DNA from: Candidatus Latescibacterota bacterium
GTDB lineage: Bacteria > Latescibacterota > UBA2968 > UBA8231
Length of the DNA stretch: 64,000 nucleotides
Assembly (NCBI GenBank): GCA_965223905.1
Contig: CBDCXV010000001.1
Location: 1,440,001-1,504,000 of the forward strand
Direction: 5' to 3'
The position numbers and the translations under genes were made by a program. The notes under the pieces are model-generated. The model was not told the DNA's origin, ran no database searches, and was given only the letters and a program-made list of their open reading frames with translations. Shown here piece by piece: positions 1-64,000 of the stretch. Position 1 is the stretch's first letter, and the number at the start of each line of letters is the position of its first letter.

Positions 1-616
1 CTTCGCCTACCTCCTCGATCCTGAGGAAACCCACGGGCAACGAAAGCTGTTCCTGAGAGAATTCCTTTCACATGTGTTTCCGAAGGGGTTAGTCGGATAC
101 CCAAGGTCTGGTGTTCGAATTGGTCGAGAAATGAGGACCACTCGGATAGAAGACTGGGACCGAAGAATCGATATTGAAATTGCTTTCCGCACCAACGGTG
201 GCTTGGCGGCTATCGCTATTGAGAATAAGCCTTGGGCGGGCGATCAAGAAAACCAACTCAGCGACTACGCCCGACATCTCGAATTGAAATACAAAGGTCG
301 CTTCAACTTGATCTACCTCACGCCGAAAGGGGAAGATCCATCGGAGAATAGTATCAAGCCCGAGAAGCGCGAGAAGCTTTCGAAGGAAGGAAAGCTTGCC
401 AATGCCTCGATCCAGGACTGGGCAAGTGACCATGGTTGGCTGAAGCGAGGAGAAGATGGGGTGAAAGCCGAGCGAGTTCGCTGGTTCGTGTCCGATTTCC
501 GCAAAGCGCTGATCGAGAGCCTTCCGGAGCTTGGCTGGGCTTACGAAGAACCGCCATTCTCGGATCAGGATACTGATCCTACGGGTCCACCAACCCTCCT
601 TGCCGAGATAGCATAA
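1..616 (+). CDS. PD-(D/E)XK nuclease family protein (PDDEXK_4-like), 5'-truncated by the window edge
   Basis: Frame is open from position 2 (FAYLLDPEETHGQRKLFLREFL...). Motifs RIDI...IENK..A.DQENQLSDY and LIYLTPKG..PS are typical of this family. Confidence 0.8.
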   Translation, partial: FAYLLDPEETHGQRKLFLREFLSHVFPKGLVGYPRSGVRIGREMRTTRIEDWDRRIDIEIAFRTNGGLAAIAIENKPWAGDQENQLSDYARHLELKYKGRFNLIYLTPKGEDPSENSIKPEKREKLSKEGKLANASIQDWASDHGWLKRGEDGVKAERVRWFVSDFRKALIESLPELGWAYEEPPFSDQDTDPTGPPTLLAEIA

Positions 617-650
617 GGACGATGATCAGAACCGCCGGTTTGTAACGAGG

Positions 651-765
651 TCGATCCTGTAAGGGCCGAACAACACCGGCTGTAGCGAGCAGACAGTGAG
701 GTAACGGCCGGGCTTGTGCGCTGGTTCATGTCCGATTTCGCAAGACCCTGATCGGGAGCATCCCC
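651..765 (+). pseudogene. Degenerate copy of the 3' part of the upstream nuclease gene
   Basis: 678-764 (ggctgtagcgagc...cgctggttcatgtccgatttcgcaagaccctgatcgggagc) aligns by eye with 438-525 (ggctgaagcgagg...cgctggttcgtgtccgatttccgcaaagcgctgatcgagagc), with a stop codon and an indel. Confidence 0.65.
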
Positions 766-798
766 GCGAAGGACGGGCTCGCGGAAAAAATCCGATCT

Positions 799-832
799 CG
801 CGTCATGATCTGTCGCACCCCCGGGGTAGGTT
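799..832 (+). promoter_or_regulatory. GCG(A/T)C-N7-GTCGCA box plus -10 (TAGGTT), upstream of the AAA ATPase
   Basis: cgcgtc-atgatct-gtcgca, read as TGTCGC-N10-TAGGTT. The same box recurs at 7796, 10436 and 11995. Confidence 0.6.
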
Positions 833-1029
833 CAATCCTTACCCACAGTTGAAGCCATTCGCGGATCGATCCCGATACCCGGTCGGCGGGCGCGAGCGAC
901 CTGCCTTTGGCTCGGAATTTGCATGCTCCCGGGTGGCCGGGCGCTGTGGCAACCAATCCATGGAACCTACCACAGACGTCGACGCGAGGTTTCCAAGTGA
1001 GGCACCCAACACGCGAACCTGATGAAGCC

Positions 1030-3137
1030 ATGCTCACCCCCTACGAACGGAAGCGTCTCTTCTTCTATATGCGCAACCTTGCCTCGCGTATTCACCGGGA
1101 AAGTCTGGAGGCAACGGGGCTTGCCCAGTGGATCGCGGAAAACCGGGACTTGATGGGGCTGGAGTGCGGGAAAAAGGAGACGGAAGAGTTGGAACTGTAC
1201 AAGCTCCGGGCCGGGAAGTCCCTCGACAAGGAACTTTCCAAGAAGGATTGGCAGCGCCTCATGAGGACTCTTGAGACCGGGTACCTGACGGCGCCTTCCT
1301 GTGAGGGTGCTAAGGAAGACCTCACGGCGAGGCGGCTAAGACAGCTCGGAAAGGCTATGGACTTCGCCCCCGAGGATGTCGCGATTCTGGAGATCCTGAT
1401 ATGCAGTCTAACCCAGCCGGAAATCGGTTCGCTGATCGATTCTCTTTGGGAATCCGTACCTCTCCACTTTCGACGCAGGTGTTTCAATGTTTCGAACCCC
1501 TTGCTGCCCCGGGTCCTCGGCATCTCGACCGGTATTTTCCGCGCCCGTTTGGCGACCGATGCGCCTCTCTTAAGGTCAGGGTTGGTGTCCATAGACGACG
1601 ACGGAGACATCGAAACCGTCAAGAGGCTGAACAGGCTGGTCGCCGTCGTGGACGACGGCGACCCGGACGTGCGCCACCTGCTGCTGGTTACGGCGACCCC
1701 GGGGGAACTGGAGTGGGAAGACTTCGACCATGTCGCGGAGCAACGGGACCATATCGAAAAGGTGCTGAAGGGCGCCCTGAGTTCCCGCGCCAAGGGGGTT
1801 AACGTCCTTGTGTATGGACCGCCGGGAACCGGAAAGACCGAGTTCTGCAAGACTCTGGCCATCCGGCTGCAGGCGTACCTCTACAGTGTGGGCGAATCGG
1901 AGGGAGAGGGTGACGAACCATGCCGGCGGAAACGTCTCCAGGAGCTTCAGGTTGCCCAGAACTTGCTGGCTCCCGGCCACGGTGCCATGCTCCTCTTCGA
2001 TGAGATGGAGGACCTGCTTTCCGACCCGAGTTCTGGCTGGATACCCTTTTCCTCGCACGGCTTTTCCCCGCTCCGGTCCGGCGGCTCAAAGGTGTACCTG
2101 AACAGGCTGCTCGAACGCGCCACGGTGCCGACGCTCTGGACCTCGAACTCGGCCAGGGAGACATGTCCCGCGGTTCTGCGGCGCATGACCTTCGCCCTGG
2201 AGCTGCGGCGTCCCACGCGCAGGACCCGGGCGCGAATATGGAACCGGGAGCTGGAACGCCACGGCATCGGAGCGACGGAGGAGGATGGCAAATCTCTTGC
2301 AAAGGAGTTCGACGTTGCACCGGGCGTTGCTTCCGGGGCCATCTCTGCGGCGAGCCTCTGCGGTGGTGACCTCGCTGCAGTGCGCCTTGGGGTGCAAAGC
2401 CTGTCCCGGGTGGTTTCAGGGGAGAAGCCGGATAACCAGGAGGCACCGGAGAGATTCGACCCCGCCCTGATCCGGGCAGACACCGATCCTGTCGGGTTTG
2501 CCGAACGTCTCGAAAAAACCGGGGGGGGAAGCAATTCTCCCTCTGCCTGCAAGGTCCGCCCGGCACCGGAAAGAGCGCCTTCGTCCGCTACCTGGCCGAG
2601 CGCCTCGGCCTCCAGGTCACCCAGAAGCGGGCCTCCGACCTGATGTCGATGTGGGTCGGAGGAACCGAACGGCTTATCGCCGAAGCCTTCGCTGAGGCGC
2701 GCGTCGAAGGCTCTATCCTCGTCTTCGATGAGGCCGACTCGCTGCTCGCCGACAGACGGGGTGCCGTGAGTTCCTGGGAGGTCAGCCAAGTCAACGAAAT
2801 GCTGACCTGGATGGAGAGCCACCCCCTGCCCTTCGCCTGCACGACCAACTTCGGCGAGAACCTCGACCCTGCCACCCTGCGTCGATTCACCTTCAAGATC
2901 AAGCTCGATTACCTCGCCCCAGGACAGTCCAAGAGGGCATTCCGGTCCTATTTTGCGCTCGATGCTCCATCCGAACTGGAGAACCTGACCAACCTGACCC
3001 CGGGGGACTTCGCGGTTGTGCGCCGAAAGGCAGAGATACTCGGCAGCCTCCAGGACCCGAAGGTTCTCGCCGAATTGCTGGGAGCCGAGTGTGAGGCCAA
3101 GCCGGACCATCGGCGCAAAATCGGTTTTCGGACGTAA
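1030..3137 (+). CDS. Double-AAA+ ATPase (~700 aa), frame broken at the G8 tract 2521-2528
   Basis: Module 1: Walker A YGPPGTGKT, Walker B LLFDEMED, VLRRM. In the -1 frame after the G8: CLQGPPGTGKS...KRASDLMSMWVG, LVFDEADS, TTN, LRRF. Joins ORFs 907-2643 and 2643-3137. Likely ATG at 1030. Confidence 0.85.
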
Positions 3138-3314
3138 GTGGTGGACTGATTCCGGGGAAAGAGTAGAAGCACAAAGAAAAAGGGCACCTGACCTCATTTG
3201 GTGGTCCCGGAATTGCTGCCGTAGTTTCTGGCCTGCGAGGGTTTGGAACCAACGCAAAAGTCCAGTTGTTTGACAGAGAGCGTGAGTTATTTGCTAATTA
3301 GGGGCGTTGGATAG

Positions 3315-3413
3315 CAGCCCCTGACGATCCGACCCCAAGGCCGGCAATTCATTCAGAAACAAGGAGTTATGGCCTTGCCGCGGGGCTGTCATGAGGTGAT
3401 CTTAATACCTCAT
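3315..3413. other. Nested inverted repeats / structured intergenic element
   Basis: cagcccc (3315-3321) pairs with ggggctg (3382-3388), caaggcc (3336-3342) with ggccttg (3371-3377), and atgaggt (3391-3397) with acctcat (3407-3413). Confidence 0.45.
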
Positions 3414-3489
3414 CTGGTATAAGGCGCCCATCACCCGAGAGTAGGAGAGGACGTAGGAAATCTATCACCTAATGACCTGGAGAAAATCC

Positions 3490-3564
3490 ATGCGTTCAAC
3501 GGTGACCATTTCCAAGCAAGAATTGATCCTAATTCTGATCTGGATATGGCTGATTATTGAGTAA
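3490..3564 (+). CDS. Small hydrophobic peptide MRSTVTISKQELILILIWIWLIIE (24 aa)
   Basis: SD-like GGAG at 3479-3482, 7 nt before the ATG. The C-terminal half is almost all I/L/W. Below the ORF-track length cutoff. Confidence 0.4.
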   Translation: MRSTVTISKQELILILIWIWLIIE

Positions 3565-3674
3565 AAGAGAGATGGGAAAGGAATATGCCTTTCCCATCCA
3601 CAGGAGGATCCCACATGACTACGGCAATCAAGAGGGGTAAAACCCGGGCCCCGAAAGTCGGGAACCTATCCCAA

Positions 3675-4451
3675 ATGACAATCTCCAGATTCTTTTTTCT
3701 CATCGCACTTCCGGCATGCACTGGCTGTGCTACCATGCTTTCAGGAACAAGCCAGAAAATCCCTGTAGCCTCTACTCCAATCGGCGCAGAAGTCATCGTA
3801 AATGGGAAGTCAGTAGGAAAGACACCCCTTGTCATTGAATTAAAGCGAAAGGACCCTGCTACCATCACTCTGCAGGCAGAGGGATACAAGTCGCATACGA
3901 CTATCCTTCAAAGGAAACGTAGTGGTTGGTTCTGGCTTATTCCTACAATCTACGGCATACCTTCCCTTATTGTGGATGTGGTCACCGGAGCAGCTTACGT
4001 ATTGGAGCCTAAGACTGTGAATATTGACTTCAATCCTCCTGAACCTGTAGGTCCCGATCCCGATCCTGTAATTGAGACTCAGACCAAACCAAGCCCAGAT
4101 AACCAGGGATTCCAGTACTCCAATGTGACTATGGCTCAGAGAAGCAACCCACTTCTCGGACAGTCAGGTGTGGGTTACATGGGAGAAATTACGAATAACT
4201 CTGGTAAGGATTATTATTTCGCCACTTTCAAGATCAGCTTATATGGAAAAGACGGAGGGCTCATTGCCATCCAGGAATTCACCGTATTTGAAATAGCAAA
4301 CGGAACCACACAGAGCTTCGACACTGGACCCATTCTGGATTCAGCGTTGAAGGATCAAGTCGAATCGTTCAGAGTACGGTTTGGTGGAGGGATGGAACAA
4401 AAGGAAGCAGAACAGATGGATAAATTATTAGAGAAGCAACTTACAGAGTAA
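3675..4451 (+). CDS. PEGA-domain lipoprotein with a C-terminal FxLYD-like domain
   Basis: Signal/lipobox TGCAT, PEGA motif STPIGAEVIVNG...GKTP, a hydrophobic hairpin, a Pro-rich linker, then GEITNNSGK...FKISLYGKDG. Low GC. Confidence 0.75.
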   Translation: MTISRFFFLIALPACTGCATMLSGTSQKIPVASTPIGAEVIVNGKSVGKTPLVIELKRKDPATITLQAEGYKSHTTILQRKRSGWFWLIPTIYGIPSLIVDVVTGAAYVLEPKTVNIDFNPPEPVGPDPDPVIETQTKPSPDNQGFQYSNVTMAQRSNPLLGQSGVGYMGEITNNSGKDYYFATFKISLYGKDGGLIAIQEFTVFEIANGTTQSFDTGPILDSALKDQVESFRVRFGGGMEQKEAEQMDKLLEKQLTE

Positions 4452-4537
4452 GGGAAAGCGGCAAAATGACTGATCAGACACCTGCACCAGACGACAGCGG
4501 CAAGAAGAAGATGGGGCGCCCTGAGTGGTTCCTGAAG

Positions 4538-5761
4538 GTAACCGTTCAGTTCCCTGGCAGATTGGGGCCGGGGGCGGAATGGTCGCAGGTTGGTATTAGC
4601 GAATGGGGGAGTGGGTTGAAGGCAGCAGCGAGGGCGCCGGCTGCTGACACACGGCGGCGTCACAGGCCATCCTGAGATAGTCGAGGACGTTGCGCTTTTG
4701 CTGGCGCAGGGTATCGCGCACCGTGAGCAGGCGCTCTACGAAACGGCTGCCTTCGGCACTGTGAGTGCCGAAGCTGGTGTGACGCCACAACACGCCATGG
4801 CGAAGGGCTCGTTCGGCTTCCGTTGTTGGTCGGCTCGACGCCGGGCCGGCGTGCGGCGAATGGAGAACACGGTGACGCCGTCCGTCACCGCGGTCCACAA
4901 CCAGGCCTTGGCGCGGCCCTGCCGCCAGCCGGTCTCGTCGACGTTGACTATGCCCTGTCGGCGAACGAAGGCGCGCGCCTCCTCGACCGCACCCGCCAGG
5001 GGGTCGCAGCCACTTCCTGTTCCAGTCGGCTGACGGTGCCCAGCGACACCTTGAAGCCAAAGGCGTCGGACAACAACGCCCGGATGTTGCGCTTGCTCAG
5101 CCGGTAGGCCCCGGCCAGCAGGCCGATCCAGGCCTGCACGCTGGGCCGTAGGTGTGCCGCGATACGCCCTCGGGCCAACCGGCTGCGGTCAGGCGGTCGC
5201 AGTGACCGCAGCGCAAGGTGTGCAGCTGATACTCGATGACCTCGGCCCGCAGCGGCGAGATGACGACTTCCTGGTGGCGCTGCGGATGGGGATCGTCTCC
5301 CGTCAACCGGTGCCCGCATCCGTGGCACGTACTCGGCTTGACCGGGATCCGTTCGTCCACTTGCTCGACCGATACCCACGAGCGCCCGTGCCCTTCGTGC
5401 CCGGGCTGCCCGCCCGGCGAGCGCCCCGAGGACCGGCGTCGGCCGGAGGCATCGGTACGCCGCGTGGAGGAACCCGACGAGGAGGTTTGAGCGCCACGGC
5501 GGGATCGCCCCTTGCGACGGGCCAATTCCTACTCCAACTCGGCGATGCGGGACGTCTGTTGTTCCACGATCCGCTCGAGCTGGACAATGCGCTTCCGCAA
5601 GTCGCCTTCGGACATCGCACTCTCAGGAGGTCTTTTCATGGGGTTGCCCGTGTCCGGAGAATCTGCAACACACAACCAATCCGAAGATACCGACGAACCC
5701 GAAAACCCGCTTAGGTATTTCTTTACATGCGCAAACTACTGCAGGGGGACTGAACGGTTAC
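4538..5761 (-). mobile_element. IS66-family insertion sequence (single-ORF, ISBst12-like), internally deleted and degenerate
   Basis: Terminal inverted repeats GTAACCGTTCAG at 4538 and on the reverse strand ending at 5761. TnpC fragments: GGQPGHEG, CxxCG zinc finger, DETGW, AERALR..V..R..SFGT.S..G, TLRQQKRNVLDYL. Contains stops and frameshifts. No target-site duplication visible. Confidence 0.9.
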
Positions 5762-5797
5762 GAACCAACGGCCAGGTTCCGAGGAAGGAGCGGACTC

Positions 5798-6982
5798 ATG
5801 ATCGACGGTAGATTTTTGCAGTTGTTATTGGATGCAGCCAAGCATTTTGGTGAGCATGGGGCCGGACAGCCGGCCTTCAACGTCTTCTCGGTTCTGCACA
5901 AAGAAACCGATGAGGTGAATCTCCACTCCCGGTTTCTCCATGCCCTTCTCGACCACCGACACGGTGGGCACCGAAAAAACCTGGAACATTTTTTGGGGCA
6001 GCTTCCAAGCAAGCCCTCAGTTGATGCACGGGGTATTGATCCAGACCGCGCAGAAGTAAAAAGGGAGAGCGACAATATCGACATCCTGATTCGTGATCCC
6101 GACCCTACTTCCAAGCGTGCCCTGATTGTCGAGAATAAGATCGGGGCCCCGGATCAAAGCCGGCAACTGTGGAGGTACGCCAAACAACAGAAGACGGAAG
6201 GGTACTCACCTCATCTGCTGTACCTTACGCTGGATGGGCACGCTCCTTCTGAAGACAGCAGGCGCTGCCTGGATTACGAATGTATTTCCCTTATCTCCTA
6301 CAAGGAGCACCTTCTCCCTTGGTTGAAACATTGCCAGGAACGGGCATACAACGATCCCACACTGCGGGAGTCGATTGGCCAATACCTGTCCTTGGTCGCG
6401 GCTCTGACAAAAACGGAGGCATATATGAATGACTTGAAGAATCTTTGCATGGAAGACAAACATCTTCATCTTGGCCTCATTCATGACTTGAACAAGGCCA
6501 TGATTGAATCGAGGGTTTCCTTGTTCGAACAGCTTTGGAATGAAATCGAATGTAAGCTGCAGAAAGAGATTGTGGAGCTCCCCCACAAAGTGGAAGATAA
6601 CGTATCCAAAAAAAGAATTGAAAATTTTGTCACACCCAGAAGCGAGTCTCACGACCTATATTCTGGATGGCACGGGAAATACTATAAGCTTAAAGGTTCC
6701 GCCAAGCTCAGCGTTGAAATTGGCGACACTATGCACTTTGGGGTCAAATGTCGCCAGAGTGAAGACGAATACTGCAAGTTCCTCGAAGCACTCAAAGGAG
6801 AAGGTGGCAGTAGTAATAGTGGATGGGGATTTGTCAAAGAAGTAGATCCGCGGATGAGGGAGCCAACCTCAGAGAACTTCGAGCTGCTTACGAATAGACA
6901 AGCTAGGGAGAAGTATGTCGCCGAAATCGTGTCTGGCGTACGTGAGTTGTGGCTGAAAATCAAGAAGGCAAACCTTGCCTGA
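5798..6982 (+). CDS. PD-(D/E)XK nuclease family protein (PDDEXK_4-like) with a variable C-terminal domain
   Basis: FNVFSVL...EVNLHSRFLHALLD, IDILI, IVENKIGAPDQSRQLWRY, LLYLTLDG..PS. SD AGGAG. Low GC. Confidence 0.85.
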   Translation: MIDGRFLQLLLDAAKHFGEHGAGQPAFNVFSVLHKETDEVNLHSRFLHALLDHRHGGHRKNLEHFLGQLPSKPSVDARGIDPDRAEVKRESDNIDILIRDPDPTSKRALIVENKIGAPDQSRQLWRYAKQQKTEGYSPHLLYLTLDGHAPSEDSRRCLDYECISLISYKEHLLPWLKHCQERAYNDPTLRESIGQYLSLVAALTKTEAYMNDLKNLCMEDKHLHLGLIHDLNKAMIESRVSLFEQLWNEIECKLQKEIVELPHKVEDNVSKKRIENFVTPRSESHDLYSGWHGKYYKLKGSAKLSVEIGDTMHFGVKCRQSEDEYCKFLEALKGEGGSSNSGWGFVKEVDPRMREPTSENFELLTNRQAREKYVAEIVSGVRELWLKIKKANLA

Positions 6983-7041
6983 CCGCCGAACGGATCGAGT
7001 AGATAGATTTTGCCCCTCGGGTTGTCGATGGACCTCTTGTA

Positions 7042-7368
7042 CTATGCCCTCAGCAAGCGCCGCTGCAGCAACGTCTGCATGTCCCGCCTCCCATCTGCGA
7101 TCACGAGCACGTAGACGTTGTTTTCGATCACCCGGTAGATGATGCGGTAGGGCTTTAAGAAAATCTCACGGTAATCCAGAACCCCGATGTCCAGCAGGTT
7201 CTCCGGATAGTTCCCCCGCTCGGGAAAATCCGAAAGGGTGGTGAAGGCTTTTTCCACCTGCTTCAGCACCCGGTTCGCTCGGCCGGGCGCACCATGCCGG
7301 TCGATGTAATCGCATATCTCCTCCAAGTCGCGGGTCGCGTCATCGGTCAACTGGACCTGGTAGGACAT
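7042..7368 (-). CDS. parE: Type II TA toxin, ParE/RelE family
   Basis: V.LT.DA..DL.EI..YI, FP.RG, YRIIYRV, V..IADGRRD. Overlaps the antitoxin stop codon. Confidence 0.9.
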   Translation of the reverse strand: MSYQVQLTDDATRDLEEICDYIDRHGAPGRANRVLKQVEKAFTTLSDFPERGNYPENLLDIGVLDYREIFLKPYRIIYRVIENNVYVLVIADGRRDMQTLLQRRLLRA

Positions 7369-7643
7369 CAGCGGGCCTGACCCCGCTCGCGGATCCGTGC
7401 GACGACATCGGAAGCAGGCTGAACCTGACCCGCTTCGATCTGCCGGTTGCCCAGCGCGAGGATCTTGAGCAGCGCAAGGGTTTCCTGCATCTGTTCGTAG
7501 CTGTCGATATCCTGCATGACCGCCTTGGCTTCGCCATTCTGGGTGATGATCAACGGTTCCTGTTGGTCCCCAAGAGTGCGCACAATCTCAGCGGCGTGGG
7601 ACTTGAGGTAACTGATCGGCTTGATTTGGCTGGACAGCTTCAT
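7368..7643 (-). CDS. Type II TA antitoxin, Phd/YefM family
   Basis: MKLSSQIKPISYLKSHAAEIV...PLIITQNGEAKAV. Strong SD AAAGGAGGT before the ATG at 7643. Confidence 0.9.
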   Translation of the reverse strand: MKLSSQIKPISYLKSHAAEIVRTLGDQQEPLIITQNGEAKAVMQDIDSYEQMQETLALLKILALGNRQIEAGQVQPASDVVARIRERGQAR

Positions 7644-7666
7644 GGACCACCTCCTTTCGGACTGAA

Positions 7667-7687
7667 TATGGACCATAAACAGGTCAA
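7667..7687 (-). promoter_or_regulatory. TA promoter with an operator palindrome
   Basis: TATGG-A-CCATA palindrome at 7667-7677, next to a TTGACC -35-like hexamer on the minus strand. Confidence 0.5.
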
Positions 7688-7795
7688 CACAAGGCCCGGA
7701 CTGATCGGAGTTCCTGTCGGGAATTGATAGCCTGCCTGAGAGCCGGAATTGGATCCCCCCGGATAAATCAGGGCAACCTCCCGAAATGTCCCGGC

Positions 7796-7829
7796 CGCGA
7801 CGCGATCTGTCGCACCCGGGGCGGAGATT
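7796..7829 (+). promoter_or_regulatory. GCGAC-N7-GTCGCA box upstream of the collagen-like lipoprotein
   Basis: cgcgac-gcgatct-gtcgca, read as TGTCGC-N10-GAGATT. Confidence 0.55.
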
Positions 7830-7869
7830 GAGAAAACTCACGGACGTATCCAAACCAGGGAGACGTGCA

Positions 7870-8412
7870 ATGCGTATGAGTTTTTCTCTTTTCTCTGCCC
7901 TGCTGGCAGCCGCCCTCGCCGCCTGCGAGGGTCCCACGGGACCGATGGGGCCGCAGGGAGAAACCGGTCCGCAAGGGAGACAAGGTGAAATCGGATCACA
8001 GGGAGAACGCGGATCTCAAGGCGAACGGGGGCCGCAAGGGGAAGCCGGACTCCGGGGCGAACCCGGACCGCCCGCGGAAGGGGTCATCATCGATTGGAGA
8101 CTGGCAGGTTCATCCTACGACCTGGACGGCAACATCAACATAGAGGATGACAGGATCACTCCGACCACTTTCCGGGTGCTTTACCTGAAGGCCGAATTCG
8201 GGTCTGACATTGTAGCATACGTTCCCCTTGACTACATGCTGGTGTCCGAGGTTTCGATCGTATCCGAGATGGAAGAGCTGGAGACGCCGGTCCTCTTCAT
8301 CGCCGAGGGCAGGCTCCTGATCGTGGATCCCAACCGGGTCCTTCTTCGCGTCGCGCTGGAATCTTCGCTCGAAGGAGTTGATGTCGACCTGGCGGTTCTG
8401 GTTTCGCATTAG
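7870..8412 (+). CDS. Collagen-like (Gly-X-Y) lipoprotein
   Basis: Lipobox LAAC followed by about 16 uninterrupted G-X-Y triplets (GPTGPMGPQGET...GEPGPP) and a globular C-terminus. Confidence 0.85.
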   Translation: MRMSFSLFSALLAAALAACEGPTGPMGPQGETGPQGRQGEIGSQGERGSQGERGPQGEAGLRGEPGPPAEGVIIDWRLAGSSYDLDGNINIEDDRITPTTFRVLYLKAEFGSDIVAYVPLDYMLVSEVSIVSEMEELETPVLFIAEGRLLIVDPNRVLLRVALESSLEGVDVDLAVLVSH

Positions 8413-8704
8413 GGGTGCCGGGTTTATTGGCGGGGCAGTTGCGCTGCTGTCCGCCGGGGATGTGGTCATGAACCGGCAGTACGAACTCGGACCGATAACC
8501 GTGCAGTGCGTCTCGACAGCGTCCGGGGCTGCCGCACCGGCCTGCCCCATTATGAACCGTTGGCATTCCCTGGAACTCCCTGCGGGCGGGGGTGTCCTCT
8601 AAGGTCAGGGTGTTTTGCGGAATAGAGGGTCGGTGTGGTCAAATTGTCGATCCCGTTGAAGCAGGCCCTTCTCCAAGCGATAGTCGCAATTCGGAGGTAA
8701 ACCG

Positions 8705-9502
8705 ATGCGCACAAGAATTTCATTTCTCGCTTTTCTGTGGGCCATTCCCATTGCCTCCTGTGATGGGCCGGCGGGACCGGACGGGGACAAGTACCTCGAG
8801 ACAAGGGAAGTAACGGTCGGCCCGACCCTGGCCAGATGCTACGGCGTCGGTGAACGGTCCTGCATGGTGGTCGACGGCTTCCTCTTCTACGATGCCATTG
8901 AGGGCTTCGAATACGAGGCGGGCTACGACTACCGGCTGCGGATCGGGAAATACGACCCCTGGGGCGGAGAGGAACCGCCGCAGGACGCCGGCCAGTGCAG
9001 CTATCGTCTGCTGAAACAGCTGGAGAAGACCCCCGCTCCCTCCACTCCCGCGAGCCTGTCTCTTGGACCCACCCGGGTGAAATGCGCGCAGATCGACGAC
9101 TTCTGTCTGCTGATCGACGGCGCCCCGTACGATGACATTGTCACCAAATTCGAATACGAGGCCGGCTTTCACTATACCCTTGACGCAAATAGGTACGGGG
9201 ATGGCAGGTACGTATTGAATTCGGTGACCTCGAAAACGGAAGCGACCGGTACGGAAGAGGAGATAACCGTGGAGCCGCACAGGATAGAGTGCGGCAGCAG
9301 CGACCGGGTGTACTGCAACGTGGTCAATGGAGAGGCGTTCCACAGCGAAATCGTCGGTTTCGAGCCGTGGCACGGTTACAGCTACCGCCTGAGGGTCGAA
9401 CGCTTCGACATGTTCGCCGGTGGCGTTACTGCCTCGTCATCCGGCGTTCCAGACTATGGTTATCGATGGCTCGAGACGTTGGAACGAAGTCCCGCCGACT
9501 GA
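8705..9502 (+). CDS. Lipoprotein with three tandem DUF4377-like domains
   Basis: Lipobox IASC. Three repeats of (V/L)(G/E)P...C...C..V(D/N)G...I.(G/K)FE...G(Y/F).Y.L. SD GGAGG. Confidence 0.75.
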   Translation: MRTRISFLAFLWAIPIASCDGPAGPDGDKYLETREVTVGPTLARCYGVGERSCMVVDGFLFYDAIEGFEYEAGYDYRLRIGKYDPWGGEEPPQDAGQCSYRLLKQLEKTPAPSTPASLSLGPTRVKCAQIDDFCLLIDGAPYDDIVTKFEYEAGFHYTLDANRYGDGRYVLNSVTSKTEATGTEEEITVEPHRIECGSSDRVYCNVVNGEAFHSEIVGFEPWHGYSYRLRVERFDMFAGGVTASSSGVPDYGYRWLETLERSPAD

Positions 9503-9627
9503 TACCCACCTGACCGCGGCCAAGGGTGCGGGGCCGGCGGCCTCGAGGTCCCCTGGCCGCAGAAGCGCCTGCTCCTGCGAAATCGATCCGTTTGTCAGCC
9601 ACCCCGTAACCTGAGTCCTCGAGCCGG

Positions 9628-10371
9628 TTATTCCTCTGGACACGGATCGTCCCCGGGGAAGCTGAGTGTGTCCCCGCCGATCCAGGACAGGACCCGCTGG
9701 CGCAGATGCACCTCGACGTCGAGGATCGAGGGCCGCTGCTCGTTGACGCCGCCCATGCGCAGCAGGTAGCAGTCGATCAGGGGGGCGTCGGCCCTGAACC
9801 GGCTTATGGCCTGCATGGTCACCCCGATCCCGCTCGAACAGAGTATCTCCAGCAGATTGCGGATGCGCACTTCCTGCTGGGCCCCGTGGCCCCGGGTTCC
9901 CGGTTCCAGCTCTTCGTAGTGATCCCGGAATTCCGAGGACACTGCCCTGAAGAACAGCAGCAAGAGCACTTGCCGGTCGAAGGGGGTCAGGCGGCAACGC
10001 CTTACGAGGTCGAGGAACGGGACCACCTGCGGATCGCTCGCCTCCAGTCGCGCCTCGGAAACCCCCCCGAAGCGCAGCAACTCATGCTCCGAGGTATCGA
10101 GCCGCTGCCGCAGCTCTTCCGTCGGGATGGCCCCCTCCGGGTCGATGTACAGGCCGGAGCACCAGCGCCGCCGGCTCCGCTGGCGCACGAGGCGCCGCAG
10201 CCCGCCGCATTCCAGCTGCAGAATTGCCTCTTTTAACATCGCGTCGAGAAACTCGGGGTTTGACTTGTAGCCCCGAACCCGGAGAAGGGGTTGCGCCGCC
10301 GCCGTCATCGTCCCGCCCCCAATGAGACCGTGGTCGTCGAGGGTGCGCGGGTCGGGCTTTTTGGTGGGCAT
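9628..10371 (-). CDS. Stand-alone N-terminal (winged-helix-like) domain of the AAA-ATPase family, no ATPase module
   Basis: LTPFDRQVLLLLF...F...Y..L and FRADAPLIDCYLL resemble the N-terminal region of the 1030-3137 ATPase (LATDAPLLRSGLV). SD GGAGGAG. No Walker A. Confidence 0.55.
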   Translation of the reverse strand: MPTKKPDPRTLDDHGLIGGGTMTAAAQPLLRVRGYKSNPEFLDAMLKEAILQLECGGLRRLVRQRSRRRWCSGLYIDPEGAIPTEELRQRLDTSEHELLRFGGVSEARLEASDPQVVPFLDLVRRCRLTPFDRQVLLLLFFRAVSSEFRDHYEELEPGTRGHGAQQEVRIRNLLEILCSSGIGVTMQAISRFRADAPLIDCYLLRMGGVNEQRPSILDVEVHLRQRVLSWIGGDTLSFPGDDPCPEE

Positions 10372-10435
10372 GTCGCTCCTCCAGGAGAATGGGTTCGCTC
10401 TCGTGCAGCAAAAAGCGAACCTGTTTTCCAGGGGG

Positions 10436-10454
10436 TGCGACGGATCATGTCGCG
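10436..10454 (-). promoter_or_regulatory. GCGAC-N7-GTCGCA box upstream of 9628-10371
   Basis: Minus strand reads cgcgac-atgatcc-gtcgca-ccccc. Confidence 0.55.
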
Positions 10455-10609
10455 GGTGGGCGACTTTGGGGGGGGTTCTGCAGGGAGGCATTCGCCCCGA
10501 AGTTCCCGGACTACGGGAGGGTCAGGCCAAGGGGAGGAAGCGAGCTATGTGGGAAAGGTATCCTGAAAGCACCAAGCCAGCGGCTTCGCCGGTGTCGGCC
10601 GGACTGAAG

Positions 10610-11947
10610 TTAAAATTCTTCCTCGGTCTCAGTCCGCCACTCCGGCGCCAAATCCCTGAAAGTCGCGCTCTCGGCGTTCCATTGCAGCTTCACCGAGCCC
10701 AGCGGGCCGTTGCGCTGTTTGGCGATGATGATTTCGGCAGTGCCTTCGAAGCTGTTGTCTTCGTGGTCTTCGATGCCGTGCATATCCGGGTGGTAGATGA
10801 ACATCACCATGTCGGCGTCTCGGTCGCCGCCCGGCTCCCGCAAGTCCGCAAGGCTTGGCCTTTCTTTAGTGCTTTCCAGTTCAGACAGGGCGAGCACTGG
10901 TACGTTCAGCTCCTGGGCAAGGCCCTTGAGGCCCCGGGAGATTTCCTGCTTGCAGGTGTAGGCTTTCGTCTGTCGACCCATCATTTCCAGAGAGTTAACG
11001 ATAGTCAGGCCGATCCCGTGCTCCCGATGCAACCGGCGCGCCTTGGCCCGGATTTCGGTTATTGAAATTCGGGAGGTATCGTCTATATAGACAGGTATTC
11101 CGGCCAGACGTTCTGCGGCGCTCCTCAGGTGAACCAATTGGTCGTCGCGGAGCCGGCCGCTGCAAAGCTTGTGCAGATCCACCTGCGCCTCCGCGCTGAG
11201 CAGTCGCCGGGCAAGCTCCATTCTGGAAGTTCTCGGGCTGAAGATTGCAACCCCGATCCCCGTTTCCACCGCGGCGTTCCGCGCCAGCGCAAGGGCGAGG
11301 GACGTTTTTCCGGCGCCCGAGGCAGCCGCAAGCAGGATAAGGTCTCCTTTTTGTAAGCCGGAGGTTATATGATCGAGCTCGATGAACCCCGTCCCGATCC
11401 CGGAGAGGGAGCCTACCCTGCTGCAGGATTGCTCAATCTGTTTTACGGCGTCGCCGATTTGCGAAGCCAGCGGCTCAAGCCCATCGACGATTTGGTTTTG
11501 GCGGATCCTGTCAAGACCTTGCGCGGCGCTTTCAAGCAGAACATCCAACTCCCTGCTGCCTTCGCGGGCTTGCTCGATGATGTCGCCGGCAGTCTCGATC
11601 ACCTTGCGCCTGAGTGCCTTGTCGAGGATGATCCGCGCGTGGGCGTCAATGTTTGCCGCGGAGGCGAACTCGATAGCCAGCCTGGCCAGGTAGACGGACC
11701 CGCCAGCCTCATGGAACTGATCACGGAGCTTGAGCTCCTCGGACAAGGTGAGCTGATCGATCGCCACCCCGCGCTCGTGTAGTTCTACCAATGCGGCGTA
11801 AATCCATTTGTGCGGGACGTGGAAAAAACAGTCCGGATCGAGGGTTGCGCTGGCGCGGTCGATGGCGCCAGGGTCTAGCATCATTGCCCCCAATACGGCC
11901 TGCTCGATCTCTATCGCCTGGGGCGGAATGTGCTGGTTGTCGGCCAT
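10610..11947 (-). CDS. dnaB: Replicative helicase DnaB paralog with degenerate catalytic motifs
   Basis: Full DnaB architecture (PPQAIEIEQAVLG N-domain, GI.TGF.ELD..T.GLQ.GDL, IDD, AEIIIAKQRNGP). H1a reads FSPRT, H2 NSLEM, H3 LSEL, and H4 is shortened. Confidence 0.9.
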   Translation of the reverse strand: MADNQHIPPQAIEIEQAVLGAMMLDPGAIDRASATLDPDCFFHVPHKWIYAALVELHERGVAIDQLTLSEELKLRDQFHEAGGSVYLARLAIEFASAANIDAHARIILDKALRRKVIETAGDIIEQAREGSRELDVLLESAAQGLDRIRQNQIVDGLEPLASQIGDAVKQIEQSCSRVGSLSGIGTGFIELDHITSGLQKGDLILLAAASGAGKTSLALALARNAAVETGIGVAIFSPRTSRMELARRLLSAEAQVDLHKLCSGRLRDDQLVHLRSAAERLAGIPVYIDDTSRISITEIRAKARRLHREHGIGLTIVNSLEMMGRQTKAYTCKQEISRGLKGLAQELNVPVLALSELESTKERPSLADLREPGGDRDADMVMFIYHPDMHGIEDHEDNSFEGTAEIIIAKQRNGPLGSVKLQWNAESATFRDLAPEWRTETEEEF

Positions 11948-11979
11948 ATGAAATCCCGGGGCATTGGATGTATCCCAGG

Positions 11980-12013
11980 ATTATGGCCCACAGGTGCGAC
12001 AGATTGCGTCGCA
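11980..12013 (-). promoter_or_regulatory. Perfect TGCGAC-N7-GTCGCA palindrome plus -10 CATAAT, upstream of the dnaB paralog
   Basis: tgcgac-agattgc-gtcgca at 11995-12013. Minus strand reads TGTCGC-N10-CATAAT. Confidence 0.65.
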
Positions 12014-12066
12014 GGCGGAACTTTAACAGATGGGGGGTGCTATTTTTTCAGGAATCCTCATCGGGC

Positions 12067-12101
12067 AAAAAAAGCGGGGAGCGGCCAAAGCCACCCCCCG
12101 C
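12067..12101 (-). terminator. Rho-independent terminator after the TonB receptor gene
   Basis: Minus strand GCGGGGGGTGGC-TTTG-GCCGCTCCCCGC-TTTTTTT. Confidence 0.75.
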
Positions 12102-12123
12102 TCTTCCCGTACCCCCTGCCCCT

Positions 12124-14660
12124 TCAGAACCGGCACCCCAGCTGCGCGAAGACCAGGCGCCCCACCTCCGGGGCGCCGACGAACGCCTGGTAGGCCCCGC
12201 CCAGCACATTGCTGACCTCGACCCGCAGCACCAGGTCCTGCTCCAGGGGCAGCCGCCAGGCCAGGTTGAGACCCAGCACGGTATAAGAATCCACCTCGCC
12301 CACGAACACCCCCGAGCTCATGGAGAAGGCGCCGGTGTAGCGCACCCGGCCGCCAGCCGACAGTCCCCACCTGCCGAAGTCGTAGTTCGCCCCGAGCTTG
12401 GCCTTGTGCCTCGGGGCGTTCAGGGCCACGTCGGCTCCCCCTTCGGAATGCAGGTACTTCAGATTCTCGAAGAAGTTGTTGTCGACGAACGAGTAGTTCC
12501 CCGTGAGCCTCCAGCGATCGTCGGGGTACCAGGCCAGACTCAGGTCCAGCCCGCGGATGGTCACGTCTTCGAAGTTGGGTAGCTCATGGTCATCGCGTAG
12601 GGATCGGAGGCCTGCTCGGGAGAGACGGTGCCGTAGGGGATGGCCGCCGCCCCCGCGGTGAGGATGCCGGCCAGCTCGTCCACCGGGGTGCCGTTGTTGT
12701 TGCCCTGCACCACCCCCGGCACCTGGGCCGCGTCCAGGGCCGCCAGGGCCCCGGCAAGTTGCGCGTTGTCCGGATCGGACAGGGCCTGCCCGATCCCCTC
12801 GCCCAGGGCCGCTCCCAGACTCTGCGGGTCGAGGAAGACATTCGGAGTCTCCACCGAAATCGCCCCGACGAAGTTCTCGATCCTCGACTGGTACAGATCG
12901 GCTGCCACTACCAGCTTGTCGGCCACCACCCCTTTGTAGCCCAGCTCGACAGTCTGAGTTATGGCCGAGTGGATGCGCGGCACGTCGTAGGCGGTTATGG
13001 GGGTAGTGCCGTCCGCCTCCACGAAGAAGAAGGACTGTCGATCCGGATCAGGCTCCTCGCCGAGTGGCTCCGACTCGATGTTCAGCCTGCCCATGACATT
13101 GCGCAGGCCGGGCAGCTGCTCCGGCACGACGCCGGGCAGGGCCTTGGCCAGCTGGGCGGCTGCCCCCTGGGCGTCTTCGGCTCCCATGCCCTGGGCCACC
13201 AGGGCGCCGCCAGCCAGTGCCTGGAAGGCCGGTCCGAGCTGAGCGAGCACCGCCTGCCTGCCGCTCCCCCACATCACGTTGGTGACCAGCGGGTGGTCCA
13301 TGGCCATGTAGCCGTCCGGCCCGATGGGATAACCGGCGTCCCCGGGGGCGAGCCCCAACAGGGAGGCCTGGCCGGCCACCAGTGGGGAGAAGGGAGAGCG
13401 GAAGAGAGGCCGGCCCCCCTCGTCCCGCCGGAAGGTGAAGCCGTAGCCGGTGCTCCTGTAGTTCCCCTGGGTCCAGATATCGATCGGCCTGAACTCTCCC
13501 AGGCCGAGGGCCGAAAAGAGGGGCGTGAAATTCGCGCTCAGCCCGAAGGGATCCCGGGCCGTTTGCAGGTCGAGGTAGAGATTGTTCGAGGTAGGTGTGC
13601 TGAACGCCCGGTTGTAGGTCAGCCGCAGGGTCTGGGTCTCCCTCGGCTTGAACACCAGAGCCGCCCGGGGGGACAGCTCGGGATCCGCGAGGCGGCTGTG
13701 GTAGTCGTAGCGCAGGGCCAGCACCAGGTCGAGCGGATCGCTCAGGGCGGTCTCGCTCTGCACGTAGCCGCCGAACTCGTTGAGGTCGTCCTCCTCCTCG
13801 TTCCCGCCCATGATGGTGCCGTCGGTGTCGGGCCGCGTCATCAGGGCGTCGAAGCCGTAGGTAAAGCGCTGGCGCTGACCCAGGCTGGAGGTGTGCTGCG
13901 CCTGGAACACGTCGAGGGAGGACCTGTCGACGACGGGAATGCCGGTGCGCAGCAGATACGTGCCGCCCGCATCGTTCCAGTTGCGGAAGGCCTGGAAGAA
14001 CCAGTCGCCGTACAGCAGCCGCAGCTGGGTGTAGTTGTACTGTCAGTCTATCGCCTGCGACGCCCCCACCCCGGTCAACCCGACCACGTCCGACTTGCTG
14101 TGCCCCGCCGCCAGTATGGCGGTCAGGTCGTCGGATGCCCGCCAGTCCAGACGCACTTCGGCACTCCGGGTCCTGGAGCCGTAGTCGCGCGGTGCCAGGG
14201 GGGGCAGATCCGCTCCCGCGTCTATCGACGCCTGCCTCAGTTCCCGGGCCTCCTCCTCCTCCGGGTCGGTGTATTCCCACTCCGTCCCCGTGTAGTACTG
14301 GCGGAGACCTTGTAACCCAGCCGGTCCCCCAACGCCCCGGCGTGCCGGAACCCGGTCTGGCGCAGGCTGCGCTCCCCCATCCCGACGTTGACGCTGGTGC
14401 CCTGCGAGGCAAAAGGGGAACGGGTGATGACGTGCATGACCCCGTCGGCGCTGTTGGGTCCGTACAGGGCCGACCCCGGCCCCAGGACCACCTCGATGCG
14501 TTCGACGTCGTCGTTGGTGAGGGGGATGAAATTGAAGGCGTTGACCCGCAGGGAGGGCACCCGTGCTATGCGATTGTCCGTCAGCGTGAGCAGGGTTCCG
14601 GAGAACACGTTGTTGAAACCGCGCACCACCGCGTTGAAACTCTGTTTCAGTTCGGCAGGC
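12124..14660 (-). pseudogene. TonB-dependent receptor pseudogene (5' part missing, two frameshifts, one nonsense codon)
   Basis: Plug motifs VRGFN and IERIEVVLGPGSALYG.N...GV..VIT, barrel strands, C-terminal Phe (LGCRF). Frameshifts near 14300 and 12578, in-frame TGA at 14043-14045, no signal peptide. Confidence 0.85.
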
Positions 14661-14679
14661 GGTGTCGTGATCTTGTCGA

Positions 14680-14973
14680 TCAAACTGGTTGCGGCTCGTA
14701 GCGCTCGACTTCGATCTCATCCTCTCGCGCCTGGGCCTGCGCGACGTCGTAGGCAGCCTGTAACCTTATCCAGGTCTCAGTGGTAGAGCCGAAAGCCTTC
14801 GCCAACCGGACCGCCATCTCCGCCGACAGGCGAGCGTGACAGTTCACCAGGTTCGAGAGGGCTTGGCGGCTGACTCCGAGGACTTTCGCCCCCTGGGTGA
14901 CGCTGAGACCGAGCGGCTCCAGACAGGACACTCGAACGACCTTCCCGGGATGGGGTGGGTTCTTCATGGGCAT
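14680..14973 (-). CDS. higA: HigA antitoxin (HTH-XRE)
   Basis: MPMKNPPHPG...LGLSVT.GA..LGVSRQALS.LVN...LS.EMA.RL.KAFG.T.E.W..LQ..YD. Confidence 0.92.
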   Translation of the reverse strand: MPMKNPPHPGKVVRVSCLEPLGLSVTQGAKVLGVSRQALSNLVNCHARLSAEMAVRLAKAFGSTTETWIRLQAAYDVAQAQAREDEIEVERYEPQPV

Positions 14974-14993
14974 GTCGATTACTCCATTTATCC

Positions 14994-15272
14994 TTAGTGG
15001 TAGTCGATCAGTTCGACGTCGTAGACGTTCTCCCCTTCGAACCGGAAAATGATGCGCCAGTTGTTCTTCAAAGTCACCGATCAATAACCCTTCCGGTCTC
15101 CTTTGAGCATGTGCAGCCGATAGTGGGGAAGGCGCATGGCTTCAGGAGAGCTGGCGACATCGAGTTGGGCGAGGATCACTTCCACACGGTCGTGCATATC
15201 CGCACCGATGAGGCTGCGGTCACCACGCTCATACAGGCGCTTGAGCCCACGATGTCGGAAACTCCGAATCAT
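14994..15272 (-). pseudogene. higB: HigB toxin with an internal TGA (Trp codon to stop)
   Basis: MIRSFRHRGLKRLY...RLHMLKGDRKGY*SVTLKNNWRIIFRFEGENVYDVELIDYH. The stop at 15081-15083 sits at the conserved W of GYWS. Confidence 0.9.
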
Positions 15273-15290
15273 TTATCCGAGGATGTAATG

Positions 15291-15325
15291 TGTCACTTGT
15301 CACTTGTCACTTGTCACTTGTCAAT
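15291..15325. repeat. Heptamer tandem repeat (TGTCACT)x4 + TGTCAAT in the higBA promoter
   Basis: Directly visible. The last unit reads TTGACA on the minus strand. Confidence 0.9.
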
Positions 15326-15689
15326 AATGGGAACCACACTTTCTTCCAAGCGCAACATGGCCTTGCGCACCTCGCAGGCCTCCCCCGGATTGTTCCTCGG
15401 AGCAGGCGCAATACGGAGACCCTGTCCGCCCGCTTCTGGAACTGACGAATCTCCTGTTTTCGTGCAACCCGAGGTCATCAGCTTCCTTTGCAGGGCATCC
15501 TGCGGTTGCCGTTTTTCACCCCCATCCGAATCGGGTGGAGTACCGGAGGTAGATAGTCATGGCGAACCTCGGAATCGGCTCTCACAGGCTGTCAGGCTGC
15601 TGGCCTGGCTGGATTCCTCGCGGCGGACGCCATCCTTCCTGCGCAGGCGGACAAGTGCCCGCGCCTCCTGCCTGGTTTTCGAGAAGCGT

Positions 15690-16213
15690 CGAGTTGGAAT
15701 TGGGACCGGCGTTTTATTGAGCTGGGAGGCGAGTGAGGACAGCGTCGACTTCTACCGGATTTTCAGGTTGATTGCAATTACGGATCTGGATGGAAAACAA
15801 GAGGAAGCCTGGGTAGGAGGGGGGTTCGTCGATCCCCCGGACTCAACCGGCCAAGGGATCAGGGTCGTAGTCGCCACTCTCGACCACGATTTTCCCATGG
15901 TGTTCGGTGTCGCGGCCGTAATTCGCTCCGAAGACGGCTCGGAAATCCGGTCCGTAATGGTCACCACGGAAGTCCGGCCCAGGGCAACCTTCTTCTACGA
16001 CGCAAACGGCAACGAAGTCTGGGGAGTCATGGTACCCGGGTGGTGGACGACGAGGACGTGGCCGCCTTCCTCGAGCACTTCGGCGCCAGGATCGAGGATT
16101 ACCCGGAGTCGTCCTATGCGCTGGAAGCGGATTTCGACGGCAACGGAATCATCGATCTCCCCGACTTCTTCATCCTCGCCGACAACCATGGACGGAGTTT
16201 TGTCCTGTACTGA
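15690..16213 (+). pseudogene. C-terminal fragment of a surface protein with a dockerin/EF-hand-like Ca-binding tail
   Basis: LSWEASEDSVDFYRIFR...VVVATLD..., a frameshift near 16030, then VVDDEDVAAFLEHFG...ADFDGNGIIDLPDFFILADNHG. No convincing start codon. Confidence 0.6.
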
Positions 16214-16261
16214 CCGGCCTCTCCCGGCTCGGTCGCAGGTGTTTCCGGGGGACGCAAGAGC

Positions 16262-18490
16262 ATGAAGCTCGTCGGGTACAGCGACCGCTTCAGCGCCGCC
16301 CCGGGGGAGACGGTCCGCTTCATGGTCAGCAGCGAATCCCCCGCCTACCGCGGCGACATCGTCCGCCTGCGCCACCTCGACGAGAACCCCGCGGGCCCGG
16401 GCTTCCGGTTCGATGCCGTCGACTCCGACATCGCCGGCGAGTATCCGGGCCGGCCGCAGCCGATTCGCACCGGCTCGTCGGTGGCAGTGCCCCACGATCC
16501 CTGCCTGAACTGCGAATACGGGTTCACCCTGCACGCCTGGATTTTTCCGACCACTCCGGAAAAGGGGATCCAGGGCCTGCTGACGAAATGGTGCGACCGG
16601 GAGCAGGCCGGCTATGCCCTCGTCATCGACGAGGCCGGCTGCCTGGCACTCTGGCTCGGTTCGGGCAAGGGGGAAGTCGAAAGTATCGGCATCGGCGCCG
16701 GTTTGAGGGCTTCGCGCTGGTACTCGGTGGCCGCTATCTGGGACCCCGCCGCCGGCGAGGCCTGCCTGTACCAGGAGCCGGTCGCCGACTGGCCCCTCGA
16801 CAACCCCTCGGGAGCGGTTGTGGAAACGGTCAGCCCGCGGGCAGTCGGTGCCAACCCCTGCGATTTCCTGATGGCGGCGTACTGGCGGCGGACCTGGGAG
16901 GGCGCCCCTGTCGCCACCGCCCATTTCAACGGCAGGATCGACAGTCCCAGGCTGTTCCGGCGTGCCATGACAGCAGAAGAGATCGATCAGCTCCGGGAAG
17001 GGGTAGAACCTGTCGCCGCAGAGGACCTGGTCGCCAGCTGGGATTTCTCCCTCGACATCTCGTCGTCCCGGGTTACGGACACCTCGCCCCGGGAGCTGCA
17101 CGGGCGCGCCGTCAACCTGCCGATGCGCGCCGCCGCGGGCCGCAACTGGAGCGGCCGCGAGGCGGATTACAGAGCCTTGCCCTCGGAGTACGGGGCCATT
17201 CACTTCCACGACGACGACCTCGAGGATGCCGGGTGGGAGACCGGCTTCGAGTGGCGGATTCCCGAGGGGCTGGCCAGCGGCATCTACGCGGCGCGGCTGA
17301 GGTCCGGCGGGGAGGAGGATTTCGTCCCGTTCGCGGTCAGGCCCGCCCCCGGCAGGCCGCAGTCCCGCATCGCCTTTCTCGCCCCATCGGTCACCTATCT
17401 CGCCTACGCCAACCAGCAGTACAACGACCCGATGCGGGTCGAGCTCGGCCGCCGCGACAGCGGGCAGGCCGGCCCCCGCGACCAGTACATGCGCGACCAC
17501 AACCTGATGAGCCTCTACGACATGCACAGCGACGGCTCCGGGGTCTGCTACTCCTCCCGCCTGCGGCCGATCCTGAACATGAAGCCCGGGTACCGGAACG
17601 CGGCGCTGTCGCTGGCCGCGGGCTGGCCCCACGGGCTGAATGCCGACTTCCACCTGCTCGACTGGATGGACGCCCAGGGGTTCGGGTACGACGTGATCAG
17701 CGACGACGACCTCCACCTCGAAGGAGCGGAGCTGCTGGCGCCGTACCGCGTCGTCGTCACCGGCACCCATCCGGAGTACTGGACCCTGCAGATGCTCGAC
17801 GGCATGCAGTCGTACCAGGCGGATGGGGGACGGCTGATGTACCTCGGCGGCAACGGCCTCTACTGGGTCACCTCTTTCGACCCGGAGCGCCCGCACGTCA
17901 TCGAGGTCAGGCGCTGGGGAGGCACGCGCGCCTGGGAGGCCCTGCCGGGAGAGTACCACCACAGCACCACCGGCGAGCTGGGCGGCCTCTGGCGGCTGCG
18001 CAACCGCGCGCCCCAGAAGACCGTGGGGGTCGGCTTCGTCGCCATGGGCAGCGGCGAGAACCGGCCCTACCGCCGCCGGCCCGGCAGCTTCGACGAGCGC
18101 GCGGCATTCATCTTCGAGGGGGTCGGGGAGGACGAGCTGATCGGAGACTTTCCCTCGCTGGTGTACGGGCACGGCGCCGCCGGCTTCGAGATCGACCGCC
18201 TCGACCACCGCCTCGGGACGCCGAACCACGCCCTACTGCTCGCCTCCTCGTGGGGCCATTCCGACGACTACCAGCTGGCGATCGAAGACCAGAAAGCCTC
18301 CGGGCCGCCTACCGGTGGCAGCGGCAACCCGCTCGTGCGCGCCGACATGGTGTACTACGAGGGTCCCAAGGGCGGGGCGGTCTTCTCCGTCGGCTCGATC
18401 AGCTGGTGCGGCAGCCTTTCCTGGAACGGCTACGACAACAACGTCTCCCGCCTCACCGGCAACGTGCTGCGCAGGTTCGAGGCGGGCTGA
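16262..18490 (+). CDS. N,N-dimethylformamidase large-subunit family protein with an inserted LamG-like domain
   Basis: GYSDRFS..PGE.V.F.VS, HFNG.ID, AIHFHDDDL.DAGW, TYLAYAN, SLYD.HSDGSG, GTHPEYW, YLGGNG.YW, AG.EIDR, GGAVFS.GSI.W. Confidence 0.9.
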   Translation: MKLVGYSDRFSAAPGETVRFMVSSESPAYRGDIVRLRHLDENPAGPGFRFDAVDSDIAGEYPGRPQPIRTGSSVAVPHDPCLNCEYGFTLHAWIFPTTPEKGIQGLLTKWCDREQAGYALVIDEAGCLALWLGSGKGEVESIGIGAGLRASRWYSVAAIWDPAAGEACLYQEPVADWPLDNPSGAVVETVSPRAVGANPCDFLMAAYWRRTWEGAPVATAHFNGRIDSPRLFRRAMTAEEIDQLREGVEPVAAEDLVASWDFSLDISSSRVTDTSPRELHGRAVNLPMRAAAGRNWSGREADYRALPSEYGAIHFHDDDLEDAGWETGFEWRIPEGLASGIYAARLRSGGEEDFVPFAVRPAPGRPQSRIAFLAPSVTYLAYANQQYNDPMRVELGRRDSGQAGPRDQYMRDHNLMSLYDMHSDGSGVCYSSRLRPILNMKPGYRNAALSLAAGWPHGLNADFHLLDWMDAQGFGYDVISDDDLHLEGAELLAPYRVVVTGTHPEYWTLQMLDGMQSYQADGGRLMYLGGNGLYWVTSFDPERPHVIEVRRWGGTRAWEALPGEYHHSTTGELGGLWRLRNRAPQKTVGVGFVAMGSGENRPYRRRPGSFDERAAFIFEGVGEDELIGDFPSLVYGHGAAGFEIDRLDHRLGTPNHALLLASSWGHSDDYQLAIEDQKASGPPTGGSGNPLVRADMVYYEGPKGGAVFSVGSISWCGSLSWNGYDNNVSRLTGNVLRRFEAG

Positions 18491-18657
18491 CGGCCGCCCG
18501 GGAGCTGGCAGATAGGGTCGCTTTGCTGGCGTGCCAGTTGCAGCCGGGATATTCCGGCCACGAGATGCCCGGCCGCGTCGGACATGCCCGGGGCGGGCGG
18601 CTCCATCTGCGCCCGGCGGTTATATTTACATGCCGTCACCAAATGGAGAAGCGACTG

Positions 18658-19452
18658 ATGACCGACACGATCACCGAAACATTCACCGCTCACAAACCCG
18701 GCTTCGACCGCGACGGCTACGCGGTGGTGCCTGAGTTTCTCACCGGGGAGGAGTTCGCCGAGCTGCAGGAGAACCTCGACCGCTACATCCGCGACGTAGT
18801 GCCGACCCTGCCCGACTCGGACGCCTTCTACCAGGACCGCAGCCGGCCCGAGACCCTGAAGCAGATGCAGCACATGGGCAACGATCCGTTCTTCGCCGAA
18901 TACGCCAGGCATCCGCGCTGGATGAGGCTGGCCGAGGACCTGCTCGGAGAGCCGGCCGATGCCAAGGAGCCGGAGTGGTTCAACAAGCCGCCGAACACCC
19001 TGCATCCCACGCCTCCGCACCAGGACAACTACTACTTCAACCTGAAACCGGCCAACGCGGCGACCATCTGGCTGGCGCTGGACCCGGTCGACGAGGAGAA
19101 CGGCTGTCTGCGCTACGTCGCCGGGGCGCACAAGCGCGGCCTGCGACCGCACGCGGCGACCAGCGTGCTCGGATTCTCCCAGGGGATCTCCGACTTCGGG
19201 CCGGAGGACGAAGCGCGGGAGGTCGCCATCCGCTTGCGCCCCGGGGATGCCGCGGTGCACCACTGCGAGATCATCCACCGGGCCGACCCGAACAGGTCGG
19301 CGACGCGTTCCCGCCGGGCCTTCGCCATGGTGATGTACGGCGACAGCTGCCGCCTCGACGAGGAGGCCCACCAGCGCTACCTCGATTCGGCGCGCCGGCA
19401 GCACCAGTCGATGGGGCTGGAAGCTGGGAAGGTCCAGGGGGTGGAGGCGTGA
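18658..19452 (+). CDS. Phytanoyl-CoA dioxygenase (PhyH) family Fe(II)/2OG oxygenase
   Basis: FDRDGY, FNKPP...TPPHQDN.Y, IWLALD....NGCL..V.G.H, GD..HH...IHR...N.S...RR. Confidence 0.9.
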   Translation: MTDTITETFTAHKPGFDRDGYAVVPEFLTGEEFAELQENLDRYIRDVVPTLPDSDAFYQDRSRPETLKQMQHMGNDPFFAEYARHPRWMRLAEDLLGEPADAKEPEWFNKPPNTLHPTPPHQDNYYFNLKPANAATIWLALDPVDEENGCLRYVAGAHKRGLRPHAATSVLGFSQGISDFGPEDEAREVAIRLRPGDAAVHHCEIIHRADPNRSATRSRRAFAMVMYGDSCRLDEEAHQRYLDSARRQHQSMGLEAGKVQGVEA

Positions 19453-19710
19453 ATCGCTCCTCCCGGATCGGGAAAATCAGGCCATCCCAGGACCTGCCTG
19501 CCGCCCCTGTCGGACCCGGTGAGAGATGACAGGGAGGTTTCCCTGGGACGGGCAGAGCAGCCCGCGGTTTCGGGGATGCGGACCCGGTGATTTCCAGAAC
19601 GGAAAGACCGGCGTGCGCCGAGCCGGGCAAGGCGCCCCGGTTCCCTTGAGAAAACAATCCCTTGCACCGGGAAGCGCCCGGCGGGACGGGGGTCCTCGCT
19701 TCATTCACGG

Positions 19711-20934
19711 ATGAACTTCCTTCGCGGGTTTTCCCTGAACGGGATTTCTACCGGAATCGTCTTCTCCCTTGGAATGGTCAACCACTGGCTGTTGGCCAAC
19801 CACCTCGGCAAGGCAGGATACGGGCAGCTTGCCCTGTGGACCACCGCCGCGGTGATCGCCGCCACCCTGCTGGGGGAATGGCTGCGCCGCGGGACCACCT
19901 ACGTCGTGGGGCGGGAGGATGCAGGCGCCACGGCGCGCGACAACGCGCTGCTCTGTTTTCTGGCGCTGTTCGCCGCGTGCCTGGGGATTGCCTGGCTGGG
20001 GGCGGGGACCGCCTCCCGGTTTCTGGGGCCGCTGGCGCTCTCGTGGTGGCCGCTTCTGGCGGCGCTGCCGGCGCTCGTCGTCCTGCAGCGCGCCGGGCAG
20101 GCGGTGCTGCTGGGAATGGACCGCATCCGTCCGTACGCGGTGGTTCCGGTTGTCTTCATCGCCGCCTACCTCGGAGGCAACGCGGTGCTCCTGTCGGCGG
20201 GGGAGCTGAGCCTGCGGACCGCGCTCTTCTTTTACGCGGGCGCCGCGGGCCTGGCGGGCATGACCGCCTTTGCCGTGCTGGGAAGCGCCGGCGGCTTCAC
20301 CTGGGGCGACCGGCGGCTCCTGCGGCGGACGCTTGCCGTGGGAGGGCGGGGCGCCGTCTCGGTGGTGCTGGTCCTCCTGCTCCTGCGCGGGGATGTTTTC
20401 CTCATCGAGCACTTTCTCGGCGAGGCCTCGGTCGGCAGCTACCGCGTTGCCCTGAACTTCGCCGAGATGATGCAGCGGGTGCCCGACGTGGCCGGCGCCG
20501 TGCTGCTGGCCAAGGTGGTGCGCGGCGAGGACGGCCAGTTGAGCCTGCGGGTGGCCCGGGGCATATTGCTCTTTTCGCTGGCTGCCGCCCTGGGACTGCT
20601 TGTGGCGGGCAGGCCGCTGATCGGCTGGTTGTTCCCCTCCTATCCCGAAGCCTACCTGCCCCTTGCGTGGATGCTTCCGGGGCTCGTTTTCCTCGGACTC
20701 GGTTCTGTCTGCAACACCAAGCTTGCCGGGCAGGGGTATCCGGCGGTCACCCTGTGGGCGGGGGCCGCTGCCTTTCTCCTCAACATCGGTCTCGGCTTCT
20801 GGCTCATCCCCGGCTGGGGTCTCCTGGGCGCTGCCTGGTCGAAATCGATCGCCTACACGGCGTGGGCCCTCCTGGTCGGGGGGCGCTACCTGCGCGGCGA
20901 GGGAGTGGGCTGGGGTGCCTTCCTGCGCGGCTGA
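19711..20934 (+). CDS. wzx: Polysaccharide flippase (Wzx-like)
   Basis: About 12 hydrophobic segments, LG...YG, D.FLI..FLG...VG.Y, LIP.WG..GAA. Cluster context agrees. Confidence 0.75.
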   Translation: MNFLRGFSLNGISTGIVFSLGMVNHWLLANHLGKAGYGQLALWTTAAVIAATLLGEWLRRGTTYVVGREDAGATARDNALLCFLALFAACLGIAWLGAGTASRFLGPLALSWWPLLAALPALVVLQRAGQAVLLGMDRIRPYAVVPVVFIAAYLGGNAVLLSAGELSLRTALFFYAGAAGLAGMTAFAVLGSAGGFTWGDRRLLRRTLAVGGRGAVSVVLVLLLLRGDVFLIEHFLGEASVGSYRVALNFAEMMQRVPDVAGAVLLAKVVRGEDGQLSLRVARGILLFSLAAALGLLVAGRPLIGWLFPSYPEAYLPLAWMLPGLVFLGLGSVCNTKLAGQGYPAVTLWAGAAAFLLNIGLGFWLIPGWGLLGAAWSKSIAYTAWALLVGGRYLRGEGVGWGAFLRG

Positions 20935-20984
20935 TATTGCTGATGTATTGGATCACAACCACCCTGCGGGGCTGATTCGGAATC

Positions 20985-22448
20985 ATGAGTATCCTGGCTG
21001 AGAGAAACCTGAGCGACCTCTTCGACCGCCGCTGGTTTGCCGTCTTCCTGGCATTCCAGGCCGTGGTGGCAGCCGGCAGCATCTTCCTGACCGAGCTGCT
21101 GCCCTTCTTCCTGATCGGCTTGCTGGGCACTGTGCTCTACATCGCCGGGGCGCTGCTCAAGCCCTGGATCATCATCCCGCTCATAATCCTGACCTCCGGA
21201 CTGGACAGCACCGGACGGCTGTTGACCGAAGCGGGCAAGGTCAAGGGCGTCTTTCACCTGACTGGATTTCACCTGACTTTCGGGCTGCTGATCTTCGCAC
21301 TTGCAGCCCAGATCTGCCTGCAGAGACGCACCCGTTTTCCCGACTTCGAGATCAAGGCGCCCCTGATCCTGTTCCTGGGCTGTATCGCCGTGTCGCTGAC
21401 CTATTCGCCCAACCAGCCCGAGGCAACGGTCAGTTTCTTCCGGCTTTGCGCCCTGGGGTTTTTCGCCTACATGACCAAGGTCATCATCGACTCCAGGGGG
21501 GCGGTGTCGCTGGTGCTGTGGTCGATGGTCGTCTGCACCGTCGCCGGTGCGGTGATGGGAACCTACCAGGTCGTCACCGGCCAGTTCCACCTGCCGGTCA
21601 AGGTGATCACGGCGTTGGGCGGCAATGTTCCGAGGGCGACGGGAACATTCCACAACCCCAACATCTTCGCCATGTTCCTGATGAGCGGGATGCTGCCACT
21701 GCTGGCGGTTCTGCTCAACTTCCGCCTGCCTGTATGGCAGCGGCTGCTGTTCGCGCTGTCGGTCCTCATCGGCGTCGCCGGGCTGCTGGCCTCGTTCAGC
21801 CGTTCAAGCTGGGTGGCGACGATGCTGGGGGTGATGGTCATCCTCTGGCTGAGCGGCAAGCTGCGCTATCTGTTCATTCTGATGTTCGCGTCCGTTCTGC
21901 TGGTCCTGGGGCTGAAGCAGTTCGTTCCGTTTGCGGAGTACATCTTCGAGCGCTTCATATCCATCTTCACCCTGATCGATCAGTTCGGCTCGATCGGTCG
22001 AACCTCGAGCACGGCGCGCATCTTGCTGATCCTGGCCTCTCTGGACATGTTCTTCGACCATCCGATCATCGGTATCGGTTGGCGGGCTTTCCCCTATGTG
22101 TTTTCCCAGTACGCCCCCCCCGGGTATCCTCACTGGAGCCACGTCAACGAGGCCCACACGGTCGTCACCACGGTCCTGGGAGAGCTGGGCATCGTCGGTT
22201 TCGTTGTCTTTCTGTGGCTGATAGGGCGGACGTTCTTTTTGAGCCTGACACGCTTCCGGCAGATGCAGGACCCCTATTATCGCGCCGTGACGATCGGTCT
22301 GATCGCCACCTTCGTAGGTTTCCAGGTCAACCAGTCCTTCAACGGCGACCTGCCCAACAACATGTTCTGGTTCTGTATCGGAATGATGTTTGCCGTGCAT
22401 CACCTGGATGCCGATTCCCGTACGGAGCCGGATTCCGACCCGGCGTGA
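20985..22448 (+). CDS. O-antigen ligase / Wzy polymerase family membrane protein
   Basis: RATGTFHNPN, SFSRSSW, HPIIGIG, AHT....L.ELGIVG, many TM segments. Confidence 0.85.
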   Translation: MSILAERNLSDLFDRRWFAVFLAFQAVVAAGSIFLTELLPFFLIGLLGTVLYIAGALLKPWIIIPLIILTSGLDSTGRLLTEAGKVKGVFHLTGFHLTFGLLIFALAAQICLQRRTRFPDFEIKAPLILFLGCIAVSLTYSPNQPEATVSFFRLCALGFFAYMTKVIIDSRGAVSLVLWSMVVCTVAGAVMGTYQVVTGQFHLPVKVITALGGNVPRATGTFHNPNIFAMFLMSGMLPLLAVLLNFRLPVWQRLLFALSVLIGVAGLLASFSRSSWVATMLGVMVILWLSGKLRYLFILMFASVLLVLGLKQFVPFAEYIFERFISIFTLIDQFGSIGRTSSTARILLILASLDMFFDHPIIGIGWRAFPYVFSQYAPPGYPHWSHVNEAHTVVTTVLGELGIVGFVVFLWLIGRTFFLSLTRFRQMQDPYYRAVTIGLIATFVGFQVNQSFNGDLPNNMFWFCIGMMFAVHHLDADSRTEPDSDPA

Positions 22449-22556
22449 GGTCCCCGTCGCTTCGCGTCTTTCCCGGTTCGGCCGGTCCGAGCCGAAAGTC
22501 TTGCTCCCGGTAACAATCTTCGCAGCGCCCGAATTGGAAGAAGGCGAGGAGCAGAC

Positions 22557-23726
22557 GTGAAGGTCCTGGTCCTGTCCCACCTCTATCCCAACAGCTACGC
22601 CCCTGCGAGCGGAACCTTTGTCCACAACCAGTTGCGTTTCCTCAAGGAGCATTGCTCGCTCGAGGTGGCAGCACCCGTTCCCTGGTTTCCATTTCCCGGT
22701 TTCGGGCGCTGGAGCGCCTACCGGCGTGTCCCGCGCGTCGAGGTGGTGGACGGATTGCGGATATGTCATCCCCGGCGACTTGCGCTGCCGCGCCGCATCC
22801 TTTTCACCAGACAATGGCGTTATCATCTCGGCGCCCTGGAACGCTGCGATTTTGCCGTGCCTGATCTCGTGCACGCCCACTGCGCCTATCCGGACGGCCT
22901 CGCTGCCGTCGAATACGGAGCTCGTCACGGCAGGCCGGTAGTCGTCACCGTCCACGGTTTCGACGTCAAGGGACTTCCCAGTCTCGATCCCCGGTGGCGT
23001 CAGTTGACCATCGAAGCCCTGGAAAGAGCAGATGCCGTTATCGCCGTGAGCCGGGATCTCCGCAATGACGTCCTGGAGCTCGGGTTCAGCCCCGGAAAGG
23101 TGCGCTGGATTCCCAATGGCGTTGACTGCAGACTCTTTTCGAGAGCCGTTTCGCGGCGGTCCGGGGAAGGAGGCTGGCGCCTGCTCTACGTGGGGCGGTT
23201 CGTCGAGGAAAAGGGGTTGCGTGTCCTGCTGGAGGCGCTGGCGAAACTTCGCCGCCGGCGTTCCGATATTTCGCTTGCCCTGCTAGGGGGCCACCCGGCC
23301 ACCGGGACGTCCGAGCCGTTCCTGCCCCAGGTCGCGGCCCTGGGACTGTCGGATTGCGTGGAGTTCAGGGATGCGGTGCCCCCGGAGGAGATGCCGCGCC
23401 ACATGGCCGAGTCCGACCTCGTGGTCCTACCCAGTTTCTATGACAGCTTCGGTATCGTGCTGATCGAGGCGATGGCATGCGGCCTGCCGGTGGTGGCCAC
23501 GCGCTGCGGCGGACCGGAGGAGATGGTGGACGATTCGGTAGGGCGTTTGGTCGCAGTTGGAGACGCCGGGGACCTTGCCGAGGGCATTCTCGCGGTTATT
23601 GACGGGTACGAAGCCTACGACCAGGAGGCGATACGCCGGCGGGCAGAGGAGCGCTACGACTACCGGCGAGTGGCGGCACGGATCCACGCGCTCTACGAGA
23701 TGGTGCTGGAAGGAATGGAGAATTGA
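22557..23726 (+). CDS. Glycosyltransferase family 4
   Basis: VTVHG.D, IPNGVD, YVGR...KG, DSFGIVLIEAMACGLPVV. Confidence 0.9.
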   Translation: MKVLVLSHLYPNSYAPASGTFVHNQLRFLKEHCSLEVAAPVPWFPFPGFGRWSAYRRVPRVEVVDGLRICHPRRLALPRRILFTRQWRYHLGALERCDFAVPDLVHAHCAYPDGLAAVEYGARHGRPVVVTVHGFDVKGLPSLDPRWRQLTIEALERADAVIAVSRDLRNDVLELGFSPGKVRWIPNGVDCRLFSRAVSRRSGEGGWRLLYVGRFVEEKGLRVLLEALAKLRRRRSDISLALLGGHPATGTSEPFLPQVAALGLSDCVEFRDAVPPEEMPRHMAESDLVVLPSFYDSFGIVLIEAMACGLPVVATRCGGPEEMVDDSVGRLVAVGDAGDLAEGILAVIDGYEAYDQEAIRRRAEERYDYRRVAARIHALYEMVLEGMEN

Positions 23727-23763
23727 CCGTCGATCTCCATCGATCGACTCCTTAACGCACGAT

Positions 23764-24876
23764 CTACTGTAGGTTCAGGATGGTATCGTAGAGACGCAGC
23801 AGCTTCTCCGCCTGGGTGTCCCAGTTGTAGGTCGTCCGCGCCGCTTTCCGTCCGTTTTCACCCATCCGCCGTGCGGCCTTCGGATGTTCCCACAAATAGC
23901 GAATCGCCTCGGCCGCGGCGGGGCCGTTTTCGGGATCGACGCAGATTCCGCATTCGGCCCCTTCGACGATCCGGCGCAGGTTGGGGAAATCGGCGCAGAG
24001 GACAGGGATGCCGAAAGCCATGTACTCGAAGATTTTGGTCAGCTCCTTGCGCCGGGTGTGCCGGCTGGGGGGAAACAGGGCGAGGCCGGCGGTCCAGCAC
24101 TCGCGGAGATAGTACGAGACGATGCGCTGGTGGGGCACGTAGGCCCCACCCCCTTCGAGGTGGAGACGCTTCCGGTCGGCGCCGGCCTGCAGCTCGGCTG
24201 CCAACTGCGGATCGCAGCGGCCGACCAGGAACAGCTCGGCCTCGGGCAGATGCTGCAGAAGTTCAGCGTGGCGGTGCGCCCCGCGGTAGGGTTTGACGTT
24301 GCCGGTGTAGATAAGCCTTGGGTTCCCGGCTCGGGGACGAGCGAGCAGCCGGTCTTCGTCCAGCGCGGGGAACCGGGCGTAGTTGAGGACCGTCTCGCCT
24401 CGAGGGAAGCGCTCGGCGTAGTAGCGCTCGGCCAGGACGAGGTGGAAGTGGCGGCTGCTGCCTTCTTCCGCCCAGGCGAGGAGCCTGGCGGTCAGGGCCC
24501 GCAGGGAGGAGGGGAGGTATTCCCGTTCCTCGAGCGCGGTGCGGTTGTCCTCGTGGATGTCGTAGATCACGCGCCTGCCCAGAAGTCGCAATAGCAGGCC
24601 GGCTGGGATCAGCTCGGGGTCGTGGAAGTGATAGAGGTCGGCTCGTGTTGCCAGGGCTTTGAGGAGGGTGCGGCCGACTCCCAGGCTCATGCGCAGGATG
24701 CGGCTGTCGTAGCGGGGCAGGCTGCCTACCTGAATGCCGTCGACAGTGGAGTCGTTCCCCCCAGGGGCCAGGAGCGCGACCTCGTAGCCGGCCTCGGTCA
24801 GGGTTTTGCACTCGCGGTGGAAGACGCGGCTGTCGAAAGGGTCGTGGACGGTGGTCAAGTGAACTACGCTGGACAT
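23764..24876 (-). CDS. Glycosyltransferase family 4
   Basis: HLTTVH..FD.R.F..EC.TL, YHFHDPEL, YDIHE, KIFEYMA.G.PV. Confidence 0.88.
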   Translation of the reverse strand: MSSVVHLTTVHDPFDSRVFHRECKTLTEAGYEVALLAPGGNDSTVDGIQVGSLPRYDSRILRMSLGVGRTLLKALATRADLYHFHDPELIPAGLLLRLLGRRVIYDIHEDNRTALEEREYLPSSLRALTARLLAWAEEGSSRHFHLVLAERYYAERFPRGETVLNYARFPALDEDRLLARPRAGNPRLIYTGNVKPYRGAHRHAELLQHLPEAELFLVGRCDPQLAAELQAGADRKRLHLEGGGAYVPHQRIVSYYLRECWTAGLALFPPSRHTRRKELTKIFEYMAFGIPVLCADFPNLRRIVEGAECGICVDPENGPAAAEAIRYLWEHPKAARRMGENGRKAARTTYNWDTQAEKLLRLYDTILNLQ

Positions 24877-25034
24877 GGGATGTGCAGGAGCTTCCCGTTC
24901 AGTTCCCTGCCCCTGCCCCGAAACTCCCCGGACCATCCGCCGGGAACCCGAACGGTTGCGACTACTGCAACCGGGAAAGATAATAGGATGGATACCCTCC
25001 GACCTTGTTTTTTCCTCTCACTCCTGCAATCCGG

Positions 25035-26183
25035 ATGCTCGTAGTCGCTTTTTGGGCTTCTGTTTTTCTCGTCGCCCACACCTACCTGATCTACCCCATC
25101 TTGCTTTACCTCCTGACAGTGGGGCGCCGAACGCCGAGGTACGCCCCGCCGGAGGAGTTGCCCGGGGTGGCGATCATTATCGCCGCCTACAATGAAGAAG
25201 CCGTGCTGCGAGCCAAGCTGGAAAATACCCTGGCCATCGATTACCCTGCGGAAAAACTGGACGTCGTCGTGGTCTCGGACGCTTCCACCGACGGCACCGA
25301 CCGCATCGCCTCCGACTTCGCAGGACGCGGGGTGCGCCTTCACCGCATGCCTGGGCGCAGCGGCAAAACCGCGGCGCAGAACGCGGGCGTAGAGCTGGCG
25401 CGGGGGGCTTACCTGGTGTTTTCAGACGCCAACAGCATGTACGCTCCCGACGCCCTCAGGCAGCTCCTTGCCCCATTTGCCGACGCCGGGGTCGGGTGCG
25501 TCTGCGGCGAGCTGCAATACGTCAACCCGGGCGAGGGAGGAGCCGGCAAGGGCGAGGGGGTCTACTGGCGCTACGAGCAGTTCCTCAAGCTCAGGGAGAG
25601 CATGCTGAGCTCGGCCCTGGGGGCCAACGGGGCGATTTACGCGCTGAGGCGCGACTGCTTCGAGGTGCTGGGCAGCGAGATCATCAGCGACTTCATCGTG
25701 CCGGTCCGCATCTGGCGCCAGGGCTACCGGGTGGTGTACGCGCCGCTGGCAGTGGCCACTGAAGTCAGCACCGGCACCTTCGCCGACGAGTGCCGCCGCC
25801 GCCGCCGCATCGTCTCCCGCTCGCTGTTCGGTCTCTGGACCCAGCGCGGGGTGCTCAATCCGGCAGCTCATCTCCTTTTCGCCTTTCAGGTAGCGTCGCA
25901 CAAGCTGCTGCGCTGGCTGGTGCCGGTGTTTCTCCTGGCGGCACTCGCCCTGAATCTGCTTCTGGCTTGGGAAGAGGGAATCTATCGCGTCCTGCTGGCC
26001 CTGCAGGGTGGTTTTTACGGACTGGCGCTGCTGGGAATGGCGCTGCCGGAGCGGTTCGGGCGGACCTGGCTGTTCTACATCCCCGCCTATTTCTGCTCAA
26101 CCAACTGGGGGGCTTTGCTGGGGCTGCTGCACTTCCTGAGCGGCCGCCGCCACCGGGTCTGGCAGCCGGTCGGCAGGGGTTAG
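25035..26183 (+). CDS. Glycosyltransferase family 2 (CESA-like) with TM segments
   Basis: IIAAYNEE, SDASTDGT, GKT.AQN, FSDAN, YW.YE, GANGAIYA, HKLLRW. Confidence 0.9.
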   Translation: MLVVAFWASVFLVAHTYLIYPILLYLLTVGRRTPRYAPPEELPGVAIIIAAYNEEAVLRAKLENTLAIDYPAEKLDVVVVSDASTDGTDRIASDFAGRGVRLHRMPGRSGKTAAQNAGVELARGAYLVFSDANSMYAPDALRQLLAPFADAGVGCVCGELQYVNPGEGGAGKGEGVYWRYEQFLKLRESMLSSALGANGAIYALRRDCFEVLGSEIISDFIVPVRIWRQGYRVVYAPLAVATEVSTGTFADECRRRRRIVSRSLFGLWTQRGVLNPAAHLLFAFQVASHKLLRWLVPVFLLAALALNLLLAWEEGIYRVLLALQGGFYGLALLGMALPERFGRTWLFYIPAYFCSTNWGALLGLLHFLSGRRHRVWQPVGRG

Positions 26184-26241
26184 TCGCGCCCCAGCATGGC
26201 CTTGTCGCGGTCGACAGCGGTCGCAGACCCGGCGATCGGGC

Positions 26242-27438
26242 TCAGGTGATTTCCCGTTGCTCGTCCCGCCAGCGCTGCTGGATGACCCGGACATACACCA
26301 TCCCCAGCGTATAGCTGAGTGAGGCGAAGAGGCTGAGCACGCCGGTGATGAGGACGATGAGCAGCCGCTGCGGCCTGGCCTTGAGCTCCGGCGCGACCGC
26401 CGGATCGAGGACCTGCACCGTCGATGTCGTGTTCTTGGCCTCGATCAGCGCCTCGGCCTCCTGCTGCAGCAGGAGCTGGAGCAGTGCCTTCTGCACCAGG
26501 ACGTCCTTTTCCAAGGTCGCGAACTCCATGGCCACGCCCGGGATCTGCTTCAGCGGCAGAAAGAGGTTTTCGTCCAGCTCCAGCTGCAGCGTCTTGTTGC
26601 GGAGCAGGTTGGTGCCTCCGACATCGATCCCGTCACGTAACATGACCATCATCTCCTCCCGCAGCATGATCTCCTGCTGGAGCTTCTTCACCCTGTCGTG
26701 TCCGGCGTCGAGTCCGGAAAGAATCAGCCCCTTGCGGGCGATCTCCAGCTCCATGGCTTCGGTCTGCATCCTCGCCGCGGCCCGGATAACCGCGCGGGCC
26801 TGCTCCTCGATGGATATGGCGTTGTACTCTGATTGAAATTCCTCCAGCCGCTCCATCTTGTCCTCCAGCTTGCGGTCCTCTTCGTCCAGGAGCTGGCGGA
26901 TGAAGCCGAGGCGCTCGTGAGCGGTCTTCTGCGAGATCTGCTTGTTGGTTACGTCGAGCAGTTCGATGTAATGAGCCGCCATGTCGGCGGCCCTCTGCGG
27001 GTCCTGGTCCAGTACGGCAATCAGAATCGTGCCGTCTTCGGTTTTGTCGACCGTGGTCTTGGCGGCGAGAATCTCGATCGCATCGGTCATGGTTTCGGCT
27101 TCGTAGCGCTGCTGCAGGTCGTACTTCTCGACCATCTGTCGCCGTGTCATCTGGCTTGTCAGCGTGGCGATGAAGATGTCGGCCGGCGTGCCCTTTTCTC
27201 CCAGGCGCAACGTCGGGATCGGGAGCGCCGAAAGCAGGTCGGAAAAGCCGAACCCCTGCTTTTGCTCCTTGGGCGGAAGAATCTGCGCCGTCGCTTCGAA
27301 CTCCTCCGGCACCAGGAAGCTGAGCGCCCCGGCCAGGACGCACATGCCCAGGGTGCCGCCGAGAATCATTCTCCTGCCCGCGTGCAGAGCGGCCAGCAGG
27401 TCGAGGATATCGGCTTCCTTTTTTCCTTCTCTCTCCAT
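26242..27438 (-). CDS. Polysaccharide chain-length determinant (Wzz/GumC-like)
   Basis: Two TM helices flanking a coiled coil, C-terminal VLDPAVAPELKARP. No kinase domain. Confidence 0.8.
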   Translation of the reverse strand: MEREGKKEADILDLLAALHAGRRMILGGTLGMCVLAGALSFLVPEEFEATAQILPPKEQKQGFGFSDLLSALPIPTLRLGEKGTPADIFIATLTSQMTRRQMVEKYDLQQRYEAETMTDAIEILAAKTTVDKTEDGTILIAVLDQDPQRAADMAAHYIELLDVTNKQISQKTAHERLGFIRQLLDEEDRKLEDKMERLEEFQSEYNAISIEEQARAVIRAAARMQTEAMELEIARKGLILSGLDAGHDRVKKLQQEIMLREEMMVMLRDGIDVGGTNLLRNKTLQLELDENLFLPLKQIPGVAMEFATLEKDVLVQKALLQLLLQQEAEALIEAKNTTSTVQVLDPAVAPELKARPQRLLIVLITGVLSLFASLSYTLGMVYVRVIQQRWRDEQREIT

Positions 27439-27485
27439 TGGGCAGTGTTCCTTCTCCGTTAGGATATCCTGAGGCGCTACTGGGT

Positions 27486-29258
27486 TTATTGGAGAGACCG
27501 CACCACGATCACCAAGGTCAGGGTCTCGGCGAGGGTGCGCATGGTCGACTGGGTGAATTCCCAGTAATCGGTTCGCTCCTTCTGCGGCACCCAGATCTCG
27601 TCGCCGACCTCGACCGGCAGATCGTTTTTCAGCTTCTCGCGGAAATTCGTGCGCGCCCGGATGATCCGGGCCCCTCGCTTGTCGGCGTCGAAGGTGTATC
27701 CGCCGGACTTTGCCATGTAGTAGCCCACATCGTGCCCCGGCTCATAGTCGACCAGGCCTGGTTTCTTCACTTGGCCGCTGATGCTGATGGTGCGCCGTCG
27801 CTTGGGGACGTAGATCACGTCGCCGCTTTCGAGGGGGATGTTCTGCTCCTCGTCATCGTACATGAACAGTCGCTCGAAGTCGATCGCGGCCCGCCCTTTC
27901 TCCTCGCGAGCCTTGGTCTTGAGATAGGCCCGGTCTTCGTCGTCCATGTGAGCCAACCCGGACACTGCCCTCAGGCTCCGCAACCGCTGCAGCTCCGGGT
28001 CGAGCCGGGACCGCAGCTTGGAGCGAATCACCTTGGCGCCGATCAGCGAGGCGTCCTCGCTCAGACCGCCGGCCAGGGCCACCACGTCGCTGACCCGGGT
28101 GACCCCCGGGATGATGCGGTAGCGGCCCACGTACGCGACCTCGCCCAGGATCACCGACGTAGGCATCAGCTGCCATTGCGAACGCGCCCGGATAAAAACC
28201 ATGTCGTTGGGTTGCAGGACGAGGTGGCGAATATCATCATAGACGAATCCCCCCTTTCCGGGCTCGTTGCTGCCCAGCGGGATGACCTCGGTCTCCTCGG
28301 TTCCCTCCTTGAAGCGCCACAGCTCGGCCTTGACCAGGGGGGCGGCGCGCCTCAAGCCCTTGGCCAGCTTCACCAAGTCCTCAATCGTGTCCCCGGGACG
28401 GTACTCCTGCTGCCCTTCCCGGTTGACGGCGCCGAAAATGAACACCGCGGCGTCGCGGAACCCGACGTGGACCACGTCCCCCATACGCACGTAGGGGTTG
28501 TGCGCGATTTCGCCGGTGGAGAGAAACATGTCGAGATCGACGATTTCGACGGTGCCTTCTCGATGGGTCACCTTGATCGAGCGCCGTCCAGTCGCCCGCC
28601 TGACCATCCGGCGCACTCGGGTAACCTCCTTGCCGCCGACCTCGTCTCTGAAGGTGGTGCCGCGCAAATCGTCCAAAAAACCCCCGGCCAGCTCAATCAG
28701 GTCCGACATCCGCGTGGTCGGATGGATGGTTAAGCTGCCTTCCTGCAGCACGGCACCGGTGACATAGGCGGTGAAGAAGCGCATGCTCGCCAGGGTGAGG
28801 GTGATGTCGACGCCAGGGTACTTGCCTTGCGCCGCGGCGAGGATCCTTTTCTTGGCATCGGCCAGAACCTCGCCCGAGACTTCGAACGCGCCGACGGTGG
28901 GGATAAGGACATTGCCCACAGGATCGACTTGCAGCATGTAGGAAAGGTCGAACTCGCCCCAGATATAGAGCTGCAGCACGTCTCCGGGGCCGACGATATA
29001 GGTCGACGGGTCGATTTCCCGGTCCTGGCTGATACGCAGCTTCTCCACCTCCTCGCCGCTGGGCAGGCGGATTTTGCCGGAAACCAGGTCCTCTCCCGGC
29101 CCCGGCAGGTCGGCTCCGGGAATCTGCTGCAGCTCGGCTTCTTCCAGCTCGCCCTCCTCGACCAGCCTCTGCAGTTCCTCTTCGTCCTGAGTAAAACCAG
29201 GCCCTGCCGTGGCGTGGAGAATAAGGGCGAGAGCGAGTGCGAAAATCCGTATTGACAT
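27486..29258 (-). CDS. Polysaccharide export protein with multiple SLBB domains (Wza/KpsD-like)
   Basis: Signal peptide, YIVGPGD.L....WG, repeated V.G.V..PG/AGG and GD.I.VP motifs. Confidence 0.88.
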   Translation of the reverse strand: MSIRIFALALALILHATAGPGFTQDEEELQRLVEEGELEEAELQQIPGADLPGPGEDLVSGKIRLPSGEEVEKLRISQDREIDPSTYIVGPGDVLQLYIWGEFDLSYMLQVDPVGNVLIPTVGAFEVSGEVLADAKKRILAAAQGKYPGVDITLTLASMRFFTAYVTGAVLQEGSLTIHPTTRMSDLIELAGGFLDDLRGTTFRDEVGGKEVTRVRRMVRRATGRRSIKVTHREGTVEIVDLDMFLSTGEIAHNPYVRMGDVVHVGFRDAAVFIFGAVNREGQQEYRPGDTIEDLVKLAKGLRRAAPLVKAELWRFKEGTEETEVIPLGSNEPGKGGFVYDDIRHLVLQPNDMVFIRARSQWQLMPTSVILGEVAYVGRYRIIPGVTRVSDVVALAGGLSEDASLIGAKVIRSKLRSRLDPELQRLRSLRAVSGLAHMDDEDRAYLKTKAREEKGRAAIDFERLFMYDDEEQNIPLESGDVIYVPKRRRTISISGQVKKPGLVDYEPGHDVGYYMAKSGGYTFDADKRGARIIRARTNFREKLKNDLPVEVGDEIWVPQKERTDYWEFTQSTMRTLAETLTLVIVVRSLQ

Positions 29259-29825
29259 GATTCCTCCTGTTACCGATTCGGCGCAGTTGTTACGTGAAAT
29301 GCCCGGGTGCAGCCGCTGATCGCGGCCGCCACGGCTACCTGCAACCCGGCGTCGCGCCGCGGGGGTCATACATGGCGCCAGGGATGACTGGTAAGGTCGA
29401 TGGCCTGATGCCGGCAAAAAGTCGCTTGTCAAAACGCCGCTTGTGTGGTGACGTGGCGAGGGCTTGGCGGATGAAGCTGCTCGATGCCTGGCGATGAGTA
29501 CGTGACGAGGCCATTACCCGTGCGTAGCACGCGCGGGAAGATACTCAACTGCGGGGTACGGCATGGACGAACAGTGCAAAGGGGGGTTGACGGTGAAGAA
29601 CGTGGGGGAAGGCAAGTGAACAGAACAGTTAACGCTACCATCCGCACTGGGAAAAGTCAAGCTGCCACGGCCGGAAATCGCGCCCCATGGTCAGCCGACG
29701 ACGGCGCCGTTTTACCAAATGACTCGCCATGACTCGCCGCGGAAACCGGCCATTCGCTCCGGGCCTGCTTGTCCAGTCCCGGCGGCCCGGATACCTTCTG
29801 CCGTTCGCACCGAACGGAGTTGATC

Positions 29826-31010
29826 ATGGCTCGAACCGCAGGCATCGGGGTAATAGGAATGGGGTGGATGGGCCAGGTCCACAGCCGCTCCTACCGCACT
29901 GTCGCCGACCGCTTCTGGGACAGCGAGCTGCAGCCCCGGCTGGTGGTCTGCGCCGACGATGTCGAGAGCCGCGCCCGCGAGGCGCAGCAGCGCTTCGGCT
30001 TCGCCGGCAGCACCACCGACTGGCGGGAGGTGGTCGACGATCCCGCGGTCGCCGTCGTCAACATCGCCACTCCGAACGACCGCCACCTCGAAATCGTCGA
30101 AGCCTGCGCCGCGTCGGGAAAGCATCTCTTCTGCGAGAAACCGGTGGGGGGCGGCCCCCGGGAGACCGCCCGCATCGAGGCGGCCGCCAGGGAGGCGGGA
30201 GTGCTGACCTTCGTCGGCTACAACTACCGCTGGGCGCCGCTGGTGCAGCACTCCCGCCGGCTCATCCGCGACGGCAGGCTCGGCGAACTCACCCACTACC
30301 GCGGCCGTTTCCTCGTGGGCTACGCCAGCAACCCGGACGCCGTCCTCTCCTGGCGTTTCCAGCAGGAGCGTGCCGGCCTCGGGGCCCTCGGGGACCTGAT
30401 GTCGCACGTCATCGACATGGCGCACTCGCTGGCCGGGCCGATCGACCGCGTCGTCGGCAACCGCGCCACCTTCATCGGCGAGCGCCCGTTGGCAGAGGCG
30501 GGGGAAGGCACCCACTTCTCGGTGCGCAGCGGCGGCCCCAGAGGGAAGGTGACCAACGAAGACTACGCCGGGGCCCTGGTGCGTTTCGCCAACGGCGCCC
30601 AGGGCAGCTTCGAGGTCGACCGCATCATCAGCGGTCTCAAGTGCCAGATGGCATTCGAGGTGCACGGGACGAAGGGGGCGATTCGCTGGGACTTCGAGCG
30701 CATGAACGAGCTGCAGGTCTACCTGCCGGAAGAGAACGGCGCCCACGACGGTTTCGTCACCATCGCCAGCGGCCCGGAGCACCCCTCCCACCTGCGCTTC
30801 ACACCGGGACCGGCCCTCGGTCTGGGGTACGACGACCTGAAGGCGATCGAGGCCGCCAGGTTCCTCGACAGCATCGCCGCCGGCAGGCAGGGCGAACCCG
30901 GTTTTGGCGAGGCCCTCGCCGTCGCCGAGGTTCAGGACGCCATCGCCCGTTCCTGGGAGAGCGAAAGCTGGGAACCGGTGCGCGGGATCGGCGGACAAGC
31001 GAGCCAGTGA
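29826..31010 (+). CDS. Gfo/Idh/MocA oxidoreductase (IolG-like cyclitol dehydrogenase)
   Basis: [32 protein letters not shown]. Lies upstream of iolD. Confidence 0.85.
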
Positions 31011-31044
31011 CCCGGCATGAAGCCAGCGACCAGGCCCTCAGCGA

Positions 31045-31250
31045 GCACGGCGAGCCATGGAATTGATTCACCGCGAGCTATGAAATTGACGCACAGCGCG
31101 CCGATGCCCCCGGCTCCACATCCAACCCGGCAGGCTCGCGAGCCCAGGCGAGCACGGCGAGCCATGTAATTGACGCACGGCGAGCCATGTAATTGACGCA
31201 CGGCGAGCCGGGTAATCGACGCACGGGGAGCAGATGAATGTCGCACGGAG
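31045..31250 (+). repeat. 23-bp tandem repeat (GCACGGCGAGCCATGTAATTGAC) in two blocks
   Basis: Units start at 31045, 31068, (31091 partial) and at 31152, 31175, 31198, 31221, (31243 partial). No spacers between units. Confidence 0.85.
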
Positions 31251-31257
31251 AAATGCC

Positions 31258-33153
31258 ATGAGCATCCACGATCGCGAGACCACGCGCCTGACCATGGCGC
31301 AGGCCCTCGTCGAATACCTGAAAGTCCAGTACAGCGAGCGGGACGGGGAGCGCCGCCGCCTCATCCCGGCCCTGTTCGGGATCTTCGGGCACGGCAACGT
31401 CGCCGGCATCGGCCAGGCGCTCGAGGAGTGCGGCGGCACCGGGCTTCCCTACTACCAGCCCTGCAACGAGCAGTCGATGGTGCACACGGCGTCGGGGTAC
31501 GCCAAGGCCAACCGGCGCCTGGCGACCCTGGCCTGCACCTCCTCCATCGGCCCGGGGGCCACCAACATGGTATCCGGGGCGGCGACGGCTACCATCAACA
31601 GGCTGCCGGTGCTGCTGCTGCCGTCGGACTACTACGCCACCCGCCACCAGGGGACGGTTCTGCAGGAGCTCGAGAACCCGGCCGCCGCCGACGTCAGCGT
31701 CAACGACTGCTTCCGCCCGGTGAGCCGCTTCTTCGACCGCATCACGCGGCCCGAGCAGCTGCTGACCGCGCTTCCCGAGGCGATGCGCGTCCTCCTCGAC
31801 CCGGCCGAGACCGGCGCCGTCACCCTGTCGCTGCCCCAGGACGTCCAGTCGCACGCCTGGGACTACCCTGTCCGCTTCTTCGAGGAGCGCACCTGGAGCG
31901 TCGACCGCCGGCCCCCGGAGTCGCGGCGGATCGCCGAGGCGGTGGAGATGATCAGGGCGGCCCGACGGCCGGCGATCATCGCAGGGGGCGGGGTACACTA
32001 CTCCGACGCCTCCAGGGAGCTGCGGGAGTTCGCCGGGCAGACCGGCATGGCGGTCGGAGAGACCCTGGCCGGCCGCGGCGCCATGGCCGCAGAATCCGAG
32101 CTCTGCCTGCACTCGTTCGGCATCAGCGGCAACCCCGCGGCGTACCGGATCATCAGCCAGTCCGACCTCGTCATCTGCGCCGGCACCCGGCTGAGCGACT
32201 TCGCCACGGGTTCGCAGGCCGCCTTCCACCATCCGGAGGTGAAGTTCATCGGCATCAACGTCGCCGGGCGCGACGCCTGCAAGCAGGGAGCCCTGCCGCT
32301 CGTCGCCGACGCCCGCGAGGCGCTGCGCGCCCTTTCGAAGGCCTGCGCCGAAGGCGGCATCAGGCCGGACGCCGCGTACGTCGAGGAGATCGCCACGGCG
32401 AGGGAGACCTGGCGGAAACAGAAGGAGAAGGAGATCTACACGCAGGCTCCCGGCGAGGCGATGAGCCAGGGCCACCTGATCGGCATCCTCAACGAAGAGG
32501 CGAAGCCGGGAGACACGGTGATCTCGGCCGCGGGCAACCAGCCCGGCGACCTGCACAAGCTCTGGGATACCTCGGGCGGCCGGCACTGCCACCTCGAGTT
32601 CGGCTATTCCTGCATGGGGTACGAGATCCCGGCCGGCATCGGGGTGCGCATGGCGCAGCCGCAGGGAGAGGTGTACGTCTTCGTCGGCGACGGCACCTAC
32701 CTGATGTGCCCGACAGAGATCGTCACCGCGGTCCAGGAAGGGCTGAAGATCACGGTGATCGTCTCGGACAACCACGGGTACCAGTGCATCAGGGGGCTGC
32801 AGCTGGCGACGACGGGGCGGGATTTCGGCAACGAGTTCCGCGCCCGCGACCCGCAGTCGAGGCGCCTGTCGGGCGACTACCTCGACATCGATTTCGCCGG
32901 CAACGGCGCCAGCATGGGGGCGCGCTCCTGGCACGTCGAGACAGAGGAGGAACTGCGCGCCGCTCTCAGGGAGGCGCGCGGCGAAACCCGTCCCTGCGTC
33001 ATCGTCGCCGAGATCGAGAAGCACCGGTTCCCGCCCCCTTCCGGCATGTGGTGGGACGTCGAGGTCGCCGAGGTGAGCTCCAACCCCGAAGCGCGGGACC
33101 TGCGGGCGGCGTACGAGCGCGACCGCCGCAGGCAGCAGAGGTTTCACTACTGA
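31258..33153 (+). CDS. iolD: 3D-(3,5/4)-trihydroxycyclohexane-1,2-dione acylhydrolase (ThDP-dependent)
   Basis: RLTMAQAL, GIFGHGNVAG.GQAL, NEQ.M.H, TSSIGPGATNMV, HLEFGYSCMGYEI, VGDGTYLM, WWDVEVAEVS. Confidence 0.95.
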   Translation: MSIHDRETTRLTMAQALVEYLKVQYSERDGERRRLIPALFGIFGHGNVAGIGQALEECGGTGLPYYQPCNEQSMVHTASGYAKANRRLATLACTSSIGPGATNMVSGAATATINRLPVLLLPSDYYATRHQGTVLQELENPAAADVSVNDCFRPVSRFFDRITRPEQLLTALPEAMRVLLDPAETGAVTLSLPQDVQSHAWDYPVRFFEERTWSVDRRPPESRRIAEAVEMIRAARRPAIIAGGGVHYSDASRELREFAGQTGMAVGETLAGRGAMAAESELCLHSFGISGNPAAYRIISQSDLVICAGTRLSDFATGSQAAFHHPEVKFIGINVAGRDACKQGALPLVADAREALRALSKACAEGGIRPDAAYVEEIATARETWRKQKEKEIYTQAPGEAMSQGHLIGILNEEAKPGDTVISAAGNQPGDLHKLWDTSGGRHCHLEFGYSCMGYEIPAGIGVRMAQPQGEVYVFVGDGTYLMCPTEIVTAVQEGLKITVIVSDNHGYQCIRGLQLATTGRDFGNEFRARDPQSRRLSGDYLDIDFAGNGASMGARSWHVETEEELRAALREARGETRPCVIVAEIEKHRFPPPSGMWWDVEVAEVSSNPEARDLRAAYERDRRRQQRFHY

Positions 33154-33155
33154 CC

Positions 33156-33929
33156 ATGATCGCCAACCCTGTAAAAGAGGCCTGGAACCGGGGCGAGCCG
33201 GCGGCCGGGTTCAACGTCTTCGAATCGCTGCGCCCCTCGGTCGCCAAGATCGCGGCGCGTGCAGGTTTCGACTTCGTCATGGTCGACACCGAGCACGTGG
33301 TCCACAACGAGGAGACCCTCACCAACTTCCTCGTCATCGCCCGCGACAACGGGCTCGCCCCCTGGGTGACGGTGGTGGCCCCCGAACGCGCCCTGGTGTC
33401 GCGCATGCTCGACGCCGGCGCCCTCGGCATCGTGCTGTCGCACGCCGACACCGCCGAACAGGTGGAGGAGCTGGTGCGCTGGTGCAAGTACGCCCCCGCG
33501 GGGGAACGCGGCCTGGCGCTGGGGGCCAACGCCGGCTACGACAGCAGCGACGTCGCCGCCTACTGCGAGGCGGCCAACGAGGCGGTGCTGGTGATCCCCA
33601 AGATCGAGTCCGCCCGCGCCGTGGAGAACATCGACAGCATCCTCGCCGTCGACCTGGTGGACGGGATCGTCTTCGGCCCGGGGGACCTGGCGGCGAAAAT
33701 GGGGCTGCACGGGCAGTGGGAGCACCCCGAGGTGCTCGCCGCCATGGAGAAGGTGATCGCCGCGGCACTCGCGCGCGGCCTTGCGGTCGAGCCGGCCATC
33801 ATGCCGAAGGACCGGGCCGCGTACGGGCGCGAACGGGAGCGGGGCTGCCTGATCTTCGGCAGCACGAGACAGAGCGAGTACAACCTGCTGCAGGCCGCGG
33901 CGGACAAAGCAATGGAACCTTACAGATAG
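33156..33929 (+). CDS. HpcH/HpaI-family class II aldolase
   Basis: GFDF..VDTEH, LDAGA.GI, YAP.G.RG, IES..AV.NID.I, GPGDL. Confidence 0.88.
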   Translation: MIANPVKEAWNRGEPAAGFNVFESLRPSVAKIAARAGFDFVMVDTEHVVHNEETLTNFLVIARDNGLAPWVTVVAPERALVSRMLDAGALGIVLSHADTAEQVEELVRWCKYAPAGERGLALGANAGYDSSDVAAYCEAANEAVLVIPKIESARAVENIDSILAVDLVDGIVFGPGDLAAKMGLHGQWEHPEVLAAMEKVIAAALARGLAVEPAIMPKDRAAYGRERERGCLIFGSTRQSEYNLLQAAADKAMEPYR

Positions 33930-33947
33930 GAGCTCGTACATAACATC

Positions 33948-35201
33948 ATGCTGTTCAACCGCGAGCGCGCCTTCGAGTACATGGACCGCTGCGGCCTCGA
34001 CGCCCTGGTGGCGACGAGCCCGACCAACATCACCTACTTCAGCGACTACTACTGCTGGCTCGACAAGCTGTTCAAGGAGTACATGACCCGGCCCGGCGCC
34101 GGCATCGGGCTGACGCAGCAGTTCGCCCTCTTTCCGCGGCACGGGGAGCCGGCCCTAGTCCTGGTGCCGCTGCTGGCGGCCAACTCCCTCGATTCCTGGG
34201 TGCGGGACGTCCGTTCCGCGGGAGGGGGCGGCTTCGACGATGCGGCCCCGGCCGATCTCCCGCTCAGCGAGCGGCAGCAGTATTTCCTCGAGTTCGCGCG
34301 CGCTCTCGACCCGGGAGCCACCGCGGTCGGCTCCCTGGCGGAGGCGCTGGCCGACCGCGGCGTCGCCGACGGCCGCATCGGCATCGAGTGCGGCAACCTG
34401 CCTGCCGCCACCCTTGCGGAAATCCGCGAGAGCCTGCCGAAGGCGGATATCAGGGACTGCTCCAACCTCATCCTCCTCATCCGCATGGTGAAGGGCTCCG
34501 AGGAGCTCGAGCGCCTGCGCAGCGCCGGCCGCATCGGCGAGGAGGCGGCCACCCGGGTGCTGTCCGGGGCCCGTCCCGGAACGTCGACGCGGGAGATGGT
34601 TGCCGAATACCGCGCCCTGGTGGCGGGCGAAGGGGCCGATCTCGACCACTTCGCCATCTGCGTGCGCGGCCTCGGGCTCTCCACCGAACCGGACGTGACC
34701 CTGCTCGAGGACGACCTCCTCTACACCGACTACGGCTGCGTCTTCGACTACTACTGCTCCGACAGCGGCCAGACCCTGGCGATGCGCGAGCCGAGCGCGG
34801 AGAACCGCGCCCGCTACGAGGGGCTGCGGGACTCGGTAGCCGCCGGCGCCGAGGCGGCGCGCGCCGGTGCGCGGGCTTCGAGCGTCGCCGCGGCCATGAG
34901 CGGCCTGCTGGAGGGGCGCGGAATCACCGGTTCCTTTCCCCACGGCCACGGCATCGGCCTCGAGGTCCGCGACTACCCGATCCTGGTGCCCGACAACGGG
35001 CTGCGCATCCGCGACGACTGCGTCGACGAGCCCTCCGACCTGCCGCTGGAAGCCGGCATGGTGCTCTCCCTCGAGGCCGGCCTGTTCACCCCGGGGGCCT
35101 TCTCCTTCCAGGTCGAGTGCTCCTTCGTGGTCGCCGAGGGGGGCGGCGAGCCCCTGACCCCCCAGGACCGGACCGACCCGATCGTGGGGGTGCGGCCATG
35201 A
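33948..35201 (+). CDS. M24 family (Xaa-Pro peptidase/creatinase-fold) hydrolase
   Basis: N-terminal creatinase domain, R.VK..EE, D.G....Y.SD, HGHGIGL, LSLE.G, VE. Confidence 0.85.
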   Translation: MLFNRERAFEYMDRCGLDALVATSPTNITYFSDYYCWLDKLFKEYMTRPGAGIGLTQQFALFPRHGEPALVLVPLLAANSLDSWVRDVRSAGGGGFDDAAPADLPLSERQQYFLEFARALDPGATAVGSLAEALADRGVADGRIGIECGNLPAATLAEIRESLPKADIRDCSNLILLIRMVKGSEELERLRSAGRIGEEAATRVLSGARPGTSTREMVAEYRALVAGEGADLDHFAICVRGLGLSTEPDVTLLEDDLLYTDYGCVFDYYCSDSGQTLAMREPSAENRARYEGLRDSVAAGAEAARAGARASSVAAAMSGLLEGRGITGSFPHGHGIGLEVRDYPILVPDNGLRIRDDCVDEPSDLPLEAGMVLSLEAGLFTPGAFSFQVECSFVVAEGGGEPLTPQDRTDPIVGVRP

Positions 35202-37315
35202 ACCTGCCCGAGCTGTTCGGCAACCTGGCCCCTGGCGCCCTCGTCCGCATCGCCGGCGCCGGCTTTCGCGAAGGCATCCCGGCGCGCGACGCCGACGCCG
35301 GCTGGACCCTCGGGGTCGGCCGGCGTCCGGACGGGGACCTCATCGTCGTCGACTACCAGTGGCACCGCCTCTACCGCATCGCCGGCGACGGCATCCTGCA
35401 CAACTTCGCCGGCGACGGCATCCGCGGCCTGAGCGGCGACGGCGGCCCCGCGGAAGCGGCCCGCTTCAACAATCCCCACGACCTCGCCATCGACAGGCAG
35501 GGCAACCTCTACCTGTCCGACCTCGGCAACCAGGTCTACCGCCGCATCGACGCCGAAACCGGGATCGTCACCCGGGTCGCGGGCAGCGGCAAGGTCGGCC
35601 GCGGCGGGGACGGCGGACCGGCGGTGGACGCCGAGATGGACACCACCTGCGGCATCGCCGTCGCCGCCAACGGCGATCTCTACCTCTCGAGCGAGTGGGC
35701 GGACAACGTCCGCCGCGTCGACGCGAGAACCGGCATCATCGAGCGCTTCGCCGGCCTCGACGCGCGCCACTACCCCTCCGAGCAGGGGAACAGCCGGCCG
35801 GCCGGCGGCCCGGGAATCAGCCTCGGCGGCTACCACGGCGATGGGGGACCCGCCGCGGAAGCGGGCTTCCACCACCCGGAGCACCTCGCCATCGACTCGC
35901 AGGGGGACCTCTACGTCTGCGACAACTCCAACGACCGCATCCGCAGGATCGACATGAAGACCGGCGTCGTCACCACTGTCCTGGGAAACGGGCAGCGCGC
36001 TTCCAACGGCGACGGCGGCCCTGCGGTCGAAGCGAGCACCCTGATGCCGGACGCCATCTGCTTCGACGCCGGCGACAACCTCTACGTCGGCGAGAAGTAC
36101 GGTTTCCGCATCCGCAAGGTGGAGGCCGCCACAGGCATCGTCACGACCCTGGTCGGCAACGGCTGTCCCGGTTTCGGCGAGGAGGGGCTGCCCGGCACCG
36201 AGACGCACTGCAACTCCGTCGAGGCGGGGATCTGGGCCGATGCCGACGGCTCGGTCTACTGGGGGGACTGCTCGGGACGCACGCGCCGCTGCGACGGGGC
36301 CACCGGCATCGTCACCACCGTGCTCGGCGGCACCCACGTGCACGACGGCGAGGCCGCCACCGAGGGCTACATCAACGGCATAGCCGGCATCGACGTCGCC
36401 CCGGACGGGCGCATCTACCTCGCCGACGCCTGGAACCAGCGCATCCGCGTCGTCGAGCCGGCCACCGGCATCATCGGCACCGTGGCGGGGAACGGCGCCC
36501 GCGCCTACGGCGGCGACAACGGCCCGGCCACCGAGGCCTACCTCGGCAACCCGCACGACGTCTCCGTCGACCCGGAGGGCCGCGTCGTCATCGCCGACAC
36601 CCGCCACTCGCACGTCCGCCGCGTGGACCCCGACGGCGTCATCCGCGTCGTCGCCGGCACCGGCCAGGAGTGGGACAAGGGAGACGGCGCCCTCGCCGTC
36701 AGTGCCTGCTTCGTGCAGATCGCCTCGGTCGCCCACGGTCCGAACGGCGACCTCTACATCGGCGACGCGGTCGGCCGCATCCGCAGGGTCGACGCCGACA
36801 GCGGCATCATCACCACGGTGGCGGGGATCGGACTCCCCGGGTACTCCGGAGACGGCGGCGCCGCGGCCAAAGCCCGCATTCACCAGCCGGAGGCGCTCTG
36901 CTTCGGCCCGGACGGCGCCCTGTTCTTCGCCGACAGCAGGCGCCACGCGATCCGCAAGGTCGACGCGGACGGCGTCATCACCACGGTGGCCGGCTGCGGG
37001 GAACCTGGGTTCTCGCCCGACGGCACGCAGGCAACCGAAGCCCGCATCGACGGGCCTTCGGGCGTTGCAGTCGGCATCGACGGGAGCCTCTACTTCTCCG
37101 ACACGAACAACCACTGCGTGCGCCGCGTCGGCGCCGACGGCCGCCTGCGGACCGTGGCCGGCTTCGGCGGCGAGCCGGGGGAGTGCGCCGACGGCGAACA
37201 GGGGACCGCGGCGCGGCTCAACGAACCGAACGCCCTCTGCTTCTTCGATTCCCACATCCTGCTGATCAGCGATTTCGGCAACAACCGCGTCCGCGCGCTG
37301 CGGCTGCCGGACTGA
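35198..37315 (+). CDS. NHL-repeat beta-propeller protein (teneurin-like repeats)
   Basis: About 12 repeats of G.I.TVAG.G..G.SGDGGPA..A....P..+A.D..G.LY+.D..N..IR+. No signal peptide. Confidence 0.9.
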   Translation: MNLPELFGNLAPGALVRIAGAGFREGIPARDADAGWTLGVGRRPDGDLIVVDYQWHRLYRIAGDGILHNFAGDGIRGLSGDGGPAEAARFNNPHDLAIDRQGNLYLSDLGNQVYRRIDAETGIVTRVAGSGKVGRGGDGGPAVDAEMDTTCGIAVAANGDLYLSSEWADNVRRVDARTGIIERFAGLDARHYPSEQGNSRPAGGPGISLGGYHGDGGPAAEAGFHHPEHLAIDSQGDLYVCDNSNDRIRRIDMKTGVVTTVLGNGQRASNGDGGPAVEASTLMPDAICFDAGDNLYVGEKYGFRIRKVEAATGIVTTLVGNGCPGFGEEGLPGTETHCNSVEAGIWADADGSVYWGDCSGRTRRCDGATGIVTTVLGGTHVHDGEAATEGYINGIAGIDVAPDGRIYLADAWNQRIRVVEPATGIIGTVAGNGARAYGGDNGPATEAYLGNPHDVSVDPEGRVVIADTRHSHVRRVDPDGVIRVVAGTGQEWDKGDGALAVSACFVQIASVAHGPNGDLYIGDAVGRIRRVDADSGIITTVAGIGLPGYSGDGGAAAKARIHQPEALCFGPDGALFFADSRRHAIRKVDADGVITTVAGCGEPGFSPDGTQATEARIDGPSGVAVGIDGSLYFSDTNNHCVRRVGADGRLRTVAGFGGEPGECADGEQGTAARLNEPNALCFFDSHILLISDFGNNRVRALRLPD

Positions 37316-37334
37316 TGCGACCCGGGGCCGGGCC

Positions 37335-38351
37335 GTGAAGGCGCTGTCGATGCGGTCCCACAAGGCCGGGGATCTCGCCTTGGTCGAGGCGCCGCTCCCG
37401 GAGCCGGGACCCGGCCAGCTCCGCCTCGCGGTGCATGCCGTGGGCATCTGCGGTTCCGACGTCTCCGCGGCGCTGGCCAAGCCGAACTTCGACTGGGTGC
37501 CGCGGCCCCTGGTCCTCGGCCACGAGTTCTCGGGGGTGGTGGACGCCTCCGGCACCGGGGTGAGGGAGTGGGAGCGCGGGCAGCGGGTGAGCGCCCTGTC
37601 GGTCCAGGGGTGCGGCCGCTGCCCTCCGTGCCGAGCCGGCAACACCCAGCAGTGCCCGGACCGGTCCATACTGGGGTTGAGCATGCCGGGCGCCATGGCC
37701 GAGTACTGCCTCGTCGACGCCGCTTTCGCCGTGCCGCTACGCGACGGCCTCAGCCATCTCGAGGGCGCCCTGATCGAGCCGCTCGCGGTAGCCTGCCGCT
37801 GCGTGCGGAAGGGGTGCGAAGCCACCGCCGGGGATAGGGTGGTGGTCTCAGGCTGCGGCATCATCGGGCTGCTGTGCGCCCTCGTCGCCAGGGCCTGCGG
37901 GGCGGGGGTGACGGTCACCGGCATCGCCGCCGACGCCGAGGTGCGGCTGCGCAAGGCGCGGGACCTCTGCATGGCGACCGTTGTGGTGAGTGAGGCGGAG
38001 CCACTGGCGCGGCAGGTTCCCGAGCCGGTGGACATCCTGATCGAGGCCTCGGGCGCCCCCGGGGCCCTGGCCGCGGCTTCGGAGGCGGTCAGGCCGGGCG
38101 GCCTGATCGGGGTGGTCGCCACCTATCCGGGGTCCGTCCCCCTGCCGGCGACCGACCTCGTGCGCCGCGAGCAGCGCCTGCACACCTCCTTCGGATCGAC
38201 GCGGGAGGACTACGAGCAGGCGATGGCCCACCTCGCCGCCGGGGACATCCCCGTCGAGCAGCTGGTCGAGACCTTCCCCCTCGGAGAGGCGCTGGCCGCC
38301 TTCGAGGCATCGATCGCAAAGGCCACGACAAAGGCGGTCCTCATTCCCTGA
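37335..38351 (+). CDS. Zn-dependent alcohol dehydrogenase (MDR; sorbitol/threonine DH-like)
   Basis: GICGSD, LGHEFSG, CGRC..C..G....C, EPLAV, G.GIIGL. Confidence 0.9.
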   Translation: MKALSMRSHKAGDLALVEAPLPEPGPGQLRLAVHAVGICGSDVSAALAKPNFDWVPRPLVLGHEFSGVVDASGTGVREWERGQRVSALSVQGCGRCPPCRAGNTQQCPDRSILGLSMPGAMAEYCLVDAAFAVPLRDGLSHLEGALIEPLAVACRCVRKGCEATAGDRVVVSGCGIIGLLCALVARACGAGVTVTGIAADAEVRLRKARDLCMATVVVSEAEPLARQVPEPVDILIEASGAPGALAAASEAVRPGGLIGVVATYPGSVPLPATDLVRREQRLHTSFGSTREDYEQAMAHLAAGDIPVEQLVETFPLGEALAAFEASIAKATTKAVLIP

Positions 38352-38453
38352 GCCCCGGGGTGGGCCCGGATCTGACGGGGTCCGGGCCGGGTCACTTTGG
38401 AATGAATGATTTGGGGTTTCCATCTAATCGACTTTTGTGAGGAGTAAACGCTG

Positions 38454-38984
38454 GTGAAACGGCATTCCCTGATCCCCTTGTCTCTGTTGTTTCTTGCTGC
38501 CTGCGGTGGCGAAGACAACCCCGTGGCACCCGACGAGGATCTCGTCGGTTCTTGGGTATTCGACAGTACCGACATGGTCGACGTCATGTTAGCGGGTTTT
38601 GAGGAATCCCTGCGTGATGCGGGTGTTGACCAACGAGATACAAATCGCATTATCGCCGCCTTTCGCGCCGATTTCGAGGTAAGAATGGCAGGACTTCGAT
38701 CGATCATTCGATTCAACGCCGACGGATCCTTCGAGGACGATCAGGGTAACAGCGGGACTTGGAGAGTGGAAGGCAACACTTTGGTCACGGTCGAAGACGG
38801 CGATGAAGAACGAGTCAAGTATTTCGTCGATGGCAATGACCTCACCCTCATCTTTTCGTCCGAGATGTTGCTCGATGTTTTCCGCGAAGATGAAGATCTC
38901 ACTGATGAAGAGGTCGAAGCGCTAGAGGAGATTTTTCGTTTGGACGAGGGCATCAACATTCGATTTTTCTACATGCGCAGGTAA
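38454..38984 (+). CDS. Lipocalin-like lipoprotein
   Basis: Lipobox LAAC, LVGSW, F.ADG.F, GTW..EG..L. Confidence 0.65.
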   Translation: MKRHSLIPLSLLFLAACGGEDNPVAPDEDLVGSWVFDSTDMVDVMLAGFEESLRDAGVDQRDTNRIIAAFRADFEVRMAGLRSIIRFNADGSFEDDQGNSGTWRVEGNTLVTVEDGDEERVKYFVDGNDLTLIFSSEMLLDVFREDEDLTDEEVEALEEIFRLDEGINIRFFYMRR

Positions 38985-39017
38985 CCCAGCTTTGCAACCA
39001 AAAAACGGAGCGGAACC

Positions 39018-39200
39018 ATGAATGTCGCCGAAACCCGCGCTGTGCTGACAGGAAACGCGGTCGCCGTACCCACCACCGTCTGGAAGCGGCCGGGAGTGCT
39101 CGATCCGGAAAGCGAACGCCGGCAACGCCGAGTTCCTGTTCGCCAACGGCATCGCACGCGGCCGTGTACGCCGGCGGCGTCGGCGAGCACCGGCTGTCGG
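39018..39200 (+). pseudogene. 5' remnant of a dihydrodipicolinate-synthase-family gene
   Basis: Joining frames gives MNVAETRAVLTGNAVAVPTT...GVLDPE...NAEFLFANGI...VYAGGVGEH, like a DapA-family N-terminus. Frameshifted and truncated. Confidence 0.45.
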
Positions 39201-39337
39201 TCCCAGAAATTCCAGGGCTAGAAGAAGCGACGTGCCCATCCTTCGCGGGGGTAGTTCCACAGCTGGTGCAGGGTTCCTGATGGCCCAGGCAAGGCGCGCG
39301 AGCCTTCCCGATGGCAAATGTCCTTGCGCTCCCGGCT

Positions 39338-40954
39338 TCACGGCTCGCGCGCCAGCGCTTCCCCTGCTGCCCAGGGTCGGCGGCAGGGCATTTCCCGTTC
39401 GTAGAGTGACAGGCGTTCGCGCACCCATCCATATTCGCCCTCAATACCCTCGACGAGCCCCAGTGCCTTCTTCTGCCAGCGCACGGCCTCGTTGAAACGC
39501 CCCAACCCCGCCAGGGCCATGGCCACGGTTTCGGCCGCGGCCACGGTCTCGTCTGCATCGATGGCCTGGCTGGCGATTTCCAAGGCCCGGGGACCGTCCC
39601 GTTGCGCATCCTCCGGGATCGTCGCCAGCAGCCGCGCCAGAAGCAGCCTGAGCCCCCGCCTGTCGGGGAGGGCGCTGGCGCTCTCCTGGACGGAGGCCAA
39701 GGCCTGCCCGAATCGTTCCAGATCGACAAGGGCGCGTGCAACCCCGAAGCGGGCCGGCGCCAGGCCGGGTCCCAGTTCCTGAGCGCGTCGGTAACTCACC
39801 AGCGCCTCCTCGAGGCGCCCGCGGCCGCGCAGCAAATCCCCCAACGCCAAGTGGCCCCGCTCCGAGTCCGGGTCGAGCTCCAGAGCTCGGCGTAGATGTT
39901 CCTCCGCCCTCGCGGAATCCCCATCGCCGGCGAGGGTCCTTGCGAGCAGCACGCGGCTCAGGGCGTAATCGGGGTTGCGTTCCATGAGTTCGTCAAGATG
40001 CGCCTGCGCCTCCCTGCGGCGGCCGAGCCTGAGCAGGGCAGAGGCGAGATTGTAGCGGGCGTAGGGACGATCGGGGTTGGCTGCCACCGCTAGCTCGAAT
40101 TCCCGCACCGCCGCGTCAAAACGACCGCGGCCGGCCGCCATCATGCCGCGCCTGATGTAGACCTGGACGCTCGAGCGCAGATCGCCGACCTCCTCCATGA
40201 GGGGGTCCTCGAAGGCGATCGGAATACTCGCCGGACTGATGGCCTGTTGGAGGTGAGTCCTGGCTCGCTGCGTCTCACCCAGGCTGCGGTAGGCCAGCCC
40301 GAGGGCGTAGTGAATCCGCGAAGCGCGCGGCTGCGCCGCGAGTGCCTTCTCGAGATCCTCGACAGCCCGCGCATAGTCGGCGGATTCGATCGCCACCTGA
40401 GCGCGACCGACAAGGGCCCTGTAACAGCGCGGATCGACATCGAGTGCCTGATGGAAGCGTCCGCGGGCCCTTTGGAGGCGATGCTGTTCGAGCTCTATTT
40501 CCCCCAGCCATACGAGGGTGGGAACGTCGCGCGGACGCAGTGACAGAGCCTGTTCGAAGATCCCGGTGGCGGCAGTGTAATTGCCGAGGGTGCGCTCCAC
40601 GTGTCCGAGAAGATAAGCCCAGCGAAACACCGCCGGACTCTGGGTGCGGGCGTTCAGATAGCAGGTCCGCGCCGACTCCAGGTCCATGTATGCGTGGAAG
40701 ATTTCACCCAGTTTTCCGTAGGCCCGCCCCAGGGAAGACGACGGCACGTCCGCTGCCCGCAGCAGGCTCGCGGTGGCGTCGTGTCGCTCGCGCAACTGCT
40801 GCCGCGGCGACGGGTCGAGACTGGCCAGATCGGGCAACGGGGGCAGGGGCAACAGACCGGCTGGTCGCGCAGTCCCGGTCTGGTCCTTTCCCGGGTGGCA
40901 GCCCGGCGACCAATAGAGCGCCAGCACAGCCACAACAACCTCAATCCGCACCAA
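39338..40954 (-). CDS. Secreted TPR-repeat protein
   Basis: Signal-like N-terminus with Cys, many TPR units, C-terminal LA.LLAT.P....RDG..A domain. Confidence 0.85.
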   Translation of the reverse strand: MVRIEVVVAVLALYWSPGCHPGKDQTGTARPAGLLPLPPLPDLASLDPSPRQQLRERHDATASLLRAADVPSSSLGRAYGKLGEIFHAYMDLESARTCYLNARTQSPAVFRWAYLLGHVERTLGNYTAATGIFEQALSLRPRDVPTLVWLGEIELEQHRLQRARGRFHQALDVDPRCYRALVGRAQVAIESADYARAVEDLEKALAAQPRASRIHYALGLAYRSLGETQRARTHLQQAISPASIPIAFEDPLMEEVGDLRSSVQVYIRRGMMAAGRGRFDAAVREFELAVAANPDRPYARYNLASALLRLGRRREAQAHLDELMERNPDYALSRVLLARTLAGDGDSARAEEHLRRALELDPDSERGHLALGDLLRGRGRLEEALVSYRRAQELGPGLAPARFGVARALVDLERFGQALASVQESASALPDRRGLRLLLARLLATIPEDAQRDGPRALEIASQAIDADETVAAAETVAMALAGLGRFNEAVRWQKKALGLVEGIEGEYGWVRERLSLYEREMPCRRPWAAGEALAREP

Positions 40955-40960
40955 GGCAGC

Positions 40961-42715
40961 TCATCTCCCTTCGGACCCGGTCCATTCGCCACTGCCTTCC
41001 ACCAGGACATGGTAGCGGCGCGCGGCGAGTCCCCGCCAGTACTCCCGCCGCCCACTGGGCCAGAGCACTTCCACCCGCGCGGCGGCATCGCCGTCCCCCA
41101 GGCCGAACAGGACCCGGGGGTCGTTCGACGCCAGGTAGCTGGCGGCGGCGCGCGCGCGCCTGACCAGGGCGGCCTTGCCATTCCGCACGAGGGCCACCCT
41201 GCCCCCCGTCACGTCCCGCCCGGAAGGTCCCACCAGACGCACTCCCAACCAGGCGGATCGGGCCCCGACCTGGTTAAGCAGGAGCTGGACGGGGCCGTTG
41301 TTGTTGCTCACCAGGACATCGGTGTCGCCGTCGTTGTCGACATCCCCCACCGCCGCCCCCCGGCTGACATTTGCCTGATTCAGGACCGGGGCCCGCGCCG
41401 TGGCGTCAAGGAACCGGCCCCCCCGGTTCACGAATAGATGATTCCGCTGCGCGAGGGCCAGGGGATCCCCCGCCGCCCGCAGGCTGGGGATGGTCTTGAC
41501 GGCTCCGTTGACGGCGATCAGGTCCAGCCAGCCGTCGTTGTCCACGTCGAGGAAGGCGGTGCCGAAACCGGTGAACCCGAGGCTCGGCGTCCCCAACCCG
41601 GCCGCGGCCGAGCGGTCGAAGAAGAGACCGCGGCCGTCGTTGAGGTAGAGGGTGTTGAACTCCATCCGCAGATGGGTCATGAACAGGTCTTCGTCGCCAT
41701 CGCCGTCGACGTCGCCAGCGTCGACGCCCATGCTCGCCTGCGTGCGTCCCTGCGCGTCGACGGCGCCGCCGCGCATCAAGGCCTCTTCGCGGAGGCGCCC
41801 GTTCCCCTGGTTCATCCACAGCCTGTTGGCGGCCTGGTCGTTGGCCACGTAGATGTCGAGCCAGCCGTTGTCGTCGAAGTCGGCGACGGCGACACCCAGG
41901 CCGGGCCCGGGAGCACCGATCAGCCCGACCTCACCGGAGATATCGGCAAAACCACCGTCTCCGAGGTTGCGCAGCAGCAGGTCCGTCTCCGGCCGGTAAC
42001 TCATCGGCCCGCAGTACTCCGGCGCACCGTGTTCGGTGGCGCATACCTTGTGGTTGGCTGCCCGGAAATCGACGTAGTTGGCCACGTAAAGGTCGAGTAG
42101 CCCATCCTGGTCGTAGTCGACGAAGGCCGCACTCGTCGACCAGCGCGGATCGTCCGTTCCGCTGCCGGCGGCAGCATCGCTGAAGGTGCCGTCGCCATCG
42201 TTGTGCCACAGTTGATTGGGTCCCAGGTTGGTCACGTACAGATCGATCCAGCCGTCCCCGTCGTAATCGCCGGCGGCCACACCCATGCCGTACCCGCAGG
42301 CCGTTATCCGGCTCGCTTCGGTCACGTCTTTAAAGCGCAGTCCGCCCGGGCGATGGACAGAAATCGGCAGGTCATTGCGGTACAGGACGTCGCACGGACG
42401 GTCCTCCTGGGTCAGCGAGGAGAACGCAGGCGACGCATCCTTCGCCCTCAGCTCCCGGCCTTGCACCAGGTAGACATCCAGATCTCCGTCGTTGTCGTAA
42501 TCGAACAGGGCGCCACCGGATCCCATTATCTCACTGATGTAATAGTCGCCCGACATACCGTTGAAATGGAGGAAATCGAGGCCTGACGCCATGGCCCCGT
42601 CAACGAAGATCCCGGCAGCCGACTCGGGGGCTTCGGGAGAGGCCTGGCAACCGGCAAAGGGCAGCAAGGCCGTAGCGAGTGCCGGGAAGATCAGCGCGTT
42701 TTTCGGGGTAAGCAC
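40961..42715 (-). CDS. CRTAC1 / FG-GAP + ASPIC-UnbV domain lipoprotein
   Basis: Repeated DYDNDGDLD/DYDGDGWID motifs, SRGAAVGDVDNDGD.D, SYLASNDPR..FGLG, V.WPSG. Start is uncertain (GTG 42715). Confidence 0.88.
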   Translation of the reverse strand: MLTPKNALIFPALATALLPFAGCQASPEAPESAAGIFVDGAMASGLDFLHFNGMSGDYYISEIMGSGGALFDYDNDGDLDVYLVQGRELRAKDASPAFSSLTQEDRPCDVLYRNDLPISVHRPGGLRFKDVTEASRITACGYGMGVAAGDYDGDGWIDLYVTNLGPNQLWHNDGDGTFSDAAAGSGTDDPRWSTSAAFVDYDQDGLLDLYVANYVDFRAANHKVCATEHGAPEYCGPMSYRPETDLLLRNLGDGGFADISGEVGLIGAPGPGLGVAVADFDDNGWLDIYVANDQAANRLWMNQGNGRLREEALMRGGAVDAQGRTQASMGVDAGDVDGDGDEDLFMTHLRMEFNTLYLNDGRGLFFDRSAAAGLGTPSLGFTGFGTAFLDVDNDGWLDLIAVNGAVKTIPSLRAAGDPLALAQRNHLFVNRGGRFLDATARAPVLNQANVSRGAAVGDVDNDGDTDVLVSNNNGPVQLLLNQVGARSAWLGVRLVGPSGRDVTGGRVALVRNGKAALVRRARAAASYLASNDPRVLFGLGDGDAAARVEVLWPSGRREYWRGLAARRYHVLVEGSGEWTGSEGR

Positions 42716-42916
42716 GATGGAGTACAGTGGTCCCCCGGCTTTGAGGTTGAAGGGAGCGCCCTGGCGCGCTCGATTGCGGCGGGAAACGGGGCGCCAGGGC
42801 CACCCTCCGGGGCGTGGGAGCGCGGGCAGTGCCGGGTGCTTCGACGCCCGAGTGGGGCAACTTGCGGCCGCGACGCGACACTGGAGCGGTCTACTTGCAA
42901 CGGTAGGACGCGCCAA

Positions 42917-42932
42917 ATAAAGTTAGCTTTAT
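42917..42932. promoter_or_regulatory. AT-rich palindrome ATAAAG-TTAG-CTTTAT in the divergent promoter region
   Basis: Perfect 6-bp arms in an otherwise GC-rich spacer between two divergent operons. Confidence 0.4.
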
Positions 42933-43062
42933 CAGCCACTGCGAGACATAAGCCCGCCAAGCGGCCGCTGGGGATTCGCCATATGAAACTCGAGTCACCG
43001 ACCGGCGGTCGATGCTCCGACTCCGAGCCTGTTGCGAAGCTTCCCTGAGGTCGTGGGTAACC

Positions 43063-44751
43063 ATGTATTTTGCCGTGGCCATTTCCCTTTTTTTTCTCGT
43101 CGCCTGCGACTTGGGCAACCCGCCCGCCCGCACTTCAACTCCGCAAGCAGCCCCCGTCTTCACCGAGATCGCCAGCGAGCTCGAAATCGAGTTCCGAAAC
43201 GACCGTCCCGCCACGCGGGATCACTTCATGGCCGAGGCCATCGGCCCGGGGGGGGCCATTCTCGATTACGACAACGACGGGGACCTCGACATCTACCTGG
43301 TAAACGGATTTCGCGACGCCGACGGGCACCTGGAAACGGCGGCGGGGGCGAACCGACTCTTCCGTCAGGAGACACCCTCGCGGTTCGTCGATGTGACCGC
43401 CGCGGCCGGTGTCGGGCAGACCGGCTACGGCATGGGGGCCGCCGTCGGCGATATGGACAACGACGGCCTGGTCGACCTGTACGTCGCCAACTACGGGCCC
43501 GACTGCCTCTACCACAACGAGAACGGCCACACCTTCACCGACGTCACCGACCGCGCTGGCATCGCCGCCCCGGGATGGGGCGTCTCGGCCGGGTTCTTCG
43601 ACTATGACAACGATGGCTTTCTCGATCTGTTCGTGACCCGGTACGTGGATTACGATCCCGCGGTACGGGCCATCGACGCCTCCGAAAAGCTGGAGTATCC
43701 ATCGCCGGCCCGGTTCGACGGCCTGCCCGACCTCCTGTTCCACAATCGCGGCGACGGCACCTTCGACGAGGTCAGCGCCCAGGCCGGTCTCGCGTCCACG
43801 CCGGGCCGCGGTCTCGGGGTCGCTTTCATCGACCTCAACGCCGACCAGCTCGTCGACATCTACGTGGCCAACGACGGAGACCCCAATTTCGCCTGGATCA
43901 ACGATCGCTCCGGCCGCTTCGAGGAAAGGGCTCAGGTCCTCGGCCTGGCCGTAAATGGATATGGGCAACCCGAAGCGGGGATGGGCATCGCCCTCGGCGA
44001 CTACGACGAAAACGGCACGGTCGACATCCTGGTGACCCACCTGGTTCAGGAGTCCAACACCCTGTACCGGCAGGTCTCTCCCGGGATCTTCGAGGATGGC
44101 ACCGCCGGTAGCGGGCTGGGCCCGGCCAGCTTCAACTCCACGGCGTTCGGGACCGCCTTCGCCGATCTGGATGGGGATGGAGACATCGATCTGCTGACGG
44201 TCAATGGTCGGGTTACGCGCGCCTTGGCTGCCCGCCGTACCGATGTGAAGGAGCATTGGCGGCAGTACGCGGAGGCCAATCAGCTCTTTCTCAACCAGGG
44301 GCAAGGACGCTATGCGGAACTCCGCTCTCGCGGCGACGAGTTCACAGGCGCCGTCGAAGTCAGCCGAGGACTTGCCCTTGGAGATCTGGACGGGGATGGA
44401 GATCTCGACGTCCTGGTCACCAATGCCAACGGCACCGCCCGCATCTATCGCAACGAATTCCCCGACTCCGGGAACTGGCTGATCGTGCGCGCCGTCGAGC
44501 CCGCTCTGCGGCGCGATGCCTACGGCGCCACCATCACCGTGGTGACATCAGGGAAGGAGAGACAGCGCCTGATGACGCCAACTCGAAGCTACCTGACCAG
44601 CAGCGATCCACGCGCGCACTTCGGCCTCGGCCCGGCGACCGCAGTTGAAGCCATCCGCGTGCAGTGGCCGGACGGCACCCGGGAAGGCTTTCCAGGCGTT
44701 CCGGCGAATCGGGTCGTCGTAGTGCGCAAAGGAGAGGGAGGCAGCCCCTGA
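43063..44751 (+). CDS. CRTAC1 / FG-GAP + ASPIC-UnbV domain lipoprotein
   Basis: Lipobox LVAC, DYDNDGDLDIY repeats, SRGLALGDLDGDGDLD, SYLTSSDPR.HFGLG, V.WPDG. Confidence 0.9.
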   Translation: MYFAVAISLFFLVACDLGNPPARTSTPQAAPVFTEIASELEIEFRNDRPATRDHFMAEAIGPGGAILDYDNDGDLDIYLVNGFRDADGHLETAAGANRLFRQETPSRFVDVTAAAGVGQTGYGMGAAVGDMDNDGLVDLYVANYGPDCLYHNENGHTFTDVTDRAGIAAPGWGVSAGFFDYDNDGFLDLFVTRYVDYDPAVRAIDASEKLEYPSPARFDGLPDLLFHNRGDGTFDEVSAQAGLASTPGRGLGVAFIDLNADQLVDIYVANDGDPNFAWINDRSGRFEERAQVLGLAVNGYGQPEAGMGIALGDYDENGTVDILVTHLVQESNTLYRQVSPGIFEDGTAGSGLGPASFNSTAFGTAFADLDGDGDIDLLTVNGRVTRALAARRTDVKEHWRQYAEANQLFLNQGQGRYAELRSRGDEFTGAVEVSRGLALGDLDGDGDLDVLVTNANGTARIYRNEFPDSGNWLIVRAVEPALRRDAYGATITVVTSGKERQRLMTPTRSYLTSSDPRAHFGLGPATAVEAIRVQWPDGTREGFPGVPANRVVVVRKGEGGSP

Positions 44752-46295
44752 TGGGACCGACCATGCCGATTCATCCCGGGGCGCTCCTCACCGCCATTGC
44801 TCTGGCCGTGCTCCCCGGGTGTCAGCCCTCCCTGCCTGGTCCTCCCACCGTCGAGGTCGAAGGCCTGGCCCCTCTACTCGCGAACGCGATCGAGGAGCGG
44901 CGCGATGAGGTGATGGCGCACCCGGCCTCCGCGGCCGCCTGGGGCCGCCTCGGCATGGTCCTCGACGTGCACGATATCCGATTCCAGGCGGTCCAGTGCT
45001 ACGAACGCGCCCACCAGCTCGATGCGGATGAATTCCGTTGGCCCTACTTCCTCGGCCTGCTGACGAGCAAGTCCGACCTCGACGCCTCCTTCTCCCACTT
45101 TCTGAAGGCTGCGCGGATCAGGGACGACTACGCGCCGTTGTTCATCCATATCGGCCGCGGCCATTTCGAGGGAGAGCGTTTCGAGGAGGCGGCGCGCGCT
45201 TTCGAGCGCGCCATCCAACTGGATGCCGGCATGCATCGCGCTCGTCTCGGCTTGGCGATGGTGGCGCTGGCACGGGACGAACCGGTCAGAGCTCGAGAGA
45301 TCCTCGAGCACGCCCGCGCCCGGGGAGCGGCCGCAGGAGAGATCCACTGGCTGTTGGCGGAGTCATACCGCCGCCTGGGTGACGAAGCGGCCTCGCACGA
45401 GCACTTCCAGCTCGCCCAACCGCTCCGCGTTCTGGAACCCGGGGCCGACCCGATACGCGAGACGATGGTGCGGAACCAGGGCTTGACCCTCGAGATGATC
45501 CGCAAGCGGTGCGATCACCTGATCGGGAGCGGACAGGCGGCAGCCGCTATCGAAGAATGGCAGCGGGCCGCGCGCGCCCAGCCGGGTTCGGCCGATGTCC
45601 TCGCCCATCTGGGCCGCGCCCATGCCCTGGCCGGCCAACTGGAGGCAGCCGTCGCGAACCTCCGCAAAGCGCTGGAGCTCGATTCCCGCCACGTCGATGC
45701 CCAGGTCCTGCTCGCCGATACCTACGTGCAACAGGATCTCGGCCTGGCCGTCGCCGCCTACCGACGCGCGCTGGAGCTCGACCCCGCGCACGCCAAGGCG
45801 AGGTTCAAGCTGGGTTCTCTGCTAGTCGCCACGGATGCCGCGGAAGAGGGACTCGACCACCTGAGGCAGGCTCACCGCGCCCTGAAAAAGGATCTGTCGG
45901 CGCACCGACATTTTCTCCTGATCCTGAAGAATGCGGGACGCTATCGGGAGGCCGTCGAGACCTACCGCCTGGCTCTCGAACAGTTCCCCGGCGATGCCGG
46001 CCTGCAGAGGGGCATGGCCTGGCTCCTGGCCACCTGTCCCGACGACCGCGTCCGCAACGGCCAGGAGGCCCTCGCCTGGGCCAGACAGGCCGCCGAATAC
46101 GCGGCGGATCCCCGGACCTTGGAAACCCTGGCCGCGGCCTACGCAGAAGCGGGGGATTTTCAGGCCGCCGTGAGAAGCGCGACACAGGCCAAGGAACTAC
46201 TGCTGAAAGAGGGCGCAATCTCGGCCGTGGGACAGTTGGATCAACGCCTGGGACTGTACAGGGACGGGAAACCGTACCGCGAACCGCGGCGGTAG
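44751..46295 (+). CDS. TPR-repeat lipoprotein
   Basis: Lipobox LPGC, TPR units, C-terminal AWLLATCPD..VRNG.EA. TGATG coupling to the upstream gene. Confidence 0.85.
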   Translation: MGPTMPIHPGALLTAIALAVLPGCQPSLPGPPTVEVEGLAPLLANAIEERRDEVMAHPASAAAWGRLGMVLDVHDIRFQAVQCYERAHQLDADEFRWPYFLGLLTSKSDLDASFSHFLKAARIRDDYAPLFIHIGRGHFEGERFEEAARAFERAIQLDAGMHRARLGLAMVALARDEPVRAREILEHARARGAAAGEIHWLLAESYRRLGDEAASHEHFQLAQPLRVLEPGADPIRETMVRNQGLTLEMIRKRCDHLIGSGQAAAAIEEWQRAARAQPGSADVLAHLGRAHALAGQLEAAVANLRKALELDSRHVDAQVLLADTYVQQDLGLAVAAYRRALELDPAHAKARFKLGSLLVATDAAEEGLDHLRQAHRALKKDLSAHRHFLLILKNAGRYREAVETYRLALEQFPGDAGLQRGMAWLLATCPDDRVRNGQEALAWARQAAEYAADPRTLETLAAAYAEAGDFQAAVRSATQAKELLLKEGAISAVGQLDQRLGLYRDGKPYREPRR

Positions 46296-46325
46296 CGGCA
46301 TCCGCGACGGGACCGTCCTCACCGG

Positions 46326-47528
46326 TCACTTCCAGGGGAGCAGCCTGTCGGGCGCGTTCCGATCGATGCTCGCCCCGCGCGGTCGAGGGCCGAGGGGCCG
46401 GATCGGCTCACTGTCGGCGGGACGATAGGGGATGTCCAGGTAGGGTGTATCGATGACTCTGTGGTCCTCGTAGCGGGAGTTCATCACGGCATCGATGACG
46501 CCCGTGGTCAGCAGGGTCCGTTCCGGAGGGTAGGGCGGGACCCCGGTCTGGAAGAAACGCTGGATGTTGCGGCACAGGTAACCGAAGCTGGCGCCCGGAC
46601 CATCGGGCTGAAGGTAGAACTCGGTCGCCAGCGCCTGGCCGTTGACGCGGGCGGCGTAGGCCCAGTCATGGACATACCCGTGCAGCAGCAGGGCGGCGGT
46701 CCCCAGACCGTCGTTGTGCTCCATGAGGAACAGCCTCGGCATGCCGGCATGCTCCTGCATCGAGCCCTCCGGTTTGGCCTCGATGGCGGCGCAAGCCGCC
46801 TCCGCCAGTTCCGGTGACCACAGGCCCCGCTCTGCGGCCGTCCAGACTTCCTCCCCTTCCAGGCACTGCACCGAGCGCACGCCGCTCTCTCCTCCCGAAC
46901 GGCGCTCCACCATGCACTGCAGGGTCTCCAGCGTGTGGTAACCGTAGGCTTCGACCTTGCCGAAACCGATGGCCAGGGCTTCCTCGATCTCGGTTCCGGC
47001 CGGGTGCTCGAGCCAGGGATTGCGCCATGCCAGCGGCAGGCAGGAACCGGCCATCAGGGGAATGTCCAGCTCCGCGGCGCGGTTCCACATCCACAGGGCG
47101 TCGGCGAAATCGCAGGCGAAGTGCTTGTCGTTGAACACGGGCACCGAGCGGCCGCTGTGGCCGAACTCGCCGGCGATCTGCTCGAAGAAGTAACGGCGGG
47201 GATAGACGATTCTCTCGCGCTCGTTCCACGGATAGTCGCCGTGCTCGCCGATCAGGAGCACGGCGTCGACAGCGAGCTTGTTACCGCCAAGAGTGAGAGC
47301 GCTGCGGATGCTTGGGAACACCGGAACGTCGTGCTCGCGAGCCATCGCCATGCCGATGTCGCTGTCGAGGACGTGATCGATGTACAGGGAGGCGACGTCC
47401 ACTTCCGGTGGATACAGCCCCTCGTCCGTGGACATTCCCTTCAGGAATTTGGTGACGATGGCGTCGGCGTGGGAGGCCGCGTAGTAGACCGTGCAGATGG
47501 CCGCTACGCGCAACCGATCAGCCCTCAT
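46326..47528 (-). CDS. Conserved hypothetical protein (oxidoreductase-like fold suspected)
   Basis: Clean GC-biased ORF coupled to the upstream gene. Motifs SHAD.I, VDAVLLIGEHGDYP, FNDKH, MAGS, YG.H.LE, PYPPERTLLT. Confidence 0.75.
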   Translation of the reverse strand: MRADRLRVAAICTVYYAASHADAIVTKFLKGMSTDEGLYPPEVDVASLYIDHVLDSDIGMAMAREHDVPVFPSIRSALTLGGNKLAVDAVLLIGEHGDYPWNERERIVYPRRYFFEQIAGEFGHSGRSVPVFNDKHFACDFADALWMWNRAAELDIPLMAGSCLPLAWRNPWLEHPAGTEIEEALAIGFGKVEAYGYHTLETLQCMVERRSGGESGVRSVQCLEGEEVWTAAERGLWSPELAEAACAAIEAKPEGSMQEHAGMPRLFLMEHNDGLGTAALLLHGYVHDWAYAARVNGQALATEFYLQPDGPGASFGYLCRNIQRFFQTGVPPYPPERTLLTTGVIDAVMNSRYEDHRVIDTPYLDIPYRPADSEPIRPLGPRPRGASIDRNAPDRLLPWK

Positions 47529-48418
47529 CCGCCCTCGCTGCCGCCGCGCTTCTGGGCGAAGATCCAGTCGAGGAGCTCGGGGTTGTCGAAGGCCAGGGGC
47601 CAGACCACGTGTCGCTCCCCCGGATACTCCGTGTACCTGGGGTTCCCCCCCGCCTTCCGGAGCGCTTCGACGATGTCGCGGGAGTAGGCCACCGGCACGG
47701 CGACGTCCTTCTCGCCGTGGAAGGCCCACACCGGGAGGTGGGCGATGGTCTCCGCCAGGGCCGGATCCGCCCCCCCGGCGACGGGGACGGCGGCGGCGAA
47801 CAGGTCCGGGCGGGAGATGATGAAATGCCAGGTCCCGTACCCGCCCATCGATTGACCAGTGATGTAGGTTCTGTCGCGGTCAATGCTGAATTCGCTCTGC
47901 AGCTGTTCGATGAGGGCAAAGACGCTCGAGCTGACGCCCTCCGGTACGGGCAGCGTGGTCTGCTTTTGCCATTTGGCCATGACGCTTTCCTGAACCGAGA
48001 AGCCCCAGTTTTTCTTCGCCGGACATTGCGGAACCAGGACGAAGCAGGGGTAGCGTTCGCGGTTCTCCGGTTTGGCCAATACCTGTGCAGCCCAGGAACC
48101 GGCGACCTGTTTGACGTTGTCCGCTCCCCGCGCGCCAACTCCGGCAAGGCAAACCACGAGCGGGTATTCCTTCCCGGGATCGTAGTCGCGAGGTGGCAGC
48201 AGCCGGTAGCGCAAGGTATCGCCGTCAACATCGCCGTAGGAGCGCGCCTCGAAGAGGGGGACGACGGTCTCCGGGGCTTCCCGCAGAGCGATGGCGAAGC
48301 GATCGGCGGCCTTCATCTCGTCCGCCTTTTCTGCTGCCGGCTCCGTCTCCGAACAGCCGGAAAGGGCGAGAGAGCCGATAATCGACAGCGCCGCGGTCGA
48401 GGAGGTTATTCGCGACAT
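47525..48418 (-). CDS. Alpha/beta-hydrolase lipoprotein (predicted peptidase/esterase)
   Basis: Lipobox LSGC, YPLVV.L.G.G..G.DN, PQCP, GQSMGGYG, HG..D..VP, H.VW. Confidence 0.85.
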   Translation of the reverse strand: MSRITSSTAALSIIGSLALSGCSETEPAAEKADEMKAADRFAIALREAPETVVPLFEARSYGDVDGDTLRYRLLPPRDYDPGKEYPLVVCLAGVGARGADNVKQVAGSWAAQVLAKPENRERYPCFVLVPQCPAKKNWGFSVQESVMAKWQKQTTLPVPEGVSSSVFALIEQLQSEFSIDRDRTYITGQSMGGYGTWHFIISRPDLFAAAVPVAGGADPALAETIAHLPVWAFHGEKDVAVPVAYSRDIVEALRKAGGNPRYTEYPGERHVVWPLAFDNPELLDWIFAQKRGGSEGG

Positions 48419-48434
48419 GCAAGACTCGAGCGGG

Positions 48435-49628
48435 CTACTGCTCCAGACGCCGGTCGATGAATTCGAAGGTGCAGGTCGCCGTTACCTTGGCGGTTGAGGA
48501 GGGCGTCATCGACGCCAGGGTGTCGGCCCGCGATCTCGCCGCCCCGGACGAGGCTTTGAGGCGCCAGCTCTGAACGGTGCGCCGAACACACTCGTTCACC
48601 TCCGCGCTGACGACGGAGGATGAGAGGATCGCAGCTTCCTTCACCAGACCGGATGGGAGGATGGTGAAACGCACGGCGACTTCCCCTTCCGAAGCCTTGC
48701 CGGCGGCGAACTCCTTTTCGAAGCAGCGATTGATATCCGCCAGCTTCGTCTTGGCGAAGGCGTCGATGGCGGTCACGTCGCGAGTGATATCACCGGTGAC
48801 GCTGCCGCTGACTTCGCTGGAGCCGCTCAACCTGGCGCGGGTGACCTGCTCGGCGGCGGCGTGCCATTCCTCCTGCTCCCAGGGCTCGACGGTCGTCCGC
48901 CGATCGAACTCGAAGGACAGGTCGACGGTTTCCAACGGTTTGTCGAAGGCGTTGAACTTCAGGACGAAGTCCCTGATCCGCAGGGTGACCGTCTCGACCT
49001 CCTCTTCGAGGGGTTCGAAGACGATGAATCCTCCGTATTTCTCGCCCTTGAAGATCTTCTCATCGCTCAGGTAGTTGTTCGTCCGCACGATACCCATGCG
49101 CATGTTGAAGCGGTAGTACTCATTGCCGCTGGGTCCCCGGCGTGTCCGGTAGTAGGACTCGAAGTTGTGGCGGGCGGACCCGGCCAGGACGCCGTAGGGC
49201 TCGATGACCTCACCCTTCCGGTTTGTCGTGACCAGGGAGCGCAGCGGCGGCAACTCCACCTTGGCGTGGTTGAGGTTGTGCACGGTTACCCGGAAGACCG
49301 TGAAGCGGTTGCGGACGTACCCCACGCCCGGATCAACGTAGTTGCCGTAGGTGTACGGATTCGAGGAATAGGGTCCCTGGGTGGACTCCAGGGGGAACTG
49401 CCGGTTCAGCGCCTGGTCGGTCATGTGCTCGACATCGATGCGCAGATCCTCCGCCTCGTAGGAGATCACACCGTCCGCTCCCAGGGTGTAGAGCGGTCCC
49501 TGGTCAGCTCTGGAAACCAGGCTGGAGGTGTACTCGAATTTCGGCGGGAAGATGAGCGCGCAGCTCGACAGAAGCGGCAACGCCACCGCCATGCCGGGAC
49601 GCCGAGGAAGCCTGTCCCCCATCCTCAT
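48435..49628 (-). CDS. Lipoprotein with a C-terminal TonB-C-like (AgmX/PglI C-terminal) domain
   Basis: Lipobox LSSC. C-terminus I..CFE......EG.V.VRFTI..SG.V......S.......C+......W. Confidence 0.7.
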   Translation of the reverse strand: MRMGDRLPRRPGMAVALPLLSSCALIFPPKFEYTSSLVSRADQGPLYTLGADGVISYEAEDLRIDVEHMTDQALNRQFPLESTQGPYSSNPYTYGNYVDPGVGYVRNRFTVFRVTVHNLNHAKVELPPLRSLVTTNRKGEVIEPYGVLAGSARHNFESYYRTRRGPSGNEYYRFNMRMGIVRTNNYLSDEKIFKGEKYGGFIVFEPLEEEVETVTLRIRDFVLKFNAFDKPLETVDLSFEFDRRTTVEPWEQEEWHAAAEQVTRARLSGSSEVSGSVTGDITRDVTAIDAFAKTKLADINRCFEKEFAAGKASEGEVAVRFTILPSGLVKEAAILSSSVVSAEVNECVRRTVQSWRLKASSGAARSRADTLASMTPSSTAKVTATCTFEFIDRRLEQ

Positions 49629-49635
49629 ATGCCCC

Positions 49636-50847
49636 TCACTGGTTGTAGAAGTCGATCTGCTGTTGGGCAATCGACCCCTTTTGAGTGAGGGCGAAGAGCA
49701 CGAGGTTGATCCCCAGCTTCACGTGGGGCTCGTTCTCGGTTTCCTTCTCCCAGAAGGCCCCGTACCCCTTGTCCGAATAGACCGCGACCAGGCGATCGTC
49801 GAGGTATATCCCCTCCAGCCAGTGAGAGGATCGGCGTCCGGCGCGGTTGAGGCTGGTCCCGACTCCCACCTCCCCGCCGGCGGGAGGACCGCCCAGGTCG
49901 AAGAAGACGTGGTAAATCGGATGGTTGTTCGGGATCCTCTGGAAACGGGCGTCGCGTCCGAGGGCGTGCCTGAACATCTGTCTGAGTGAAGCTTCGGCGG
50001 GGCCGTGGTGCATCTGGGGGAGGTCGTTGTCCGCCACCACGAAGCCTCCGTTGCGCAGGTAGCGCGCCAGGCTCGCGGCCTCGTGCTCGGTCAACTCGAA
50101 GGCCCGGTCCGTGGTGATGTAGACGAATGGCGCCTTGAACAGGTCCTGCGAGTCGAGGTACATCTGGTCGTCCACCTTGGCTTCGATGTTGGTGTGGTCG
50201 TTGATCCAACGGGCCAGTTGGATGATGGAGCGTTTCTTGGAAGGCTCCAGGATGGTCCCCCACGCCAGGCCCAGGTAGACGAATCCGGTGATGTTCCTCT
50301 TGTCCGTCGGGTCCTGGATCACGAGGCTCTTCACTTTGCCGATGTCGAGGGCGGCCAGGTCGAGAAACTCCGTCTCCATGTCGATGCGTTTCTCCGGCTC
50401 CTTCATGCTCGTCAGGGCGATTTGCTCGAACCGCGGAATGCCGACGAGGGCGTCGCCCATATCGCCGCCGCCGATCGAGACGGCGAACTCGGCGCTGCCG
50501 CCCGCGCGCGTCCACTGCATCGTCCCGCTCAGGGCGTTACCGACTGCCCTGCCCGTGACTACGGTCGCGGTGCGGTCGCTGCTGGCGCGGACCACGGGGG
50601 TTCCTTCCGGAACCGACTGCTTGCGGAAGGCGAACTCCCGCACGAGCCGGGGGGCCGGAAGAAAGAAGGGGGTGTCGTCCTCCTCGAATTCGAAGCGCGC
50701 GACGACGCGCTCTTCCTCCACCGGCCGCGTGGCCGTCAACCAGGTGAACACCCCAACGTGGAGCAGGGCGGAGAGGACGAGGCCTGCTCCCAAGAGGCGC
50801 CAGTTGCTCCTGATGACCCTGAGCCTGTCGGATCGGCGCCGCTTCAC
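49636..50847 (-). CDS. DUF4159-domain membrane-anchored protein
   Basis: N-terminal TM helix (SALLHV), PFVYIT...F.LT..E...L..YL.NGGF..D, IP.NHPIYH.FFD, LG.N...ALT. Confidence 0.8.
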   Translation of the reverse strand: MKRRRSDRLRVIRSNWRLLGAGLVLSALLHVGVFTWLTATRPVEEERVVARFEFEEDDTPFFLPAPRLVREFAFRKQSVPEGTPVVRASSDRTATVVTGRAVGNALSGTMQWTRAGGSAEFAVSIGGGDMGDALVGIPRFEQIALTSMKEPEKRIDMETEFLDLAALDIGKVKSLVIQDPTDKRNITGFVYLGLAWGTILEPSKKRSIIQLARWINDHTNIEAKVDDQMYLDSQDLFKAPFVYITTDRAFELTEHEAASLARYLRNGGFVVADNDLPQMHHGPAEASLRQMFRHALGRDARFQRIPNNHPIYHVFFDLGGPPAGGEVGVGTSLNRAGRRSSHWLEGIYLDDRLVAVYSDKGYGAFWEKETENEPHVKLGINLVLFALTQKGSIAQQQIDFYNQ

Positions 50848-53800
50848 AGGTGCTTCCTCGCGATCGAATCACGTCGCCGTTGGGCGAATTCGGACACCTC
50901 GGGGGTGACTTGCGCGTTGCCCATCTCGCCCTCGGCTATGATCTCCTCGAACACGGCCACGGCCTGCTCCCACTCCTCGAGCCGCTGGAGGCAGACGCCG
51001 ACGTTGACCTTGGCAGCGACGCCGCCCGGCGTGTCGGGATAGCGTTTCCACACCTCTTCGAGAGGGATGATCGAGCCGCGCAGCTTGGCTTCGTCCTCCT
51101 CTCCGACCGCCAGGTTGAACTGTTCCATGGCGGCGCTGTACTCCTGGAAGGCGATCGCCTCGAGCAGTTGCGGCAGCACCGCGGTCGCCTCCGCGGCCTC
51201 CGCGGATCCGGGATACTCCTCCTGGATGGCCCTGAACTGGCCGTAGGCGAGCCGGTAATCCCCCGCGTTGAAGCTCATCTCGGCAAGGGTGTAGCGAACG
51301 GCAGGCAGGTGGCGGCCTCGCGGATAGCGTTCGGCGTAGGCCGAGAACGCCCGCGCGGTCTCCTCCGAACCCTGGCCGCCCGACGCGGCACTCGTCAGAC
51401 ACCATGCGATGTTGTACAGCGCGTTCTCGGCCACGGTGCTGGTCGGGTATCGGTCGATCACCGCCTGGTATGTCCGCCGCGCCAGCTCGTACTGCTTCAG
51501 GTTGAACCGGCACTCGCCGGCGCGGAAAAGGGCGTCGACCGCCACGTCCAGTCGCGGAAAGCGCTCGGCGGTTTGGGCAAAATGACCGGCGGCTTCATCG
51601 AAGCGGCTCTGGTTGTAGTAGGCGAAGCCCAGGTAGTACCGGGTGTAGCCGTCGTCCCGTCCGGAGAAATCCTCGAGCAGCTGTGTCAGTCGCCTCACCG
51701 CCTCATCCTGGCGGTCGAGCTGGAGCGCGGCCAACCCGCCCAGAAAGAGGAACTCGGGGGCGTAGAAGCCGCCTGGAAAGCGCTCCTGCCCGCCTGCCGC
51801 CGCGGCCCGGCCCGTGGCCGCATCCTGCAGCTGAATACTGGCGTCGGCGAGGAGGAACAGCGCCTTCTCGGCGACGAAGTACGGACGTTCCGGGGGCAGG
51901 CCTTCCTCTTCGAAATCGAGTTCTTCGATGCGGGCGCAGGCGGCGGCGACCTCGCCGTACCGACCTTCGCGGAAGGAGATCTCGGCCTGCGCCAGGTAGA
52001 GCTCGGCGGTCTCCAATGCCGTTTCCGTTTGCTCCGCCAGTTCTCCGTACAGGTCGAGTGCCTCGCCGAACCTGCCCAGGGAGGTATAGGCCGTGGCCAG
52101 GAGGCGCGGGGCTGAGGCGCGCAACTCGGGGTCGGTCCAGTCGCGCTCGAGGTCGCGCACCGCTTCCGCGATGCGGCCCATTTTAAACAAGGTGACGCCG
52201 CGGCCATACGCCGCGCGTTGTTCCAGGTCGAAGGCGGCGCCGGCGACGGCGGCGTCGAAGTGGGGCAGAGCGGCGGCGTGGTCGCCGAGGCTCGCGTGGC
52301 ATGCTCCCAGCAGGTAGCGGAACAGGGCCAGTGATGGACCATCCTGAGGATCGGCCGAACGGCGCCCGGCCTCCAGCACCTGGACCGCCCGCGCCGGTTC
52401 CCCGTTTTGAAGGAGGATCTGACCGGCTTCCTGGCGCGAGCGGGCGTAGAGGGCTGCCTCCGGGCGCACCTCCGTGAAGCGCTCGGCGGCGGCCGCCCAT
52501 TCGCCGGCTTCCTTCAGGACCACCCCCAGTTCGAAACGGGCGATGTCGGCCTCCGCATCGTCGGAGAATTCGCCGATTACCAGCTCGTAGACGGCCGCGC
52601 CGCCGCCGTATTCCTCGCGGCGGTGATGTAACCGGGCGATCTGGAACAGAGCGCTCTTGCGGTATCCCGCGCTGTCGCCGGCCTCACTGACGCTCGTGAA
52701 GAGGTCGAGCGCTTCATCCAGCTTGGCGCCGTCGTCCTGAAGCTGCAGGGCCAGCGCCAGATTGAAACGCAGTTCGATGTCGAAAGTGGAGCCTGGATAA
52801 GCCGTCAGCGTCTGGCGCAGCTCGGCCTCGGCGCGGCGGTGGTAGTCGAGTCGCTCCTCTTCCGGATGCCGTTCAGCCTCGCGGAACCACGCCCGGGCGA
52901 TCTGCAACCCGACCCCTTCGACGGCGAGCCCCGCCTGGGCGGCGCGCATCTCGTACAGGTCGCGGTAGCGATCGTACTCGCGCACCGCATCTTCGTAGCG
53001 CTCTATCTCGAAATAGCGGTTGGCGAGCAACAGCTGCATGCGCGCCTTGCCGAACGCATCCTGCCGTGCCTCGATCGCCCGGCGGTACACCTCGATGCAG
53101 GCTTTCAGGTCGCCCCGGTCGAAGTGCATGTCGGCGTGCCGCAGGTAGGCGTCCTCGGCCAGTCGGGGCTCTCCGCCGAACTGGGTGGCTACCGTTTCAA
53201 AAGCCTCGGCCGCCCTGTCGTGCTCCCCCAACCTGGCGTAGCACACGCCGATCCTCAACAGCGCCTTGGCCGCCAGTTCCAGAGCCGTTTCGTCGACGAG
53301 TCCGGCGATCTTCTCCCGTTTCATCAACAGGATTTCGCGCTCCGACATCTGGCCGATGCGTTGCGAGTCCACGAGCCGCTGGTACCTCGGGATGGCATCG
53401 GCGTAGCGCTCGAGCCTGAAGTAGGCCTCGCCGAGCTGGAACAGCGCCCGGTTTACCCGGTACCCGGTGGAGAAACGGGCGACGAGCTGCTCGAAGGCTT
53501 CGATGCTGTCGCCGTATTGCTCCATGTCGTAGTAGGCCCAGCCGATGTCGTACATCGCGTTGACGACGTACTTGCTTTCGGGGTAAGCCTCGATCAGCCT
53601 TCGAGCTCCGTCGATGGAGCGCTGGTATTCCTTCATTTTGTACCAACAGGTCACGGCCTGACTCCTGGCCAGGGCCTGGAGGGCCGTCACCGACGACGTC
53701 GCCTCGGTGGCGACGAAAAACTCGGCTGCCTGAGCAAACAACCGCGAAGCCCGGTCCAGATGCCCGGCGCGCTCGACCACGCCTCCCCGGCGCGCCGCCC

Positions 53801-54092
53801 TCCGCAGCTCCTCCTCCGCCATCTTGAAGTGAGCGTTTCCGGTCTGGTACCGGGCCACCTCGAGCAGCGGCGCGCTGATGTCGCCGACGGTGACCAGGAC
53901 CGCATCCGCATCCAAAAAGCGGCTGTCGCTGTCGCCGATCCGACCGTAGCTCTCGATGGCCTGATCGTACGCCCCGGACGAGTAGAATTTCTGGGCGTCG
54001 GCAAAGGACGCACGGAGCTCTTCGCTGGTCGGCGAGAACCGGGTCGCCGCGATCATCGCCACCAGCCCGCCCAGGATTGCCAGCTGGATCAA
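50844..54092 (-). CDS. Large TPR-repeat periplasmic protein (YbgF/BamD-like repeats)
   Basis: N-terminal hydrophobic anchor, many A.Y..G..Y...Y..A...F......YP.S units. TTG start. Confidence 0.85.
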   Translation of the reverse strand: MIQLAILGGLVAMIAATRFSPTSEELRASFADAQKFYSSGAYDQAIESYGRIGDSDSRFLDADAVLVTVGDISAPLLEVARYQTGNAHFKMAEEELRRAARRGGVVERAGHLDRASRLFAQAAEFFVATEATSSVTALQALARSQAVTCWYKMKEYQRSIDGARRLIEAYPESKYVVNAMYDIGWAYYDMEQYGDSIEAFEQLVARFSTGYRVNRALFQLGEAYFRLERYADAIPRYQRLVDSQRIGQMSEREILLMKREKIAGLVDETALELAAKALLRIGVCYARLGEHDRAAEAFETVATQFGGEPRLAEDAYLRHADMHFDRGDLKACIEVYRRAIEARQDAFGKARMQLLLANRYFEIERYEDAVREYDRYRDLYEMRAAQAGLAVEGVGLQIARAWFREAERHPEEERLDYHRRAEAELRQTLTAYPGSTFDIELRFNLALALQLQDDGAKLDEALDLFTSVSEAGDSAGYRKSALFQIARLHHRREEYGGGAAVYELVIGEFSDDAEADIARFELGVVLKEAGEWAAAAERFTEVRPEAALYARSRQEAGQILLQNGEPARAVQVLEAGRRSADPQDGPSLALFRYLLGACHASLGDHAAALPHFDAAVAGAAFDLEQRAAYGRGVTLFKMGRIAEAVRDLERDWTDPELRASAPRLLATAYTSLGRFGEALDLYGELAEQTETALETAELYLAQAEISFREGRYGEVAAACARIEELDFEEEGLPPERPYFVAEKALFLLADASIQLQDAATGRAAAAGGQERFPGGFYAPEFLFLGGLAALQLDRQDEAVRRLTQLLEDFSGRDDGYTRYYLGFAYYNQSRFDEAAGHFAQTAERFPRLDVAVDALFRAGECRFNLKQYELARRTYQAVIDRYPTSTVAENALYNIAWCLTSAASGGQGSEETARAFSAYAERYPRGRHLPAVRYTLAEMSFNAGDYRLAYGQFRAIQEEYPGSAEAAEATAVLPQLLEAIAFQEYSAAMEQFNLAVGEEDEAKLRGSIIPLEEVWKRYPDTPGGVAAKVNVGVCLQRLEEWEQAVAVFEEIIAEGEMGNAQVTPEVSEFAQRRRDSIARKHL

Positions 54093-54105
54093 AGCCGATC
54101 CTTTC

Positions 54106-56931
54106 TCATTCGTCGAACCCGAGGATGACGTTGAAAAAGAGGGTAATCGTGTCCCAGCTTTCCGCCGCCCGCAACGGGTCGCTGAATCGACGCGACCGCG
54201 TTCGCGCTCCCAGGTTCATCGCCACTTCGTAGCCGAAGTAGGGCGAGCGGTTCGTCAGCTGCAACACCCGGGATTCCTCATCGAGGCTGTTGAATCCGTC
54301 GGCGCGGTCGTCGAGGCGCACGGGCAGGCCCGGCAGGCCCTCCATGCCGAACCACACATGGGTGCGGTCGGACAGCCGGTACTGCACCTTGAAGACCGGC
54401 ATCAGCGTCCATTCATGGGCGAGGTCGACGGGAAGGCTCTCACGGGTGCGGCGCAGCACCAGTCCCTTGCATTGCCCGGTGATCTGCCACTGCCGGGTCG
54501 GCTCCCAAACGTACTCGCTCTTGGCCACCACGGTCAGCAGGGCGAGTCTGTCGGGAGGCTGGTCGCTGCCGTCCGCCAGGTGGGCTCCCCGCTGACGGTT
54601 GACGGCGTACCGCGCATTCCCCCAGAGGCGCAGGCCGCTCGCCGCTCGCCACTCCCCTTCCAGATAATGCTGGCGGTCGACACTGTTCCGCCACTCCAGC
54701 TCATCGCTGAAGATGCGCCGCAGGTAGCGGGGGAATGTTCCCGTTCCCGTCAGCTGCTCGGCGAAGACCTGATACGGGTTCTCGATGTCGTCGTGCAGAC
54801 GCTGGAGCAGGGTCTCGGCGCGGATATAACCCCGGTCCGGGTTGGCCTGCTCGAACGTAACGCGCCCGTACACACTCTCGTTGCGGGCGCCGCTGGCAAT
54901 CCCCTTCGCGTGCAGGCGACCCGCTGACAGCCCGGCCCCATACGGCAGGCGCAGGCGACCGTAGAAATGGGTGCCGCGCTGATCCAGCTCGTACGGATAA
55001 TCCGGACGCAGATCATCCTCGCGCACATCCACGATGCCGTTGTTGTTCCAGTCCCGGCCGTAGGCGAATTGGTCCGACTCGACGTCAAAACGAAGGAACG
55101 GCTCCAGGTAATCCGGCAAGTCGTTGCCGTTCCGGTTCGTGTCCGGTATACCGTCATGGTCCTCGTCCTTGCCGGGGAACACGCCGTCCGGGTCGTATTC
55201 AGGGGATGTGTAGAAGATCGCCGGTCTGTGGCCGTGGCCGATGTCGGGGTAGCGGTCGTTGTCGTCGTTGTCCTCGACGAAACCGCTGTTGTAGTCCTCG
55301 TCCATCGAAAAAACCTCGCCGCCGCTCTCCACCATCTCCCGGCGCCATTGGGCCGTGATGTAGTAGGCGCCGGAGGCGGTGGTACTGCGGTCCCCATTCC
55401 ACTGGCGCAGCGCCCGGGTCTCGCCCAGGGTCCGAAAACCAGGCTGACCGTTGGGATACTGCCTGTACTCGACGCTGCGCGCGTATTCCCATTGCACCCG
55501 GGCGCCGCCGGCCTCCCACGAGCCGTTCAGGCCCCACAGCATGCGGCCGGTCCAGCCACCCACGTTAAGGGTGACCCATTCGAGATTCGACAGGTCCTGC
55601 ACGTTGCCCTGCGACCGCAGCTGCGCCCGGATCCCCGATATCGCCCGGGTATGGCCCTGCCCTCCTTCGTCCAGCCCGGAGATTATCCCGCCTCCGATAC
55701 TCCAGCGGAGCTCCTCGTTCCGGGTCCGCTCGTTGGCCATGAACAGTCCGAAGATATCCACCCGGTAGTCGTTGCCCACCAGCGCTTCGAGTTGCGCTCC
55801 ACTCACCTGCGGCTCGTTGCGCAGGTCATAGTAGAACATGACGACCTCATCGCCGTCCGCCCGCCTCTGCGGGGCTCCCGGAGGCAACGGCTCCACCCAG
55901 CGCAGCAGCTCCGGCAGATTCACGGAACTCTCCACGTCCTCGCCGGCCAGATGGCGCCGCAGGTAGAGCACGTCGGCGTACTTCGTTCCCTCGTCCGCGT
56001 ACAGCGTGCGCCGGAATCCCGAGCGCGTATCGCGGCCGACGGCGGAGGGATTCCGCGCCTTGATGCGCACGATGAACGGCTGCAGGTCGGGGCGCGGTTG
56101 CCCGTTCAGATGCATCCTGACCTCGTTGATGACGGCTCCCGCGACATCGTCGTCGGGCGAATCATCGGCGAACCGCACGATCAGAAAGCTCGGCAATACC
56201 TGAACCGATTGCAGGCCGCCGCGCAGCGCGAAATCGGCCTGGTGGGCGTCGAAGAGATGGAAATTCACCGCCGTCGCCCCCAGCTTCGCTGCGCCCGCCC
56301 GCACCTCGCCGTGTCCTCCGAGCAGCATCGCCGCATCCCGTTGCTTGGCGGCGACGTCGTTTTCTCTCCAGGTCGGTTGCTGGCCGTACAGATCCCTGGA
56401 AACCGGCCCCGTCCAGCGCTGGGCGATGGCGGTGAAACGGGTGTGCCTGGTTTCGGTGTCCAGACGCACGCCGTCGAAACCGGCCAGGCGCAACGTCAGC
56501 GGCGTGAACAGCGTGCGGATCTCGCTCCCGATGATGAGGCCCCCCGCCCATCCTTTGTGAGACTCCTTGGCGACGATGTTGCGCTCGAAGCGGTCCCACC
56601 TCTGCCTGTTTTCCAGCGGCAGGGGGAGGTCCCTGATGCTGCGGGGCTCGATCGAGGCGGTGTTCGTCCTCATCTCCCGCCACCGGTACACGTCGTATCC
56701 CTTGATCAGAAAGTTGCCCATCGGACCGTAATGGTTGACCCTGGAATACCGGCTCGAGTCGGGGATTGCGTAGTCGGTAAAGCTGTAGTCCCGGTAGCCG
56801 GGTCCCGCACGGTAGAGGAAGTCCCTGGCGGCCAGGATTCGGGGCACCCCGGGTGCGTTCTGCGCTCCCGCAGCGCCCACACACCCTATCAGATAGCAGG
56901 CGGCCAGGCATGTCGACCGGACGCCCCTCAT
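54106..56931 (-). CDS. Secreted/outer-membrane protein, paralog 1 (acidic Ca-binding-like insert plus beta-strand C-terminus)
   Basis: Signal peptide AGA-Q, FTPLTL, DDSP, DNDDND..PD...DGVFPG.D.D.DG..DTN.NGN..PDYLEPF...NNNG..D.RE...PDYPY. Ends FFNVILGFDE. Confidence 0.8.
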   Translation of the reverse strand: MRGVRSTCLAACYLIGCVGAAGAQNAPGVPRILAARDFLYRAGPGYRDYSFTDYAIPDSSRYSRVNHYGPMGNFLIKGYDVYRWREMRTNTASIEPRSIRDLPLPLENRQRWDRFERNIVAKESHKGWAGGLIIGSEIRTLFTPLTLRLAGFDGVRLDTETRHTRFTAIAQRWTGPVSRDLYGQQPTWRENDVAAKQRDAAMLLGGHGEVRAGAAKLGATAVNFHLFDAHQADFALRGGLQSVQVLPSFLIVRFADDSPDDDVAGAVINEVRMHLNGQPRPDLQPFIVRIKARNPSAVGRDTRSGFRRTLYADEGTKYADVLYLRRHLAGEDVESSVNLPELLRWVEPLPPGAPQRRADGDEVVMFYYDLRNEPQVSGAQLEALVGNDYRVDIFGLFMANERTRNEELRWSIGGGIISGLDEGGQGHTRAISGIRAQLRSQGNVQDLSNLEWVTLNVGGWTGRMLWGLNGSWEAGGARVQWEYARSVEYRQYPNGQPGFRTLGETRALRQWNGDRSTTASGAYYITAQWRREMVESGGEVFSMDEDYNSGFVEDNDDNDRYPDIGHGHRPAIFYTSPEYDPDGVFPGKDEDHDGIPDTNRNGNDLPDYLEPFLRFDVESDQFAYGRDWNNNGIVDVREDDLRPDYPYELDQRGTHFYGRLRLPYGAGLSAGRLHAKGIASGARNESVYGRVTFEQANPDRGYIRAETLLQRLHDDIENPYQVFAEQLTGTGTFPRYLRRIFSDELEWRNSVDRQHYLEGEWRAASGLRLWGNARYAVNRQRGAHLADGSDQPPDRLALLTVVAKSEYVWEPTRQWQITGQCKGLVLRRTRESLPVDLAHEWTLMPVFKVQYRLSDRTHVWFGMEGLPGLPVRLDDRADGFNSLDEESRVLQLTNRSPYFGYEVAMNLGARTRSRRFSDPLRAAESWDTITLFFNVILGFDE

Positions 56932-59705
56932 CCCTGGAACGGCTCCACACCCATCACCAGTCGCAGGAAGAACAGGGACCGATCGATGTCCTGCAGGGCG
57001 CGCCTGCGGTCCTTGAACCTCAGCTTCTTAAGCTGGTAACCCACGTTGAGGGTCATAAGGTGGCCCTGGTAGGTGGAGGTATTGATCAGCATCGCGATGT
57101 AGTCCTCGGAGGAATAGTCCACCTCGCGATTGAGAGGAAAGCGGTACTGGCTTTTTAGGAAGGGCAGCCCCTGAGCACCCGCGCGCAGAGAGGTCCGCGG
57201 CGTCAACGGGTAATCGACCACCGCGATCGGATAGAAAAGACGCTCGGAGATCTCGTTCACCCTGCCCCTGGCGTCCTTCTTCCGGTAAAGCATGTATTTC
57301 ACCTTCGGGGTAATGGTCAGCGAGTGCACTCTCCAGGCGTAATCCGCCCTGAGCACCCATGCCAGCTCGCGCACCGAGTTGCCCGGCTGCAGGGCGGTCT
57401 TGCGCTGCCGATTGAGGGTGTGCTTGAATCGATTGTTGATGTTCAAGTTCCGCACGCGCAGGAACGTGGCATCGAAGTAGGCCGTGTTCGCCCAACTATC
57501 CCTCATCAACAGTTCGTCTTCCACTTCGGCGGTAAAGGAACTGAGGACAAATGAGTTCGGATTCCGGGGGATCGCGTGCTGCTCGAAGAAGGCGAACCGG
57601 GGCGTATCGTCGGCGATGTCGTCGCGGACCCGCTTGAGCGTGTTGGTGATGTTCACCCGGGCGTACGGATAGAGGGGGCGCTGGTAGTTGAGCTTGGCGT
57701 AAGAGACCCGATTGCGCCCGCCTCCCCAGATCCCTTCGACCCGGTAGCGCCCCACGGCCAGTTTGAGATCGTTGGCCGCTTCGAACTCCACGTACAGGTG
57801 GTGTCCTTTGGAGTCGGTCTCGTAGGGATAATCCGGGTCGCGATCGTCCTCGCGGTGATCGATGAGGCCGTTGTTGTTCAGATCGTCTCCCGGAGCGTAT
57901 TCCGGGGGATCGACCTTGTAGAGGAAAAACGGTTCCAGGTAGTCGGGCTCGTTGTTTCCATTTTCGTTCGTGTCCGTGCGGCCGTCCTGGTCCTGGTCCA
58001 GTCCGGGAAAGACACCGTCGATGTCGCCGAAGCTGATGGGTAGAAAGTGGAAATCCGGAAGCAGATCCTTGTCGTCGTTGTCGTCGACCGTGTCCAGCTC
58101 CAGAGTGTCGTTGTAGCGTTCTACCCAGTTGGGTTGGATCTCGCCGGCGAACGGTGCCCCGATGACGTCGGTGTAGGTTCGGAACACGGGACTCTGAACG
58201 GACAGGGAAGTCCCGTAGAGCGGGTCCATTCTAAAGAGCTCCCCGCCCATGACGAAGTGGTCGAACCGCCGTGTCGCGTTGATGTAAAACGCATCCCCGG
58301 TACGCTTTTGCCAACGCTGCCGGCCCAGTCTCGTCGGGTACTGCCGGAAGTCGAAACTGCGCGCCCACTCGGAGCGCACCTGAAAGCCGGAACTCTCGAA
58401 CTCCGCCCGGACGCTGGCTGCGGTTCTCCCGCTCTGCCTGCCGTATTCGAATTCCACCCAGCGCAGGTTGGCGCCGTCCTGGACCTTGCCTTCCTGGGCG
58501 GCGACGTCGTAGAAGTAGGAGGCCTGCTGGCCGAAGCCCCCGGCCCCCGAGGCCAGCGGACGGATTTCGGAGATGCTGATGCGGTAGTCGTTGGCCACCA
58601 GGGCCTTGAAGCGGATGGACTCGATGCCGTCGCGCTCCTGTTCGGGAATCGCGAACCAGTAGATGAGGAATTCGCTGCCGTTGGCCTCGAGGAAACCCTC
58701 GCGCGTCGGATCCTGAAGCGGGAAATCCCCCCGGCCGAACTGGATGTAGGGAGGAATGGCGCGATCGCGTGGGAACAACCGGTCCCAGTTGACGTTGGTT
58801 TGCTCGATTTCGCGGGAATCGTGCCGGGTGATGCTGACCTCGACAAAGGCATCGAGGTCCCCATCGATCTGCATATCGAGAACGCGGGCTCCCTTGCCGT
58901 CGTTCTCGGTGCCATCGCTGACTTTGACGGCGATCAGCATCGGCGGCAAGGTTCCCGTCGAAGGAAGCACCCCCTTCAGGCCGTGGTCGCCCCAGTCGAT
59001 GAAGCTGTCCGTGCGGTTCATGTTCACGTAGGTGAATCTCAGGTTCAGGGCGCCGATCTCTCGATCCAGGTGACCGCCCAGCAGATAGGTCGGCTCCTGT
59101 CGTTTCCCGTGAAAGGCGTTGTCTTCCGGCAACGCCCTGCCCACGAGGAGCTTTGCCTGGTATATGGGAGCGTCGAACCTGGAGGAGATCAGCGAGACCC
59201 TGGTGTTCTTCGTCGCCAGATCCCAACGCACCCCGTTCAAAGCAGCCAGATCGAGCGTGAGGGCGGTGAACTTGGTGCGGATGCGGTCGCCGACGATGAG
59301 CCGGCTGTTCCAGTTCTTGTAGCTGTCGTGAGCCACGACCAGATTGTTCACCCAGTCCGAGTACATGGACCTCGACTGCCCAGCGCTGACGCCGCGCTCC
59401 CCGAAGGCCCTGTTGGACTTGTCGATCAGGCTGCCATCGGTGAGGGCCAGCGATGGCCTGGTCTCCTCGCTGGTCCAGATCGTCGTGCCGCGCATGATGG
59501 AATTGCCCAGGTGATCGAAGACCGGCGCTCTTCTCCGCGACCACGGGTCCACCGCGTACGGGTAATAGCCATGGCGGGCGTAGCTTTCCTCGTAGAACTC
59601 GGCCTCGTCGTAGAGCAGCTGGCACAATCCGCCAGCCGGAATGAAAAGAACCGCCCACCATCCCAGGACGAGGGATCTGAGACCGCCGGCTGTTGGCCCC
59701 GCCAT
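56928..59705 (-). CDS. Secreted/outer-membrane protein, paralog 2
   Basis: Same blocks: FTALTL, GVRWD, DDNDD.D..PD, DGVFPGLD, PDYLEPF, NNNG, PDYPY. Ends FFLRLVMG. Confidence 0.8.
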   Translation of the reverse strand: MAGPTAGGLRSLVLGWWAVLFIPAGGLCQLLYDEAEFYEESYARHGYYPYAVDPWSRRRAPVFDHLGNSIMRGTTIWTSEETRPSLALTDGSLIDKSNRAFGERGVSAGQSRSMYSDWVNNLVVAHDSYKNWNSRLIVGDRIRTKFTALTLDLAALNGVRWDLATKNTRVSLISSRFDAPIYQAKLLVGRALPEDNAFHGKRQEPTYLLGGHLDREIGALNLRFTYVNMNRTDSFIDWGDHGLKGVLPSTGTLPPMLIAVKVSDGTENDGKGARVLDMQIDGDLDAFVEVSITRHDSREIEQTNVNWDRLFPRDRAIPPYIQFGRGDFPLQDPTREGFLEANGSEFLIYWFAIPEQERDGIESIRFKALVANDYRISISEIRPLASGAGGFGQQASYFYDVAAQEGKVQDGANLRWVEFEYGRQSGRTAASVRAEFESSGFQVRSEWARSFDFRQYPTRLGRQRWQKRTGDAFYINATRRFDHFVMGGELFRMDPLYGTSLSVQSPVFRTYTDVIGAPFAGEIQPNWVERYNDTLELDTVDDNDDKDLLPDFHFLPISFGDIDGVFPGLDQDQDGRTDTNENGNNEPDYLEPFFLYKVDPPEYAPGDDLNNNGLIDHREDDRDPDYPYETDSKGHHLYVEFEAANDLKLAVGRYRVEGIWGGGRNRVSYAKLNYQRPLYPYARVNITNTLKRVRDDIADDTPRFAFFEQHAIPRNPNSFVLSSFTAEVEDELLMRDSWANTAYFDATFLRVRNLNINNRFKHTLNRQRKTALQPGNSVRELAWVLRADYAWRVHSLTITPKVKYMLYRKKDARGRVNEISERLFYPIAVVDYPLTPRTSLRAGAQGLPFLKSQYRFPLNREVDYSSEDYIAMLINTSTYQGHLMTLNVGYQLKKLRFKDRRRALQDIDRSLFFLRLVMGVEPFQG

Positions 59706-59706
59706 T

Positions 59707-62427
59707 CTACAGCGCCCGCACTTGGATGAAAAACTCGGTGAACCGCTCTACCGGCTCTTTGGGCAGGGAGATCAGCTTCGAGAGGCTCGAGCGGAAACCC
59801 AAATTCACGCTCACGTCGTAGCCAGTGTAGTTGCCGGTGGTCTGGATGGCGCCGAGGTAGTGTCGGGCATCGAAGTCCCCCGCGGCGGCCTTCTCGTTGC
59901 GGTGCCTGTGCGGGAACCCTGGCAAGCCCTGGATTCCGGCCCGCAGGACCGTGGCGGGACTCAGTCCATAGTCCGCCTTGAGAATCGGAAACAGGTCGTA
60001 GGAGTAGACGTCAGCGAGCAGCTTGCCCGGCCCATCCCGCTTGAGCAGGATGAGCTTCGCCATCGGTGTCAGGGTCAGGTCGCCCCATTGGCAGCCGTAA
60101 TCCGCCTTGCTCATCAAGGTGTACTCGCGGACGTTGCCCGGGCTCTCTTCCGGGTTGTCCCGGCGCGCGTTCCTTTCGTACTTCACCGCATTGATGATGT
60201 TGAGACGGGGGACTCCAGTGTAGTGAGCTTCGACGAAAACAGTGTTGACCAGGCTGTCGCGCATCAACAGCTCGTCGGGCTTGAGACGGTAGAGGACCTG
60301 CGCCCGCGAGCCCTGATCGAAGGCGTGTTGGTATACCGGGTTTCGGATGTCGTCCCGGACCCGTTTGATGCGGTAGTTGAGCCGTATGCGTCCGCTCGCC
60401 TCGCCGCCCAGGGCGTACCTCGCTTCGGCGTAGCTCACCTCGTTGTCGCCGTCGCCCGCCCTCTGGTGCAGGTCGTAACGTCCCAGCCGCAGGTCGAGCC
60501 CCGCGGCGGGGTTGAAGCCGAGCATCCCGTGATACCCCTTCTGGTCGCGGTCGTAGGGATAGTCCGGTTTGTTGTCGTTCTCCCGCTCGTCGACGATGCC
60601 GTTGTTGTTGAAGTCGTCTCCGTACACGAACTCGTCGGGATCCGCCGCGTACATGAAGAACGGCTCCGCGTAGTCGGGGAACTGATTGCGGTTGACGTTT
60701 ACGTCCACGGTCCCGTCATCGTCGGCGTCCAGACCTGGAAACAGGCCGTGGCCGCCGCTCAGGCGATAGTCCCCGCTGCCCGGCGGGGTCCGGGCATCCG
60801 GATCGGTGAAGGTCCCGTCGGAATACCGCGGGTCGAGCGGATCCCAGTGTTCGACCACATCCGGCCACTCGTCACCGTCGTCGTTGTCGTCCACCAGGTC
60901 CGTGCGCAACAGCTTGTTGGCCCCGGTCGACCACACCGGAAGGGAAGTCTCGAAGCTCGCCGGCATATCCACGTACTCGAACCCGAGCTTCCATGACGAC
61001 CCGTTGCGCGCCAGCCTGAGGTAGTGGGCTCCGGTCCTTTTTTCGATCCGGTTCCCCTCGGAGGGAAACTGGAAGCGCTGGTTGTTGAGCACATAGGCGG
61101 CATCGAGAGTGGCGTCGAACAGCTTCAGGGTGACGTTGCTTCCGTACTGGGCAAGTCCGGTAGGAAACCCGTAATCGACCGTGACCCACTTCATGTTCGA
61201 GCCGTCGGCGACACGGCCGGGGGCCCGCGCGACGTTGTGCCAGTCGTCCCAGCGCGGCACGCCCGTTCCCTCGAAGCCGAATGAGGAGCCGACATCGATA
61301 CTGTAATCTCCGGAGATCCGCAGCCGATACTGCAGATTCTCCGCCGCTTCGGGAACCTCGTAGCGATAGATCAACAGATCGGTGCCGTTGACTTCCACGG
61401 GACCCATGCCCGGGTCCAGGGGAATGGCGCGAGTGAAGAACAGCCCATCCTCCCTGATGACGTTGTCGGCGTTGGGAATCTGTGGGGCCCATGCTCCGTC
61501 GCGCCGGATGTGGGGCACCTGGTCGATGTCGACGGTGAATGTCCTCAGCTCCTTGGCACCGCGAAATTCGACGATGGCGGCCCCCGGAAGGCGGCGGACG
61601 TCTGGCTCCAGGTCAAGGGGCACGCCGTCGGCAATGACCTCGATATCGAAAACTTTCGGGCCCCGTTCGTCCTGGGGCGAATCGTCGCTGACGATGACGA
61701 AGTAGGCCTCGGCCGGTTCGAGGCGGGTGGGAACATTGCCCCGCAGGCTGAGGTTGCGACGCTGCGAGTCCTGCAGGTGGAAGTTGACGTAGGATGCGCC
61801 GAAGGAGATGACGTCGCCCAGTTTGCTCTGCCAGTGACCGCCGAACAGGTAGTGGGAGAAGAAACGGTTGCCGCTCAACGGTCTGGGCGCCCGGGAGATG
61901 ACGGTCGAGAACCGATTCCGGTGGGAGGACGCATCCCAGCGGAATCCCTCGAGGCGTGACAGATTCAGAGTCAGGGGCGAGAAATGGCCGTCCAGAAGAT
62001 CTCCCATCATGAACCGGGTGCCCCAGCCCCGGTAGTCGTCGCGCATGATGACCATGTTCCTGAAGCGGCCGAGATTCCAGGAGGCGAAACTGCTGGCGAT
62101 GGGATTGAGCGTCCGCGTTTCCTGCGCCCGCAGGATCTCCTGTCCGTCTACGAGATAGATCCCGAAAGGGTCGTAAAGGGGCGCATCCCGCGTCAGGCCA
62201 TAGTCTCTGTAGCTCAGCAGACTGTAGTTCTCGTAGCGCTCCTCCCAGAGAGGGTAGTACTCCTTGTTGAGGAACTGCCGTTCCCCCGACCACGGGTCCT
62301 GACTCAGAAACTGGGCATGGGAGGCGCAGGCCCAGGCGATGCCGAGGAGGGAGATGGCCGCGAGTCGTGAAAAGGGAGCCCGCGGTGGCCCCGCCGCTGA
62401 GCTCTCAGTAGGCGACGGCGATGACAC
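59707..62427 (-). CDS. Secreted/outer-membrane protein, paralog 3
   Basis: Same blocks: FSPLTL, GFRWD, SDDSP, DDNDD.D..PD, LFPGLD, PDYAEPF, NNNG, PDYPY. Ends FFIQVRAL. Probable GTG start at 62427 before signal peptide ASHA-Q. Confidence 0.78.
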   Translation of the reverse strand: MSSPSPTESSAAGPPRAPFSRLAAISLLGIAWACASHAQFLSQDPWSGERQFLNKEYYPLWEERYENYSLLSYRDYGLTRDAPLYDPFGIYLVDGQEILRAQETRTLNPIASSFASWNLGRFRNMVIMRDDYRGWGTRFMMGDLLDGHFSPLTLNLSRLEGFRWDASSHRNRFSTVISRAPRPLSGNRFFSHYLFGGHWQSKLGDVISFGASYVNFHLQDSQRRNLSLRGNVPTRLEPAEAYFVIVSDDSPQDERGPKVFDIEVIADGVPLDLEPDVRRLPGAAIVEFRGAKELRTFTVDIDQVPHIRRDGAWAPQIPNADNVIREDGLFFTRAIPLDPGMGPVEVNGTDLLIYRYEVPEAAENLQYRLRISGDYSIDVGSSFGFEGTGVPRWDDWHNVARAPGRVADGSNMKWVTVDYGFPTGLAQYGSNVTLKLFDATLDAAYVLNNQRFQFPSEGNRIEKRTGAHYLRLARNGSSWKLGFEYVDMPASFETSLPVWSTGANKLLRTDLVDDNDDGDEWPDVVEHWDPLDPRYSDGTFTDPDARTPPGSGDYRLSGGHGLFPGLDADDDGTVDVNVNRNQFPDYAEPFFMYAADPDEFVYGDDFNNNGIVDERENDNKPDYPYDRDQKGYHGMLGFNPAAGLDLRLGRYDLHQRAGDGDNEVSYAEARYALGGEASGRIRLNYRIKRVRDDIRNPVYQHAFDQGSRAQVLYRLKPDELLMRDSLVNTVFVEAHYTGVPRLNIINAVKYERNARRDNPEESPGNVREYTLMSKADYGCQWGDLTLTPMAKLILLKRDGPGKLLADVYSYDLFPILKADYGLSPATVLRAGIQGLPGFPHRHRNEKAAAGDFDARHYLGAIQTTGNYTGYDVSVNLGFRSSLSKLISLPKEPVERFTEFFIQVRAL

Positions 62428-64000
62428 CGCTTCGCACCTCGTTACCGGTATCGAGACCGACTTCGACCCGGTAGAGGTAGAGTCCGGGAGGCACTGTGTT
62501 GCCGGTCCCGTCGGTTCCATCCCAGGTGCCGCGTGACCCGGGGCCGGCGTAAGCGCCAGCCGCAACCGGAGGAAGATCCAGGCTGCGCACCAACCCACCG
62601 TTGAGATCGAAGATCTCGATGGACACCTGGCGCGGCGTGTCGACGACGGACAGGACGAACTCGACAACCGTGCGGTCGTTGACCGCGTCACCGTTGGGAG
62701 TGATGAGCGGCGGGTTGGCTTGCACTGCGGACAACAAATCGCTCCGGGTCGTCGAGGTGGCGATGGACCAGGAGTAGGGCTCGTCCGTGAACGGATCCCG
62801 GTCCCGGTTCTCGGTCGCGTTGAGCGGGTTCGCCGAACCCTGACCCGTGGCCGGGCTGAAAAGAGAAGCCCGGAACAGGTGCGCACTGGCGTGGGTCCGG
62901 CTCCAGAACGGAATCTCCAGCCGCGTGGACTGGGTCAATGGCGGTGCAAACGTCAGTGTCAGGACCTGCTGCGTCGACTCCCAACCGGACAGGAGGTCGT
63001 TGACGGTAGCGCCATAGGCGAGTCGGGCGGCGCTGGGCACGTCGATAGCCAACTTTTCGACCCCGAGATCGCCGTCAGCGAACTCGAGATCGAGATAGTA
63101 GACGAACAGCGTATCCACACCCATGGCAACCCGGTTGGGCGCAACTCTGCCCCGCGCGGTCGACGCCGCGATCTCCGTGTCGAAGTCGATTTCAAGGTGC
63201 TCGATCCGGGGGGAGAGGTTGTCGTCGTTGGTGGCCAGGAGAATCCGGTACTGCAGCAGCCGTCCCGGTTCGGCATCGGGGAACCAGGCCCCGCTGGACT
63301 CCAGTTCGACCCAGCCCTCATCGGGGTTTTCGAAGTCGGCGGGAGCGTCACCCGCCCGGAGCTCGACAGACAATCGCGTCCGGTCCGGGACCGTCGCCTT
63401 CCAGCGTACCCGGCCGAAGTTTTTCCTTGAGGCGGAAGGCCCCACGGCAAGGGGATCGGACAGGAGGATACCCTCCTCGGCAAAGCCGTCGCCGAACACC
63501 TCGAACTCGGCGATTTTCGGGGGGCTGCTCGGATTGACATCGATGATGACGAAACGGACGAAACGCGTCCAAGTCGGTCGGAATTCCACTTCCGTCCATT
63601 CGAACTGGGCCGGGTCCACGTCCTCGCCGCTGCACGGCGATAGGGCACCGGGTTTGCACCCTATGTCGTGGCGCACTCCGACTTCGGTCCAACGTATCTG
63701 ATCGTCGCTGACCTGAACGGAATACCCCCGCAACGAGTTGGCCTCGAACTGCGACGCGATCCTGCCGTCGGTGATGAGCCTGACCTTGTGGATGAGCCGG
63801 CGTTCCTGCAGGTCTACCGAGGCAAAAAAGCTGAGCGCGCCGGAAGGGGCGTTCCAGGCCTTGGCCAGGTCTCCGTCCGAAACCTCGGGGTGGTTCGACG
63901 GCCGTCCCAGGGCCAGGTTTTCGCCGCCAATTCTTCCCAGGACAACGGCGCCGTTGACCGCGCTGGCATCGACGGAGTTGGGTACCCCAGCGACGAGAGC
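62405..64000 (-). CDS. Discoidin (F5/8 type C) domain protein with a C-terminal FlgD-Ig-like domain; 5' end outside the window
   Basis: Frame is open to 64000: ENLALGRP...SDGD...W...VDL, Y.+Q.S.D...W, RFVR...I.EFEVFG. C-terminus ITPNGD..ND...IFDLNG..VR.L...WDG.D..G..VPPGLY.Y. Confidence 0.85.
   Translation of the reverse strand, partial: ALVAGVPNSVDASAVNGAVVLGRIGGENLALGRPSNHPEVSDGDLAKAWNAPSGALSFFASVDLQERRLIHKVRLITDGRIASQFEANSLRGYSVQVSDDQIRWTEVGVRHDIGCKPGALSPCSGEDVDPAQFEWTEVEFRPTWTRFVRFVIIDVNPSSPPKIAEFEVFGDGFAEEGILLSDPLAVGPSASRKNFGRVRWKATVPDRTRLSVELRAGDAPADFENPDEGWVELESSGAWFPDAEPGRLLQYRILLATNDDNLSPRIEHLEIDFDTEIAASTARGRVAPNRVAMGVDTLFVYYLDLEFADGDLGVEKLAIDVPSAARLAYGATVNDLLSGWESTQQVLTLTFAPPLTQSTRLEIPFWSRTHASAHLFRASLFSPATGQGSANPLNATENRDRDPFTDEPYSWSIATSTTRSDLLSAVQANPPLITPNGDAVNDRTVVEFVLSVVDTPRQVSIEIFDLNGGLVRSLDLPPVAAGAYAGPGSRGTWDGTDGTGNTVPPGLYLYRVEVGLDTGNEVRSGVIAVAY

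Follow-up and report, generated by a model that had tools for sequence, protein, structure and literature searches.

What function can a DnaB-like protein have when its reading frame is open over the full length and several of the most conserved helicase motifs have been replaced? This question is raised by a paralog encoded on an accessory island in the window, i.e., the whole stretch of 64,000 nucleotides that was analysed (Table 1). The explanation preferred here, to which a probability of about 50% is assigned, is that the gene is a selectively maintained, ATPase-dead DnaB derivative that belongs to an island cassette under DriD-type WYL control and acts by partner binding. A full-text literature search returned no description of such a DnaB-like protein; the 23 occurrences of "DnaB" in PMC12340889 stand for DNABD and do not concern the helicase.

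Table 1. Positions of the genes and predicted regulatory elements discussed in the text (window coordinates unless indicated otherwise).
Feature	Position	Strand	Remarks
PD-(D/E)XK_4 nuclease gene, 3' part	2..616	+	PADLOC candidate system PDC-S26, E=5.5e-25
Box 1	800..816	+	GCGTCATGATCTGTCGC, left arm with one mismatch; upstream of double-AAA ATPase gene
Double-AAA+ ATPase gene of island	907..3137	+	ORFs 907-2643 and 2643-3137
Box 2	7797..7813	+	GCGACGCGATCTGTCGC; upstream of collagen-like lipoprotein gene
Collagen-repeat lipoprotein-like gene	7870..8412	+	Island member, also in G012 and g14 loci
DUF4377 lipoprotein-like gene	8705..9502	+	Also adjoins the DnaB-like copy in G012 locus L025
WHD-only gene (PF22977), about 226-247 aa	9628..10371	-	Downstream of DnaB-like gene
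Box 3	10437..10453	-	GCGACATGATCCGTCGC; upstream of WHD gene
DnaB-like paralog, 445 aa	10610..11947	-	N-terminal collar domain and RecA-like C-terminal domain
CATAAT, -10-like hexamer	11980..11985	-	10 nt downstream of box 4
Box 4	11996..12012	-	GCGACGCAATCTGTCGC, DriD-type palindrome CGAC-N7-GTCG; 48 nt upstream of DnaB-like ATG
HigB-HigA toxin-antitoxin pair	14680..15272	-	Borders island in 5/10 other-genus loci
DriD-like WYL regulator gene	G000:C1:1438123-1439097		Just outside window; 324-aa HTH_11-WYL-WCX protein

Domain composition and origin of the DnaB-like gene

The initial annotation described an intact 445-aa DnaB with a collar domain and a P-loop, which is borne out by the uninterrupted reading frame and by the Pfam domains PF00772 (DnaB N, 97.5 bits) and PF03796 (DnaB_C, 236.6 bits). 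The protein matches the solved DnaB 2vye over its full length (E=9.9e-90), and its TIGR00665 score of 387.1 bits lies barely above the cut-off of 385.25. It remains below the cut-offs of the models TIGR03600 and NF040583 for phage-type and SPI-7 island-type DnaB (302.2 versus 498.65 and 297.2 versus 655, respectively), and comparison with the PADLOC 2.0 defence models yielded just a weak P-loop match to mad8 (E=1.7e-6, residues 189-253). The two-domain architecture is shared over the full length with canonical DnaB, represented by the genome's own copy and the solved relatives 2vye, 2r6a, and 2q6t, and the same holds for the P-loop GKT and the KQRNGP motif. Unlike canonical DnaB, the DnaB-like gene is a second copy, is preceded by a WYL-type promoter, and is located in an accessory island.

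Two DnaB_C matches were detected in the genome (357.9 versus 238.5 bits), and the canonical dnaB that the initial annotation had proposed to look for elsewhere in the genome was found on contig 11. Since this canonical copy contains every motif (51% identity to the DnaB-like protein), the role of fork helicase does not have to fall to the DnaB-like copy. G002, whose genome is a single contig, encodes the canonical and the paralogous dnaB on one chromosome. Phylogenetic reconstruction (a quick IQ-TREE run with SH-aLRT support on 41 rows, from which the fragments P0005 and P0006 and the g14 loci were left out) placed the paralogs, which are confined to one bacterial family (Gemmatimonadota according to the source names), in a monophyletic clade with an SH-aLRT of 99 and long branches. 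Because this clade nests among the chromosomal DnaBs of the family and the phage and SPI-7 models are below their cut-offs, the paralog appears to originate from the host dnaB. Second, weaker DnaB-like matches were encountered in G004 (34% identity), G053 (41%, partial), and G086 (40%, partial), and as split pieces in G042.

Motif losses and retained residues

Alignment to the genome's own canonical DnaB confirmed the substitutions in H1, H1a, H2, H3, and H4 that had initially been annotated. H1 is changed from AARPSVGKT to AAASGAGKT with the P-loop GAGKT intact, H1a from FSLEMS to FSPRTS with Arg in the place of the catalytic Glu, the Walker B motif from IDYLQLM to VNSLEMM with Asn in the place of Asp, and H3 from LSQLSR to LSELES with Glu in the place of Gln. 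The H4 loop, DLRESGSLEQDAD in the canonical copy (pattern DLRESGSxEQDAD), reads DLREPGG-DRDAD and is one residue shorter, and the trans Lys/Arg finger motif GKQRNGP is changed to AKQRNGP, with Lys and Arg intact. Besides these substitutions, the alignment revealed two features that the initial annotation had not mentioned: a 5-residue deletion immediately after H3, and variation of H4 among close orthologs, in which two divergent alleles occur. The Glu of H1a (SLEM) is a catalytic residue in SF4 helicases, and hydrolysis by RecA-fold ATPases is abolished once the water-activating Glu is lost.

Twelve key residues were compared between 23 members of the paralog clade and 41 canonical relatives. 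All 12 are kept in 41/41 canonical relatives, and the paralogs lose a specific subset, so that the motif changes exceed what chance would produce. The H1a Glu and the pre-Walker-A Arg are each kept in 2/23 paralogs and the H4 Arg in 5/23; the Walker B Asp (16/23) and the H3 Gln (15/23) are retained more often. The P-loop Lys and Thr are kept in 22/23 and 23/23 paralogs, and the Arg finger and the trans Lys in 22/23 and 21/23, respectively. The substitutions anticipated in orthologs are therefore present, and loss of the cis catalytic residues with retention of the trans Lys and Arg, as originally read from the single gene, applies to the clade as a whole. Exceptions were nevertheless found: the G012 member P0008 keeps all catalytic motifs except the pre-Walker-A Arg, which counts against the preferred explanation, as the paralog family is not uniformly dead. 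Moreover, the Arg finger is lost in P0121 and the P-loop Lys in P0123, and ATP-dependent assembly is thus not expected to be universal in the clade.

Among the 192 columns that are conserved at >=95% in canonical DnaB, paralog retention is 0.82 in the N-terminal domain (NTD) and 0.77 in the C-terminal domain, and 86/192 columns are retained at >=0.9. Judged from this alignment, the losses are focal and confined to specific motifs. Retention is lowest in the inter-subunit linker (0.58), where 0/9 canonical columns reach >=0.9, and none of the 13 non-redundant paralogs has the Phe that is canonical at query position 157.

Selection and copy integrity

Purifying selection acts on the DnaB-like gene. 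Its omega relative to the same-genus ortholog in G002 is 0.29 (canonical dnaB 0.25), and this dN/dS value, which the initial annotation had proposed to determine, is well below 1 (Fisher p=2.9e-6). In another genus (g14) the median omega over 15 pairs is 0.27 at dS values up to 0.6, compared to 0.11 for canonical dnaB; this approximately 2.5-fold higher value for the paralog counts against the preferred explanation. Over 16 independent-pair comparisons omega ranges from 0.22 to 0.43, significantly below 1, and the NTD is the best-conserved part of the protein (omega 0.17). Intact copies were found in 13/15 cases; one copy, in G012, is frameshifted and one, in G073, is truncated. In simulations of neutral evolution, just 1.3% of the copies were still free of stops after 0.11 substitutions per site, and 0.05% after 0.25. 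Six g14 copies had been marked as candidate pseudogenes ("1 TAG/TAA stop inside"), which was rejected on the basis of direct translation, as these are the natural stops of slightly shorter proteins.

The WYL-type box and its putative private regulon

The WYL-type box noted before the DnaB-like gene is real (box 4, Table 1), and upstream of the paralog this box shows no variation among 5 genomes that represent 3 genera. A consensus scan at the box 4 promoter detected no sigma-70 -35/-10 pair. The island itself encodes a regulator. Among solved structures it is matched best by 9pfq, an entry with no name beyond "WYL domain-containing protein", and by the DriD entry 8tp8 (both at an E-value of about 2e-11); DriD (E=1.9e-11, versus 1.7e-3 for PafBC) is its closest relative of solved structure. 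DriD is a WYL activator of Caulobacter crescentus, for which activation by single-stranded DNA (ssDNA), the site ATACGAC-N7-GTCGTAT, and targets including recA, recJ, bapE, dnaG, and didA have been published (PMC10853764). The island regulator and DriD have the HTH-WYL-WCX layout in common and are similar in length (324 and 327 aa, respectively), and the core of the DriD site, CGAC-N7-GTCG, is identical to the core of the island box (PMC10853764). The island site is positioned in a DriD-like manner, at the -35 position and with constant spacing to a weak -10, but its flanks differ from those of the DriD site (island box GCGAC...GTCGCACC).

In G000, G002, G012, G060, and G074 the strict box was encountered at island genes only. 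The 4 genomes besides that of the window contain 23 sites, each at an island gene, with 0 sites for the reversed control, and G001, which belongs to the same genus and carries neither the regulator nor the paralog, contains 0 box sites. The looser motif GCGAC-N7-GTCGC displayed no genome-wide enrichment (23 versus 18). A genome-wide damage regulon was consequently rejected, the box being private to the accessory island by these scans for the strict and the looser motif, whereas the published DriD regulon reaches core repair genes (recA, recJ, dnaG). The term "stress-induced" in the initial annotation is a reasonable inference insofar as the box matches the site core of the ssDNA-activated DriD. 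Part of the stretch is present, as contigs, in 23 sequencing runs from 8 studies, among which there is no RNA run.

Other genes of the island

The WHD-only protein is 62% identical to residues 28-254 of a 742-aa WHD-AAA+ protein of G012, and by this alignment its gene represents a truncated N-terminal remnant, itself conserved, of a WHD-AAA+ ATPase. Its translation may start at a later Met near 10308. All 14 WHD-only homologs have the same end residue, and the omega of the gene is 0.32. The AlphaFold2 model of the WHD protein (mean pLDDT 41.9) was too poor for a fold search, and complex prediction with the DnaB-like protein scored 0.00 in both runs, a value that speaks neither for nor against binding. 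That an insertion had divided a single gene into the WHD ORF and the AAA gene convergent to it was considered; this was rejected because they are separate opposite-strand genes in G002, and also because the WHD matches another ATPase, the WHD-AAA of G012.

The double-AAA+ ATPase gene is split by a frameshift in this genome and is intact in G002 and G012. A neighbouring TonB-dependent receptor gene is split into several ORFs. The genes of the island stand in a shuffled order from one genome to the next, and remnants of IS elements occur. Inspection of the window revealed neither an integrase nor origin-like repeats or a tRNA attachment site, and among its 26 scanned ORFs there was no integrase family. 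In addition to the toxin-antitoxin pair (Table 1), HigA fragments border the island in 3 more of the 10 other-genus loci. With a PDC-S26-like nuclease, an IetA-like ATPase, TIR, and toxin-antitoxin genes the neighbourhood looks defence-like from its gene content, and no complete system of a recognised kind was identified at the locus. The regulon also holds envelope-type proteins (collagen-like, DUF4377, and a beta-barrel-like ORF), which suit neither a brake on replication nor a defence system of the classic type and thereby count against the preferred explanation. The same applies to the lack of any defence-family match of the DnaB-like protein other than the weak one to mad8, and to the shuffling and local decay of the island (the frameshifted AAA gene in the window and the paralogs frameshifted in G012 and truncated in G073).

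Interpretation and alternative explanations

Taken together, the DnaB-like protein probably works by partner binding rather than DNA unwinding, and a DnaB mimic that does not hydrolyse ATP and is induced by ssDNA is its most likely nature. A chromosomal dnaB would have been duplicated within this bacterial family to yield the paralog. The promoters of the island are all predicted to carry a binding site of the DriD-type WYL regulator from the same island, which would turn on the DnaB-like gene when damage or the replication of a phage causes ssDNA to accumulate. The protein would then bind ATP and not hydrolyse it, and would not grip DNA in its central channel; because of this presumed combination, a static, ATP-glued ring or sub-ring could be formed. 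Such a ring might bind DnaB partners, either the host primase or loader or DnaB-hijacking phage proteins, and thereby function as a sponge or decoy; a decoy for phage loaders had also been suggested in the initial annotation. The complete picture of an ssDNA-triggered, DNA-blind, non-hydrolysing DnaB-mimic ring, acting as a replication brake via primase or loader or as bait for phage proteins, and accompanied by parallel reduction of a ClpP and WHD-AAA+ module to a binding-only WHD, is put forward tentatively.

The first alternative, although doubtful, is the main idea of the initial annotation, that the protein co-assembles with host DnaB as a poison subunit: its trans Lys and Arg would complete the site of the neighbour, and its dead site and degraded DNA loop would stall the ring, so that replication pauses under stress. 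The clade-wide cis-dead and trans-intact pattern is what this mechanism predicts, and the mechanism is consistent with descent from the host's own dnaB lineage, with a promoter of the ssDNA-responsive DriD type, and with the NTD being best conserved by both omega (0.17) and retention (0.82). However, conservation is lowest in the linker by which neighbouring subunits are tethered (0.58) and Phe 157 is replaced in 13/13 paralogs, which suggests diverged assembly specificity and argues weakly against mixing, and identity to the host DnaB is just 51%.

Somewhat less probable is a function as scaffold, in which the dead DnaB ring is a platform for the WHD(-AAA+) and ClpP-like or the double-AAA proteins of the island and has no link to the replisome. 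The WHD gene is directly downstream of the paralog in 3/3 paralog-bearing genomes among the 41 relatives, this gene family being present in only 5/41 of them, and P0281 and P0012, as well as P0270 and P0004, may share contigs, as the longest contigs in each pair are equal in length. Moreover, the motif-intact DnaB of G012 is accompanied by ClpP and a full WHD-AAA+ protein and the degenerate DnaB by a WHD-only remnant, which points to parallel degeneration, and the WHD omega of 0.32 and the common end residue of the 14 WHD-only homologs also speak for this reading. Against it stand the g14 loci, where a WHD gene lies beside the paralog in 0/10 cases, and G019 and G008, which have WHD-AAA+ genes without the paralog.

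It is unlikely that the gene is a functionless relic, i.e., a duplicated dnaB in a decaying island in which stops are still to come. Neighbouring pseudogenes (the split TonB-dependent receptor and the frameshifted AAA gene), the damaged paralogs in G012 and G073, and the elevated rates and long branches would agree with decay, but omega lies significantly below 1 (0.22-0.43 over 16 independent-pair comparisons), 13/15 copies are intact at divergences that hardly any neutral copy in the simulations reached free of stops, losses are motif-specific with 86/192 canonical columns retained at >=0.9, and the promoter box is invariant across genera. Finally, a still-active replicative helicase of a mobile element with substitute catalytic residues is highly improbable: the retained P-loop GKT and Arg finger, the G012 member with canonical motifs, the shuffled gene order, and the IS remnants are outweighed by replacement of the Glu, Walker B Asp, and H3 Gln and shortening of H4 in this gene, by the general requirement of the Glu for hydrolysis in RecA-fold ATPases, and by the lack of an integrase, origin-like repeats, or a tRNA attachment site in the window.

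If the tentative complete picture of an ssDNA-triggered DnaB-mimic ring is true, the protein would represent a new class of pseudo-enzyme checkpoint or decoy, made out of a component of the core replisome. Replication enzymes have dead paralogs, e.g., ImuB, that proved to be key non-catalytic parts of damage responses, and a trans-intact, cis-dead DnaB behind an ssDNA-responsive switch would be a tool to investigate how cells or defence islands pause or guard the replisome. Furthermore, DriD-type regulation would reach a further phylum, where its private regulon is compact (4-6 promoters) and can be mapped in full.

Comparison with known systems

The locus resembles the WYL-regulated phage-defence islands of BrxR and CapW, in which a WYL regulator is likewise located beside variable defence-like genes. 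Regulators of the BrxR/CapW family are described as repressors, and no BrxR or CapW structure matched the island regulator at E<=0.01. CapW is reported as an ssDNA sensor (PMC11662680).

Behind the motif-intact paralog of G012 come a gene for a ClpP-like protease and one for a WHD-AAA+ ATPase, the latter with a match to PADLOC IetA (E=5e-13), an arrangement reminiscent of IetAS. IetS is a subtilisin-type protease, whereas the protease of G012 is of the ClpP type, and in the window just the WHD remnant survives.

A dead replication-enzyme paralog that serves as a non-catalytic component of a damage response provides an analogy only, as the fold and pathway of that system are unrelated to the DnaB-like protein (PMC6511836). 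A parallel in domain recruitment is offered by type XI-like retrons of the lineage TXI_noncan_h in Bacteroidota, for which DnaB_C-domain accessory proteins are described beside reverse transcriptases (PMC13712802). The present locus differs from these retrons in having no reverse transcriptase and in encoding a full-length DnaB-like protein that includes the NTD; it also has a WYL regulator, and no WYL proteins were reported from that retron lineage (PMC13712802). In both cases, proteins with the DnaB C-terminal domain have been recruited to defence-type loci (PMC13712802).

Identity and motifs of the DnaB-like protein

The uninterrupted 445-aa product of the dnaB-like gene displayed the DnaB N-terminal (97.5 bits) and C-terminal (236.6 bits) domains in a profile search, and solved DnaB helicases align with its full length (2vye, E=9.9e-90). 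Its score only just exceeds the NCBIfam DnaB equivalog cut-off (387.1 versus 385.25) and lies far under the cut-offs of the phage-type and SPI-7-type DnaB models, by which a phage-type or island-type DnaB is ruled out; moreover, it matched no known defence-system model. The genome (7.92 Mb, 11 contigs) contains two DnaB_C matches, namely the paralog (238.5 bits) and a canonical dnaB on contig 11 (357.9 bits), with 51% identity between their products.

DnaB-family helicases rely on a catalytic Glu, a Walker B Asp, a gamma-phosphate-sensing Gln, a DNA-binding loop and an Arg finger. Alignment to the canonical copy of the same genome bore out the motif changes reported in the initial annotation: AARPSVGKT is changed to AAASGAGKT, FSLEMS (H1a) to FSPRTS, IDYLQLM (H2) to VNSLEMM, LSQLSR (H3) to LSELES, DLRESGSLEQDAD (H4) to DLREPGG-DRDAD, and GKQRNGP to AKQRNGP. 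In addition, a 5-residue deletion directly follows H3. In structure the protein belongs to the DnaB family, from which it departs in four catalytic features.

Locations of the features discussed (window coordinates unless a genome, contig or locus, L0xx, is named)
Feature	Location	Strand	Remark
dnaB-like gene	10610-11947	-	
H4 region (residues 356-380)	about 10808-10882	-	
WHD gene	9628-10371	-	
Block common to G000 and G002	9529-12045		92.8% nucleotide identity
Box 4, upstream of dnaB-like gene	11996-12012		
Box upstream of WHD gene	10437-10453		
Box upstream of collagen-like gene	7797-7813		
Box upstream of AAA gene	800-816		
Fifth box	G000:C1:1439089-1439105 (L027 13089-13105)		just before window, over regulator stop codon
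WYL regulator of G000	C1:1438123-1439097		just outside window
Double-AAA ATPase	907-3137	+	ORFs 907-2643 and 2643-3137
TonB-dependent receptor	12124-14720	-	ORFs 12124-12564, 12561-13910; N-terminal part near 14043-14720
ParE/Phd-YefM	7042-7640	-	
HigB/HigA	14680-15272	-	
Extra segment relative to G002 (L023)	3069-9529		~6.4 kb
IS-like remnants	4532-5761		
Two-piece canonical dnaB	G012:C2:3883836-3885590		query 5-373 and 375-440
Receptor, intact	G012 L025 39-2600		853 aa
Defence-like genes	G012 L026 882-6621		
RecQ-like helicase core	G002 L023 4211-8155		1314 aa
Beta-barrel-like ORF	G076 L053 7710-8348		~200 aa
dnaB-like frame, extended	G060 L055 8928-10268 onward		730 aa
Two dnaB-like cassettes	G074 L056 (G074:C1:5924000-5943999)		5.8 kb apart

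Distribution, origin and residue retention of the paralog clade

G002, a genome of the same genus assembled as one 7.05-Mb contig with both dnaB copies, encodes an ortholog 94% identical to the DnaB-like protein, which has the deletion and the altered H1a, H2 and H3 motifs in common with the copy of the window's own genome (G000) and a different H4 (DLWESGNLDQEAD). Six more close relatives in a 5.8-billion-protein collection (91-95% identity) carry identical changes. Deeper relatives from the same collection display other combinations of losses (P0007, 70%; P0012, 61%; P0046 and P0073, 57%), and a representative library adds P0121, in which the Arg finger is lost, and P0123, in which the P-loop Lys is lost and the Glu kept.

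Copies of the paralog occur in 13 of the 76 genomes searched from the taxonomic family and in 3 of 18 genera (g1, g11 and g14). Thirteen of the 15 copies are intact, one is frameshifted (locus L025 of G012, another family genome) and one is truncated (G073), a count that leaves out weaker second matches in G004, G053, G086 and G042. A quick maximum-likelihood search with 41 rows grouped all 12 degenerate proteins and a motif-intact G012 copy in one clade (SH-aLRT 99), nested among the chromosomal DnaBs of the family; the paralog therefore derives from a host dnaB, and a phage or plasmid helicase as its source is ruled out by this placement. By source name, the canonical DnaBs nearest to it come from Gemmatimonadota or Gemmatimonadetes (3 hits) and from Candidatus Latescibacterota (1 hit).

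The "cis-dead, trans-intact" pattern that had been proposed for the single protein extends across the clade. Among 23 paralog and 41 canonical sequences, all 41 canonical ones keep the 12 key residues tabulated; the paralogs keep the catalytic Glu of H1a and the Arg before the P-loop in 2 of 23 cases each, the H4 Arg in 5, the H3 Gln in 15 and the Walker B Asp in 16, the trans Lys in 21, the P-loop Lys and the Arg finger in 22 each, and the P-loop Thr in all 23. The loss of different residues on different branches and the position of the motif-intact G012 copy inside the clade indicate that catalytic decay has happened more than once. Over 192 columns conserved at 95% or more in 21 non-redundant canonical sequences, mean retention in 13 non-redundant paralogs was 0.82 for the NTD, 0.77 for the CTD and 0.58 for the linker, and the canonical Phe at query position 157 was replaced in all 13. 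Taken together, the losses are focal.

Some individual copies deserve mention. The canonical dnaB of G012 was matched as two pieces, as were those of G014, G049, G063, G079 and G080, the pieces lying within open frames as long as 609-1011 aa; since the Pfam intein family PF14890 is present in database relatives of this type, these canonical dnaB genes probably contain inteins. G074 has two intact dnaB-like cassettes with one box each and the double-AAA gene twice, and the dnaB-like frame of G060 lacks a stop at the usual C-terminus, running on into what may be an in-frame fusion made by deletion.

Selection on the paralog and its downstream neighbour

By pairwise Nei-Gojobori estimation, with one maximum-likelihood check, the G000 and G002 paralogs differ by a dN of 0.032 and a dS of 0.110, and their omega of 0.29 is significantly below 1 (32.5 synonymous differences per 318 sites versus 31.5 non-synonymous per 1017 sites; Fisher p=2.9e-6) and close to that of the canonical dnaB (0.25) and the downstream WHD gene (0.32) for the same pair. 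In genus g14, 15 pairs from six genomes gave a median omega of 0.27 (range 0.22-0.43) for the paralog and 0.11 for the canonical dnaB at dS up to 0.6, the related genomes in such comparisons not being independent samples. When neutral evolution was simulated in a simple form (uniform substitutions, no indels), only 1.3% of copies were still free of stops after 0.11 substitutions per site, and 0.05% after 0.25. Given the low omega and this rarity of stop-free neutral copies, the paralog is maintained by selection, under a constraint that is relaxed but real.

Residues 359-377 hold 9 of the 28 amino-acid differences and the sole indel between G000 and G002, and dN (0.21) and dS (1.17) are both high in the H4 region. 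Two divergent H4 alleles (…STKERPSLADLREPGG-DRDAD and …CTQERPRLEDLWESG[NS]LDQEAD) are intermixed among relatives more than 90% identical, and an indel near residue 325 has three variants among close relatives. An imported and recombined mosaic patch would fit better than positive selection.

The block common to G000 and G002 comprises the dnaB-like gene, its upstream region and the next downstream gene, encoding a PF22977 winged-helix (WHD) protein. The latter shares 62% identity with residues 28-254 of a 742-aa WHD-AAA+ ATPase of G012, the gene of which is separated from the motif-intact paralog by a ClpP-like gene. The 14 WHD-only proteins found in metagenomes are 154-266 aa long and 78-96% identical, and every WHD-only protein aligned stops at the identical position, which points to an old and conserved truncation. 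WHD-only and DnaB-like proteins may share contigs in two cases (P0281 with P0012, P0270 with P0004), their longest contigs being equally long.

The DriD-type box and its regulator

A near-identical element, GCGAC-N7-GTCGCACC, lies upstream of the dnaB-like, WHD, collagen-like and AAA genes of the island. The literature on DriD gives its site as ATACGAC(N7)GTCGTAT, with homologs surveyed by CGAC-N7-GTCG, and describes activation by ssDNA, upon which didA, recA, recJ, bapE and dnaG are turned on (PMC10853764); DriD sites are further described as overlapping the -35 element at a fixed distance to weak -10 elements (PMC12340889). Among solved structures, the island regulator is closest to 8tp8, 8tpk and 7tzv, all verified as DriD (E about 2e-11), and to 9pfq, a WYL entry with no protein name, and PafBC matched it at E=1.7e-3. 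On account of the box core and this kinship, the "WYL-type box" noted upstream of the dnaB-like gene is real and can be read as a DriD-type operator. No sigma-70-type -35/-10 pair was found in window 9400-12300, and box 4 ends 10 nt ahead of CATAAT.

With its extended right arm the box has 7 matches in the 7.9-Mb genome, 4 of them with the full palindrome and all four at this locus. The bare GCGAC-N7-GTCGC is not enriched genome-wide (23 sites versus 18 in a reversed-genome null), and 4 of its 23 sites fall within 13 kb. In four other genomes GCGACNNNATCYGTCGCA gave 23 matches versus 0 in a backwards-read control: 5 within 23 kb in G012, 6 within 14 kb in G060, 6 within 10 kb in G074, and 6 in three places in G002 (regulator, second WHD fragment, dnaB-like/WHD block). 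G001, of the same genus and without the paralog, has neither regulator nor box, and among five genomes of three genera there is no variation in the box and flanks upstream of the dnaB-like gene. The predicted DriD-type regulon is confined to the island and is no general damage regulon. The fifth box also covers the ATGA overlap at which the small ORF next to the regulator gene begins, a placement that recurs in G012 and g14 loci, and may be an autoregulatory or antisense site.

Gene content of the island

Each paralog locus mapped draws on one common set of genes: an HTH-WYL-WCX regulator (with 72-87% identity between genomes), a small ORF of no known family, a PD-(D/E)XK_4 nuclease (PADLOC candidate PDC-S26, E=5.5e-25), a collagen-repeat lipoprotein-like gene, a double-AAA ATPase, the dnaB-like gene and, often, HigBA. 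The order of these genes differs from genome to genome through shuffling, with AAA and HigA gene fragments at junctions; in several g14 loci HigA and AAA C-terminus fragments directly follow the dnaB-like gene, which suggests cassette shuffling by recombination. Between box and dnaB-like gene, G076 has an outer-membrane beta-barrel-like ORF with a signal peptide, with equivalents in L052, L054, L055 and L057; a gap of 10 nt separates it from the start of the dnaB-like gene in several genomes of g14. The ORF is absent in G000 and G002, and its signal-peptide remnant alone survives in G012 (L026).

A frameshift close to the second AAA domain splits the double-AAA ATPase of the window, the orthologs of which in G002 and G012 are single ORFs; the split reflects either a pseudogene or an error of assembly. 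The TonB-dependent receptor is divided over at least three ORFs; in G012 an intact receptor is found upstream of the frameshifted dnaB-like copy, as a neighbour of the WYL regulator gene. The locus is bordered by two type II toxin-antitoxin pairs, ParE/Phd-YefM and HigB/HigA. The segment that the window has in excess of G002, between the WHD and AAA genes, holds a PEGA-domain gene, a second PD-(D/E)XK_4 gene, ParE/Phd, collagen-like and DUF4377 genes, and IS-like remnants matching a transposase region of G002. The GC content is 0.54-0.59 in window 1-8000 versus about 0.65 elsewhere. Near the paralog, G002 encodes a protein with a RecQ-like helicase core, and G012 an AAA_15 protein, a CAP12/Pycsar-type TIR protein and a 957-aa ResIII helicase, neighbours that look like defence genes. 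These accessory, shuffled and defence-flavoured surroundings lean towards a conflict or stress island.

Likely mode of action and known systems

Judged from its sequence, the protein has a DnaB fold with the water-activating Glu lost and the DNA-binding loop degraded, its subclade also lacking the Walker B Asp and the H3 Gln; the P-loop and trans fingers are conserved, and the promoter contains a predicted DriD-type site. Upon appearance of ssDNA the regulator would induce the dnaB-like gene, the product of which would bind ATP with neither hydrolysis nor translocation on DNA, the role of ATP and the Arg finger being reduced to holding subunits together. The N-terminal collar is the primase-binding platform in canonical DnaB; well conserved in the paralog, it would stay available for binding. 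Such a static DnaB look-alike would act by binding, either as a sponge for host primase or loader, and hence a replication brake, or as bait for phage proteins targeting DnaB, and either the host-directed or the phage-directed reading may hold.

A serious alternative is a scaffold role for the WHD and AAA proteins of the island, given the parallel loss of ATPase functions from the paralog and its neighbour. The poison subunit proposed in the initial annotation depends on co-assembly with host DnaB, against which the diverged linker is a weak argument.

The full-text literature as searched described neither a DnaB paralog lacking catalytic activity nor, for this phylum, regulation of the DriD type. 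The separate ingredients have precedents, namely dead replication-enzyme paralogs, of which ImuB is one, WYL-regulated defence islands, and the DnaB_C accessory proteins beside type XI-like retrons.
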